DNA from: Macrostomum lignano
Taxonomy: Eukaryota
Reading direction: 5' to 3'
Assembly: GCA_002269645.1 (NCBI GenBank)
Contig: NIVC01001944.1
Location: 62,001-126,000 of the forward strand
Length of the DNA stretch: 64,000 bases
The translations under genes were made by a program, and so were the position numbers. Below are positions 1 to 64,000 of the stretch, one piece after another (positions within the stretch are counted from its first letter, which is position 1; every line of letters begins with the position of its first letter). The notes under the pieces were generated by a model. It ran no database searches. It saw nothing but the letters and a program-made list of their open reading frames with translations, and had not been told where the DNA came from.

Positions 1-2388
1 GAAATCTTTCAATGGAACCGAGAACACAGCTACCAAAAAAAGATTGTCAATGACGAAGCTAACCGAAAGTTCGAAACAGCTCAGAGTTGCTACTACTGTG
101 ACGAATCTTTTTCGTGTCCGTCCGAAAAACTGTGGGATCACGATCATCTGACTGGGCTTTTCCGCGGTGCTGCGTGTGCTGCATGCAACCTCAAGGCTCA
201 GTTGAAGCGACGCTTTTTGCCAGTGTACTTCCACAACCTCAAATCCTACGACCTACATCTGATCTTTTCGACGGCTTTGTTCAAGATGACACACTGGAAG
301 TTGAGCGTGACTCCCCAGACCAGTGAACGGTACATTTGCTTGAAGGCGGAATTTCCAGTTGGTGAGTACACCTTACCGTCCGGCAAGAAGCGTCCGCTCA
401 ATTTTACCGTCCAATTTTTAGACTCACTCAATTTTCTGGGTTGTAGTCTTGAAACTGTGATGCGCACTCTAACGGCTGAAAGTTGCCCTCTTACGTTGGA
501 GATGAAGGTGCACCATCCGCAACTTTCGAATGCTATTCTGCTAAGTAAGGGGATTTTTCCCTACGACGCTGTGAAGAAACCTGCCGATTTGCTTGTTACG
601 AGTCTGCCGTCACAAGAGAACTTTTTCAACGTGCTCACGCAATCGCCTTGTCCTGATTCAGACTATCAGCATGCACTGCGAGCGTGGCATGAATTGCAAG
701 TCAGTAACCTTGGACAGTACATGATGGCCTACCTAGAATTAGACATCCGCCAATTGGCAGATGCATTCGAATCATTCAGGAGATTGAGTCTCGCTGACGA
801 CGGCTTGGATCCGGTGCACTTCATCACGGCACCAGGATTGTCATTCGAATCGGCACTTAAGTGTGCGAAACATCGCTTGGAGCTTCTAGTCGATGGTGAC
901 ATGTACCGCATGGTGGAGGCTGGCATCCGAGGAGGAATTACTTTCACCAATGTACACCAGGTCTCCGTGAGTGGTGGAGATGAAGAGGAAGAGGAACGCA
1001 GATACTTACTTCCGCTAGATGTTAACAACCTATATGGTCAGGCTCTCTCTATGCCGCTAGTGAGTGAATTTCGATGGGTCGATCAAGACGAGCTGCGAAG
1101 TTGGGATGAAAGCACTGTTCTCAACATGCAAGATGATGGCGGCCATGCCTATCTCATTGAAGTCGATCTGCAATATCCAGAATGCATTCACCAGAAGACC
1201 GAGGAGCTGCCACTGGCCCCAGAGAAGGGAACTATTGAGTTTGAAGACTTTCCAGCCTATATGCAGCAGCTATGGCATCAGCTAAATCCAGGTAAAAAGT
1301 ACCACGGAACGCGAAAACTACTTCTCACTTGTCAAGACAAAGAAGCCTATGTTGTTCATAGCAGAGTGCTCAAGTTCTACCTTCAACAAGGCGCGTAAGC
1401 AAGTTCCGGCGAGCCATCAGCTTTCGACAAGAGCGAGTGTTCAAGAGCTACATCGATAGCAACAGCGAAAAGCGTTCAAAAGCATCTACAGAATTCGAAA
1501 AGAACTACTACAAGAGCAAGAACAATAGTCTTTTTGGAAAGACTATGGAGAACGTTCGGAAGAGGAGAGATGTGAGAATCTGTAACAGTGATCATCAAGC
1601 TCAAGTTCTGGCTTCAAAGCCTAACGTCAAGACATTCAGCATCATCAAAGAAAACTTGAGCATCTTTGAGCTAAGCAAGACATCCGTTCGCCTCGACCGG
1701 CCAGTGTACATCGGCCAGTGTGTTCTGGACGATTCAAAGCTTGTTATGTACACTTTTCTACACTAAGTTGAAGTCCTGGTTCACGTCAACTCGCTGTGCT
1801 GCCAAGATTCAACTATGTGGTGGCGACACAGATTCTCTTTTTCTGTGCGTCAAGAACATCGACGTTCCCAACAACATGCTGCCCGAAATGATTGACAGAG
1901 GACTGTTGGATACATCCAACTATCCAAGCCAGCACCCACTACGCTCCGACTCTTTAAAGGCTCGATTGGGTTGCGTCAAAGACGAGTCTGCAGGCTGCAT
2001 CTACAAAGAGTGGATTCTCTTGAAGCCGAAGCTATACTCCTTTAAGAGTGCTCAGCAGTCCTTGCCTGACAAGAAGACAGCCAAAGGCGTACAGAAGGCT
2101 GTTGTGAAGCGCACCATTACTCACGAAGACTTTAAAGCCGCTTTTGAAAGCCTAAAGCAGCTAAATGTGACCGTCCGACGTATCACTAGTGCGAGGCATC
2201 AGCTGTTCACGGTGGAGCAGGAGAAGAAGGCTCTGACTGTTTGGGAGGACAAGAGAGCGTGGATTTCAGCCAATGTCAGCCTCCCGTTTGGCCATGTCAG
2301 TCTCAAGACGCATGCGGGCTCTCGCAGACGGAGAAGGCCGACGTCTTCAATCTCGGGCGATGAAAACGCGAAGCAGTCGAAGACTTGA
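1..2388 (+). pseudogene. Protein-primed family B DNA polymerase, 5'-partial, two frameshifts (~1392, ~1755)
   Basis: Frame 1 is open from base 1 with an EndoVII-like Zn motif (CYYC...DHDHLTGLFRGAACAACN) and exonuclease FHNLKSYD. Motif A is LDVNNLYG, motif B KNNSLFGKTMEN, motif C GGDTDS. C-terminal LKPKLYS and KTAKGV. The three ORFs join by small indels. Confidence 0.95.
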
Positions 2389-2756
2389 AAATCTGTTTAC
2401 TTTATCTGTTTCTTATTTGTGTGACGCTGAATTGCATCCGATGCTAATGTTTTTGTGAAATTAGCCTCCATTATGCTCTGGTGAAATACGCTTGTATTTT
2501 GATTTTTCCTTAATCAAATCAAGGTTCTAAACAGCGCTATTTTACGTCCCTGTTGTCATTATTTATATTTTTAAACTTTAAACTTTTTCCTTTTTTCAAT
2601 GATTTACTTAATGTATTTTTGTGTCAGGTGGAAATTGGTTGGTTGTTTGAGCATAAACGAAATAAAAAAAAGCGAGTTAAACAGTTTTTATTCACATTAT
2701 TCGTGAAAATAACATTTCTTGTCGTTGAGTTTTTGTATTTTGAGCTTGTTTGAAAG

Positions 2757-3338
2757 TTAAGTTTTCAAGGAAGAAAAAACAACATTTCTCAAGCGCATGT
2801 AGTCGGTATGTAACTGGTTAATTGATTGTGCACCACTTAAAACAAATGAGCCACTATGAAACAACAGACATTTACAAAAGTTAAGTTTGAAAACCAACGC
2901 AAAAAACGATTCAGGTTCATACTCAGATTTCGGGATTTTCCTAGACAAATCCGACAGAGACAGTGCAGAGCAAAGGGAAAGCTGTCCATTAGCAGTAATA
3001 GTTTTAATTCGAACACAAATAGTTTGATGAGGCAGCAGTTGAGCCGGCACTCTCCGATGCAGCATAGCCACGAAGCGACGGGCAGCCCTTTTGGCGTCTG
3101 CGTGGGTCTTGGCACCGCAGATGCTCAGTTGTCTAGTAGGGTAGAGTAGCAGAGTCACTCTGGGACTCCGCATCCGCTTGATGAGCACCCGGGGCCAGAC
3201 GGGCCGGTAGATCACATGAGCCATGCTGAGAGCCAGTTCCCGTAGAGGCAACTGGGCGCCCCTGCCACCATCCAGTCTCAGATCCACTCCGCCAACCAGA
3301 TTGGTCACTCTTAGGGCTGTAGCTGCAGGTGGACTCAT
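2757..3338 (-). CDS. TBP: TATA-box-binding protein (TBP)-like protein encoded inside the Polinton, 193 aa from ATG at 3338
   Basis: Two TBP repeats. Repeat 1 (VTNLVGGVDL...YRPVWPRVLIKRMRSPRVTLLLYPTRQLSICGAKTHADAKRAARRF) aligns to yeast NIVATV...[46 protein letters not shown]. Repeat 2 (YEPESFFALVFK...LLFHSGSFVLSGAQ) aligns to YEPELFPGLIYR...LIFVSGKIVLTGAK. Confidence 0.92.
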   Translation of the reverse strand: MSPPAATALRVTNLVGGVDLRLDGGRGAQLPLRELALSMAHVIYRPVWPRVLIKRMRSPRVTLLLYPTRQLSICGAKTHADAKRAARRFVAMLHRRVPAQLLPHQTICVRIKTITANGQLSLCSALSLSDLSRKIPKSEYEPESFFALVFKLNFCKCLLFHSGSFVLSGAQSINQLHTDYMRLRNVVFSSLKT

Positions 3339-3855
3339 TTCGACCCTTGACTTCTTCACCAAATCTTCTGCCAAATTCACTGCCCCTGTGCCACGGACAC
3401 TGCTCGCTTCTTAAGTTGATGCAGAACTTTGGCTTAAGCCAACTGTAGTGCAGCAATGAATTTCTCACTGCACAGCCAGTATCTGAATCTTCAATCGAGG
3501 GTGCTCCCAAATCTTCTAGGTTATAAACCTGTCTACCAAGCAGCTCAGTCAGGAAAATAGACTTCCTTTCCCCATTTGTCCAGATCGGACCACTGGCAAT
3601 CCTCAGAATGTCTTCCGCCAGTTCCATGTACGGACGGGTTCCATCATTCCACTTAAACTGGTGCAGACTCTTTGATAGCTGTCTGTAGCAAACTCGCATG
3701 TCAGGTGAGACTCTCTCCCATGGATACGGAGGTGCGTACACATGGTGAGCAATTCGGTAGCTTCCCGCTCTGATTTGAACAACTGCCAACTCCTTCACAA
3801 CAATTTTTTTGCTTGTGCTGTTGCACAGGAATCCTTGGAAGTCAATGTAGTTCAT
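3133..3855 (-). CDS. DnaQ/DEDD-like 3'-5' exonuclease family protein; its 3' end runs into the TBP ORF
   Basis: IDFQGF...VKELA...HHVYAPPYPW...HQFKWNDGTRPY...VYNLEDLGAP...CAVRN pattern, typical of small exonuclease-like ORFs in invertebrate Polintons and large DNA viruses. Confidence 0.6.
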   Translation of the reverse strand: MNYIDFQGFLCNSTSKKIVVKELAVVQIRAGSYRIAHHVYAPPYPWERVSPDMRVCYRQLSKSLHQFKWNDGTRPYMELAEDILRIASGPIWTNGERKSIFLTELLGRQVYNLEDLGAPSIEDSDTGCAVRNSLLHYSWLKPKFCINLRSEQCPWHRGSEFGRRFGEEVKGRNESTCSYSPKSDQSGWRSGSETGWWQGRPVASTGTGSQHGSCDLPARLAPGAHQADAESQSDSATLPY

Positions 3856-3883
3856 GATGCAGCTTTCCGGAGAAATTTCGGAG

Positions 3884-4576
3884 TCAGTCCCCCTTCTTAT
3901 ATACTTTTCTTCCGGGCAGTTTCAGCCAGGCTGTGTTGCTCCCGTACCCCTTGACTAGACTCTCCTGTTCTTTCTCCAGTTCACCCCCTCTGCTGGTTGC
4001 CATTTTCTTCTTAACTGATTTACCAACAGCAGAAAACGGAACATTAAGCTTTTTCTGCTGCAGCAAATCGATGAACTCGTTCCACCCAACTGGTTCACGC
4101 TCACATGGCGAATCCCTCACTGCGTGCTGAATCAAGTCCAGTATATTTGAGGAAGGGATTGACGTGCCTGCGATTTCCACCTCTCCGTTTTCAAAAACTC
4201 GAATCAGCTCTGGATTGGTGGACAGGATCGTCCATAGACTGCGAGCCCTGGTTTTGAATTTCTGTGGCACCGACTTGCTGATCTTCTCTTCCCAGGTGTT
4301 CATCTGTGGTGTCTCTGTTTTCATCAACTTGGCTTCAGTATTGCGTGCTCCTTCTTTTCCAGCGTGCTTGCGCTTGGCCAGCAAACTTTGCATTGCACTT
4401 TGGTACATGGCGGTTTTCACATCTTCTGGACAATCTTCGGCATACAAGATATCATCGCATTTCTTTTGAGCCTGCTTCAAGTCAGCGTCAGTGCTATTCT
4501 CATTTGGCTTCAAATTCTGCATCAACATCTCATACTCTGCTTTAGGAATCAGAACCATTTCTGAAAATTTGTTCAT
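3884..4576 (-). CDS. Conserved Polinton hypothetical protein
   Basis: N-terminal MVLIPKAEYE and a later SNILDLIQHAV...EPVGWNEFIDLL motif, seen in the ORF following the ATPase in animal Polintons. Position in the late-gene cluster agrees. Confidence 0.7.
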   Translation of the reverse strand: MNKFSEMVLIPKAEYEMLMQNLKPNENSTDADLKQAQKKCDDILYAEDCPEDVKTAMYQSAMQSLLAKRKHAGKEGARNTEAKLMKTETPQMNTWEEKISKSVPQKFKTRARSLWTILSTNPELIRVFENGEVEIAGTSIPSSNILDLIQHAVRDSPCEREPVGWNEFIDLLQQKKLNVPFSAVGKSVKKKMATSRGGELEKEQESLVKGYGSNTAWLKLPGRKVYKKGD

Positions 4577-5399
4577 TTTGCTTCTTCTTCTTTACCAGCT
4601 TAAGCAGAATCGGGAGTATTTTAATGAAGCCAGCCTTCAACAAGTCTGTCTTTCTTCTCTGCAGAGTAATTTTTCGAATTATCTCTTTTGACTTTGCAAG
4701 AATAGCTTTTTCATCGAGCGAAAACGATAAATTGTTTTGTAAGAGATTATGACAGGCCTCGACAAGATGGGGTCGCTGGTTGGGCAGAATTCTGGCCCGC
4801 ACTCGCAGCTCATCGGGAGTTGATGGGTGAAAGTCTAGGAACAGGTAGGCTCCCCTGTTCTGCGCGGTCACGTGCTTGAACACTGACAGCAGAAAGCCGG
4901 GCTTCTCTGTAAAGCACTGCCTGCCCAGTGCTGCAATCTGCAGCTGGTCTCTGGGGTTTTTCAAGATAGCTAAATACATTACATTCAAGCTCATTGTTCG
5001 CGACTCTTTTCCCTTGAAAAATATATTCTGAGTCAGCATCACCAAAAAGCACGGCAAGTGATGTGCGATTCCTGTGAAAAAATTTCGCATTGAAGCAGAA
5101 TTTGAAGTTTCCTCTATTAAGTCATCGAAAACAACCAGGTCATTGGGCCTAAGTGCTGCCTCGATGTTGGTGGGAAATCCCTGGCGCAGCTGCACACCTA
5201 GGTTGCTCAATTCTGTATGGCCTGCCTGTGAGATCCCATAGTACCACAGAACTCTGCCAGGCTTCACATCAAACATGACGTCTCTGTACTGGATCAGGTG
5301 TTTGACAAAGGTTGTTTTTCCTGCATTGGTGGGCCCGCAGACAATCATGCAGCTTCCCTGCCTGAGGCGGATATCGTAGCAAACTCGCTTTTCTTCCAT
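4542..5399 (-). CDS. FtsK/A32-like packaging ATPase with a fused amphipathic C-terminal segment
   Basis: Walker A GPTNAGKTT, Walker B LVVFDDL, plus AHHLPCFLVMLTQNIF, KNPRDQLQI and AYLFLDFHP motifs. Confidence 0.93.
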   Translation of the reverse strand: MEEKRVCYDIRLRQGSCMIVCGPTNAGKTTFVKHLIQYRDVMFDVKPGRVLWYYGISQAGHTELSNLGVQLRQGFPTNIEAALRPNDLVVFDDLIEETSNSASMRNFFTGIAHHLPCFLVMLTQNIFFKGKESRTMSLNVMYLAILKNPRDQLQIAALGRQCFTEKPGFLLSVFKHVTAQNRGAYLFLDFHPSTPDELRVRARILPNQRPHLVEACHNLLQNNLSFSLDEKAILAKSKEIIRKITLQRRKTDLLKAGFIKILPILLKLVKKKKQNEQIFRNGSDS

Positions 5400-5428
5400 G
5401 TCTAATGCATAAATATAGTTCTAGAAAA

Positions 5429-5941
5429 TCACGGAAATCTTTTTCTTAAGTTGGCTTCAAATCTCTGTAAGATTCTATCATTCAAATAATTATTTTCATT
5501 AGCATGCAAATGCTTCAGAATCCCCTCAAATGACCGATTGAACAGAAACTTTTGATAAGCAAAATAGATGCAAAACACTCCGCATTTATTAGAGTTAGCA
5601 CATTGAAATCTGTTTATATTGCTTCGGAGCCAAAAGCCAGTTGTTTTAATCTCTCGAAACAAATTATAAACCACAGATAAAATTTCAGGTTCCCAGCCGA
5701 GGGAGTTGAACAACTCAATAGAATTTTCTTGCCCAACATAGCATACCACCCAGTGACCAAATGAGCCATTGTGCTGAAGTAGAACAAAAACAAACTTGTT
5801 TTCAAGGGAAATTGATGATCGAAATTTTCTTTTTACATTCAAGGGCAGAGAATTTTTATAGCGCAAATGTAAAGTAATTATGAAAAATTTTTGGCAAGGC
5901 AAAATTTTTTTGGTTAGATTGAATAGTTGAATTGCGTCCAT
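5429..5941 (-). CDS. Adenain-like cysteine protease
   Basis: GHWVVCY (His), ELFNSLG (usually FDSYG), FQCANSNKCGVFC (Gln, Cys). Confidence 0.88.
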   Translation of the reverse strand: MDAIQLFNLTKKILPCQKFFIITLHLRYKNSLPLNVKRKFRSSISLENKFVFVLLQHNGSFGHWVVCYVGQENSIELFNSLGWEPEILSVVYNLFREIKTTGFWLRSNINRFQCANSNKCGVFCIYFAYQKFLFNRSFEGILKHLHANENNYLNDRILQRFEANLRKRFP

Positions 5942-5946
5942 ACCAG

Positions 5947-7229
5947 TTAAGAGGAATAGTCCAGCAAAAGCTCCCGGTGCTTGGTAACCTCAATCAGTGA
6001 GTCATACAGGCACATAGCAATCAGGGACACCGCTTCATTCAGTGCCTGTTGGAAGCGAATCTCCAGCCGCAGGTTGCCCTCCTTCTGTCCGTACCACAGA
6101 GCCGCTCCCTCGGGTGTGAGATCGAATGCAAACACCGTGCTGTTGTTGGAGAAGAGCTAGTAGGGTATCCACGGCACCGAGTTCGTTTGGCTTGCAGATT
6201 GACAGCTTTTCAGGTAGTGCAAGTATTCTCTTACAAAGGAATTGTTTTCAGGTGTGAAGGCGCCGTGGCACACGGTTTCCCCACCTTTCTTTAGAGCCAA
6301 CCGGCTAAGGTTGAAGCTCTGGAACTGGAACGGGCTCGCGTGATGATGACCGTTGAATGCACGGTGGCTCACGAAGGCCAGCATGATGAACTTCGGCAAT
6401 TTTCCATGAGTGAATCCTTCAATGTTTTTTGACTGAATACCCTGGGGAAGGATGAAGTTCTGCATTTCAGTTCGCTCGATGGGATACAGTGCATTTTGGT
6501 TTGTCAGCCCCTGCTCATGGGCCAGGCTGATGTGGGGCACCACTTTGACTCGGCGAAGATGCAGAATGCTGTGAGAGATTTCCATTCGGTATGCCGCGTT
6601 GTTTGCATTCGGGGTTCTGATGGCAAAGGCCCCATCGCTGGGCACCAGTTTAATGTGCAAGTGCAGATTGCTTAGCAGAAACACTGGGCACTGGAAAACA
6701 TCGCTGAAGAGCGGTCCCGCATACTCCATCCATTGGGATTCCCTCTGACTCTCCGTGTGCTCTTCAGCTGCCGAGTCCGGCTCCAGGAAGCCAGCAGGGT
6801 AAAGTTTTAGTTGCTGGGCATCGGATGAGCTTATTAGTGCTTTGAAGTACGCATGGTAGGGATAGAGCTGGTCTCCACCAGACACCACTCGCTGGTTAAT
6901 GCTCACAATTAAATCTGAGAAGACTGTAGACAGAACAAAATTTTCTGGGTGCATATCACTGTCTCTGCGCTCGGTGATGATGCCATCTCCATCTCGAACA
7001 TCCTCCCTCAGCAAACCCCCATCCAGTCTCACAAGGCGGCAGCGAATATAAAGAAAAGAATTAAGCAGATCTGTATATTCATCGGCAGATTGGTGGCAGT
7101 CAAATTCAATGGGGGAGTTTGCAGTAATGGAATTAACTGGGTGAATATCAACATAAGTAGCTTTTTCAATGCAGGTTTGTGAACGGGCGTTTTAAACAAA
7201 TCAAGTCTGGGATTGAATCCGTAAGCCAT
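5947..7229 (-). pseudogene. Double jelly-roll major capsid protein, frameshift ~7180 and in-frame TAG at 6157-6159
   Basis: LDLFKTP then, in the shifted frame, IEKATYVDIHPVNSITANSPIEF. Further motifs YPYHAYFKALI, GKLPKFIMLAFVSHRAFNG, SPFQFQSF, and VFAFDLTP...GNLRLEIRFQQAL in the same frame after the stop. Confidence 0.92.
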
Positions 7230-7231
7230 GT

Positions 7232-7604
7232 CTATGACAGAGAGTCGAGCACGCGTTTCACAGTTTTCTTGCTGACTTTTCGCTTTCGCTTTCCTCCGCC
7301 TGCTGCATTCTTCTTTGCTTTCGTCTTCCTATTCTTAAAGCTTTTTCCCACTAGCCTTGCTTGACCTCGTATTGCGATTTCCACCAGTTGCCTTTCGGGT
7401 GCCCTTCTTCTTCTTCAATCGTTTCGGACTTGCTACAGTATTTCTTTTGCGCCTGACGTTGCTACGCGTTGAAGATGATGATGTAGCCGCTGGCGGAGGC
7501 TGGTATGTCATGATCCCTGGGAAGCTCCCACAGCCATAGAGTGCAGGCTTTTCGTGTGCTGTCCTCACCCCCGAATATTGCTGGATCAGCTGCTGGTAGT
7601 TCAT
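7232..7604 (-). pseudogene. Small Lys/Arg-rich core-like protein, 1-bp frameshift ~7340
   Basis: ATG overlaps the minor capsid stop (ATGA). Reads MNYQQLIQQYSG...RRKRNTVASPKRLKKKKGTRK, then SFKNRKTKAKKNAAGGGKRKRKVSKK in the shifted frame. Lies directly upstream of the major capsid gene. Confidence 0.6.
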
Positions 7605-8419
7605 TGAATGCGTTTCTCCCGAATCTGAACTGTGAGCAGAACAGGGCTGTGAGTCTGTGCAATCAGTAGGCAACCATAGAAGTCCCGCAGCTGAACTCGA
7701 ATGCTGTGAAGAAGACTGATTCGTTGAATCGGGAAGAATATTGTTTTCTTAAATATTTTTGACAGGTAGTTGCCCCATTCAATGTTGGCGTTCACTCCGA
7801 CTGTTCTCAACAGGGAGCCCCAGTTGCAATTAGTTGACTCAACGATACTGCAGTGTACATTGATTAAGCTGGTGCGCGGGCAGCCAATGCAATGCTCGGA
7901 TACGCGGCTCCCTGGTTGGATTTTCACAGCCTGGTTTCCAAATCCCAGCCAATGCAGAATTTTGCTGGATTGAAGAAACAGCTCTGCTCTCGCAGTGTTG
8001 TTGTGCACCACAGTTCGTGAGTTGCGGATTTCGAACTTCATACCAAATTCCCTGTTGCCACTACGCCCCATCAGGCCGGACTCATCAGCCTCCATCTCAG
8101 ACTCCCTGTCACTCATTGCATCAAAGAACAGCGAATCAGAGTTGGCCAGCAGCTCATTCAGGCGCTCCACCAGCTCCTCCACTCTAGCAAAGCGTCCGGG
8201 TTGAAGAACCAGGGCCTCATGCTCTCTTCCATCTGAGACAGTGAAGCAGTAAGGCTCGTCAACATTGAACCATGCAGCAGGCAGATGGATTTCAGCCAGA
8301 CCTGCCTCATAGTCTACATTTCGATCCAAGTAAATAGGTGAAGACAGGTAAAAATTAAAGTCACTAGGAGTACCTTCAGCATGCTCACTGTTAATCAAAA
8401 TAGTTCGCATTATAATCAT
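7601..8419 (-). CDS. Minor capsid (penton) protein
   Basis: SDFNFYLSSPIYL...YEAGLAEIHLPAAWFNV N-terminus and HSIRVQLRDFYG...LTVQIR C-terminus match Polinton single jelly-roll proteins. Confidence 0.85.
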   Translation of the reverse strand: MIIMRTILINSEHAEGTPSDFNFYLSSPIYLDRNVDYEAGLAEIHLPAAWFNVDEPYCFTVSDGREHEALVLQPGRFARVEELVERLNELLANSDSLFFDAMSDRESEMEADESGLMGRSGNREFGMKFEIRNSRTVVHNNTARAELFLQSSKILHWLGFGNQAVKIQPGSRVSEHCIGCPRTSLINVHCSIVESTNCNWGSLLRTVGVNANIEWGNYLSKIFKKTIFFPIQRISLLHSIRVQLRDFYGCLLIAQTHSPVLLTVQIREKRIQ

Positions 8420-8447
8420 AAACTACATGATGAGGGATGTGTCAAAG

Positions 8448-9273
8448 CTAAACCTTTCTTAAGTCTTTTTCATCCACCCAGCCTGTCGAATCGTAGCCGG
8501 CCCACTTGACAAGATAGCGAATTTTAGCTCTTTGCTTTTGTGTCTTCAACACTTTCTCAATCACGTATAGTCGCTGTGAGTCCGGCACCGCCTGCAGCTC
8601 GTGCTCGTGAAAGAAGCCTTGAATCTCTTCTCCCTTCATGTCTCGGATCTTGTACATGTAAGGATAATGTTTCGGAGCTTTTGAAACTACAGTGTACACT
8701 TCCTCACTCCAGTTTGCTTTGTACCCTTTTTTGAATAGCCGGGGCGCGTTAGAAATTCTTACAGTTTGATTTTCACTGAACTTTGGTTTCCTGACTTTAT
8801 CCAAAGTTTCTATTGCCTTGCCATCATACAGGTTCATCCAAACTTCCGACTCATTTTGCTTGCAAACATTTCTTGGCGCCATTCTGATGCTTCTGTGAAA
8901 AGTAGCATTGTACGACTTCACTAACTTTGGCAGCACATCTACCCAGTGCAGAGTGCTGTTGTGAGTGAAGTATCGCCACATTTTATTCTTTAAAGTTCGG
9001 TTCCATCTTTCTACAATCGCTGCTTTCTGCTCGCTGTTTGTTTTAAACGCTAAAATGCCATTCTCTATGCAGCTCTGTCGAAAGCTTGAGTTGACAAATT
9101 CTTTCCCCTGATCTGAGCGAACTGTTCGCGGCCTGCGCTTCGTGCTCTTCAAAATTGCCTCGAAAGCAGACCGCACTTCTCCTGCTGATTTATTCTTTAG
9201 TGGCTTGGCCCAAGCAAACTTTGACAGCACATCGATGCATGTGAGGATATACTTGTATCCGTGATTGTACTTT
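8448..9273 (-). pseudogene. Retroviral-type integrase, 3' part with chromodomain
   Basis: YKYILTCIDVLSKFAWA, RSDQGKEF, IVERWNRTLK, and a C-terminal YVIEKVL...YLVKWAGY chromo-like motif. Interrupted at 9273. Confidence 0.95.
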
Positions 9274-12200
9274 ACTACTAAGGACCCATTTATATGTTGA
9301 TTTTGGAGGTGAGGTGGGTGTCAACCCTCCTCGCCTCTCATTGGCTGGCGCCCCGATCACTAGGTGATCGATACCCGTATCGATATCGGCGCTCGGCGCG
9401 CGCGCGCCGCAGGCACGTGGCGCCAAGCGCCGTCCAGCCGCAGGCGACCCTCCCCAGCCACCGGCGACCCTCCCCAGCCGCAGGCGCACCTACCGATATG
9501 TATGCTCACCCTACCGACATGTACCCCGATATGTATGCCCTCCCGAGCCGCAGGCGCACCCTCCCTCCAGAGCAGCAGGCGCCCATGCTGCAGGCGCCCC
9601 ATGCTGCAAGCACCCCGAGTGTACACTCTCCCAAGCCGCAGGCACCCGAGTGTACACTCTCCCATGCCGCAGGCACCCCGAGTGTACACTCTCCCAGTAC
9701 GGGAGTACACTCTACCACTCTCCGATATGTATGCATACACAGATATCTAGTCAGCGATACGTACCTCATCCCCTCTCTCACCCACATCTCAACTAGAGAA
9801 ATCGAACCCAGGTCGCGCCCATACTAGGCCACTACACGGTTGTGGGGTATAGGGAGCGAGAAGTTTCAACCCTAACGCTGACGCAGCCCTGTAGCAGGGG
9901 ACAGATAACAGGCGGCCCCCTGTAGCAGTATGAGGTGGGGGTACAGAGAGACACGGGGTGTTGGGACAGAGAGGCATGTACGGGCAGAGAGGGGTGGGTG
10001 GACAGAGAGACGGCCACTAGGTTATTATACTGTTGAAGCATAGGGAGCGAGAAGTTTTAACCCCGATGCTGACGCAGCCCTGTACAGTGAGTGTGTACGG
10101 GCAGAGGGGGGTGGACAGAGAGATGTGAATAACACAACCAGCTGCAGGAGCCGGATAGAGAGGCGCATGCTAGGACAGAGAGGCAGTGTGAGTCACACAC
10201 CCCCACAGAGAGAGCCGTACAGAGGATAGAGAGCTCCCTCCCCAGTTGCAGGGGACAGAGAGGCAGGCAGGGTATGCAGGGGCATGCGAACAGTCAAGGG
10301 GCCACGCGAGGATAGAGTGGAGGAGCAGAGATGTGTATGGACAGAGAGCCGGCCACGCGTGCGTAGTGTGAGGGAACAGAAACATATGGAGCAGGAGGGA
10401 GATAGGGCGCAAACGCGCTGGGTAAGGGAGCCACACAGGGCGGTACAGTGAGACACAGGCAGGGGTGGAGCCGTGCGTGGACAGAGCTGAACGGCACGGT
10501 CGGCTGCAGGAATAGGATGATAGAGAGGCGCGGAGAGGAGGGGACAGAGAGCAGTGTGCAGGGGTAGGCAGCCACGCGGGCAGGGGAACAGAGGCGCGTG
10601 TAGCCAGTTGCAGCCCGGGGCAGAGAAGTGTGAAGGGGGCCTGGGGCAGAGTTCCGAGCAAGGCACAGAGAGGTAGGGTCCGGTAGCCATGTATAGACAG
10701 GGACCCACGCGAGGGCAGGACAGGGGAGTAGACATGCAAGTTGCATGCAAGGCCAGAGAGGTGTGCGCGGAGGGAGACAGAGAGCAGTGTGTAGGGGTAG
10801 GTAACAGCAAACTTTAGTAGAGGTGCGTGCGGGACGGAGAAACCAGTCTGAGCGTACAGAGACGTTACAGAGAGGTACACAAACATAGAACAAAGCGAGC
10901 AGAGCACATGTGTAGGGACAGAGACGTGAGGGAGAATCGACCAAAACACACTATGTATTTCCAAAAGTTGGTTTTAGTGCAACATATTTAATAGTGGGTA
11001 GTATAATAGTATGTACATAGTAGGTGTAATAGTAGTAATAATAGTAAGTATATTAGCCCAAAAGGTAGGCTAAAACAGGCTAAACTGTGTGTACGCATCC
11101 TCATCACCCCACAAGCCCCCTCTCCCGCCAGACTCACTCTTCCAAACCCTCTTATATTGCTGTATGAAGGAAAATATAGTGTAAAAATACAGATGTTAAC
11201 CGTTAGACCGCTGAAATCAGGGCACACTAGAGGGGTTTCGGGGTCGGCATGCTCTATGTAAGCTGCTTGAGGAGGTTCCAAGGGCGTTGGGAGGGTTTCC
11301 ATTATGTTTAGAAAAAAACTAGGGGCTTAAATACAACGTTTTATTCAAAAAGTAGGTTATTTTAATGAAATAGCTGACACAACATTGTAGAGAGTAGAAA
11401 TTTTTATAAGAAACCAGGCATTTTAGCAAAAATAAACCTTCAAACCACATAATATTGAATAAAAAGCAGACATTTTCAATTATAAACCGCAAGTATTTTA
11501 ATAGAAAAGTAAGCAAACAAGGCACAAAACCAGCAAATTTTACCTTTATTATTTTAATGTTACCGATAAGGTAGAGAGTAGAAACTTGTGAGCTGTACGG
11601 AGTTAGAAAGTATTAACCAATATGTATCGTATGAATTATTAGTTCAGTACCAGCCATTGGTCAAGCGAGCATTTATGAAGTTATTACGAGTGATGAAGGG
11701 ATAGAGAGCTATATACAGGAAGACAGTATCCTTCTAAACCACCACGAACAGATTGCTAATAGAGATAAGCTTTGTCTGTGTGCAGTATGAGTAAGCGAAG
11801 GCGGGGCAAATACTTTTCCACATGCCGGACAGAACAGTATTGTGCTAGGATTTCTCTCGAAATCGCGGTACGTTACTAGTTTTTATCACACCATCCAGAT
11901 GCGTCAACTAGTCAGCAGTAGTCATTTATATGTTATTAGAACTTACAAACCCAGGTCAGGTAAATATTACAAAGAGTATATTACGTACACACGCCAACTC
12001 CGAATACCAAGCCATACTAGTCTACTTGCAGTGCTCCTGGAGGGAAGGGACGGTCAAGAGTTACACACCAAGAATACATTCACACAAAGAGTACACCACT
12101 CGAGCCCCGTCCATGCGCCCCGATATGTATGACGCAGGCAACCCTCCCGACATGTATGCAGCAGGCGACCCTCCCGACATGTACCCCAACATGTACGTCG

Positions 12201-14991
12201 CAGGCGACCCTACCGACATGTACCCCGACATGCAAGTAGACTAGTATGGCTTGGTATTCGGAGTTGGCGTGTGTACGTAATATACTCTTTGTAATATTTA
12301 CCTGACCTGGGTTTGTAAGTTCTAATAACATATAAATGACTACTGCTGACTAGTTGACGCATCTGGATGGTGTGATAAAAACTAGTAACGTACCGCGATT
12401 TCGAGAGAAATCCTAGCACAATACTGTTCTGTCCGGCATGTGGAAAAGTATTTGCCCCGCCTTCGCTTACTCATACTGCACACAGACAAAGCTTATCTCT
12501 ATTAGCAATCTGTTCGTGGTGGTTTAGAAGGATACTGTCTTCCTGTATATAGCTCTCTATCCCTTCATCACTCGTAATAACTTCATAAATGCTCGCTTGA
12601 CCAATGGCTGGTACTGAACTAATAATTCATACGATACATATTGGTTAATACTTTCTAACTCCGTACAGCTCACAAGTTTCTACTCTCTACCTTATCGGTA
12701 ACATTAAAATAATAAAGGTAAAATTTGCTGGTTTTGTGCCTTGTTTGCTTACTTTTCTATTAAAATACTTGCGGTTTATAATTGAAAATGTCTGCTTTTT
12801 ATTCAATATTATGTGGTTTGAAGGTTTATTTTTGCTAAAATGCCTGGTTTCTTATAAAAATTTCTACTCTCTACAATGTTGTGTCAGCTATTTCATTAAA
12901 ATAACCTACTTTTTGAATAAAACGTTGTATTTAAGCCCCTAGTTTTTTTCTAAACATAATGGAAACCCTCCCAACGCCCTTGGAACCTCCTCAAGCAGCT
13001 TACATAGAGCATGCAGACCCCGAAACCCCTCTAGTGTGCCCTGATTTCAGCGGTCTAACGGTTAACATCTGTATTTTTACACTATATTTTCCTTCATACA
13101 GCAATATAAGAGGGTTTGGAAGAGTGAGTCTGGCGGGAGAGGGGGCTTGTGGGGTGATGAGGATGCGTACACACAGTTTAGCCTGTTTTAGCCTACCTTT
13201 TGGGCTAATATACTTACTATTATTACTACTATTACACCTACTATGTACATACTATTATACTACCCACTATTAAATATGTTGCACTAAAACCAACTTTTGG
13301 AAATACATAGTGTGTTTTGGTCGATTCTCCCTCACGTCTCTGTCCCTACACATGTGCTCTGCTCGCTTTGTTCTATGTTTGTGTACCTCTCTGTAACGTC
13401 TCTGTACGCTCAGACTGGTTTCTCCGTCCCCGCACGCACCTCTACTAAAGTTTGCTGTTACCTACCCCTACACACTGCTCTCTGTCTCCCTCCGCGCACA
13501 CCTCTCTGGCCTTGCATGCAACTTGCATGTCTACTCCCCTGTCCTGCCCTCGCGTGGGTCCCTGTCTATACATGGCTACCGGACCCTACCTCTCTGTGCC
13601 TTGCTCGGAACTCTGCCCCAGGCCCCCTTCACACTTCTCTGCCCCGGGCTGCAACTGGCTACACGCGCCTCTGTTCCCCTGCCCGCGTGGCTGCCTACCC
13701 CTGCACACTGCTCTCTGTCCCCTCCTCTCCGCGCCTCTCTATCATCCTATTCCTGCAGCCGACCGTGCCGTTCAGCTCTGTCCACGCACGGCTCCACCCC
13801 TGCCTGTGTCTCACTGTACCGCCCTGTGTGGCTCCCTTACCCAGCGCGTTTGCGCCCTATCTCCCTCCTGCTCCATATGTTTCTGTTCCCTCACACTACG
13901 CACGCGTGGCCGGCTCTCTGTCCATACACATCTCTGCTCCTCCACTCTATCCTCGCGTGGCCCCTTGACTGTTCGCATGCCCCTGCATACCCTGCCTGCC
14001 TCTCTGTCCCCTGCAACTGGGGAGGGAGCTCTCTATCCTCTGTACGGCTCTCTCTGTGGGGGTGTGTGACTCACACTGCCTCTCTGTCCTAGCATGCGCC
14101 TCTCTATCCGGCTCCTGCAGCTGGTTGTGTTATTCACATCTCTCTGTCCACCCCCCTCTGCCCGTACACACTCACTGTACAGGGCTGCGTCAGCATCGGG
14201 GTTAAAACTTCTCGCTCCCTATGCTTCAACAGTATAATAACCTAGTGGCCGTCTCTCTGTCCACCCACCCCTCTCTGCCCGTACATGCCTCTCTGTCCCA
14301 ACACCCCGTGTCTCTCTGTACCCCCCACCTCATACTGCTACAGGGGGCCGCCTGTTATCTGTCCCCTGCTACAGGGCTGCGTCAGCGTTAGGGTTGAAAC
14401 TTCTCGCTCCCTATACCCCACAACCGTGTAGTGGCCTAGTATGGGCGCGACCTGGGTTCGATTTCTCTAGTTGAGATGTGGGTGAGAGAGGGGATGAGGT
14501 ACGTATCGCTGACTAGATATCTGTGTATGCATACATATCGGGAGAGTGGTAGAGTGTACTCCCGTACTGGGGAGAGTGTACACTCGGGGTGCCTGCGGCA
14601 TGGGAGAGTGTACACTCGGGTGCCTGCGGCTTGGGAGAGTGTACACTCGGGGTGCTTGCAGCATGGGGCGCCTGCAGCATGGGCGCCTGCTGCTCTGGAG
14701 GGAGGGTGCGCCTGCGGCTCGGGAGGGCATACATATCGGGGTACATGTCGGTAGGGTGAGCATACATATCGGTAGGTGCGCCTGCGGCTGGGGAGGGTCG
14801 CCGGTGGCTGGGGAGGGTCGCCTGCGGCTGGACGGCGCTTGGCGCCACGTGCCTGCGGCGCGCGCGCGCCGAGCGCCGATATCGATACGGGTATCGATCA
14901 CCTAGTGATCGGGGCGCCAGCCAATGAGAGGCGAGGAGGGTTGACACCCACCTCACCTCCAAAATCAACATATAAATGGGTCCTTAGTAGT
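9274..14991. mobile_element. 5718-bp palindromic non-autonomous element (arms 9274-12030 and 12231-14991, 200-bp spacer), 6-bp TSD TACTTT
   Basis: The arms are reverse complements (the ORF track is mirrored around ~12130). TACTTT occurs at 9268-9273 and 14992-14997. Removing the insert restores the integrase frame MIPFAK-YNHGYKY. Confidence 0.93.
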
Positions 14992-15239
14992 TACTTTGCG
15001 AACGGAATCATTTCTACCAGATCCAGTTCCCACTGACAATCCATAGCTCGAACTACAATTGGTGCTCGGGGATAGTTTCTTCTTGATGGCTTATGTAAAG
15101 TGTAAACTGCCTGTTCGTTAAGCCAATTCTTAACAGATTTTTCTCCCACTTTGATACCTTGTTTTCGAGTCTCATTCAGAAGTTTGTTGCAACCAGAAAA
15201 ACTGGCAGGCTGCTCGGGATTAAAGAATATCTTTTCCAT
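14992..15239 (-). pseudogene. Retroviral-type integrase, 5' part
   Basis: FNPEQPASFSG...YTLHKPSRRNYPR...QWELDLVEM is the typical Polinton integrase N-terminus and carries the first catalytic Asp. Confidence 0.93.
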
Positions 15240-15586
15240 TTGCTAAAAAAATCAACTGAGACAACTTTCTTTCTTAAATGCTTAAAGGCTGCGACGAATA
15301 AAGTTTGATAGAACAACAGTGTATTTTACATGCAGTAACATATTATACGCTAAAGCAAGCATTTTAGCGGAGCACAACACAGTGATTCGATTCAGAACAG
15401 TTACAGACAAAACAAAAGGAAACTGAGTAAAGTTTAAATGAAATCAAGTTGTTAGTCAAATTGTTGAAAATGAAGTCACGCGAACTTCTGAATAAATGTT
15501 GATTTTTTACCACAATTTTTTCTCGATTACTATAATTTTTATATGCGCATGGTAATCAAAGAAATACAAAATGCGAACTATCGCTG

Positions 15587-16354
15587 TCATTTAAAAACAA
15601 GTTCACTCATCATCTTCGTCCGAGTTCGGCAGCTCGTCACGGGGTATCCACCTCGGCTCTTGACCGCATCCTGCCTGCGCAGAGCCCACGGTTGCTTGCG
15701 CTTTCTGCTGTTGTTCACCGCAGCCGCATGAGCCCGGAATTGATACCATACCAGATCTTCTTGCAAGTTTGTGTCCTCTGACGGGATGTTCCCAGCGCCA
15801 GCTCGGGGCAGAGGCGTTGAAGTCACCGGCTCAGTAACGATCGTCAGGTCTGTTGGTGAGCGGGCCTCTTCTTCACCCTCATTCGGCTCAGTCTTGATGG
15901 GAAGCTTCACTGTGACCTCTTCATCGTCGTCAGATGAGCTCAGCTCATAGTTCATTCGCATGCTTTGAGAGAGCTCTGCCAGCTGCTTGTCAATCCAACC
16001 GGAAGCGTGCCACAGTTTTTGCCACAAGAGCGGAGGCAGAGGCACTGTGTTGCGTCTCAGAAACTCCTCACAACAGTCCTCGGGCAGTCGCTTCAACCAA
16101 ATTGTTCCTTGTCTAACCTCAATAAACTTGTCAAAGCCCAATTTCACAACCTTGGTTTCACCGCTTAGAGCAACCTTCACGAGCGAGCGCTTTACCTCCT
16201 TCAGTTTCGCCCACTGATGCGTATTCAGATTGAAGCCGGGAACTCCAGGCTTGAAGCTGGCGCTGCTGCCATGCCGAAAAAACTTCCTTATGGCGATGAA
16301 TTTTTGCCCTTCAAATTCCTGCACCTGCACCTTGTAGCCTTCGCCGATGTCCAT
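15587..16354 (-). CDS. Tandem PC4/Sub1-like ssDNA-binding protein with acidic and basic tail
   Basis: DIGEGYKVQVQEFEGQKFIAIRKFF...PGVPGFNLNTHQWAKL matches the PC4 pattern. A second, degenerate copy follows: KLGFDKFIEVRQGTIWLKR...TVPLPPLLWQKL. Confidence 0.8.
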   Translation of the reverse strand: MDIGEGYKVQVQEFEGQKFIAIRKFFRHGSSASFKPGVPGFNLNTHQWAKLKEVKRSLVKVALSGETKVVKLGFDKFIEVRQGTIWLKRLPEDCCEEFLRRNTVPLPPLLWQKLWHASGWIDKQLAELSQSMRMNYELSSSDDDEEVTVKLPIKTEPNEGEEEARSPTDLTIVTEPVTSTPLPRAGAGNIPSEDTNLQEDLVWYQFRAHAAAVNNSRKRKQPWALRRQDAVKSRGGYPVTSCRTRTKMMSELVFK

Positions 16355-17096
16355 GATTCACGTTAAGTCGTCTTCAGAGATTAAAAAGTGAAGTATGATC
16401 TTAAAAAATGCTTTTCAAAGCTGGCCCTTTGATATCCCCATGGCGGAGTGGGGTGGGTGCCGGAGGGTGGGTGGATGCTAGGAAAGGGTTGGCCAGTATA
16501 CATTAGCCTCCCCCACTCCAGTTGTACAGCACTTCACACTGCAGGCACAGTGCTGGGCTGATTTCAATTCAAGCAAGCATATTACAAACATAAAACAGCA
16601 GCGGCTCCACCCAATTTCAGTGGCTTTCCCTGCGACAGAGTGCACCAACGCATTTACATAGGCGCTGTGTTCACACACTAGACAGCGATAGTTTGCATTT
16701 TTTGCTAAAAAGAAGCTACAGGCCGAAAGAGTAAGCAAACAAAAACCTGCGAATTGGCAAATTTTTAAAAGCATACGAGCCTATTATAATTTCAGTATCT
16801 TCTACTATGCATAAATGATTAAAAAACAGTTGCATTTCTATACCATCTCAAAAGTCAGACACAGCCATATACAAGCACAGTATACGCACAGCACCCACAA
16901 TTTATTTTATTCATACGCGCTTCTCGTTTTCTGCTCCTACCGCTGCTTTATGCTTACATGAAATCCTATACATGTAGTTGCAATGCTCATCCTTCCCCCA
17001 TACCTGCTACTCAGCGAAGGCTTGTAAGTTTTAGGCGATCAGGGCTCTAGGAGCCATCTCTCCAGTACGTAAACCAGTGAGATTGGCCACCCCTCT

Positions 17097-17651
17097 TATC
17101 TCCGCAGTGCTTAGCCGTCCCCAATGCACAGAGATAGGGCTCATATCTCCACAGTGCTTAGCCGTCCCCAATGCACAGAGATAGGGCTCATATCTCCACA
17201 GTGCTTAGCCGTCCCCAATGCACAGAGATAGGGCTCATATCTCCACAGTGCTTAGCCGTCCCCAATGCACAGAGATAGGGCTCATATCTCCGCAGTGCTT
17301 AGCCGTCCCCAATGCACAGAGATAGGGCTCATATCTCCACAGTGCTTAGCCGTCCCCAATGCACAGAGATAGGGCTCATATCTCCGCAGTGCTTAGCCGT
17401 CCCCAATGCACAGAGATAGAGCTCATATCTCTGCAGTGTTAACCATCCCCATGTAAAGAGATAGGGCGCCTCTCCTCCTATCTCTGCAGTGTTAACCACC
17501 CCAATGTAAAGAGATAGGGCGCCTCTCCTCCTATCTCTGCAGTGTTAACCATCCCCCAGTGTAAAGACATAGGCCGCCCCTCCTATCCCAATGCATTACC
17601 CCCTCCTCCTATCTCCGCCCTGTCGGCCGTGTTCTGCTAACCCCTACTACT
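17097..17651. repeat. Polinton TIR with 47-bp tandem units, ending CTACTACT
   Basis: About 7 copies of cagtgcttagccgtccccaatgcacagagatagggctcatatctcca (starts at 17105, 17152, 17199...), then variant units and the terminus. Confidence 0.85.
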
Positions 17652-18368
17652 CAAGCACTAAGCCACCCAACTTAGTGCTTGAAGGTTTCGGTCTAGGCCT
17701 GTCCAACTGAGTCCACAACATTTCGAACATAATTGAAACACCAGCTCCGGTATCTGATTCACATCGGATTGCATGCTCCTTTTGTCCTTCCAGTATTTTT
17801 TCTGTAATTGCAATCGGATCCCTGGGTCTCTGCTGACGGCAACAATTACTTGCCTCTGCTGTAAAAAATCCCTGTACTCAGACTTTCACTCACATGCTGC
17901 ACGGAAGGCTTTCTGGCGGCTGTCTACTTCTTCTGTTGTCGTCCTGTACGGCAAACTTTAGCGAAGTGATTATTCTTACCGCATGCGTTACACTTACACG
18001 TTTTGCCAAACGCTGGACGTTGTCCTTTCTGGTACACACCACCATACTTTGGACAAGATCTTCTTGACTCTTTAGGCGGTTGTATCCTACCCGCATCATG
18101 TGAATGCTTTGTAGCGAATCAGTCCTTGGTGCGGCCTTCATTTTTTGTCTCCAGTAGGCTTCGCTCGTAGCCTGCTTGACGTCTATTATTTATAGTTCTT
18201 GGTTATCAGCTTGCCGATAATCGCTTTGCTGTTCAGACCACGTATGAACTGATCTCTTAACCGCTCGTCGTTGTTTGAAAACTTGCACTTCTCCGCTCCC
18301 TTTAGCAGTCTTTCGGAAAAGACGCGAATTTACTCTGTTGCTTCGCGTCCGATATTTTGACATTTGAA
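17652..18368 (-). mobile_element. Inverted Gypsy gag-protease fragment
   Basis: The minus strand reads ERLLKGAEKCKF...LRDQFIRGL (gag) and SDTGAGVSIM (aspartic protease). Confidence 0.8.
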
Positions 18369-18872
18369 CCGTCCCCAATGCACAGAGATAGGGCTCATAT
18401 CTCCACAGTGCTTAGCCGTCCCCAATGCACAGAGATAGGGCTCATATCTCCACAGTGCTTAGCCGTCCCCAATGCACAGAGATAGGGCTCATATCTCCAC
18501 AGTGCTTAGCCGTCCCCAATACACAGAGATAGAGCTCATATCTCTGCAGTGTTAACCATCCCCATGTAAAGAGATAGGCCGCCTCTCCTCATATCTCTGC
18601 AGTGTTAACCACCCCAATGTAAAGAGATAGGGCGCCTCTCCTCCTATCTCTGCAGTGTTAACCATCCCCCAGTGTAAAGAGATAGGGCGCCTCTCCTCCT
18701 ATCTCTGCAGTGTTAACCACCCCAATGTAAAGAGATAGGGCGCCTCTCCTCCTATCTCTGCAGTGTTAACCATCCCCCAGTGTAAAGAGATAGGCCGCCC
18801 CTCCTATCCCAATGCATTACCCCCTCCTCCTATCTCCGCCCTGTCGGCCGTGTTCTGCTAACCCCTACTACT
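18369..18872. repeat. Second, partial copy of the Polinton TIR end
   Basis: Same 47-bp units and an identical ...GTTCTGCTAACCCCTACTACT terminus, followed by TGCTTG. Confidence 0.88.
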
Positions 18873-21349
18873 TGCTTGAAATTCCACACATTCAACACAT
18901 TCCAAGTACTAGGACTGTACTAATCCATCGCTGAGATCGACGGCTCGCTTTATAAGAGCTACGCTTTATTGCGAAGAGACGTACTACGAGTATGTGTGCA
19001 TCTAGAGTCGGATAGCGACGTACGTAAAGACTATAGCGGCAGCGAGTGCATCGATGAGAGCACACCTCGAACTGAAGCGAGATGCAACGCCGAAATATCT
19101 GAATGCCAGACCACGACCGTTCGCCCAGAGGGAAGCTGTGAAAGAAGAAATCGATCGACTGCTTCGAGAGAACATCATCGAGCCGGTGAAATGTTCTGAA
19201 TGGGCATCGCCGATTGTAACTGCATCGAAGCCTAATGGTGCGATCAGACTTCGCGTAGATTATAGGCAGACTCTCAATCTTAGAGACACATTATAGACAA
19301 TGGTTGCATCTACCCGAACGACGAGAAAGTCAATGCAATCAAGCAGATAAAGCCACCAAAAACCTTGACAGAGTTGACAGAGTTAGAGTCATTTCTGGGA
19401 TAAGTGACGTTCTGTTCTCGCTTCATACCTAACTTGTCAGAAAAGACACCAAACTGGTTCAACTGAAGCAGAAACAGTCAAAATTCCACTGGGGTTTTCA
19501 GACCAAATGGAAGCTTTAGACAACATCAAGAGGTCAATCTCTAAGGACACAGACACAGAATACACAGTATTCTGTGGACGCAGAGTTGCACGCTTACGAT
19601 CCGAAACTACCGGTAGAACTGGAGGTTGACGCATCGCAGAAAGCCTTGGCAGGGGTACTGAGTCGAGATGTCGCCCCGTACTCTACATCAGTAAAGCTCC
19701 TTCCAAAGCAGAAAAGAACTACTCACAAATTGAGCGTGAGGCACTTGCCATAGTCTGGGGAATTCGCAGATGACATCGATTTCTCTAAGAGAGGAAGTCA
19801 GCTTGGTCACGGACCATAGACCATTGATCTACATTTTACCAGCCGACAAGGAACTGCCGCCCCGTGTGTCTGCCAGACTACAGAGATGGGCGATTTTCCT
19901 TACAGCCTACGACTATCAAAACCAGTACCGAAACACAAAAGCTGTGACTTTTGATGCGTTATCTCGACTGGTCAAGACAGGACTAGACAAGACTACTCTG
20001 GAAATTGGAAACGCAAATGTTTTTTGCTCGCTGGTGTCGGCTAACGAGATGGTGATGGTGTGTACTACGAATAGCTGTCAGGTCAGGACATGCGGATGCT
20101 AAAGAAAGCCGTGACAACAGGAGACTTCAGGAATCGAGCACCGAGATGAACTAACCTTTAAGACGAGTTCCAAGGGGACAGAGAATCGTTACAAAATCGC
20201 TACGTGACAGAGTGACCAAGGCCGTTCATCAAGCACACCTCGGAATCGCCAGGTCAAATTCTTTGGCCAGAACAGAGTTCTGGTGGCCTGCTATGGACAA
20301 AGATCTCGAGAAAGCTATTGGCTCGTGTAAAGTTTGCCGCTCTGCTAAGCCACAGAACAGAAATTTTCGGACATCGAGGCCGGAGGCAAATGGTTCGTGG
20401 GATCGAGTCCATGTGGATTTTACTGGCCCCATCGAGAAACTGTATCTTCTACTGACAGCAGACTCGTACACAGGCTACCCCGAGATCCACATCACCAAAG
20501 AAATGACCTCGCAAACGGTGGTTCAATGCCTTCGACGGACATTTTCTCAACTAGGAATACCTCGCACAATAGTATCAGACAAGGGTCCAAGCTTCACGAT
20601 CAGGGAGTTCAGAGAACGGCTTGATTGAATCGATTGCAAACAGTTGAGGACTGCGCCACACCATCCCCAGAGCAATGGAGCTGCTGAAGGACTGGTACGG
20701 ATAGTGAAAGAGGGAATCAGTGCAAATGGATTCAGCCAACAAACAATTAACAGGTTCTTGCTGTTCTACGAGTGCGGAGACTCGGCAGTAAACAAGGGAA
20801 TATCACCAGCTGAAAGAATGCTAGGACGCACCATCCGGGTGCCGTTCACTAAGCGACGAGTGGGTTTAGAAGACCAGGTTGTCTATGCAATTCCTGCAAA
20901 GGTAGTGCTTTCATCATGGCGTATGGCGCTCATCAAGATAGATGAGGAACAACCGAAGTACAGGAAGGTTCCCTTTGACCAGATTCAGACGTATAAACAA
21001 GCAAGTGAAGAAGCAGACACAATGACAGACCAACCGCGGACAGACGAGCCTAGACCGGATGTTAGACCAGAGGAAGATGCAAGTGCGAATATTCCGAAGC
21101 CAAAACTGGATGGAGTTAATTGGCCAAAGCGCAGTCAGGGACTAATGCAAAAACCGCGAGTTGACTATAGTTGCTGATGTCGACATCAGCAGCGAATGGA
21201 ATGTTTCCAATCACTAACTTGCGTTACCCATTGTAAGAGGGAAGATGCTGTGTATGGGCTCAGTGCCATAGACATATGACCCACCACAGTAAGTTTATTT
21301 TATAAAGTAGTAGCACATATGGAGCAGGACTCCATAGTGCTGCATAACA
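18873..21349 (+). mobile_element. Degenerate Gypsy LTR retrotransposon pol, PPT and probable short 3' LTR
   Basis: RT motif WASPIVTASKPNGAIRLRVDYR and RNase H DASQKALAGVL/NYSQIEREALAIVWG. Integrase HQAHLG...FWWP...CKVC, VHVDFTGP, IVSDKG, HPQSNGAAE. PPT aagagggaaga at 21235-21245 is followed by TG, with a possible CA end at 21349. Confidence 0.88.
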
Positions 21350-21431
21350 TAAATGATGACAAATGGCAATGCTTTATGATTACTGAAGCGGTAGGTATAC
21401 GAAAAAAGCATACAGAAAGATTCTCCCCCTC

Positions 21432-21798
21432 TTTTTATTTTTTTTATTAGAGGCAGGGGGGTTGTGTGCACCCTGGCGCACTTTAGGCGACATAGGCACA
21501 CAACCGGCGAGAGGCATTGCTGCCCATTCCGCCGACTTCCCTGAGCAGGCATACAAGCGCGCGGATACGTTACGCAGGCACACACTCACACAGGAGTGTA
21601 CAGCGGCCCTAACTTATCAATTGTTAGGCATGTACATTTTACTGCGCCTTGGGGGGTTGGCTCTCAAGGCCGTTAATTGCACAGGCGAGCCAAGCCGAAA
21701 TTCCAATTCAGCCCCAAATTAATGTGGCTGCACTTGGAATCGAGCCTGGGTCGCGGCACACCAGAGCAGCTGCGCTACCGCTGGGCTACGGCCCCCCT
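21432..21798 (-). mobile_element. tRNA-derived SINE, full length, 13-bp TSD
   Basis: Head GGGGGCCGTAGCCCAGCGGTAGC...GGCTCGATTCC (A and B boxes) and an A-rich tail. TSD gattctccccctc at 21419-21431 and 21799-21811. Absent from the equivalent intron of the second SCOT copy. Confidence 0.88.
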
Positions 21799-22076
21799 GA
21801 TTCTCCCCCTCACTCACCGCCCACGGCGGGCCCCGAGGCTTTGCGCAGAGTTCGCCGCTCGATTGGCTTCTCGTAGGCGGCGCCTCGCAGCAGCCGTTTG
21901 ACGTAGATGCCGGGGATGTGCACCTGCTCAGGTGGGATCTCGCCTGTCTCAACGATCTCCTCAACCTCCGCGATGGTCACCTGTGTTGAAATGGGGAAGG
22001 GCGTTAAATGTCAGTACGAGCTACGCTATGGAGTTTCGAAATCGGAAAAGTACCCAGTGTCTGAGGTGGAGATACC

Positions 22077-22410
22077 CGTGAGAAGAGACAGATGCCCATG
22101 AGAGAAGAGACAGATACCCATGAGAAGAGACAGATAGCTCATGAGAAAAGTAACCATGAGAAAAGAGACAGATACCCATAAGAAAAGAGACAGATACCCA
22201 TGAGAAGAGACAGATACCCATGAGAAAAGAGACAGATACCCATGAGAAAAGAGACAGATACCCATGAGAAAAGAGACAGATACCCATGAGAAAAGAGACA
22301 GACACCCCTGAGAAGAGACAAATACCCATGAGAAGAGACAAATACCCATGAGAAGAGACAGATACCCATGAGAAGAGACAGATACCCATGAGAAGAGACG
22401 GATACCCATA
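22077..22410. repeat. Intronic ~20-bp minisatellite (gagaagagacagatacccat)
   Basis: Tandem copies. The same array lies at 37830-38145 in copy B. Confidence 0.9.
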
Positions 22411-23016
22411 GATATGCAAGTTTCCGATTTCGCCCGGCCGTTTCAACTTGCAACACACACGCAAGTCGCTATTGGACAAACCAGTTGTCACGTGACTGCC
22501 CTGTCACGTGACATGTGTTGCCAGTAGAAACGGGCGGTCGATTTTAAAAGTTGCGTCTATACACGCAGATAGCCAGGAGGAAGTGGGTTAGCACAAGTCA
22601 AATACCCAGTGAGTCAGGTCACAGTTGAGTCACCTTTGCCGCGGTGCACATGGGCGCATTGAAGTTGTTGGCGGTCTTCCTGAACACCAGGTTGCCCGCT
22701 TTGTCGGCGCGCCAGGCCTTCACCAACGCGAAGTCGCCTGTGATGGCCCGCTCCAGCACGTAGTTCAGGCCATCGAATTGGCGGTCCTCGCGCTGGTCGC
22801 TGGCGATCAACACGGACTTGCCGGACTCGCCGTACTTGATGGGCGCGCCGCCCTCGTGGATCAGCGTGCCGTAGCCGGTGGGCGTGTAGAATGCGGGGAT
22901 GCCGGCGCCTCCCGCCCGGATCCGCTCGGCCAGGGTGCCCTGCGGGGTGAGCTCCACCTGGCGGCGGGGGGGGGGGGTGAAGTCTCGGCCATGTTCGAAT
23001 CCCACTTTTATGCATA

Positions 23017-24101
23017 CGATAGGCACTACAAAATTTTAGCCAAGCCAAAGCTACTCTACATGTATGTAATACCATGATTTTTCACACTCATAGAGTCACG
23101 TGATTAAGCGCGGTCATAAAATTTCTTGAGAAAAGCTATTCGCGTTTAGCTGCCAGAGCCAGTTAACTCAAGCACCTCGGCAAACTTTCCAGTTGAGCTC
23201 ATACAGTTGAATCGCGAGCACTTTTTGTGCTATGATCTGCTATGATTCCTTCAGCGGCTTTAACGAATTGTGCCATGCCACAACGCCTGAAACAGTGGCC
23301 CGCGTCCTGCAGCTGGGTGAAGCTGACAGGCGGATAACCTACAAGGAGTCCCCGCGCATCCATTAGCAGGCCATCAATAAGATCCTGCGAAAGATGACAA
23401 GTTGCTGGGTGCTCCACTTGCTGCAGTCTGAGCAGAAACAGGCCAGGGTTGGCTGGTGCCACCAGATACTGCAAAAACTACAACGATGGAGCATCCAAGC
23501 ACATCATTGACCTCGTGGCATGCGACGAGACTTGGGGGAGTACTGCTATGAACCAGAACGCATGTCTGTCGCAGGTGTGGGCGTTGCTGGACCAACGAAG
23601 GTTGCGCGTGGCAGGAGCACCGGCAGCAGATCGTTGCCTCTTTCTTCCGTCGCTCCGGCCGGCCACGTGCCAACTGTCCGGCTGCTAGACCAGCGGACAG
23701 TGACTGCGGCCTGATATTCAGGTGTGCGCTTGTCGCAGGTCATTCACAGCTTGAGTAGGACGCCTCCGAACTCCAAATTCAGGTGTCCGAGGCCTGTCGC
23801 TCTACCAGGACAACGCGAGTGCTCACACGGCACTGGCAAAGAGGCAGTTTCTTCAAGCACAGGGTCCATGATTCGCTGTGTGGACGGCGCTTTTCAACTG
23901 CAGAAGAGGCTGCAGAGGCTTTTGATGAGGCGGTGAAGGGGGTGTCTGCTTCTGAGTGGCAGCTGCTTTGATGCTTGGTTTGAGAGAATGAGGCGCTGCA
24001 TAGAAGCTGTTGGAGAGTACTTCAAGAAGATCTAAAAATTTCACCTTCATAGTTGCTTCTGCTCGAGAGTGGCTAAAAACTTTCGTAGTGCCTCCCCTCC
24101 A
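23017..24101 (+). mobile_element. Degenerate mariner transposon in a SCOT copy A intron
   Basis: Imperfect TIRs (ggcactacaaaattttagcca / tggctaaaaactttcgtagtgcc). Transposase remnants DRRIT, ACDETW, YQDNASAHT and WFERMRRCIEAVGEYFKKI. Confidence 0.85.
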
Positions 24102-24107
24102 TACAGA

Positions 24108-24325
24108 GGCACAGAAGCAGACAGGCACACAAGCAGACGGGCACAGAAGCAGACAGACACACAAGCAGACAGGCACACAAGCAGACAGGCACAGAAGCAG
24201 ACAGGCACAGAAGCAGACAGGCACAGAAGCAGACAGGCACAGAAGCAGACAGGCACAGAAGCAGACAGGCACACAAGCAGACAGGCCCACAGACAGACAC
24301 AGAAGCAGACAGGCACACAAGCAGC
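24108..24325. repeat. Intronic 16-bp minisatellite (cagaagcagacaggca)
   Basis: Tandem copies. A homologous array lies at 38760-38935. Confidence 0.9.
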
Positions 24326-26212
24326 CTCACCTCCAGCTCCCCGCTGAGGTACTGCCTGGTGAGCTCGGCATTCTCTCCCACATAGGAGGACAACGTCTTG
24401 CGGATCTGCCTGGACCGCAGCAGCCGGCCCAGCCCGCCATCATTGTTGCTGATCACCGTCAGGTCCTTGGCGCCGTGCCGGTGCAGGCCGTCGATGAGAT
24501 TCTCAGGGATGCCGCAGAGCCCGAAGCCGCCAACGAGGATGCGAGCGCCATCTGGGATGTCCTTGACGGCCTCCAACGGGTCGGTGAACAGCTTCGGGGA
24601 GCGCAGGGCGGCGCTGAGGCCGAGCCAGCGACGGCTGAGGACAGCTGAGCTGGTGAACTGGCTGGGACTCTGCAGTGAATGCAGTGATTAAACCAGTCAG
24701 TCAGTCGTTAAGACTAATAACGCTGGACAAGACGAGACAGAGAGAAAGAAAAATATGATAAATTTCTCAGATATTTTACACGTATTTTAGTAGAACCACC
24801 ACAAAAAGCATTCCTTATTTTTATAAGGAAAGGATTGAGATCAGATCATGTTAGCAATATAATGATAATGCTGCGTTCTCCTCCCTCGAGTCACCCCCAC
24901 CCCCTGAACACTCGGACCCCTATGGCCTATGCCATATATGCACCATCTGTACGTGCGTGGCAAAGTTGTGGCCAGGAGCCCACGGCCACCACAGTGTCAC
25001 AGACCAATAAGTATAACCAAACTGCGCATCTGGGGCAAAATTGTGTGCCTCTTTTCCAAGTAGCAAAAATGGCACCCCAGCTCCACCACCTCACGATTAA
25101 TAGCAAGGGCTTCCCCTTCCAACTCAAGTCATAGGGCCTGCGCTGCATTGTTGCCTTTTGACTGGTGGTGGTGGGACAGAGATGGCTAACCATTTAACCA
25201 ACTCTATGTGCAATTAAACAGCTTTACTGTGTATTACCATTCTGATTTATTTTGTATTGATGACAAATTTAAAAAAACGTACATGTAACGCTTGCAGACT
25301 AAATGAGACCTTTTTGTTGTAGATAGAATAAAGTAGAAGAAAATAGCAAAAAGAATATTACTAGCAATAATAAAAGTGTCGTGTCGTGGCTGGCTAGCCA
25401 AACTTGAGCCGCAAATGGGCGAGAGGTTGTTATTTATTGTAGTTGGCATTGCACATAGATGTACATGCAGATACGAGTAAAGCATCAGCTAATAGATTAG
25501 ACGGTTAGGCATAAGCGTACATTGACAGACAGAGCAGGCGGGGAGAGAGCAAGCAGTCCTAAACTCAGCGCCAATAACAATTGGGGTGCAGCCCCACACT
25601 GCGCACTTCAAGTCAAGTCACGATACAACAAAAAGAATAAATGAATAGCTTACCTTGTTCCGAATAGACTACAGATTAAGAAATATCGCAGTTCAAAGTA
25701 GTCTTTGCCTTTTTCCTGGTTTCCTTCCTGTGCGTGAAAGATTTTTAGCTAGTTTTTTTATTTTGATCTTTATGAAAATCATGGCCATGACTCGAATCAG
25801 ATGCAGCTTGTGCGACTCAATTTGACTCTGCGCAAACAAACAAGGCGAAAACCAGATCGGGGGAGGTGGGTGCGCATTGGGCAGAGACGAAGAGGGAGGG
25901 GCGCGACGGAGGGAGAGAAAGTACACTACACTAGGCGCACGAAGTGGACAGAGCAAGGGAGAGAGCGCGAACAAGTTGGTGCCCGACCAGTTATTAACCA
26001 CCATAAACGTCACTCCGAAAGGGGCACGCTAACGTACGGGTTAAATATCGCATTTCGAAGTAGTCTTTGCCTTCTTGCTGGTCTCCTTTTTGTGCAAAGG
26101 TGCGCAGTCTAGTTATGCTTATTGGTCTGCTGGTATGGACAACGTCTCTTTGTCTGCCAATCGGGAGCCCCTTCCAAGTGCAATCGAAGACTTCGTTTAC
26201 AAGTCATCACAA

Positions 26213-28582
26213 TGGCGATGGGTTCAACTTTTAGCCGCATTCCTAACTGTCCAAGGACTCCGACTTCCAAGTCTACGTGGACAGTCTGGAGCAGTACTTC
26301 GTATGCGTTAAGATTACAGAGAAGACTATTAAGGTGGCCACATTGAGCACCAAAGAAGCTTAAACAGTACTACAAAACCTTTTCCAGCCAGAAGAGGAGG
26401 CTGACAAGTCTTATAAAGACCTCAAGAAAATCCTGCAGGATCACTATGCATCCGAAAGCGCTACGCTAGCAAAATCGTGCCAATAACTTCAGGGACGGTT
26501 GCAGCTATCAGGAGGATCAGGGGTGCGGTGGCAAGGCCCATCTACGTGAGACTGCAGCAACAGATCCACAACTCTGCCTCACTGCACGTGTCTCAGCAAC
26601 AACCATGCGCCAGATGCGGTGGGCATCATGATCTGCAAAACTGCAAATTCCGTGATGCTAATTATCATGTCTGTGGTAAGATGGGTCACAGGTCTGCAGA
26701 AAGTCTGCAAGTCAGCCAGGATCAAGAAGCTAGAGTATACTGCACTGGCACTGGAGCAGGACTGGAGTTATAATGGCCAGAATTAAATTCTTTCTGCTGC
26801 TCGTGGTCTCCCAGGGCAATGTCATCTTCTTAAAGGAGACTGGATGGCTCGATTAGGGCTAGACTGACAAGCAATCGGGCCCAGTCAACTCGGTCAGCTC
26901 TAGCTCCGCAACCACCGACCTGACGCAGGATGTGAAATCTTCGCTGACGAACTTGAATGCTATCGCCACGGCTCCGTCAATTTGCAGGTGGACGAGCAGG
27001 CCATGCCACGATTCTTCAAGGCCAGGCCAGTGCCGTAAGAACTGAGGGAGCATGTGGACGAGGAGCTGAGACAACTTAAGGCCAAGGGCATCATCACGCC
27101 GATCAAGAATTCAAACTGGGTGTTCCAATCGTCCCAGTGGTGAAGGCAAACGGCGAGATTTGCATTTGCGGTGACTATAAGGTGACCTTCAGGCTTCAAC
27201 GCCACGGGCATGCCCCCGAGCCCGAGCACTATCCGTTGCCGCGGACAGAGGACATCTTTGCCAAGCTCGGCTGTGATCAGAGTTCATCGAGGAATCAGCC
27301 GTGAACTCCTGCTCATCGATGAAGAGGTCGGCTTGGCTTTGACTGCCAAGTGCCAAGGTCATCGCACAGAAGACGCGGACTGACGTGCTGCTTGGCAGGG
27401 TGCTGTCGTGTCTGCAGTCTGGCTGTCGGATCCCAGCAGACAAAGCTTTCTCTGGCCAATGGCACAAGCTCTCAATAAAAACAGGGCTGATTGATTGCTG
27501 TGGGGATCCCGGGTCGTTTTTCTGTCCGCAATCCGCCCAAACGTCCTTGGCAAACTGCATCAAGCTCATCCTGGTGCTAGCCGCGTGAGAGTGCTTGTAC
27601 ACAGCTATGTGTGGTGGCCTGGTCTGGAAAAGGATGTGGGGAACTCGAAAGAACTCTATCAAGTAAAACCTGCCAGTTCAAGTAGACTGATCCACCCAAG
27701 GTGCCAGTGCACCCATGGCCCTTCCCATCGGAGCCATAGTGCAGACTGCATCTGCGTGTCAACTTTGCGATGCCAGTGGCTTATCGATGCGCACATTAAG
27801 TGACCAGAGGTGAAGCAGCTGACCAGCATGGCATCAACCAGGACAATCAGCTGCCTTCGCGAGATCTTCGTGTGCTAGGGCCTGCCATGGACTCTGATAT
27901 TGGACAATGGAGCCCAGTTAACATCACTGGAATTTGCTGAGTTTTTGAGGAAATGTGACTTCAGTACCATTCTATCTGGCAACAAATAGACAAGCCGAAT
28001 GGTTTGTAAGTGTTGAAACAGCAGCATGATACAGCTCTGCAACAGTTTCTACGAGTACTCATCTATTGGAACACGCCACATTTAGCCACAAGCAATTGGC
28101 TCTCAGCTAGCTGATTTTCAGGCGCTTACTTGATCAGATCAGGGCATGATCTGCTAACACTTGTTAGCAACCAGCAACAGTAACAGGAGTCAGCGCCTAA
28201 ATAGTGTAATCAAGGCAAGCCAGGATATTCTGACTTGAAGAGCAAGTGCTGCTGCGAGTGCGAGACTATAGTACCACCACTAGCAATTATTTGAAAGAAG
28301 GCACTGTCGATTCTGGTGGAGCTCGAAACTACACCATGAGCACAGATTACACTCTCATGCAACAGCACACTAATTAAAAGTCTGCTGCTGCCAGCCAGTG
28401 GCTCTGAGACACCAGCGCACCTGCCTGCCACTACCACTGCCAAAATGGCCACCATGGTCCCACCAATAGCCCAGGTATAAGACAACTCAAATAACAGACA
28501 TTTGGCATCTAGTGCTATTAGAATCTCTAGCATAACTAGACTAGGCCAATTTCAACTCAGCTAAGAACTAGCTTAAAGAAGA
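26213..28582 (+). mobile_element. Highly degenerate Gypsy-type retrotransposon
   Basis: PBS-like tggcga and gag-like LEQYF. RT fragment VVKANGEICICGDYK and integrase fragment LHQAHPG...YVWWPGLEKDV. Many stops and frameshifts. Confidence 0.75.
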
Positions 28583-30535
28583 GTATTGATGGTTTGAGCT
28601 CTGGATTCCTCTATAGCCTGGCTAGGGTCTGGTGCTCTCACTATGGTATTCCATTAGTTCCTCTCACTGAGTCACCAACCCCCTAGACACTTGGACCCAT
28701 TGGCCATGTATGCACTATCTATATGCTACAAAATGCATAGCTAAGTTGGGACCAAGAATCCACAAATATATATAGAAAAGCTAGATCCCATAGGATAGGC
28801 ATTGCTTTATCTATCTACCACTTGGAAGCCCTAGTATAATATTTAAAGACTTCATTTTAAAGTTATCACAAAAACACTTTAAATATAATAAAACTTTATA
28901 AATAGATTTTTTCTAATCTTGATTTAAGGTAATCAATAAAAAGGACTTCTTGAACTTTAGGTATATATAAAAAATACTTTGTTTCAATAAAATATTAACT
29001 TTATTGCTACAAATACAATAATAACATGTTTAATAATCTTAATTGTTTCTTTTTCTTTATAGAAGTTTTTAGAGAACAAATTTCAAATTTTATATTTATT
29101 TCTATTTAGCTTCAACCTAGATTTATATAGTGACAGCTATCATTGAATATAGACCATAGGGAATCTTGGAATCTAGGAATGAAGGGTTTAAGATAGGAAA
29201 ATTCTTTTTTAAAGATTAATAGGCCTCTATTTATATATATATTATTTAATTGAAATATAGAGCCCTTATTGAAGTTTAGGCATAAGATAATTCTTGATCT
29301 TTAAAGACTATATAGTATACTAGCTAGTCACAAAGGTTAGGCCCTAGGGCCAAGGCCAGGGGTGTAGCGGCTGTAGCCAGGAATTTCCTATAGGAAGGGA
29401 TACACCAAGGTGAATTTTCTATGGGGGATACACCAAGGTAAAAGTGCTATGAAAGAGTCACATAGTAGCATGTATAGCAACAAAGGGCAATAAAAAAGTT
29501 TTGGTTAGGCTCTTCAAGGGGGATACATCCCCTATCCCCCCCTCTCCCCTAGCCAGGGCTTGTTTACACTTAGTAATAGTGACTAGGCCTAGCCTAGCCT
29601 ATGCTAGGTTTTTAAGGTTGGCTTAAAAAGTAGGTTTTTTATATAAAATATTTATTTTATATTTTATATTAACTTCTACTATGAATTATAATTTTAATTT
29701 TAAATACCATTTTATAAAAATAATAGGCCTATAAAATTTAAAGATAGAAAAAATTAATTGACTCTAGAGAAATGACTATAAAAAACATTAAAAATGCAAA
29801 TTATCTTATCTTAATTTTAAACATTTTATTAGAAAAAATCTGTCTATAATTTTTTGTTATTGAACAACAAACTACAGGTCATGGTATCCCGCATCTTTAT
29901 TTATGTGCAGGGCCCCTCCCGATTTCTTTATAGTCACCGTTTAGTCAATTTGAATTCACGTCAAAACTAAGAAACATATTTTGTTTTAATACTTGTATTT
30001 TCTATAATACAAGTGATTAGTGATTTTGCGCTAATGAAATTTTGTTTAAAACTGTAGCAAATTTTAGTATAAATAGAAGCATTTTCAGCGGAGGAGAGAC
30101 CAACCTCGCACATCGCGGTTCACTAATAAAATAGTTATAGCGAAGAATAAGAGTTCCGAGAAAATAAGAATTGAAGAAGTGTATTTCTGTGTTAATTACT
30201 TTTAAGAAGTAAGATTGAAGTAGACCGAAGCGTATACAGTACATACTATTGAGAAGCAGCAGTATTGAGTAGTGAAAAAAATACGAAGTAGTTCTGAAGT
30301 GATTCGTGTAAGAATAACCGGAGGCTGTGACCCTCTGATCTCGGTAACGCCCAAGGACTTGCAAAGTACATGGAATACATATACCAGCATGGCCCCCGGG
30401 TGACCACCCCTCACCACCCTCAGGGGGTGACCACCCCCAGGGGGTGACCACCCACTTAAAAAAAATTGGTACTTTCGTCTTTACCATATTTTTTCAAAAG
30501 TGTGGTCACCCCATGGGGCATGGGGGTGGTCACCT

Positions 30536-33500
30536 CCCAGTGAAAAAAATGATATGGATTCCATGTGGATTTTTCATATGAAATCCATATGTGCATTTGT
30601 CTCCGTCCATCCATGTGGAATCAAGATATGGATTCCACATGGAAGATCCACATGGAAGTAATTATGTATTTCACATAGAATCCACATTGTCATTGAGTAA
30701 GCAGCCATTATACTGGTTGCCATAATAAATTGTTGCATCCTAAATCTCAAAATAATACCAGATCTCAAAATTTCATACAAACCCCAGATCTCAATACCAT
30801 ATAAAAGAAACTGAAACACAGATAAAACATTAGCTATAGCCAAAAATATTTCTGCACAAAAATATATTCAAAAAGGATGTATCAATAAGTAAGGTGTATT
30901 TATGTACAGTAGTGAGTCACTAGCACACAAAGAATAAACACACTGATGTAGATATTGATATCTTTAAAGTTGCGCTGCGCATATGATATAATATATAATT
31001 TGAAATTGACATTGTCAATAGCATTAATTAATTAACAATAATATAATGCACCAGAATTAGAACAGTCAGAAACATGCTGCTGCCAATTGCCAGAATGCTG
31101 CTTCTTCAGGTCAGGTGAGCAACCTTAGAAAAGAAAGGGGTTAAATTACAGAATTTTATAACAGATTGATAACAGATTTTGTAATAGATTTTTATAGATT
31201 TTGATCTTATAACAGATTTTGATGACAGAAAAAAATCTGTTTATAACTAAAACTTACCATTACTTCACAAAAGGTAGCATTCGAGATATTAAATTCCAAT
31301 TCCAAGTAGCTTTGCATGCTTCTTCAAAGGCAAGACCAAGGTGACATCCAAGTTTAAGGATGGGCCATGTAATGTTAGGCATGCATGAAATAGAAAAATA
31401 ATTGTTGCCAATTAAGATTGATAGATAATATTGATATAATTCATAAAACTAATTTAAGGATGAATACTTAATAAAGTTTATTTTAAAATTAACTAGGCCT
31501 AAGTCTTAGGTTTATTTTTTTAGCGCGCATATGCCTTTAGTGTGCATATGCCTTCGCCAGGGGTTAGCGAAATGGGCAGCAATGCCTCCTCGCTGTTTCC
31601 AGATGCACAGAGCCCCCTGCAGCTAAGTCAAGTAAGTCAAGTGCATCCTAAATCTTAAAATTGTACCTTGAAAACTGAAATTAAAAAGTTGATACAGTTT
31701 AGGTGCGATCTCATTACCTATTTTTATGTTGAAGCCTTATTTGCATTGCCTTTATATAAGAAAAAAAAGAAACTACATTCTAAGCCTTAAAATCATAAAA
31801 CCCTAAAAGTGAGCATAGGGTATGATTTTGCACCTTGTCTCTAGCAAAAAAGAAAACCCTACCTAAGTCAATCAATAAAATAAAATTAATAAAATTAAAA
31901 TAATAAGTATAAAAATAATTAATATATGTTTCTATAAATTTAATTTTTTATTTTAAAATTGATTTTAGACTATAAAGTATTTAGGCAAAGCAATGCATGT
32001 TTTTCATATTTGCTGGCCTAGTATGATTAAAAGGGGGCCGTAGCCAAGTAGTAACGCAGCTGCTCTGGTGTGCCAGCGACCCAAGCTCGAATCCAAGTAC
32101 AGTCATATTAATTTGGAGCTGAATTGGAATCTCAGCTTGGCTCTCTGCTCATGCAATTAATGGCCTTGAGAGCCAACCCCCCAAGGCACAGTGAAGTATA
32201 CATGCCTAACGATAAATAAAGCTAGGGCTGCTGTACATTCCTGTATGAGTGTGCTTGCATACATATCCGCACACTTGTGTGCCTGCTTAGGGGAGTCGGC
32301 GGAATAGGCAGCAATGCCTCTTGCCAGTTGTATGCCTATGTCGCTTAAAGTGCGCCAGGGTGCACACAACCCCCCTGCCTCTAATAAAAAAATAGTATAA
32401 TTAAACATTAGGCCTAACCTAAGCCTAAATAGCTATGCCTTATGGCTTAAAATTAAATTCTGGACTTGGCCTAAATCAGATCAAATTTACAATAATCATT
32501 CTTTATTTTTAATAGCAACCTTAGGGATCTGCTAGGCTAGCTATGCCAAAAGCAAGTTGCAAGTGTAATTGCAAAGAATTATTTATTATAATTAATAATA
32601 TTGTTTTTAAAAATGCAACAAGTCCAAAAGATGCTAACAGACTTTTTTGAAGAAAATCATAAATTAATTGATTTTTAACATATTAACTAGATTGACTAGT
32701 CACAATTCACAAAGTCAAGCTAGTCCTAACCTTAATTAAAATAGAAGGACCTAAATTGATAGTTATAGCAGGCCTAGCTTAAAATACGCCTAATAAGCAT
32801 ACATATAAATAGATAGGACTAATAATAGGTAGGACTAAGAGGAAATTATGAACTTCTAAAGGTCTATTTAAGTTAAAAAAATGAGTAGCCAATCTATGGA
32901 CATGGCCATGGGATTTCTAGAAATTGGAGGCCTAGGCCTAAATAAATTTATCATGGATTTTACCAAAAGTATTAGGCCTATCTATGATAAAATACTGATT
33001 TATCTAATTTCTAATCTCATGGAGGCTATGGCCTGATAAGTTATTGCCTATAGGCTAGGTCTACTAAAATTTTTAAGGTGCTTAAATAGCCATAAACAAG
33101 GCAATTTATCTTTCAAGGCCTTGAACCAAAACATTGACGAATATAAAATAAAATTAATTTAATTTTAAAAAGCACGAAGCGTTTTTTATTGTTCACTTCT
33201 ATTTTGTCTATTTTAACAAACAGTGTCTTATTTGCCGATTATAATTTAGCTTTAAGATATTAATTTTAACTTAAAAACATATAAATGTAATAATTAATTA
33301 TAGTAATTTCCTAAAAATGTCTGAATATGGTGTATCACAGTTTTTTATCGAAGTGGATTCCATGTTGAATCAATATACGCTTATTTCTCATGAATTCCTT
33401 GTAAAATCCACATCAACATTAGGACAGTAAAAATAAAAAAATAATGCATAAAAAATACTTTGCATACCATTATGTCATCTTTAAGTTAATAATTTGCAAA

Positions 33501-33573
33501 AAATAAAGAAACATTTAAATTCCACATGGCCACGTGGAACCCACGTGGAATCCATGAATCATTTTTCACTGGG
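30536..33573. mobile_element. Non-autonomous CACTA/EnSpm-like TIR element, 2-bp TSD CT
   Basis: Ends CCCAGTGAAAAA...TTTTTCACTGGG, subterminal tggattccacatgg-type repeats at both ends, CT on both flanks. Confidence 0.7.
32033..32392 (+). mobile_element. Second full-length copy of the tRNA-derived SINE
   Basis: Colinear with 21432-21798 and more decayed. Confidence 0.85.
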
Positions 33574-34249
33574 CTGAGACCTCAGGGGGGTGGTCACCCG
33601 GTAGGGCCTGTAGGCTGTAAGGGTGGTCACCCTTTGAGGGCGAACCGCGAACTGGGCCTGGGCGATAACGAATCCTAACGATTTTGGAAAGCTTTTTTTT
33701 GATAATTTTTTCTGGGGGTGACCACCCAGCCGGGGGGGTGACCACCCAACCACCGCCCCCCCCCCCCAGCTGGAGGTCCTGCGCCGCCACTGGCTGCAGT
33801 GCGACAGGTGCTGCAACTGGGTACGTTCCATCTGTCTTGAAGTTGAGTTCTAGGAACGCCGATTCCTGAGGATGACTGACAAGATACAAAGAAAGCAAAA
33901 CGCATTTCTTCAAGTGCTTCAATGATGTCCCAGAAGAAGCACCGCACGCTTATTAGGCAAAAGAACTTCTACTGGTAGTTAGTGCCCTGGCTGTGGTACA
34001 CTGAAGTTGTTGAAGCTGTCAATGCTTCTGCTGCCGATACTGAAGCTTCTGTTGCTACGGATACTACGAGCGTAACATTGTGCACGTTGTGCTAGGAAGG
34101 TACGAAGGAGGGCCAGTGACGGAAGTAAAATTTCCTATCTTAATTACTACTGTCTGTCAGAGCATTCCCTGATATAAATTTGGTATTAAAGTGTGTTCAA
34201 ACTGCTCAAAACTTGATTTGAATTTCCAGTAGACCGGGGTGGGGAGATT

Positions 34250-34550
34250 CTCAGATTCTCATGAGCTGACTGAAAAGGAAGATTCCCCAGATTGGGTAGA
34301 CCGGAGGGAGATTCCCAGGTTCTCATGGGGAGACCAGGGAAGGAAAGATTCCCAGATTGGGTAGACCGGAGGGAGATTCCCAGGTTCTCATGGGGAGACC
34401 AGGGAAGGAAAGATTCCCAGATTAGGTAGACCGGGAGATTCCCAGGTTCTCATGGGGAGACCAGGGAAGGAAAGATTCCCAGATTAGGTAGACCGGGAGA
34501 TTCCCAGATCAGGGAGACCGAAAAAGAGATTTGCCAGAGAGGGATTCGCA
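34250..34550. repeat. Tandem ~60-bp repeat (gattcccag-rich)
   Basis: Repeated gggagattcccaggttctcatggggagaccagggaaggaaagattcccaga units. Confidence 0.8.
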
Positions 34551-35217
34551 GATTACCATAGGAGACGGTTCTGACGGCTAAAATGCGATCCAAATGAGTT
34601 CATTCCTCCTGCCCTTCCAGCACTGTTCGGCTGGCTGGCGAAGGCGGCAGCGGCAGAGTTGGCCCTGAGGCACCTGGACCCCGGCGACGCGGCCCCCATG
34701 CCAGCTGCGCAGCTGCGGAGCAGGCGGCAAAAGCATGGACGATGAGAAAGTGAAAACCGATCATCCGATTATAATAATGCATAATTATAATAATTATTAT
34801 TAGTACTGGAAAATCTTCAGTCTATTTTAACAATGATGATTAAATAACGCATGATTAGACATTAAAATCTACAGCAGGCTTACAGTAACACTCGCATTAG
34901 AAATGTAGCTAATTATATATTAATAACTCTCATTAATATAAGCCAAATAATAAATATGTGGCGCAGCCTTTTCAATATACATCGCATTTTACAATGAAGT
35001 GTTAGCGTTTATATTCTGTAGTGAACAGGCAGATTGGTAGCAAATTAATTGCTAAGAATCCGTAATTAACCACTACAGAAGGAAAGTTGTTCAATGTAAC
35101 TGACTCACCCTGTGAATTGCTATTTCATAACCCCACGTGAAGAGAAATATTTATGCTCAAATATCAACAAGAATTAAACTTAGCACCATGCAAAAAACTT
35201 TCACCCGATATTTTGTA

Positions 35218-35845
35218 TCTAGGGCTGGTTGAGCGGGTAGGGAATGAGTGTACATTGGGCTGGTTGAGCGGGTAGGGAATGAGTGTACATTGGGCTGGTT
35301 GAGCGGGTAGGGAATGAGTGTACATTGGGGTGGTTGAGTGGGTAGGGAATGAGTGTACATTGGGGTGGCTGAGTGGGTAGGGAATGAGTGAACATTGGGG
35401 TGGTTATGCAGTAGGGAATGAGTGTACATTGGGTGGTTGAGCGGGTAGGGAATGAGTGAACATTGGGGTGGTTGTGCGGTAGGGAATGAGTGTACATTGG
35501 GGTGGTTGAGTGGGTAGGGAATGAGTGAACATTGGGGTGGTTGTGCAGTAGGGAATGAGTGTACATTGGGGTGGCTGAGTGGGTAGGGAATGAGTGTACA
35601 TTGGGGTGGTTGTGCGGTAGGGAATGAATGAATATTGGTGTGGTTGTGCGGTAGGGAATGAGTCTACGAGTACATTGGGGTGGCTGAGTGGGTAGGGAAT
35701 GAGTGAACATTGGGGTGGTTGTGCGGTAGGGAATGGGTGTACATTGGGTGGTTGAGCGGGTAGGGAATGAGTGTACATTGGGGTGGTTGTGCGGTAGGGA
35801 ATGAGTGTACATTGGGGTGGTTGAGCGGGTAGGGAATGAGTGAAC
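35218..35845. repeat. ~32-bp minisatellite (ggtagggaatgagtgtacattggggtgg...)
   Basis: Tandem copies. Confidence 0.9.
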
Positions 35846-35985
35846 ATCGCGGCATTCAACTTGACCTTGAAATGTACCAAATTGAAGCTATTAAACGGAA
35901 ACCTCCAAAAAAATTCATCAAAATGGAGTGGCAAGCAGCAAGACGCAAGGCGGTCAAAGCGAGAGCCGATCAGTCGGCAGCGCAC

Positions 35986-38900
35986 TCAGATCTGCCCCAT
36001 CATGGTCAGCTGCTCGGACACCTGGAACTGCGCCTCCGTGCACTCCACCAGGTCCTGTACTGAAATACCTTCAGCAATCTCGGTGAGCACCAGACCCTGC
36101 TCCGGGTCCACGGTGAACACGGCCTTCTCGGTGATCAGCATGTCGACGCAGGCCTTTCCGGTGAGAGGCAGGCTGCACCTGTCCAGGATCTTCGCTTTAC
36201 CGTCCTGCGGGACCAGGGTAATTCATGAGGTTCCTGCACCATGCCATTGTTCCTTCATCCTATACAGCAGTAGTGAATGTGCATGCAATCAGCGCCCAGA
36301 GCTAACCCCCTCTCCATTTTCTTACTCTAAACTTACTGCTTTAGCGACCCCCACCCTAGTTGCACCTTTCCCACTGTTTCCATGCGCCGCGCTAATTGGC
36401 TAAGCCTTTAGTCTCGTCACCTCTGCCCCCATACTTTTGTCATTTTGTCTAGCTCACGCTTAGCTTTACACTGGCCTATTCTCGTTCGCTAGCAGTGCTA
36501 CCCCCTAACCCCCCCTTTTCATAGTTGTTTTTGCCTGCGCTGTGCCGATTCGTGCCGCACCTCCAACTGGTAAGCCTTCGACTTGGTGTTTGTCCTTAGT
36601 TAGGGTTAGGCACCCTAGAGGGAGTTGAAGCGTCGATCCGCCCAGTCCCCACTCGAATCTGCGTCGTTGAAGCGCCAAACGTACGCGGTTCGGTGGAATC
36701 GACCGTAGCCAGGATCAGTACGCGAACCCGGGTCTGTAAGGCAGCCTTAAGGATCGAGGCCTCTAGCCTCATCCATCACCCTTCTGATTGCCACCCTGTA
36801 CCCTCGAAGCTGCAGCACCGCCTTAAGTTGGACTTCTGCAACTCCACCTCCTGCACCCGCTGAAGCCTGAAGCGATCGAGCGGCGCAGCCTCACCTTGGC
36901 GCAGTGCTCCATAGTGACCACCACTTTGGTCCCTGGCGCCCCCACCAGGTCCATTGCGCCGCCCATGCCTTTGACCAGCTTTCCAGGAATCATCCAGTTG
37001 GCCAGGTCGCCAGTCTTTGACACCTGCATCGCGCCAAGCACCGTCAGGTCGATGTGGCCGCCGCGGATCATGGCGAAGCTGGACGCCGAGTCGAAGTAGG
37101 CAGCTCCTGGCAGCGCCGTCACCGTCTCCTTGCCAGCGTTGATTAGGTCCGGGTCCACCTGCTCGGCTGTGGGATACGGGCCCAGGCCGAGGAAGCCGTT
37201 CTCCGACTGCAGATGCACCTTCACGCCAGCGGGGATGAAGCTGGCGGCCAGCATCGGCATCCCGATACCCAGGTTCACGTACATGCCGTCCTTGAACTCC
37301 AGCGCCAGGCGGCGGATGATGCGCTCGCGCGACGACTCGCCGACCTCTGGGAGGATTTTTTATAGCTAGGGCTCTTGGGATTTATAATGGTGGGATTTTA
37401 GGATTTTAATGGTGGGATTTGGGAATCTCAATGGTTGGGATTTGGGAAACTTAATGGTGGGATTTGGGGATCTTAATGATGGGATTTGGTGACGGATGAT
37501 TTTAGGATTACTGAATGGCAATGCTCATGATTACTGAAGCGGAAGGTATACGAAAAGAGCATACAGGAAGATTCTCCCCACACTCACCGCTCCCGGCGGG
37601 CTCCGCTGCTTTGCGCAGAGTTCGCCGCTCAATTGGCTTCTCGTAGGCGGCGCCTCGCAGTAGCCGTTTGACGTAGATGCCGGGGATGTGCACCTGCTCT
37701 GGTGGGATTTCGCCTGTCTCCACGATCTCCTCAACCTCTGCGATGGTAACCTGCGTTGAAAGGGAAGGGGGCGTTGAATGCAAGTCTGCTATGGGGTTAA
37801 TGGGTTAGGTGCCCGATGTCTGAGGTGGAGATACCCATGAGAAAAGAGACGAAGGCATGAGAAAAGAGACAGATACCCATGAGAAGAGACAGATACCCAT
37901 GAGAAGAGACAGATACCCATGAGAAGAGACAGATACCCATGAGAAGAGACAGATACCCATGAGAAGAGACAGGTACCCATGAGAAGAGACAGATACCCAT
38001 GAGAAGAGACAGATGCCAATGAGAAAAGAGACAGATACCCATGAGAAGAGATAGATACCCATGAGAAAAGAGACAGATACCCATGAGAAAAGAGACAGAT
38101 GCCAATGAGAAAAGAGACAGATACCCATGAGAAGATACGGATACCCATAGATATGCAAGTTTCCGATTTCACCCGGCTGTTTCAACTTGCAACACACACG
38201 CAAGTCGCTATTGGACAAACCAGTTGTCACGTGACTGCCCTGTCACGTGACATGTGTTGCCAGTAGAAACGGCGGTCGATTTTAAAAGTTGCGTCTATAC
38301 CCACAGATAGCCATGAGGAAGTGGGTTAGCACAAGTCAAATACCCAGTGAGTCAGGTCACAGTTGAGTCACCTTTGCCGCGGTGCACATGGGCGCATTGA
38401 AGTTGTTGGCGGTCTTCCTGAACACCAGGTTGCCCGCTTTGTCGGCGCGCCAGGCCTTCACCAACGCGAAGTCGCCTGTGATGGCCCGCTCCAGCACGTA
38501 GTTCAGGCCATCGAATTGGCGGTCCTCGCGCTGGTCGCTGGCGATCAACACGGACTTGCCGGACTCGCCGTACTTGATGGGCGCGCCGCCCTCGTGGATC
38601 AGCGTGCCGTAGCCGGTGGGCGTGTAGAATGCGGGGATGCCGGCGCCTCCCGCCCGGATCCGCTCGGCCAGGGTGCCCTGCGGGGTGAGCTCCACCTGAG
38701 CGGGCGGGGGAATGAAGACTCGGCCATGTTCGAATCCCACTTTTGGGCATACGATAAGCAGACTTGCAGACAGAAGCAGACAGGCACAGAAGCAGATAGG
38801 CACAGAAGCAGACACAGCAGACAGGCACAGAAGCAGACACAGCAGACAGGCACAGAAGCAGACAGGCACAGAAGCAGACAGACACAGAAGCAAACAGGCA

Positions 38901-39291
38901 CATAAGCAGACACAGCAGACAGGCACAAAAGCAGCCTTACCTCCAGCTCGCCGCTGAGGTACTGCCTGGCGAACTCGGCATTCTCTCCCACATAGGAGGA
39001 CACCATCCTGCGGATCTGCCTGGACCGCAGCAGCCGGCCCAGCCCGAAGTCGTCAACGCCGGCATTGTTGCTGATCACCGTCAGGTCCTTGGCGCCGTGC
39101 CGGTGCAGGCCGTCGATGAGATTCTCAGGGATGCCGCAGAGCCCGAAGCCGCCAACGAGGATGCGAGCGCCATCTGGGATGTCCTTGACGGCCTCCAGCG
39201 GGTCGGTGAACAGCTTCGGGGAGCGCAGGGCGGCGCTGAGGCCGAGCCAGCGACGGCTGAGGACAGCTGAGCTGGTGAACTGGCTGGGACT
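35986..39291 (-). CDS. OXCT1: Succinyl-CoA:3-ketoacid CoA transferase (copy B; exons 39291-38941, 38695-38372, 37750-37588, 37346-36895, 36204-35986); first exon not located
   Basis: Five in-phase GT-AG exons covering both domains, including VNLGIG, catalytic [13 protein letters not shown] and LPLTG. Stop TGA at 35986-35988. Confidence 0.95.
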
Positions 39292-41280
39292 CTGCAGTGA
39301 ATGCAGTGGTTAAACCAGTCAGTCATGATATGATCTGATTCAACTCGTTCTGTACAATGTCAGGGTGGACAAGATCAGACAAAAGTATAGGGATTTCACT
39401 ACTGTCAGATGCATTTCGTTTCTATGGAGGTTTTTGATTCCAAAGTTAAGCTTCATTTCCATTTTGCTTCAGCCCAAATACATGCAGCTTACAACTGACC
39501 ACTGGGGCATGGCAAATAGGTGGTTTTAGGGTAGGGAGATTTCTCATGGGGATTGATATATCTACACAGAGTCTTTAGTAGTAGTATTATAGAGGCTTTA
39601 TTGAAGTTTAGGCACAATATAATTTTTTTATCTTTGACTTTTTAGATCATTTAGCCACACTCATGTGCAACATGCTTAGGCACAACCTAGGGATTCACCC
39701 AGCCATTTCTACTGGCAACATACACATGTAAGTGGCTATTGGCTGAGAGCAGTCACGTGACTACTATTCAGTTCATTTAGCAATTTACATGTGTGTTGCC
39801 AATAGAAATGGCTAGGTGATTCCCAAGATTGTGCATGTATGAATTATGCAACCCACTTATTTTACAACTACTATGCAATTTACTTTTTGACCAAAAAATG
39901 CAAATTATCTATAAATTAAATGCAAACAAAAATTCATGTGATTTTGGATAAATAGCAGGCGTAACTATGACTGTACATTTAAGGCTAAATACCATCTAAT
40001 TAGTGCTATATCTATATTTTCGGTAGGGGCAATTTTGCAACTTACTTTGGCTGAGCCATTTGCTAGCCAGCTAGGGATTAGCCTACTTAGCCAGGTGATG
40101 CATATGTATGTTAGTAACATATTGGAGAAACAAATTGACCTTATGCAATGCTCTCGATGCTTGTTTATTCCATATCAAATGCTTTTTTCATATAAAATTT
40201 TAAGATGAGCTCTTTCTATACCTTGTCCTAGAGTCAATGGAGTCAAGTTTTTGCCATGTAGTCTATAGGATAGATTAGAACCAAAACTGCATAGCTATTA
40301 ATGAATTGATCCAATGGCTCAAAGATAGCCAATTTATTATGAATGACCAGCTATTTTAGTGAATGACCAGCCACTATCTAGCATCTAAGTTTGCATATTA
40401 GGTGATAAGATATCATGTTAATAGGTCATAGCTCTGTTGGACTTGGATGCTTATCTGACAATTTAAGAGCTATCTGTTTAATTGACCATTTCCAAGTCAA
40501 CTCTACCAAATTAGTACCACTGATTTAAATCTCTCAAAGATTTCTAAATTTGAGACACTTAAGGTTGTGGTTATATAACATTAGTTGGTACTAACCTTTT
40601 AAATTTTTTTATTATAACTCTTAACTAGAACTAGATAAAAAGAAAATTAAAAAGCAAGCTTTTTAGTTGAAAATTTATCTTTAGTTTGACATATATGACA
40701 GGCTAAAATATCAAAATTGGTAAGGTTAAGGCCATAGTCAGGATGATGTACATTATGCCAGAAATTTCCGATGTACAATTGGTGAAAAAATGAGGCAAAA
40801 TATATTTGGCGTACCTTATGGCATGACGCCATGGCATAAATACGCCAAGCAGCGTATGCCAACTCCAACCTTCATGCCAAAGTTAATATTAACAATTGTT
40901 GGCATAATGCCGTAACCTCAGAATCTTATTATAAAATAATAAAAATCGTAAAACTCGTAAGATGAAAGTTCATAACTATTTGTGATTTATAAAAATTTTA
41001 AATTCCATGCAAACTAATCATGTTAATTTTCTATAAAAAACTTAAACAAAAATTTGATTTTTGTTGGCATTATCTGTAAGCCAATTTACTTTAAATGAAT
41101 AGCACAATTTGTTAAATTTTTATTGTTAAAAAATGTGTAACACGCAAAAAAAGGTCATTTATTATTGCAAAGCCTAGAAAACCTGGCGTAAGTTCCTAGG
41201 ACCTTGGCGTACGTTTCAGTATGAAGTGGCGTAGATTTTTTAGGGGACTTTTTATTCTGGCATATACTATGACATGATCC

Positions 41281-41843
41281 AGTAATCTTTCCTTACCTGA
41301 CCGTAAATTATTTTCTAATTTTTTTTGAATTTTTTATATTTAAAATGTAAATATTTTTACGGGCTTACGGTAAAAGCTAAAAGTCAGCATGGGTAAAAGT
41401 CAGCATAGGTAGTAGTGCCGGACCCAGTAAATGAAATTTTCAAAATGATGCTCTCCTCCCCAATGGCGCCTCCAGATAAACTCCTGGAGGTAAGTGTCAA
41501 AAAGTGCGCCCAACATGCTACGCATCCATCTTAGCTTGGCCTTGACATGACCCCACGTTCCCTTGATGTTCTGGGTGTGCACAGTTGGGTCCGCAGGGTT
41601 GACAAAGTTGAGGGAGTGGTTGACAGTGGCATGGTTTGGCAGCTGGTTGTACGTAGCCCACTGGTCAGTCAGGATGCGTGTGCCGGGTAGCACGTGCTGT
41701 TGAATTAGAGGCAGTAGAACGGCAGCTGACCGGGACTCGACTGTCATCATGACGAAGTTTCTTGAGTCACGCTCAATCATGCGAATATAAAAAATTCGAA
41801 AAAACTTAGAAAATAATTTACGGTCGGGTAAGGAAAGATTACC
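41281..41843 (-). mobile_element. Internally deleted Merlin (IS1595/ISXO2-like) transposon, ~58-bp TIRs, 8-bp TSD CATGATCC
   Basis: TIRs (a/g)gtaatctttccttacc...; TSD at 41273-41280 and 41844-41851. Contains LLPLIQQHVLPGTRILTDQW...HATVNHSLNFV...HTQNI...YLQEFIWRR. Confidence 0.9.
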
Positions 41844-42898
41844 CATGATCCTAACTATGGGGTTAAGGTAGGCCTAGCCTATTGATGAGCTTCATCAAAC
41901 ATTCTGTGAACTTTTGGGACTCTTAATAATGATAATGACTAACCAAATTAATTTGTTTAAAATTGTAAAATTAAGGTTTTAAGAAATGTGTTGAAATTTA
42001 TATTACAAATATTAACAACATTGTTATTGAATAATTTGACTTGTCAGAAATGATTTAAAAATTTAAAGCCTATAATATTTAAAGGTAGGTGCAAATCTAG
42101 AAAAATACTTTAGACAATACTATACCATTTAAAAAGTAAAATCATAATTTAAAAAATCTTTACATTAAGCCTAAAAAACAAAAAAATATACATGGCAAAT
42201 CTTGTACCCAGCTGAGATGGTGAGACCATGACTTCATTGAACTGCCACAAAACTACAACAGATGGCATGGCATAGCAAATCATAGCATTCATTATTCAGG
42301 CCTACTATGGGTTAGGGTCTGTCTTAGAATCTTGCAGTTGCAGGCCCATATTATTTAATAAACTTTACTTACCCATTGTAAGAAGAGCAAAGAAGTGCGT
42401 GCAGGTGCAGTAAACTTAAACATTATTTTTCGATGAAGGCCTTTCGAAAGAACCTTGATAATTTATTTAAATATAATTATATAATCAATGTAGGCCTAAA
42501 TAACTAATATTTATAAGTCCAACTTTGGACAACTGGTTCCAGCGTCCACGTGATACGTGTGGGATGTGGTGGATGGGGGTGTGGTTAAGGTCTATATGCA
42601 GTGCGTAACTTTTCAGATGATCATCCCGGTTTAATTAAGTTGTTACTAAAACAAAAGTAATACTTACACTTTTTTGTTTACAAAATCACAAAATATTAAC
42701 TGTATTCTTCAACTTTAATAAAAATATTAATGTGTTACTGATTGTTTTATTATTGACATAGCTTTAAAATGTTAGAGTCTCTTAGATTTTCAACTGCACT
42801 CAGTTCGTATATTTCATATCTGAGTTGCAATTAAATAATTGTCTTATTGTCTGCATCCATTCAGTCGTATTTTCTCAACGGAAAACTCTGACATAATA

Positions 42899-45800
42899 AT
42901 GTCCGTAGACTATACTCAGTGGGAAAGAAACCGATTTCCCCCTCCAATGGAACCTAAGCAGCAAGTGACTAAACCGTTGGACACTGAATGTAAGTTAAAA
43001 CGATCTTTCACTTTACTGCGAACCAAAGTTCGTAAGTTGTAGAATTCCATTGCAGGACAGCTTCTGAACTATTTTATTGAAGAGTTTTTCTATTACCATT
43101 TTAGCATTTACTTGGGGTGCGTTTTCAATTTCCGAAAGCCCTAGCCGCGTTGGATCGGCATGCAGTCTGTCAAAGTGCAACCATCCATGGAACAATTTCC
43201 GTGCTCGAGAGGCTGCCCGACTGGAAGAAGAAAAAAAGAAAGCAAGAATGAAAGAAATTAAAGTAAGTCATACTTTAAATACTCGAAGATTGAATGGATT
43301 AAAATTCATATTGAACTATAAGTATGATTATTGCATTGGTTAGATTTTTAAAACTAAAAGTTTTCATATGCATGTACGAGTTGCTATAATTCAGCCAAAC
43401 TATTTTTCAGGTCAAGATTAGACTTCACGAGAAGACTTTGCATGACATTAAAAAACGACAAACTGAGCTGTAAGATACAAACTATTGATTTTTATTTGAT
43501 TATTTTTCAATCAATATATATGTAAACTTCGACAGTCGTTTTACTTAATTTTATATTTGCTCAACAGCATCAAAAGCAATCTCGACATGTTTCATCTAAT
43601 CGAAAATGATGAGCGAGTAAATTTGAAATCGGCAGACGACTGCCTGAGGCGCTATCAAAAATCGAGGGTGAGACATGGACTAAGCTTGCTACAGTTATAG
43701 TTAGGCAGTGATAATAAATATGACGATAAATGGTATTCTTCACATTTAAAACTGTTCAGGACGGAATTCACCTGATGAGGCAGCGATTCGATCGCCAGAG
43801 ACAGGAGCTGCAGGCTGAGCTGGACGAACTCAAACAGCGACTCGGCGCTTCAACGCAGAGTAATTATCGATTTTACCTTTTAGTAATATCAGTCAGTCAT
43901 CAAGTAGAAATTACACTCTTATTACACAATTACCCACACCTGCCTGTTAAACAAACCCGTCACAGAACTGCAGTCCCAGCTGCAGGCCGTAGTTGACGAA
44001 GTAAACGAGATCTACGCCGAGCTGGCTCTGCTCAACAACTACAAAGATAAAATTTATCCGGAACGCCTGGTGCTAATTCACCAGCTCAAGCAGCAGCTGG
44101 CATCCGCTCAGCTGGATAACGAGGTGCGTGCAGATTTATGCAAATCCTCTCATTGTTCAACAAGTCAGTCATCTGTTAGACAGGTTGAGTTACCTGTTAG
44201 ACAGGCCAAGTTACCTGTTAGACAGGTTGAGTTACCTGTTAGACAGGCCAAGTTACCTGTTAGACAGGTTGAATTACCTGTTTCCCCAAAGGAAACTTGC
44301 CTCCAATATAAACATGAACATCCATATGTAACCTTTGAAAACTGTTTAAAAACTGTCTCGAACTACTTGTGTTTGAGTAGTAAACTGCGAACATAGTACG
44401 AGTATTGTATATTTCAATATTGTTGATAGAAACTTACTACTTGGTCAGTAGCGCCTGTATGTGCCTGTTGTGCTGTAAAACTGTCAAAAAACTGCTTATT
44501 TATCATCCAGAGCTCGAAAATCATCCCTTTCATTGCTGAAATTTTAGATATTTGAGCAGCTTTTCTCAGAAAATGTTCTGCTCAATCAGGGCGTTCTGCG
44601 TCTTCGCAGTTTTGGAGTAACCATTTGCACTTATGATAGTTACCCGAGAATATATCAAACTATAATTTCAGCACAACTTGAATGCCCCGAGTCTGCACCA
44701 GCTGAGTTAGCAAAATTCTTTTCATTTCTAAGTGTGCTTCTATCAGCAAATAAGATTTATTTTTCTCTATCGATTTTGTTTGAATTTTCGGATTGAACAA
44801 CCGGCTATGCCTACTGGAAACGAATTCGGCAGTAGTATGAACAAAATTTAATTGAGCCTTTCCACCATTTCAGCTCGGAACCTATGATTCGTTAGTTAAA
44901 CAAATCGTTATTTTGTTCACAATTTTCACAATGCTTATGGCTGAAGGATATTTGATCGTTGGAGTGCGTTAACAAAGTGCATATAAAATAGGGTTTAGTA
45001 ACGGTAGTATCGATGATGCATATCTTTGATGAGGGAGTGTGTTTGTTTGTGATGAGGGAGTGTGCTTATTTGTGATGAGGGAGTGTGTTTATTTATGATG
45101 AGGGAGTGTGTTTATTTGTGATGAGGGAGTGTACTTATTTGTGATGAGGGAGTGTGTTTATTTGTGGTGAGGGAGTGTGTTTATTTGTGATGAAGGAGTG
45201 TGTTTATTTGTGATGAGGGAGTGTGTTTATTTGTGATGAGGGAGTGTGTTTATTTGTGATGAGGGAGTGTGTTTATTTGTGATGAGGGAGTGTGTTTATT
45301 TGTGGTGAGGTAGTGTGTTTTTTTGTGATGAGGGAGTGTGTTTATTTGTGACGAGGGAGTGTGTTTATTTGTGGTGAGGTAGTGTGTTTATTTGTGATGA
45401 GGGAGTGTGTTTATTTGTGGTGAGGTAGTGTGTTTATTTGTGATGAGGGAGTGTGTTTATTTGTGGTGAGGTAGTGTGTTTATTTGTGATGAGGGAGTGT
45501 GTTTATTTGTGACGAGGGAGTGTGTTTATTTGTGACGAGGGAGTGTGTTTATTTGTGATGAGGGAGTGTGTTTATTTGTGATGAGGGAGTGTGTTTATTT
45601 GTGATGAGGGAGTGATTTTATTGTACTGAAGTAGATATTCATGTGTTTATGCCAATGCATGGGCGTTTCAGCTAATCACTGGCTTCTCACCGACATTCAA
45701 AATTGTTTCTGACCAACTGTAACTGGCATGACGAAACCAATCGTATCCAGCATGGTTGCAGCAGAAAAAATTCAAATATTATTGAATGTTAATCTGCTGT

Positions 45801-48661
45801 ACAACCCGTACGAAATATTTTATTTACTATCGCAACCCTGCAATAAAATCACAAAATTCTTTACGATACAGTGCACTTTGCAAGTCTGTCACTCTGCGTT
45901 TTAACTATTTATTTATTTATGATTTGCAATATCTCCACTTCATGTAGCTATATCACACAGTTAACTTTTAATTTACTAATTTTATCCCACAGGAAGAGGA
46001 GGAACAGCTGCTCGAGGTGATTCAGGCCGAGCAGAGGAAGCTGATGGGGCAGGAATCGCAGTCTTTGGAGGCCATGAGGGCTGGCGTGGCCAAGGTTTGT
46101 CCGGGCGGGTGCTGTGCGCAAACTTTTATTGGCATTGTTCACATTCAGGATGGGAATGGGAAGGACATTGGGGAACTAAGAGCTCGTAGAGGGAGGGAGG
46201 TGGTGGATAAGTGAGATGGGTAGAGGAGTGAGGTGGACAGCAGACAGCGGGGAAGTGGACAGCGGAGTGAAGTGTAAATATCGAAGAGTGAGGTGGACAC
46301 CAGTGAGTTGGACAGGGGAGTGAGGTGGACAGAGGAGTGAGGTGGACAGGGGAGTGAGGTGGACAGAGGAGTGAGGTGGGCAGAGGAGTGAGGTGGACAG
46401 GGGAGTAAGGTGGGCAGAGCTAGGAGTGAGGTGGGCAGAGGAGTGAGGTGGGCAAAGGAGTGAGGTGGACAGGGGAGTGAGGTGGACAGAGGAGTGAGGT
46501 GGACAGAGCTAGGAGTGAGGTGGACAGGGGAGTGAGGTGGACAGGGGAGTGAAGTGTACATATCGAAGAGTGAGGTGGACAGAGGAGTGAGGGGGGTAGA
46601 GTAGTGAGGGGGTAGAGTAGTGAGGGGGGTAGAGTAGTGAGGGGGTAGAGTAGTGAGGGGGGTAGAGGATTGAGGTGGACAGAGTCTGGGGTTGTGGCAG
46701 TACTCGAATTCATTTCACTTGAAACCTAGCAACATGTAAAAGGGGGCGGGACCTTGTTCAATTTTCGCGCATGAGGGCAACCCCGAGGCTCAGAGTGTAC
46801 ATCTTCTAACGGTTAAAGGGTCAGGGCCGCTGTACACCCGTGTGTCTGACTGCTTGCCTCTTCTCTGGGTCGTTGGCCGCCTGTCGCCCTAGTTCACCAC
46901 CCAGTCATAACGGCCCTGATACTCCGCAGAAAGCTCTCTCGGAGCTGCACCCCTCCATAGTCGGCATGGCCGATGAGAACAGAAAACTCGCTCAAGACAT
47001 CGAGTTCCATCGCGACCTCAACTGCCGCCTTCGCGCCGAGATTCGCTCCCTGGAAGCGGCCAACGATGCGTTGAGACGGGACCCCGAGGCGGCCGTGCCC
47101 AGCAGCATGTTCCCGCAGATTTTCAGGAGGCAGGAGAAGTGAGTCACTCAGCCACCTGGGGTTGCTGGGCGGGCTGAAGGCATGGAACAGTGTGTGGCTC
47201 GAAGATGGTGACGGAGTGAGGTTGGTGACGGAGTAATGTTGGTGACGGAGTGAGGTTGGTGACGGAGTGAGGTTGGTGACGGAGTAATGTTGGTGACGGA
47301 GTAAGGTTGGTGACGGAGTGAGGTTGGTGACGGAGTGAGGTTGGTGACGGAGTGAGGTTGGTGACGGAGTGAAGTTGGTGACGGAGTGAGGTTGGTGACG
47401 GAGTAAGGTTGGTGACGGAGTGAGGTTGGTGACGGAGTGATGTTGGTGACGGAGTGAGGTTGGTGACGGAGTAATGTTGGTGACGGAGTGAGGTTGGTGA
47501 CGGAGTGATGTTGGTGACGGAGTGAGGTTGGTGACGGAGTGAGGTTGGTGACGGAGTGATGTTGGTGACGGAGTGAGGTTGGTGACGGAGTAAGGTTGGT
47601 GACGGAGTAAGGTTGGTGACGGAGTGAGGTTGGTGACGGAGTAAAGTTGGTGACGGAGTGAGGTTGGTGACGGAGTGAGGTTGGTGACGGAGTAAGGTTG
47701 GTGACGGAGTAAGGTTGGTGACGGAGTGAGGTTGGTGACGGAGTGATGTTGGTGACGGAGTGAGGTTGGTGACGGAGTGATGTTGGTGACGGAGTAATGT
47801 TGGTGACGGAGTGAGGTTGGTGACGGAGTAATGTTGGTGACGGAGTAAGGTTGGTGACGGAGTAATGTTGGTGACGGAGTGAGGTTGGTGACGGAGTGAG
47901 GTTGGTGACGGAGTGAGGTTGGTGACGGAGTGAGGTTGGTGACGGAGTGAGGTTGGTGACGGAGTGAGGTTGGTGACGGAGTGAGGTTGGTGACGGAGTA
48001 ATGTTGGTGACGGAGTGAGGTTGGTGACGGAGTGAGGTTGGTGACGGAGTGAGGTTGGTGACGGAGTGAGGTTGGTGACGGAGTGAGGTTGGTGACGGAG
48101 TGAGGTTGGTGACGGAGTGAGGTTGGTGACGGAGTGAGGTTGGTGACGGAGTGAGGTTGGTGACGGAGTGAGGTTGGTGACGGAGTGAGGTTGGTGACGG
48201 AGTGAGGTTGGTGACGGAGTGAGGTTGGTGACGGAGTGAGGTTGGTGACGGAGTAATGTTGGTGACGGAGTGAGGTTGGTGACGGAGTGAGGTTGGTGAC
48301 GGAGTAATGTTGGTGACGGAGTGAGGTTGGTGACGGAGTGAGGTTGGTGACGGAGTGAGGTTGGTGACGGAGTGAGGTTGGTGACGGAGTGAGGTTGGTG
48401 ACGGAGTAAGGTTGGTGACGGAGTAATGTTGGTGACGGAGTGAGGTTGGTGACGGAGTGAGGTTGGTGACGGAGTAATGTTGGTGACGGAGTAATGTTGG
48501 TGACGGAGTAATGTTGGTGACGGAGTCAGCACAAACCCAGTTCAACAGATTCTCAGGTCTGAGCCTACATTATACAGCAGTTCTCACACACCTCACCCAG
48601 GTGCACCCCGGACATGGATGTAGTCCTGGACATACCGACACGCAAATTGCCAATCATCTGA
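42899..48661 (+). CDS. C20orf96: C20orf96-like (DUF4618) coiled-coil protein, multi-exon
   Basis: Exons encode VDYTQW, NNYKDKIYPERLVLIHQLKQQL, LRAEIRSL...FPQIFRRQEK, and a last exon CTPDMDVVLDIP (48601-48661) matching the human C-terminus KCTPDMDVILNIP. Confidence 0.82.
45025..45615. repeat. Intronic 23-bp minisatellite (gtgatgagggagtgtgtttattt)
   Basis: Tandem copies. Confidence 0.92.
46230..46690. repeat. Intronic ~17-bp G-rich minisatellite (gaggagtgaggtggaca)
   Basis: Tandem copies. Confidence 0.88.
47170..48525. repeat. Intronic 17-bp minisatellite (gttggtgacggagtgag)
   Basis: About 80 copies filling the last intron of the C20orf96-like gene. Confidence 0.95.
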
Positions 48662-49713
48662 TGGCTCCGGAGTCTACTTGACAAAGAGAGCAGATGACTT
48701 CTGATGAATATCTACTTAACATCCTAAAGTGTGAATAATGCCTGTAAAATGTACTTATTGACTTATTGAACCCGAAATGTGCTAAAGAGTAGAAATTAAC
48801 AAATACATAGAATAAACTTAAACAATTTCACGACTCAAAGTTGCAAATACGTTGAAAACAAATTCCAAGCAGATTTAATTAGACTTGATTTGTGACTTCA
48901 AAACGTGTCTAAAAGTTGATTGACTGGTGTATATTCATTAAGCTAATTAGTAAGCTGTCAGCAGTCTACTATGAGTAGAACAAAAACAAAAGCAAAACAT
49001 GCTGCAGTGAGGAAAAAACTTTGAGAAGAAATGAAAATGAAAATCAGTCTAAACAGACTACTATCAAAGGCATAGTCGGTGCATGCAGATAATACTGAAC
49101 AGAGCTTGAGGGTAAATAGATTAGGCGGCAAAAAATCTTGGCCACCGACTAGATAAGTAATCGATTGACAGTAAAAATTGTAGCTTATAAAACTGAAATC
49201 GGGTGTGAATTGTAAGGCCACAGTGGTTATTATCAGAAAATTTTCAAAGCGAAGCACACAGCAAAATTTAAAAAGTACATGCGTGACTTTTACTCTATAT
49301 AGCTAGCTATTGTAAGTTTGTTCGACCTTGAACGGCAAGCGCACGCGTTGGTCGCGTGATCAATGTAACCTTTATCAATAGTTTCAAACAGCATCACGTG
49401 ACACTAGAGCAGTTTGCAGAAACGCCATGCACACAAAAGTATAGAAATCATTAACAAGGACTCTCAAGGACGTATTTATTTTAATAAAAGGAGTCATCCC
49501 TTCTCAAATTTAGGAAGTCAAAACTCGGCGAGATGGGAACTTTTCTGTGCTTTTCGAACTACATCTAGATAATCCGTTCTGTATTTTACTGACACACTTT
49601 TTTGCCTACAGCCTCAATTTCATATGCAAGGACCAGGAAATTGAGCAGGAAACTTTCTATCTCGCCAGTTCAATTCGAGAGCCGCTTAGCTACAAAATCC
49701 AAGCTCTCCAAGG

Positions 49714-51930
49714 TCAGTTGGAGCCCAGGTCGCCCTGCCTGCACACCTCGATCATGCAGTCCTCGGTGATCTCGCCTAGCTCGCTGGCCTGCATCTCCTT
49801 GTGGACTCCCTGCAGCTTGCGACGCAGATCGTTCTTGGAGGAGGCGATGAGCATCCGCTGCCGGATCGGCAGGTTGTCCGGGCCCCTGCAATGCCGGTCG
49901 GGTGTGGGAATCTCGGCTTGGCTCTGCTCGTGCAATTAACGGCCTTGACCAAGGCACAGTGAAGTGTAAATGCCTACTAACGATAAATAAAGTTAGGGCC
50001 GCTGTGCACTCCTGTGTGAGTGTGTGCCTGTGCCTGCCTGCTCAGGGGAGTGGGCGGAATGGGCAGTAATGCCTCTCGACGGTTGTGTGACAATGTCGCT
50101 TAAAGTGCACCAGGGTGCACACAGCCCCCTGCCTCTGATGAAAAGGGTGTACAGAGGCCCGGACTTTTTTGTTGCTAAGCATAGGTGTGAAACGCACAAC
50201 AACCCGCCGGCCAATTTTCGTGCTCACAGACCCAAAATAAATGTGGCTGAGTTGCTTTGCCCCTGTGGTTCCTTTAGCTCAGTACTAATGCTAGCTGTGG
50301 AGGTCCCACTGTACGGTAGGTTGACTTCTTGACTCGTTATGCACAGATATTTATCGTTTTAAAGGCTAGGTAGTACCCGGAAGTAAAAAATACTTGTATA
50401 CCCCAAATGAAGTACTAATAAAGCAACCAATTTACTAAAGTACATATATTTGTACCTGTGTACACACCCTCAGTGCCTGTAGTACAGCAGATATGTATTT
50501 CTGTGGAACTTTACAACCATAAGTCGAGTTGTTTAAATACTTTGGTGGCTGTAGTAACACACCTGAGTGATTGTAGTAACACACCTGAGTGACTGTAGTA
50601 ACACACCTGAGTGACTGTAGTAACACACCTGAGTGACTATAGTAACACACCTGAGTGACTGTAGTAACACACCTGAGTGACTGTAGTAACACACCTGAGT
50701 GACTGTAGTAACACACCTGAGTGACTGTAGTAACACACCTGAGTGACTATAGTAACACACCTGAGTGACTGTAGTAACACACCTGAGTGACTGTAGTAAC
50801 ACACCTGAGTGACTGTAGTAACACACCTGAGTGACTGTAGTAACACACCTGAGTGATTGTTGTAACACACCTGAGTGACTGTAGTAACACACCTGAGTGA
50901 CTGTAGTAACACACCTGAGTGATTGTAGTAACACACCTGAGTGACTGTAGTAACACACCTGAGTGATTGTAGTAACACACCTGAGTGACTGTAGTAACAC
51001 ACCTGAGTGACTGTAGTAACACACCTGAGTGACTGTAGTAACACACCTGAGTGACTGTAGTAACACACCTGAGTGACTGTAGTAACACACCTGAGTGACT
51101 GTAGTAACACACCTGAGTGACTGTAGTAACACACCTGAGTGACTGTAGTAACACACCTGAGTGATTGTAGTAACACACCTGAGTGACTGTAGTAACACAC
51201 CTGAGTGACTGTAGTAACACACCTGAGTGACTGTAGTAACACACCTGAGTGATTGTAGTAACACACCTGAGTGACTGTAGTAACACACCTGAGTGACTGT
51301 AGTAACACACCTGAGTGACTGTAGTAACACACCTGAGTGATTGTAGTAACACACCTGAGTGACTGTAGTAACACACCTGAGTGACTGTAGTAACACACCT
51401 GAGTGACTGTAGTAACACACCTGAGTGACTGTAGTAACATACCTGAGTGACTGTAGTAACACACCTGAGTGACTGTAGTAACACACCTGAGTGATTGTAG
51501 TAACACACCTGAGTGACTGTAGTAACACACCTGAGTGACTGTAGTAACACACCTGAGTGACTGTAGTAACACACCTGAGTGACTATAGTAACCCACCTGA
51601 GTGACTGTAGTAACATACCTGAGTGACTGTAGTACACAAACGCATTTCATTTACTCACCAGCTCACAAAGACCAGCTTGTTCCGCTTCTGTTTCGACTCC
51701 AGCTCATACTCGATATCGTACACTCCGTACACTCCCCGGCCCTGGTCTTGATAGGCCTTCAAATCCGCCAGGAACTCCTCATATGGTGCCGTCAACGGCG
51801 CCTTCTTCAGAACGCCAATCTCGCGGTCGCTGTTCACCAGGCCAAGCAGCAGGTAGCGGCTCGTGTGCCGCGTCTTCACCTCATTGAAGGCCTGCAGCAC
51901 TTCGTCGAGAATTTTCACTCCAGACGCCAT
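49714..51930 (-). CDS. ADF/cofilin family protein (exons 51930-51659, 49885-49714)
   Basis: MASGVKILDE...YGVYDIEY...KLVFVSW|GPDNLPIRQRMLIASSKNDLRRKLQGVHKEMQAS, with GT-AG and a phase-2 intron. Confidence 0.93.
49905..50140 (+). mobile_element. 5'-truncated copy of the tRNA-derived SINE next to the cofilin 3' splice site
   Basis: Matches the body of the other two copies (gtcgcttaaagtgcaccagggtgcacac...). Confidence 0.8.
50545..51635. repeat. Intronic 22-bp minisatellite (acacctgagtgactgtagtaac)
   Basis: About 50 copies in the cofilin intron. Confidence 0.95.
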
Positions 51931-53905
51931 GCAAAAGAGTGGGAATGGTTGAGGTGTTTGTGAGGCAGCCGAATTCTGAATCAAATTAATTCAAACTAAA
52001 TCACATTCTGTTTCAGCTAAGCTTCAGCATTCAGAAAATAATATCTAGAGGAGCTTTTAATAGAATTTTCTATGATTTCTATGATAAAGCAAAAAATAAG
52101 TATCTTATGATTAATAATTTACTCTAAGAATGAATTAAAGTAGTTAAAATACCATGCACTTAAAATAAAACATCTGAGTGACTGTAGTCTTATTCTATAT
52201 CTTATCTTATTCTATAAGTGGATTATTTTTATAGAAAATCTAGCAGATACAAAGATTTTATCATACTTTTTCAAGGCTGTTTCAAAATAATGTTAGAAAA
52301 CTATGAGTCAAGACTAAATAGTTATATTACAAAATTTGAGGTATTTGAAAAACTAAAAGCAATAGTAGATACAAATAAAAAATTTCTTTTAAAAGGTATG
52401 CGAATTTAGATATATGGCTTTTAAAGCCACAAGAATTACTTTATATTTTTGTGAAATTTGTAAATTAATTGCTGCAGACTTATACTGATCTTATTATCTT
52501 ATCATAATTATCAGCTAATCTTTTCTATGACTATTGTACAATTCTATAATTATAATAAATAAAATTGTTACAAAATGCATATATTAGCTTCACTAAATCC
52601 ACTGCAAAAAGTTATTACTATTATTGTAGCTATATCTATTTATCAAATGAACTTATAAAAATTGCATATCTTCAATAATTCAGATTACTATTGGTGGATG
52701 TTAACCTTTTAAAATTTTACTATTACATGTGTATTATAGCATCACATCGTTGCAAATGCATTACACATGCACAAAGCAAAGCCATTATACTATTGTCAAG
52801 TCAATTAGTATTAGAAAATTCTTAAAAATAAAAGTAAGTATACAAGTAAGGTCTATTTATTTATTTATATGCAATTTTAACAGTAACTAAAATAGGAAAT
52901 GAACTAAATAGAATAAACCAGTTTATGTAACACGAGCTCTCGGTTGCGATAGTAAATTTTAGCTTTTAGCGTTTCGGCTTCGGCTTTCGATCGTGGGGGG
53001 AGGCCTGCCCACGATAACTTTCTATAACTTTAAAAATATGGTGTTTGTATAATTAATTTTAATAAAAAAATAAAACTTTGCGTCTTTTTATCATATGTCT
53101 CTGGTCATCTTAATACACATCGCTGAAAATTTATTATTTTCAATAAATTTATTAGTTTCTACTCTAAATACTTTTTTTCGCACCGAGTCGTGTACAGATT
53201 CAAAGCTTCTCGAATCAATGTTTCGAGCAAGGACGACTTAAGTAGTCGTACTTAATTCGTCCTTGGTTTCGAGAAGTTGACAGCGTTGAATTGACAGTGA
53301 AGTTGACAGTTGACAGTGTGACAATATTAAAGCGTTTTTTATTTTTTTGTATAAGAAGCTAGCTAGGATATTATTAATGAATACTGATCAGTTACTGTTT
53401 TAGTAATTTAAAAACCTTTTGTAGCATAATTTATTACAAAATTAATAATTTTAAATCAGTGTTAAAGTATTTTTTGCAAATGTCTTACTCTTACTGTTAA
53501 TATCTAAATGATTACATAATTATATAATTATTGTCTAGTGTCTTTATTGACTAGGAACTTTGTTTTGTATATTGATTGCTATCAATAGTTAGTTTGCTAT
53601 TAGCCCCAGCCTTTCTAAGTTTTAAATGCTTTACTGAATTCTATTAATGTAGTGATCTTATCTAGAAATGAAAATATAAGACTAAGGTAGGTAAATTACC
53701 TAATGTGTTTCTATATTAAATAAAAATTTTGAAATTGTAATTCTTAATGACATAACTTGTATGGCTTCAAGCAATTTACTAGGCCATATTCTATAGCCAA
53801 GGTAATCCTTTGTTTGTTATTAACTTTATCAATATTTTACATTGCCTACATAACAAAGTTTATTTATTTTGTTGATTAATGTCTATAGACAAATATTTCA
53901 GCAAA

Positions 53906-55169
53906 ATGGCTGCCAATTCTGCAAAGCAGCTTGCAAAGTTAGGCCAGTGCCTACAAAAGTTCTGCAAAACAACTGATTTCAATCGAGTTATGGCCAAGGT
54001 AGCATTGTTTGCAATTTTGGTATTATTATTTACCCAATTGTAGTATTCTTTTTCAGTTTTGCAAGCATATATACCATTCTAAAAGTAATAATTTACTGAT
54101 GTCATTTTCCTTTTGTTGCAAGGCAGTTCCTGTTGCCTGTACCAAGAATACATGCACAGTTGAGCTGGCCATTGACACTGAGCATGCCAACACATATGGC
54201 ACCCTGCATGGTGGCCTGACTGCTTCTCTGGTCGACACCATGACAACCATGGCACTGGTTGCTAACGACTCTCCACCTGGCGTATCTGTGGAGCTGTCTG
54301 TCTCGTGAGTATGGGCCAAAGTCTGTACTCTGTTTTGTGTGTCCGCCTGGTGACTGAGTGAGGGAGTGCATGCATGCTAAACACCCGACTGCTGGACTGG
54401 CTCTCCCTATCTAATTCTCACTCTCTATCTACTTCTCACTCTCCCTATCTACTTCTCACTCTCCCTATTTACTTCCCACTCTCCATCTACTTCTCATTCT
54501 CCCTATCCACTTCTCACTCTCCCTATCTACTTCTCACTCTCCCTATCCACTACTCACTCTCCCTATCTACTTCTCACTCTCCCTATCTACTTCTCACTCT
54601 CCCTATCTACTTCTCACTCTCCCTATCTACTTCTCACTCCCTATCCACTACTCACTCTCCCTATCTACTTCTCACTCCCTATCCACTACTCACTCTCCCT
54701 ATCTACTTCTCACTCTCCCTATCCACTACTCACTCTCCCTATCTACTTCTCACTCTCCCTATCTACTTCTCGCTTTCCCTATCTACTTCTCGCTGTCCCT
54801 ATTTACTTCTCACTTTCCCTATCTACTTCTCGCTGTCCCTATCTGCTTCTCGCTCTCCCTATCTACCTCTCTACCTCTCCTCTATAATCCCTCGCTTTTT
54901 TCTACCTCGTATCTACCTCCCTTTTTCTGTCTACTTCTCTCCTTACCTATCTACTTCTTTTTTACAGATCTTAAAAGCAGCTGCATTCCAATTTTCTTTG
55001 GCGCCCTCCACCCCGCAGGTACATGCGACCGGCGGCCGTGGGCAGCACGCTGCTCATCCACTCCGAGATTGTCAAGCTGGGCAAGTCGATGGCCTTCCTG
55101 ACCAGCGAATTCCGGGACAAAGAGTCCGGCAAGCTGATCGCCACCGGGAAACACATTAAGCACCTGTAG
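53906..55169 (+). CDS. ACOT13: Acyl-CoA thioesterase 13 (THEM2, hotdog fold), three exons
   Basis: HANTYGTLHGGLTASLVDTMTT, PGVSVELSVS|YMRPA, KLGKSMAF and IATGKHIKHL, with GT-AG introns. Confidence 0.92.
54400..54870. repeat. Intronic 20-bp pyrimidine-rich minisatellite (ctccctatctacttctcact)
   Basis: Tandem copies in ACOT13 intron 2. Confidence 0.9.
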
Positions 55170-55968
55170 GCTGTGCAGGTCTGCACTGAGCATCGACTCT
55201 GTTAGCCACGTATTTTATTTTATTAGTAGCATCATGATTTGCTCATCCAGTATCTGCCATTGTAGATGTAGTTCCAGGCCGTTTCTTAAATACATCCGAG
55301 TTAGTCTTGTTTTAATCGAATTTCTAGCGTATATTTAAACGCCTACATACGCGTTTTGTGCTTTGGTTTTTTTCTTTATTTAAATAACGGTAGATTTCCT
55401 ATAATAGCCTAATTTTGCTACTGTCAGTAGCATGAAAAAGGCATTTGATTGTGTTTCAATGAAACAATAAAAGTTTCATATTTTCTGTGCCAAAGAGTTT
55501 TTTCTAGAAGAGAATTTTTTATTCAGCCGATAGCAAATAAGTATAGTGAGAAAGTACATGCTGATTAGGATAGCAATTAACCAGAGTTAAAGTACATGCT
55601 GTACTGTATAGTTCTCTAGAAGGCCTAGTTTAAGAGTGCTTTCAGTCTACTGCTAGTCTACTTCTTGTCCCTTCCCTGTCTACTTCTCATCCCTCTCATT
55701 GTCTACAATTCTTACTCCTCTCTGTATACTTTTCATTCTTCTCATCTGTTAATGCCTACTTCTCATCCTTCTCCTTTCTACTTCTCTCTCTCTGTATCTA
55801 TTTCTCAATCACTTCTCACCCTCTTTTATCCTGTCAATTTCTCACCCCCTTTCTACTTCTCACTCTCTCTCTCTCGCTGTCTACTTCTAGCTCCTTCTCT
55901 CTGTCTCACACTGGTAAGGCTCACAACTTCAGCTCCTCCATTCCAACCAGCGGCGTCGCATGCACACC

Positions 55969-56596
55969 GGGTGAGGTTGGTCGGTATAATTGTTGATCAA
56001 GCGAACCCTAGGCTGCCATGAATGTTGCCCACCCGAGTCTCAGCTGGGTGAGGTTGGTCGGTATAATTGTTGATCAAGCGAACCCTAGGCTGCCATGAAT
56101 GTTGCCCACCCGAGTCTCAGCTGGGTGAGGTTGGTCGGTATAATTGTTGATCAAGCGAACCCTAGGCTGCCATGAATGTTGCCCACCCGAGTCTCAGCTG
56201 GGTGAGGTTGGTCGGTATAATTGTTGATCAAGCGAACCCTAGGCTGCCATGAATGTTGCCCACCCGAGTCTCACAGCTGGGTGAGGTTGGTCGGTATAAT
56301 TGTTGATCAAGCGAACCCTAGGCTGCCATGAATGTTGCCCACCCGAGTCTCAGCTGGGTGAGGTTGGTCGGTATAATTGTTGATCAAGCGAACCCTAGGC
56401 TGCCATGAATGTTGCCCACCCGAGTCTCAGCTGGGTGAGGTTGGTCGGTATAATTGTTGATCAAGCGAACCCTAGGCTGCCATGAATGTTGCCCACCCGA
56501 GTCTCAGCTGGGTGAGGTTGGTCGGTATAATTGTTGATCAAGCGAACCCTAGGCTGCCATGAATGTTGCCCACCCGAGTCTCACAGCTGGGTGAGG
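55969..56596. repeat. 77-bp tandem array, 8 near-identical units
   Basis: Unit starts at 55969, 56046, 56123, 56200, 56279, 56356, 56433, 56510. Two units carry an extra AC. Confidence 0.93.
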
Positions 56597-57534
56597 ACTC
56601 ACTCATGGCAGCATCGGGTGGCTTCATCAGTCCGCGGGGGCTGCAGTATTGGTGACTTACCTGCTGTGGCAGTCTTTGCCACTGCCTTAACCTGTGTGCA
56701 TGCTTGTGTGGATTTTATATGCATGTATATTGCTTCGCCTAATCTATCAGTTTTTTTTTAACTTAATTAGCGGCGGCGTATTGGCTTTTACAACTTGCTG
56801 AGTAGCTATCTAGTTGGTCATATTTTATATTTAAATAAAATTTGGTTATCAACTGTCATATTTTATTTAATTATTTAGACAGGGGAGACTAACAATCGGC
56901 TGTCGAAGGACCGTTTGGAAGTATATGGACGGGCGATGTTCCGTCGCTGTCCCTGTCTGTGGACAGTAGGAGTGAGGGAGCGTGCATTGAGCTCTACTTG
57001 TATTATTTAAGCTGCATCCTAGCACACCGGCTATTGTGATTCGTATACGATTCGGTTTAACAAGAACAAGCAATGAACCCTAAGCAAGACTCCAGATTGT
57101 CCCGGTCAGACAGAAGAAGGTTCATCTAAACAGCTCTATCAAAATAATGAAATATAGAAAAAAGACACTCGGTGTCTGCGTGAGGGGCTGCTGTTTGAAT
57201 TGAGGCTTGCAATTGTGCAAAATAGTATAGCCATTTCGGGCCAAGCCCTGCCGCTGCAGCACTGCAGTGTGTGCATCAGGCATTCGCCTGCCCTGCTTGT
57301 ATTCCATGCAGACACAGCACATAGCTTGCCTTCTTTTTTGTGGCACCACCCGTATCTCATTGGAGCGGTATCGCCATCTCCATTCCCAATCTGCCCACCT
57401 TTTGCGCCTGGGGCTGCAAGCTCGGAGAAACTATCAACGAAAACGCGTTGTACTTTTTTAGCTCGTGATTAGCATTTTCGAATCGGCCTCAATCAGCCTA
57501 AATTCTCCTTAAACCATATTTAAAATCACCCTAC

Positions 57535-58145
57535 CCTAAACCCTACTCAGTATAGCCCTAAACCCTACTCAGAATCGCCCCTAACCCCTACTCAGAATCG
57601 CCCCTAAACCCTACTTAGAATCGACCCTAAACCCTACTTAGAATCGACCCTAAACCCTACTTAGAATCGACCCTAAACCCTACTCAGAATCGCCCCTAAA
57701 CCCTACTTAGAATCGACCCTAAACCCTACTCAGAATCGCCCCTAAACCCTACTTAGAATCGACCCTAAACCCTACTCAGAATCGCCCCTAAACCCTACTT
57801 AGAATCGACCCTAAACCCTACTCAGAATCGCCCCTAAACCCTACTTAGAATCGACCCTAAACCCTACTCAGAATCGCCCCTAAACCCTACTCAGAATAGC
57901 CCTAAACCCTACTCAGAATCGACCCTAAACCCTACTCAGAATCGACCCCAACCCTACTCAGAATACCCCTAAACCCTACTCAGAATCGACCCCAACCCTA
58001 CTCAGAATCGACCCCAACCCTACTCAGAATCGCCCCTAAACCCTACTCAGAATAGCCCTAAACCCTACTCAGAATCGCCCCTAAACCCTACTCAGAATAG
58101 CCCTAAACCATACTCAGAATCGCCCCTAAACCCTACTCAGAATCG
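57535..58145. repeat. 23-bp minisatellite (cctaaaccctactcagaatcgcc)
   Basis: Tandem copies. Confidence 0.9.
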
Positions 58146-58862
58146 ACTTTAACAACAGCATATCTGGAGGCCCTGAAAGCAGTTTCAGAAAGAACTCGCA
58201 TTGCATTTTCAACTCGAGTGGGAGACGGGGAGTCGAACCAGCCGACATGAGCCGCTATGAATAAAGCGAGACCGAGGCCCCTGGTGCACCCTCGCCGTGG
58301 AAAGTCCGGCTGCACAGGGGACCAGGGTCACGCGTTGCTCATAGCGACCTCAGCTTGGCAAAATGCTTGAGGGCAAATGGGGCTTTGCCAGACCGATTCG
58401 AAGCACAAAAATACCCCACAGGCTCTGGCTGCGCCTCCATCAAGCGCGTATATATATATGCTTTCATACACGCACACAGCCGCAGGAGAAGGAAAACTAT
58501 TGAGATAGGAAATGCTTGTAAGCTTGCAGTGCGGCTCTCTGTGGGCCCCTCTGCCCCAAGCCCTCACTTTGGGCCTGTGGCATTGTGCAGACAGACCTCT
58601 GCCAATGATGGGGTGGGTGGGTACCCAGTGTTTGAGCAACTTATTGTGAGAACGCATTCCTACTCGTAGCAAGAGTGTACCTCACGCTGCTTGTTGCTAG
58701 GACCAGTTTTTTTCCTATCTATCTCTCTCTCTCCCCTCTTCTGATTCTCTCACTGTGAAAGAAACTGGACTGCCACCTCTTGCATAAAGCATTTTTTTCG
58801 CTCTGTCAGAGAGACCTTTCTTGACATTTCTGCTAGAAGGAGACGGCAATCAGATATTAGAA

Positions 58863-60636
58863 ATGTCGGATTTCAAATTCCCGCCAAACCAGAACGCCTA
58901 CAGCCAGATGGCCGAGGGGGACCTGCGCGATCCAAAGAAGCGCGCCGCCTTTGAAGCCTTGCGCCGCAATGTCCGCGACGTCTGGCGCCCGGAGTTTGAG
59001 GACGATTTTCAGTTGTACAGATTCCTGCGGGCCAGGGAGTTCGACTTGGCCAAGTCCGAGCTCATGCTCAGAAATCACATACGCTGGAGGAAGGAGCTCC
59101 GGATTGACGATATTGTGGACCGCTTCCAGGTGGGTGATTTTGTGAGGGGCGATTCTGTGAGAGGCGTTTCTGTGAGGGGCGATTCTGTGAGAGGCGATTC
59201 TGTGAGAGGCGATTCTGTGAGGGGCGATTCTGTGAGGGGCGATTCTGTGAGAGGCGATTCTGTGAGAGGCGATTCTGTGAGGGGCGATTCTGTGAGGGGC
59301 GATTCTGTGAGAGGCGATTCGGTGATGAGCGATTCTCTGAGAAACGATTCTGAGGGGCGATTCGATTTGGGAAGCTTCGGGTTCGGGACGTTGTCAGCAA
59401 AGTGCCATTGAACCGCCCGCTCGCCAGGAGAAGGAGGTGATCACCAAGTACTACACCGGAGGCCTGTGCGGAGAGGACAAGGAGGGTCGGCCGGTGTACT
59501 ATGACCCCATCGGCTGCATCGATCCGCAGGGCATCGCCAAGTCCGTCAGCCGCGAGGAGCTGTTCCTCAGCCAGATCTGCCGGGCTGAGAAGATCGTCAC
59601 CCACTTGCTGCCGCAGGTGCGCGCCCGCACCGGCAAGGCCATCTACGGCGTGACCTTCGTGTACGACCTGCAGCACTTCGGCAAGAAGCACATGTGGCGG
59701 CCCAGCCTGGAGTTCTATGGCGACCTCACCCGCACCTGCGAGCAGAACTACCCGGAGACCATCGGCATCGTGTTCATCATCAACGCGCCGGCGATCTTCC
59801 CGGTGGTGTTCAACCTGCTCAAGCCGCTGTTCAACCCGGCTACGCAGGCGAAAATCCACGTGCTCGGCAAGGACTACCAGCGCACCCTGCTGCAGTACAT
59901 TGACGCCGACCAGCTGCCGGCAGTCTACGGCGGCGAACGGCGCGACCCGGACGGAGATCCGCGCTGTCTGAACGAGATCTGCTTCGGCGGCCCGGTGCCG
60001 GAGTCCTTCTACCTGCAGCCCAAGTACCCGGACTGCATGCAGTCGCAGCACATCGGCCGGCGGTCCAAGTTCCGCGCGGCCGTCACAGTGCCGGCCGGGC
60101 AGCCGCAGCGCTACATCGAGTGGGACTTCGTCACCAGCGACGGCGACCTCGGCTTCGAGCTGACCTTCAAGGACGGCAAGGAGCGCCTGTCGGTGTACCC
60201 CTACCGCAAGGTGAACTGCGGCACCTGCCCGTTCTCCGGCCTGCTTGCCTGCCCCCGGCCGGGCGTCTACGAGGCCACCTTCGACAACTCGTTCAGCTGG
60301 CTGCGGACCAAGAAGCTGCGCTACTACCTCGAGGTGGTGACGGACCTGCGCGGCCAGGAGCCCATCGACCCCGCCGTGCTGGCCAACCTGGCGCCCAGCT
60401 TCCACGTCAGCGAGTCGGTGGCCGACCGGCTGGAGCAGCAGGGCGGTGCCGATGAGGACTCGGGCGAAGCTGACGGACCTTCGGCAGCTGCTTCTGCCGC
60501 CGTGGCAACCCCGAGCATCAGCAGTAACGGCAAGACCGACTTTCAAGCGGCGCCGACGGTGACCGACCAAGACGCATCCGACGCGGAATCCGAGGACAGC
60601 TTCAAGACAGTCAGCTCGTCCGGCTCCAGGCACTGA
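58863..60636 (+). CDS. SEC14-like lipid-transfer protein (CRAL-TRIO + GOLD); exons 58863-59129, 59428-60636
   Basis: DFQLYRFLRAREFD, EDKEGRPVY, EQNYPETIGIVFIINAP, DADQLPAVYGG, CFGGPVPESFY, and GOLD-domain EWDFVTSDGDLGF and TFDNSFSW. Confidence 0.95.
59135..59350. repeat. Intronic 15-bp minisatellite (gattctgtgagaggc)
   Basis: Lies between the GT donor at 59130 and the AG acceptor at 59427. Confidence 0.9.
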
Positions 60637-60869
60637 GGAACTACAGGGAATCCTGCTGTCTCCTGATGGAGCTGGTCCCGTGGATCTCTTCCTTGACTTT
60701 TATCTTATACCAAATTACCAAATACTGTTTGTGCAGCCAATTTTAATGCATAAAATCTTGACTGAGATAGACTTCTTGAGCCATGGTTTTTTTAAATTCC
60801 ATTTCTCTCAGCAGTCTGCATCGCTTTCAAAACCTTTTTTGTCACTCTTCCTTCTGTATCGTATCATTT

Positions 60870-61205
60870 CACGCCCACCTCCCTCCACACCCACCTCCCT
60901 CCACACCCACCTCCCTCCACACCCACCTCCCTCCACACCCACCTCCCTCCACACCCACCTCTCTCCACACTCACCTCCCTCCACACTCTCCTCCCTCCAC
61001 ACCCACCTCCCTCCACACCCACCTCCACATCCACCTCCCTCCACACCCACCTCCCTCCACACCCACCTCCCTCCACACCCACCTCCCTCCACACTCACCT
61101 CCCTCCACACTCACCTCCCTCCACACTCTCCTCCCTCCACACCCACCTCCCTCCACACCCACCTCCCTCCACACCCACCTCCCTCCACACCCACCTCCCT
61201 CCACA
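60870..61205. repeat. 16-bp C-rich minisatellite (ccacacccacctccct)
   Basis: Tandem copies. Confidence 0.9.
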
Positions 61206-62034
61206 AACTCTATCGAATGCTCGTAGATACCCATCGCAGGCGCATTTCGCTTCGTCAGTTAATTGAAAATTACCACTTTGCTGCTTTTTATGATGTTTTC
61301 TCTTCTATAAAGTAATAGAATGAATTTTTTGCGTTTCAATATTTCTATGCCACACATCAAAATAATAAGCTAATTATTTTCATTCAGTTCGAATTTATAA
61401 AATTCCATGTTCTAACTTTGCCAAATCGCACCAGCTGAATTGGCAGAGTGCGCAGAAATCTTCTGTAAAGCCATGAAACTTGGCAATTTTTATATAGACT
61501 TCATTTTTGTTGGCGCCCTACTAGCAGTAGAGTAATTCGTATCTTGCTGCTAGTTTTGTGATAACAAATAAATTAGAATTATCATTTACTGTCGACTGAG
61601 CACAAGCTCAAAACAAAGCGATAAAGGCGGACCCAGTCTGCCTTCTGTGGAGTGAATATTTGAATTTGTGCCAGCCATGCGACCACGCACGTTTTTATCT
61701 TTCAAGGACGAGGCGAACGCTGCCAAAAGGTTTTACAATCTGAAACGTTATTTCGCGTTACTTGACTTCTCAACACAACTGTCCAAGTGGACTCAGAGAT
61801 CTGATCAACTGGGTGAAAAATCTCATTAACAATAAGAATACAGTACATGCACCTATCACAACTTTTTCTGAGCATCTTTAAATTCCTTCAGACTGGCGCT
61901 AAAATCTGGTTAAAAATACAAATCAAGTAGAAAATTTCAAAGCAAGCATTCTGGCCGCAGAGATTTATTTCTAACTGGCGCTGCTTTATGACGGCATTGT
62001 CAACTTGATTGGCTTTCAACCAGAGAGAGGGCGA

Positions 62035-62235
62035 GATTTTAGCGCCCTAAAGTCCTAGACGATCGAGATTTTAGCGCCAATTTAGCGCCAATTTAGCGCC
62101 CTAGGCAAGAGAGCTTAGCGCCAATTTAGCGCTCTAGCCAAGAGATTTTAGCGCCAATTTAGCGCCCTAGGCGAGAGATTTTAGCACAGCAATTTAGCGC
62201 TCTAGGGAAGAGATTTTTGCGCCAATGTAGCCCTA
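62035..62235. repeat. Short degenerate tandem repeat (tttagcgccaa / ctaggcaagaga)
   Basis: Repeated ttagcgcc units. Confidence 0.7.
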
Positions 62236-63250
62236 TGGGCAACTTTTCGCTTTTAAATTCGAGTTCCAGCATGTACTGCTACTACAATAGGCAGCTACCC
62301 ATTTTGCTGACAATTTTGTAACAATTAAGACTAACAATTTTAATTGCCGGAGATTGGGTCAAGAAGAGCATTTCTGACTACATTTTAGCTCGTTTTCCAT
62401 GCAGTCTGCCTTTCGGAGGTTCTTAAACTGCAATTCAGATTTCCACAGTTACAGAAAGTTATATGCGGTGTCAACAAGCAGAAAAGTACACGTGGAGATA
62501 AGATAAACAAGCCCGAGAGAAACTGCTGAGTGAGAAGTATTTATGAGTTGAATAAACAAGCGGTGGACACCTTTAGAGTCAAAAGGCTCGAGGGGTGAAA
62601 CTCGGGGAGTCAGAAATACTGTCTCAGGATTGTCTGATGCAGAAGCAAATTTAACAAAAGGAACAATTACATCTTCAAAATCGCAGCAGCTAAAAATAGA
62701 CTCATGGGCAATCAGCTGAGCGAGAGACCCAGGCCAGACGCTCCAGTTTGATCACGCGCTACCCGACTGACAGAAATCTTTTCTGTCAAACCATGCAACC
62801 GCCGCCACCACGCTGACGGCAACCCCCCTCCCACACACCTAAGGCTGCATTGAAAGAAGCCACGCCGCTATCATTGAAAGGTCAGATAAGGCCAACCAAC
62901 GCGGCCCCTCTGTGGGGTGTCTCTCTGTGTTTTCTGTGCCAGCCTACGCACGGGCTTGCGCTTGCCTCGGGCAGACAGATAAGAGGCGCCCCGCCCCCAC
63001 CCCCGCCGTCACGCCGGGCTCACATGGCTCGGGCAATTTATTTATACTTAGCCGGGCTGAACCAGCTCACGGGCTGAGACTCGGGCAGTTAATTCTTGCT
63101 CACAATTCTCTATTGAAATTTCCAATTTGATTTCCCCAGGCGCCAGGTGTGTCGCCAGGTGTGTCCGCCAGTCGGCTGTCATCATTATCTCTGCTGATTA
63201 AAGAGCCGCCTTGGCCTTGAATAATTATCGACTGCAGGCAACACAGAGCC

Positions 63251-63697
63251 ATGCCGTTCAATGTGCCCACGGCGGGAGCGCTGAAGGAGGCGGCTGACTT
63301 CATAATGACCAGCACCAGAAGCAGCCCGGAGGCCTCGCCGGTGTTCGACCATCATGATGACTCATGGCAGGTGAGCAGCTACTCAAATTATTTCTCAACA
63401 TCTGCGGCGCCGCTGGACCGTTACACCGACGCTCTGGTGGCGGAGATCGGGGCGGCCACTGAGCTTCCAGTGAAGGACAGACATTCGCTGCCGAGGCTGT
63501 CGACCCTCGCAGCTACGGCGGCTGCTAGCCACCGGACTGAGCTTCCACCGCCGGGCTGGCGACGCTGGCGGCGGAGGCGGCGAGTGACCTTCGCCGATGA
63601 GGTCGGCCTGCAGCTGGAGCGGGTGGCCTGCAGGGGCACGGATTTCTACAGCGGCTCCGGGGAGGACAGCGAAGGTGAGACAGCCGGTCCAGGCTGA
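63251..63697 (+). CDS. Putative PP1-interacting protein (RVxF motif, PPP1R3-like context)
   Basis: RRRRRVTFADEVGLQLERV resembles the KKRVSFAD..GL.L..V motif of PP1 targeting subunits. GC-rich ORF; possibly only one exon. Confidence 0.45.
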   Translation: MPFNVPTAGALKEAADFIMTSTRSSPEASPVFDHHDDSWQVSSYSNYFSTSAAPLDRYTDALVAEIGAATELPVKDRHSLPRLSTLAATAAASHRTELPPPGWRRWRRRRRVTFADEVGLQLERVACRGTDFYSGSGEDSEGETAGPG

Positions 63698-64000
63698 GGT
63701 GTTAACTGGAGGTCAACTGACCCCTCTCTGCTCCAGTTGGGGTCAAAAGAGGGCTTAGGGGATCCGACCCAGCTGATAATGAACGAGAAATGTTTTGTAA
63801 TCAAAGCAGAGCCCAGCACATCGCGTTTTAGCATTAGGTCTCAGCAGGGTGGCTTTCTTCAGCTTCTACTGACAGTAGTAAAACGTGCGACAAATCGCCA
63901 AAAATTCTTCCACTGGTGAATTTTGCAAACATCAAATCGCGCCTTCAGTTTGATTGGCTGTCTCTCTGCTATATCAATTTTAAATTGTGCCCTAAAGTGC

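Follow-up and report, generated by a model that had tools for sequence, protein, structure and literature searches.

The window, that is, the whole 64,000-nucleotide stretch of Macrostomum lignano DNA analyzed here, opens within a Polinton of the AGTAGT type. The 6-mer TGCTTG lies both after the right end of this element, at 18872, and before its left end. The integrase gene of this host element is interrupted by a palindrome with 5'-ACTACT...AGTAGT-3' termini (Table 1). Its left arm (9274-12030, 2757 bp) and right arm (12231-14991, 2761 bp) can be aligned over their whole length and differ by one substitution (G11246 in the left arm versus A13015 in the right) and four single-base homopolymer indels. 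The preliminary description had seen here a near-perfect palindrome without a recognizable gene, inserted with a TACTTT duplication that splits the host integrase, and each of these points was borne out: all six arm ORFs tested lack a Pfam match (0 matches in 6/6), and the duplication is evident from both flanks and from an unbroken natural copy. Judged against that copy, which is 98% identical and carries a single 6-mer, the integrase ORF (rve plus chromodomain) is broken at about codon 82-83. The further suggestion that the insertion disabled a related element holds for the split integrase, but the host polymerase frame is likewise in pieces as assembled, so the palindrome need not be what disabled its host.

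Table 1. Features of the palindrome and of the Polinton that carries it
Feature	Position	Strand	Basis or remark
Host AGTAGT-type Polinton	1..18872	.	Starts upstream of the window; right end 18872
Host integrase, C-terminal part (rve core, chromodomain)	8448..9273	-	rve+chromo ORF
Target-site duplication TACTTT, left copy	9268..9273	+	Arm/flank alignment
Terminal heptamer ACTACTA, common to H and P	9274..9280	+	Inverse of host AGTAGT ends
Hypervariable terminal cassette, fixed length, nt 8-27	9281..9300	+	Same at both ends; only in window copy
Subterminal region common with P: conserved core, then variable short repeats	9301..9893	+	212 exact matches
H-specific noncoding arm, first GA-rich, then AT-rich	9894..12030	+	No conserved frame
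Left-arm remainder without partner ("spacer," 200 bp)	12031..12230	+	Partner lost in deletion
Deletion junction, TG microhomology	12229..12232	.	~3.2 kb gone, including central hairpin of full-length copies
Right arm, inverted 9274-12030	12231..14991	-	Same cassette 14965-14984; heptamer 14985-14991
Target-site duplication TACTTT, right copy	14992..14997	+	One copy only in unbroken natural Polinton at same site
Host integrase, N-terminal part	14992..15242	-	Comparison with unbroken copy

The window element is a one-off deletion copy of a family that we call H, from which ∼3.2 kb, including the true center, is missing. The 200-bp segment between the arms had at first been described as a spacer, but it is not the center of the element: 12031-12230 is arm sequence and occurs in both arms of other copies. 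The deletion junction occurs once in the genome, and the center was probably lost at insertion or later, with no multiplication afterward. The H-specific arm, by comparison, is represented widely, with 40 of 40 scored genome matches being 96-100% identical over 1031 bp.

When the arm was searched for other copies with different 6-bp duplications, these were found at dozens of loci. Family H consists of multicopy, noncoding palindromes of 8-9.4 kb, each with its own 6-bp duplication, and a subterminal 30-mer that H shares with a second family, P, has its many exact genome matches (Table 1) against none for a control. An exact 6-bp duplication flanks 56 of the 58 two-ended elements, and a 57th has one if an extra ACT is assigned to its left end, although some loci are duplicates of one insertion, so the counts exceed the number of independent events. 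In 17 of 19 H copies, only 0-2 substitutions per ∼1730 bp separate the two arms (6 and 34 in the two exceptions), compared with medians of 26-93 between copies. Derivatives of 1.1-4.1 kb retain both ends and their duplications, and at some loci nested transposons lie in one arm only. No coding capacity emerged from the arms: variable positions favor no codon position, 37 of 45 gap runs have lengths not divisible by three, tblastn with six Polinton core proteins was empty in all three H copies searched, and tblastx of H against the palindromes of a sister family (H2, below) gave nothing beyond scraps at E=0.003. A search of Rfam returned just one match, a sub-threshold and microsatellite-driven one to mir-3149.

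The symmetry axis of full H copies is a conserved imperfect hairpin of 87-89 nt, whose mismatches are kept in 14 copies (7 variants). The center motif has 45 exact genome matches (control, 0), and the apex, present in 16 of the 19 copies examined, lies at 0.49-0.51 of the element length in 12 of those 16. This apex, C-TGC/GCA-G, is the same in the palindromes of the sister family, and its triloop is one that we take to be of the stable GNA type. One insertion represented in two contigs (C2693 and C106) has its center in opposite orientations; two further centers (C530 and C1197) look like partial flip-then-flop forms, which is only suggestive, orientation being arbitrary in an integrated palindrome. 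No gene for a hairpin-nicking enzyme, Rep/NS1 or a resolvase was identified. The idea that G.T mismatches of the core feed a Vsr-like domain of the polymerase, a label taken from database names of distant polymerase homologs, is unsupported, because the loop strand of the H2 cores has only 0-2 G.T pairs and no such domain appears in a Pfam search.

The P elements, which share their termini with H, are 8.7-10.5 kb long and encode a spliced, protein-primed DNA polymerase (Pfam DNA_pol_B_2, PF03175), for which a PDB sequence search returned the phi29 polymerase alone. Two of its CT..AC introns, 83 and 67 nt in length, are skipped in 3 of 3 and 2 of 3 runs, respectively, that we class as RNA-type by their splice joints, none being on record as RNA, and are unskipped in a DNA run. 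The polymerase presumably also has terminal-protein and protease domains, assigned from sequence motifs and from PMC11161782. P also carries a small PC4-like ORF and a 310-amino acid ORF that matched no family at E=0.05 and nothing in the atlas. A tblastn search for integrase (E<0.01) was negative in three H, seven P and four P2 regions (P2 being the sister-family counterpart of P), with positive controls (C114 and C291), and the same regions were also negative for capsid, protease and ATPase, where a very divergent capsid could escape. The protease query was confirmed as Peptidase_C5; the capsid and ATPase queries, which have no Pfam match themselves, carry presumed labels. The earlier assignment to a second Polinton family stands as far as the ends are shared with a second protein-primed polymerase family, but not for a partner with detected integrase, capsid, protease or ATPase.

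The outer 420-620 bp of H and an inner block (62-67%) match the inverted repeat of P. The 2.2-kb outer arm of H had no match in 4 P, 3 P2 and 4 Polinton copies, so an origin of H by copy-back from P is only partly shown. What had been proposed as a one-off copy-back of a helper is instead a stable family of many copies, which keep one central hairpin and have 2.2 kb of arm with no counterpart found in the helper. Ordinary copy-back forms too get integrated in this genome, as palindromes of coding ends with duplications (C592 and C3085/C4430); C2301/C3189 is another one-off palindrome of coding ends. Larger elements were rejected as autonomous parents: C106 (21 kb) and C271a (41 kb) contain nested AGTAGT Polintons with their own duplications, inside which their integrase matches fall; C2693 contains a tandem-repeat insert; and C558a and C126 hold LTR-retrotransposon copies and another transposon, respectively, the coding inserts in these two and in C513 looking like nested elements of other kinds. 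In a reading that covered part of the 212 ends, none of 20 lone-end stretches and 18 additional loci held a third type of coding segment. The C428 hybrid junction, with loose ends at 5112-5113, was unbridged by any contig listed, and neither the end motif nor relatives of the PC4-like protein were found in viral contigs, metagenome contigs being included for the motif.

The heptamer ACTACTA at the ends of H and P, whose invariance was built into the end search, is likely the origin of protein-primed synthesis. It is followed by a cassette of fixed length (nt 8-27; the variable 19 nt are nt 9-27) that differs by 49.9% between H copies, against 2.4% for the arms, and that is unlike the nearly invariant ends of AGTAGT Polintons. 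Of 32 H-type elements, 30 carry the identical cassette at both ends, as do 13 of 20 P elements; among close pairs, only 2 of 20 have the same one. Seven whole 19-nt cassettes and most of the submodules are common to H and P, and linkage decays within the 19 nt. The autonomous element starting ACTACTAAGGACCCATTTATATG that had been anticipated was found nowhere else in the genome, because those bases are the hypervariable cassette.

The pairing of palindrome and polymerase element is observed a second time, in a sister family with ACTACGTA ends (118 ends, part of which were read), which has its own polymerase element, P2, and its own palindromes of 9.1-9.5 kb, H2. The P2 polymerase is 71% identical to that of P over the 182 amino acids tested. 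The H2 core is different, imperfect and 58 nt long, and the H2 arms resemble the non-polymerase end of P2 at 72-74%.

An integrase source for the H and P ends was found in none of the P, P2, H and H2 elements tested, nested AGTAGT Polintons aside. All four integrase groups with visible ends have AGTAGT ends; a fifth (61-62% to that of C271) comprises four stretches of ∼6.5 kb with no clear terminus and no P or H match, and 11 loci with distant polymerase matches yielded no ACTAC-ended element with an integrase. Polintons are not a preferred target, with 2 of 133 tested flanks matching Polinton references, both from the window copy. A target-site bias as the sign of a separate integrase was likewise dropped, the central YR being present in 35 of 53 sites compared with 7 of 16 for AGTAGT Polintons, a difference that is not significant (p=0.15).

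The window palindrome, a deletion copy of the ∼9-kb gene-less H, probably belongs to a family of snap-back satellites that would be copied by the P polymerase and inserted by a borrowed integrase, which agrees with the earlier suggestion of a noncoding element apparently mobilized in trans. Read from the anatomy of the sequences, the P polymerase would start at the ACTACTA end of H, and the displaced strand would fold back to give a duplex of 4.5 kb, with the C-GCA-G/C-TGC-G hairpin as its closed end. One arm could then template the other, with the mismatched core carried along as a unit, and the integrating form would be a 9-kb double-stranded palindrome. The cassette may be shuffled when short, end-linked nascent strands switch template among co-replicating P and H elements, after which fold-back pairing would copy it onto both ends. 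Arm identity could instead stem from gene conversion or assembly polishing, in view of the opposite centers of C2693 and C106 and of the two copies with more divergent arms.

H might instead be a required or helpful noncoding segment of a bipartite P+H replicon, for example a long double-stranded RNA decoy. H and P are alike in length and in copy number (45 matches for the H center and ∼45 full-length P polymerases at at least 95%), the pairing is repeated in the sister family, and segmented pPolB viruses typically have termini in common (PMC8502044 and PMC8363768). RNA-type contigs span the H arm, with no skips among the pieces listed, and A>G changes, which are not localized, exceed T>C in two of three RNA-type runs (70 versus 21 and 64 versus 13), compared with 23 versus 22 in the DNA run. 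However, the third RNA-type run has no such excess (23 versus 20), DNA carry-over could explain the cover, H has no conserved frame while the segments known so far code for proteins, and a palindrome is the expected form of a snap-back defective genome, as PMC13506859 has it. On balance a bipartite replicon seems unlikely.

Somewhat more doubtful is a foldback-type, non-autonomous cut-and-paste transposon whose arms are kept alike by gene conversion and whose likeness to P reflects an end for the same transposase or integrase. The very long inverted repeats, target duplication, modular subterminal repeats and short two-ended derivatives would all suit such an element, the center could be inverted in place (C2693/C106), and P, with no integrase detected in it, would have its ends moved by some outside enzyme. 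It leaves unexplained the conserved mismatched core, the recurrence of one triloop apex in two families that cannot be aligned, and the cassette that is reshuffled between copies but matched at both ends. A search of 58 ACTACTA and 18 ACTACGTA elements gave no DDE transposase element with these ends.

That each palindrome is an independent, dead-end copy-back of the helper genome is largely refuted, and we regard it as improbable; the coding-end palindromes noted above prove that such forms exist here, but H copies have one conserved center in common, 2.2 kb of their arm is missing from P, and their arms are almost identical at different loci. A spliced protein gene hidden in each arm, such as the missing integrase or capsid, might be looked for in a system without these genes whose arm RNA-type contigs appear to cover, but the frame and protein searches described above speak against it, as does the lack of a GT-AG joint in H among the joints listed (15 of 27), making it very improbable. 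A fold-back assembly artifact, raised by the preliminary description, merits next to no credence: such chimeras are a known problem of long reads and the window junctions are known here from contigs rather than raw reads, but the flanks differ and continue one integrase gene, distinct duplications occur at dozens of loci, the conserved center is asymmetric, and nested transposons are confined to one arm.

Our literature search found no description of such pairs of palindrome and polymerase element. We tentatively suggest an undescribed class of reduced Polinton-derived replicons with a spliced polymerase and an ssDNA-binding protein, in which each family may have a 9-kb hairpin satellite with a protein-capped end and a conserved closed hairpin end, a borrowed integrase, and a 20-nt end "barcode" reshuffled by template switching at initiation. 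If this is true, an animal genome records a nested chain of hyperparasites, from Polinton to polymerase-only replicon to hairpin satellite, and points to an integrase- and capsid-less pPolB branch with satellites of its own; gene-based surveys that demand integrase and capsid genes would miss such parasitism. To our knowledge, the replication mode of Polintons has been modelled, not shown. PMC4061559 models it with a single-stranded fold-back intermediate and protein priming, and the H and P elements would be a natural record of a step of this type. Arms that are reset around a kept mismatched core and a reshuffled cassette at both termini make it possible to test fold-back and template switching directly, in a laboratory animal that transcribes and splices the P polymerase. 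Near-perfect 9-kb palindromes, of which there are dozens, probably also act as fragile sites and give rise to double-stranded RNA.

Among known systems, foldback transposons (Drosophila FB, Galileo and Tm1) resemble H in their kilobase inverted repeats and target duplication, and in having non-autonomous copies whose internal deletions are asymmetric. They duplicate 7-11 bp of the target and depend for movement on P- or Mutator-type transposases; no enzyme of this type is linked to the H ends, which are common instead with pPolB elements. Parvovirus dimer junctions and the hairpin telomeres of poxviruses and ASFV are built like H, with perfect arms on either side of a short and conserved core that is incompletely paired, but the outer ends of H look protein-primed and no gene for Rep/NS1 or a resolvase was found. 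Bidnaviruses and Drosophila Vesanto virus have a Polinton-derived polymerase and molecules of similar size with a common terminal sequence, but their segments encode proteins including capsids, bidnavirus inverted repeats form no parvovirus-type hairpins, and the elements here are integrated; a second segment with capsid or helicase, as in Bidnaviridae and Vesanto virus, was not seen among the elements and lone ends read, which cover part of the 212 ends. With Polintons/Mavericks (adintoviruses), H and P have in common the 6-bp duplications, the trinucleotide-repeat terminal inverted repeats and, in P, the protein-primed PolB (PMC8097293). They differ in ends that are 5'-(ACT)2, the inverse of (AGT)2 and outside the three motifs listed for vertebrate Mavericks, in a P without the four Polinton genes searched for and with introns in its polymerase, intact vertebrate Mavericks being intronless, and in an H that is a single palindrome with neither gene nor polymerase. 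H is also like snap-back defective viral genomes, which are fully palindromic and noncoding, have the same end twice, need a helper polymerase, and are described mainly for negative-strand RNA viruses, at least in PMC13506859. H carries the end of P at both termini and is palindromic and noncoding, as the definition of a snap-back satellite asks, but unlike those genomes it forms a fixed and diverged lineage that has a conserved hairpin core of its own, integrates into chromosomes with a target duplication, and exists in two sister families.

On global alignment, the arms of the window palindrome differ by four one-base homopolymer indels and a sole substitution (G11246 versus A13015); its termini read ACTACT...AGTAGT and TACTTT stands on both flanks, all as the preliminary description had it. 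The element interrupts one rve+chromo integrase ORF of an AGTAGT-ended Polinton, with parts of the ORF on its two sides, and an unbroken natural copy, 98% identical and carrying the 6-mer once, places the split at about codon 82-83, which upholds the earlier claim that a TACTTT-flanked insertion divided the host integrase. The polymerase region of this host lies in several frames as assembled. The central 200 bp, previously taken for a spacer, are not one: aligned with the copy on contig C1201, the window copy passes directly from position 2938 to 6118 and has TG microhomology where the two meet, so the 200 bp are leftover arm. This deletion junction occurs once in the genome. The window palindrome is real, a deleted member of a multicopy palindrome family, here called H, with ends ACTACTA.

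A 1031-bp piece of the arm matched with 96-100% identity at all 40 scored places (126 candidates), many of them inverted pairs, and a subterminal 30-mer had 212 exact genome matches (control, 0). A script sorted 58 two-ended elements into 32 of two-armed H type (counting C428, a hybrid, and C843, which is rearranged), 20 of P type, which have H-type termini and encode a protein-primed DNA polymerase (pPolB), and 6 short or nested remnants. The 6-bp duplication is exact in 56 of the 58, so that other copies with duplications of their own, proposed earlier as a check, do exist; C1201 makes a 57th once its left end is taken to include an extra ACT. Because at least one pair, C2693/C106, is a single insertion on two contigs and C2243/C2536 have one duplication in common, independent events are somewhat fewer than elements. 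Full-length H copies span 8.1-9.4 kb, and their arms differ within a copy by 0-2 substitutions per ~1730 bp in 17 of 19 copies (the two exceptions have 6 and 34), as against medians of 26-93 between copies. Short two-ended ACTACTA derivatives (1.1-4.1 kb, with 6-bp duplications) were seen on C168, C1597, C4048, C1242 and C190, and several recur on other contigs at similar lengths. A preference of H for Polinton targets was rejected, as Polinton matches occur in 2 of 133 flanks, both those of the window copy; Polintons themselves insert into H and P. Target-site bias did not separate these elements from AGTAGT Polintons (central YR in 35/53 versus 7/16, p=0.15).

The palindrome indeed holds no recognisable gene: six of six arm ORFs have no Pfam family, and six Polinton core proteins found nothing by tblastn in three of three H copies. 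Variable sites in the arms favour no codon position, and 8 of 45 gap runs have a length that is a multiple of three. Contigs from RNA-type runs (so classed from splice joints) cover the arm and, in the pieces listed, show no splicing there. Two of the three runs have an unlocalised A>G excess, together a hint, no more, of double-stranded H RNA.

At the centre of full H copies, an 87-89-nt imperfect palindrome is flanked by an (AC)n tract and a (GT)n tract, and a 31-mer from it has 45 exact genome matches. This core folds into a hairpin that contains mismatches and a loop of three bases (z-score -12, much of it from the flanking tracts). Of the 16 copies having the core (19 examined), 12 have the loop at 0.49-0.51 of element length; 14 cores comprise seven close variants, none perfect. 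A mismatched, conserved core between perfect arms is the pattern of hairpin-replicating DNAs, and under repair or conversion alone the core mismatches would be expected to go too. Against a simple reading, the single insertion C2693/C106 has its centre in opposite orientations, so the arms can also recombine in place. The centres on C530 (L070), C1197 (L024) and C1607 (L253) change orientation partway or are duplicated, which suggests strand switches at the hairpin.

P elements are 8.7-10.5 kb long, with inverted repeats up to ~0.9-2.6 kb. Their polymerase (Pfam DNA_pol_B_2), spread over several exons, is 98% identical to UniRef entries labelled Macrostomum lignano, and a polymerase exon is found at ~45 genome places at no less than 95% identity. 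They also have an unassigned acidic ORF and a PC4-like protein with a weak Pfam match (E=6e-6 for its counterpart in P2, the sister-family elements; atlas leads 0.85-0.87). In the C428 hybrid, an 83-nt CT..AC intron is skipped in contigs of all three RNA-type runs and a 67-nt intron in two of the three, neither in the DNA run. Integrase, capsid, protease and ATPase queries (we presume the identity of the "capsid" and "ATPase" proteins) found none at E<0.01 in seven P and four P2 regions, and two control Polintons were positive with the same queries. The outer 420-620 bp of H match P, as does an inner block at 62-67%; ~2.2 kb of the H arm has no counterpart in four P, three P2 and four Polinton copies.

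Adjoining an almost invariant core, nt 9-27 of the H and P ends form a cassette of near-fixed length with 47 forms and 0.4-1.7 bits per position (103 ends, 58 elements, lone ends included), and H and P have seven entire cassettes in common. The sister family has 21 forms in 30 ends, and AGTAGT Polintons 3 in 24. Among 19 H copies, cassettes differ by 49.9% and arms by 2.4%, the two distances being still correlated (rho 0.33); the cassette is the same in 2 of 20 pairs at most 10 arm substitutions apart. Over 12 nt, linkage (r2) decays from 0.24 to ~0.03, and four gametes are present for every pair of columns separated by 10-15 nt. Since the cassette is hypervariable, the 23-nt window end matches nowhere else, and the envisaged second element starting with it was not found. 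Position 8 (A or T) is unlike at the two ends, with nt 9-27 alike, in C2693/C106, C261, C24, C811 and C1165, and C1201 has the extra ACT at one end; slide-back initiation would fit both.

A second polymerase group, ~71% identical over 182 aa to that of P, is carried by 9.5-10.5-kb P2 elements with ends ACTACGTA; the genome has 118 such ends (control, 1). Some of the elements carry a dUTPase gene. Eighteen ACTACGTA elements, selected mostly by length, comprised 15 non-coding H2 (palindromic or deleted, one with a nested transposon), two P2 and one remnant, with exact duplications in 16. Four H2 measure 9.1-9.5 kb, and the two symmetric ones have 0 arm substitutions over ~4.5 kb. H and H2 do not align, and the H2 core, a 58-nt imperfect hairpin, is different from that of H, the apex C-TGC-G / C-GCA-G being common to both. 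In four of six P2 copies, the non-polymerase end has 72-74% likeness to the H2 arms, which fits a snap-back origin of H2 and later divergence. Coding ends, too, occur as plain copy-back palindromes, with duplications in C592 and C3085/C4430; ordinary AGTAGT Polintons occur in this form, with arms of 4.8-6.4 kb and the integrase present twice. AGTAGT ends were found in all four integrase groups with ends seen; a fifth group gave no clear terminus.

Coordinates of features in the window and of related elements
Feature	Location	Remarks
Window H copy	9274-14991	arms 9274-12030 and 12231-14991 (reverse complement)
Host Polinton	to 18872	starts upstream of the window
TATA-binding-protein homolog, host Polinton	2757-3410 (-)	Pfam TBP, E 9e-22
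TATA-binding-protein homolog, related nested Polinton	L042:6523-7083	Pfam TBP, E 3e-21
Second host-type end	~17651 (17621-17670)	then inverted copy of host left flank; local rearrangement
Duplicated host subterminal repeat block	17068-18872	same local rearrangement
Decayed LTR-retrotransposon-like reading frames	18900-21200	beyond host; motifs recognised by eye, presumably reverse transcriptase, RNase H and integrase
Many minisatellite arrays	44900-62000	units 15-23 and 77 bp
Hybrid, polymerase half of P plus H arm (L053)	G000:C428:214927-223625	6-bp duplication; cassettes unlike at the two ends; junction bridged by none of the contigs listed
P2 dUTPase gene	L219:914-1369	Pfam E 1e-30
P2 dUTPase gene	L108:4376-4837	
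AGTAGT copy-back palindrome	G000:C592:149057-159651	6-bp duplication
AGTAGT copy-back palindrome	C2301:56086-70947	
AGTAGT copy-back palindrome	C3189:41702-55822	

From these sequences, the H family is likely a hairpin satellite tied to polymerase-only replicons, a pairing found twice in one genome. Alongside the observed anatomy, shared ends, helper genes with their splicing and recurrence in the sister family, we propose that the P polymerase would start synthesis at ACTACTA; its family carries a terminal-protein domain (available part of PMC11161782), which P presumably has. A displaced H strand could then form a hairpin duplex presenting this same origin, and synthesis round the turn would restore the 9-kb palindrome, to be integrated with a 6-bp stagger. 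Short end-linked strands switching templates might shuffle the cassette, which fold-back pairing would copy to the opposite end. This copying would be the more reliable for H, and the end agreement seen, 30/32 H-type against 13/20 P elements, is what it would give.

The Polinton model reportedly originates from a 2006 Polinton paper and is cited here after PMC4061559. H falls outside Polintons by gene content, and P by integrase and capsid. A second Polinton family as source, as first suggested, holds for ends common to pPolB elements but not for Polinton membership of P. The first reading was right about a real palindrome and incomplete in that the window copy is a deleted member of a larger family whose design is doubled. 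The accessible parts of 10.1101/2023.08.22.554363 and PMC6431247 describe nothing resembling H. In literature outside subscription papers, supplements, Repbase and Dfam, which may hold an earlier entry for H/P-like elements, we found, among papers judged mostly by their listings, no account of palindromic Polinton satellites, of integrase-less pPolB elements in Macrostomum lignano or of hypervariable Polinton ends. The H/P system is possibly a class of its own. Its end motif is absent from the motifs listed for vertebrate Mavericks in the available part of PMC8097293. As far as the accessible portions of these sources go, H resembles a snap-back defective genome in how it works (PMC13506859), and H with its helper P has common ends, as do bidnavirus and Vesanto segments (PMC4061559, PMC8502044, PMC8363768).
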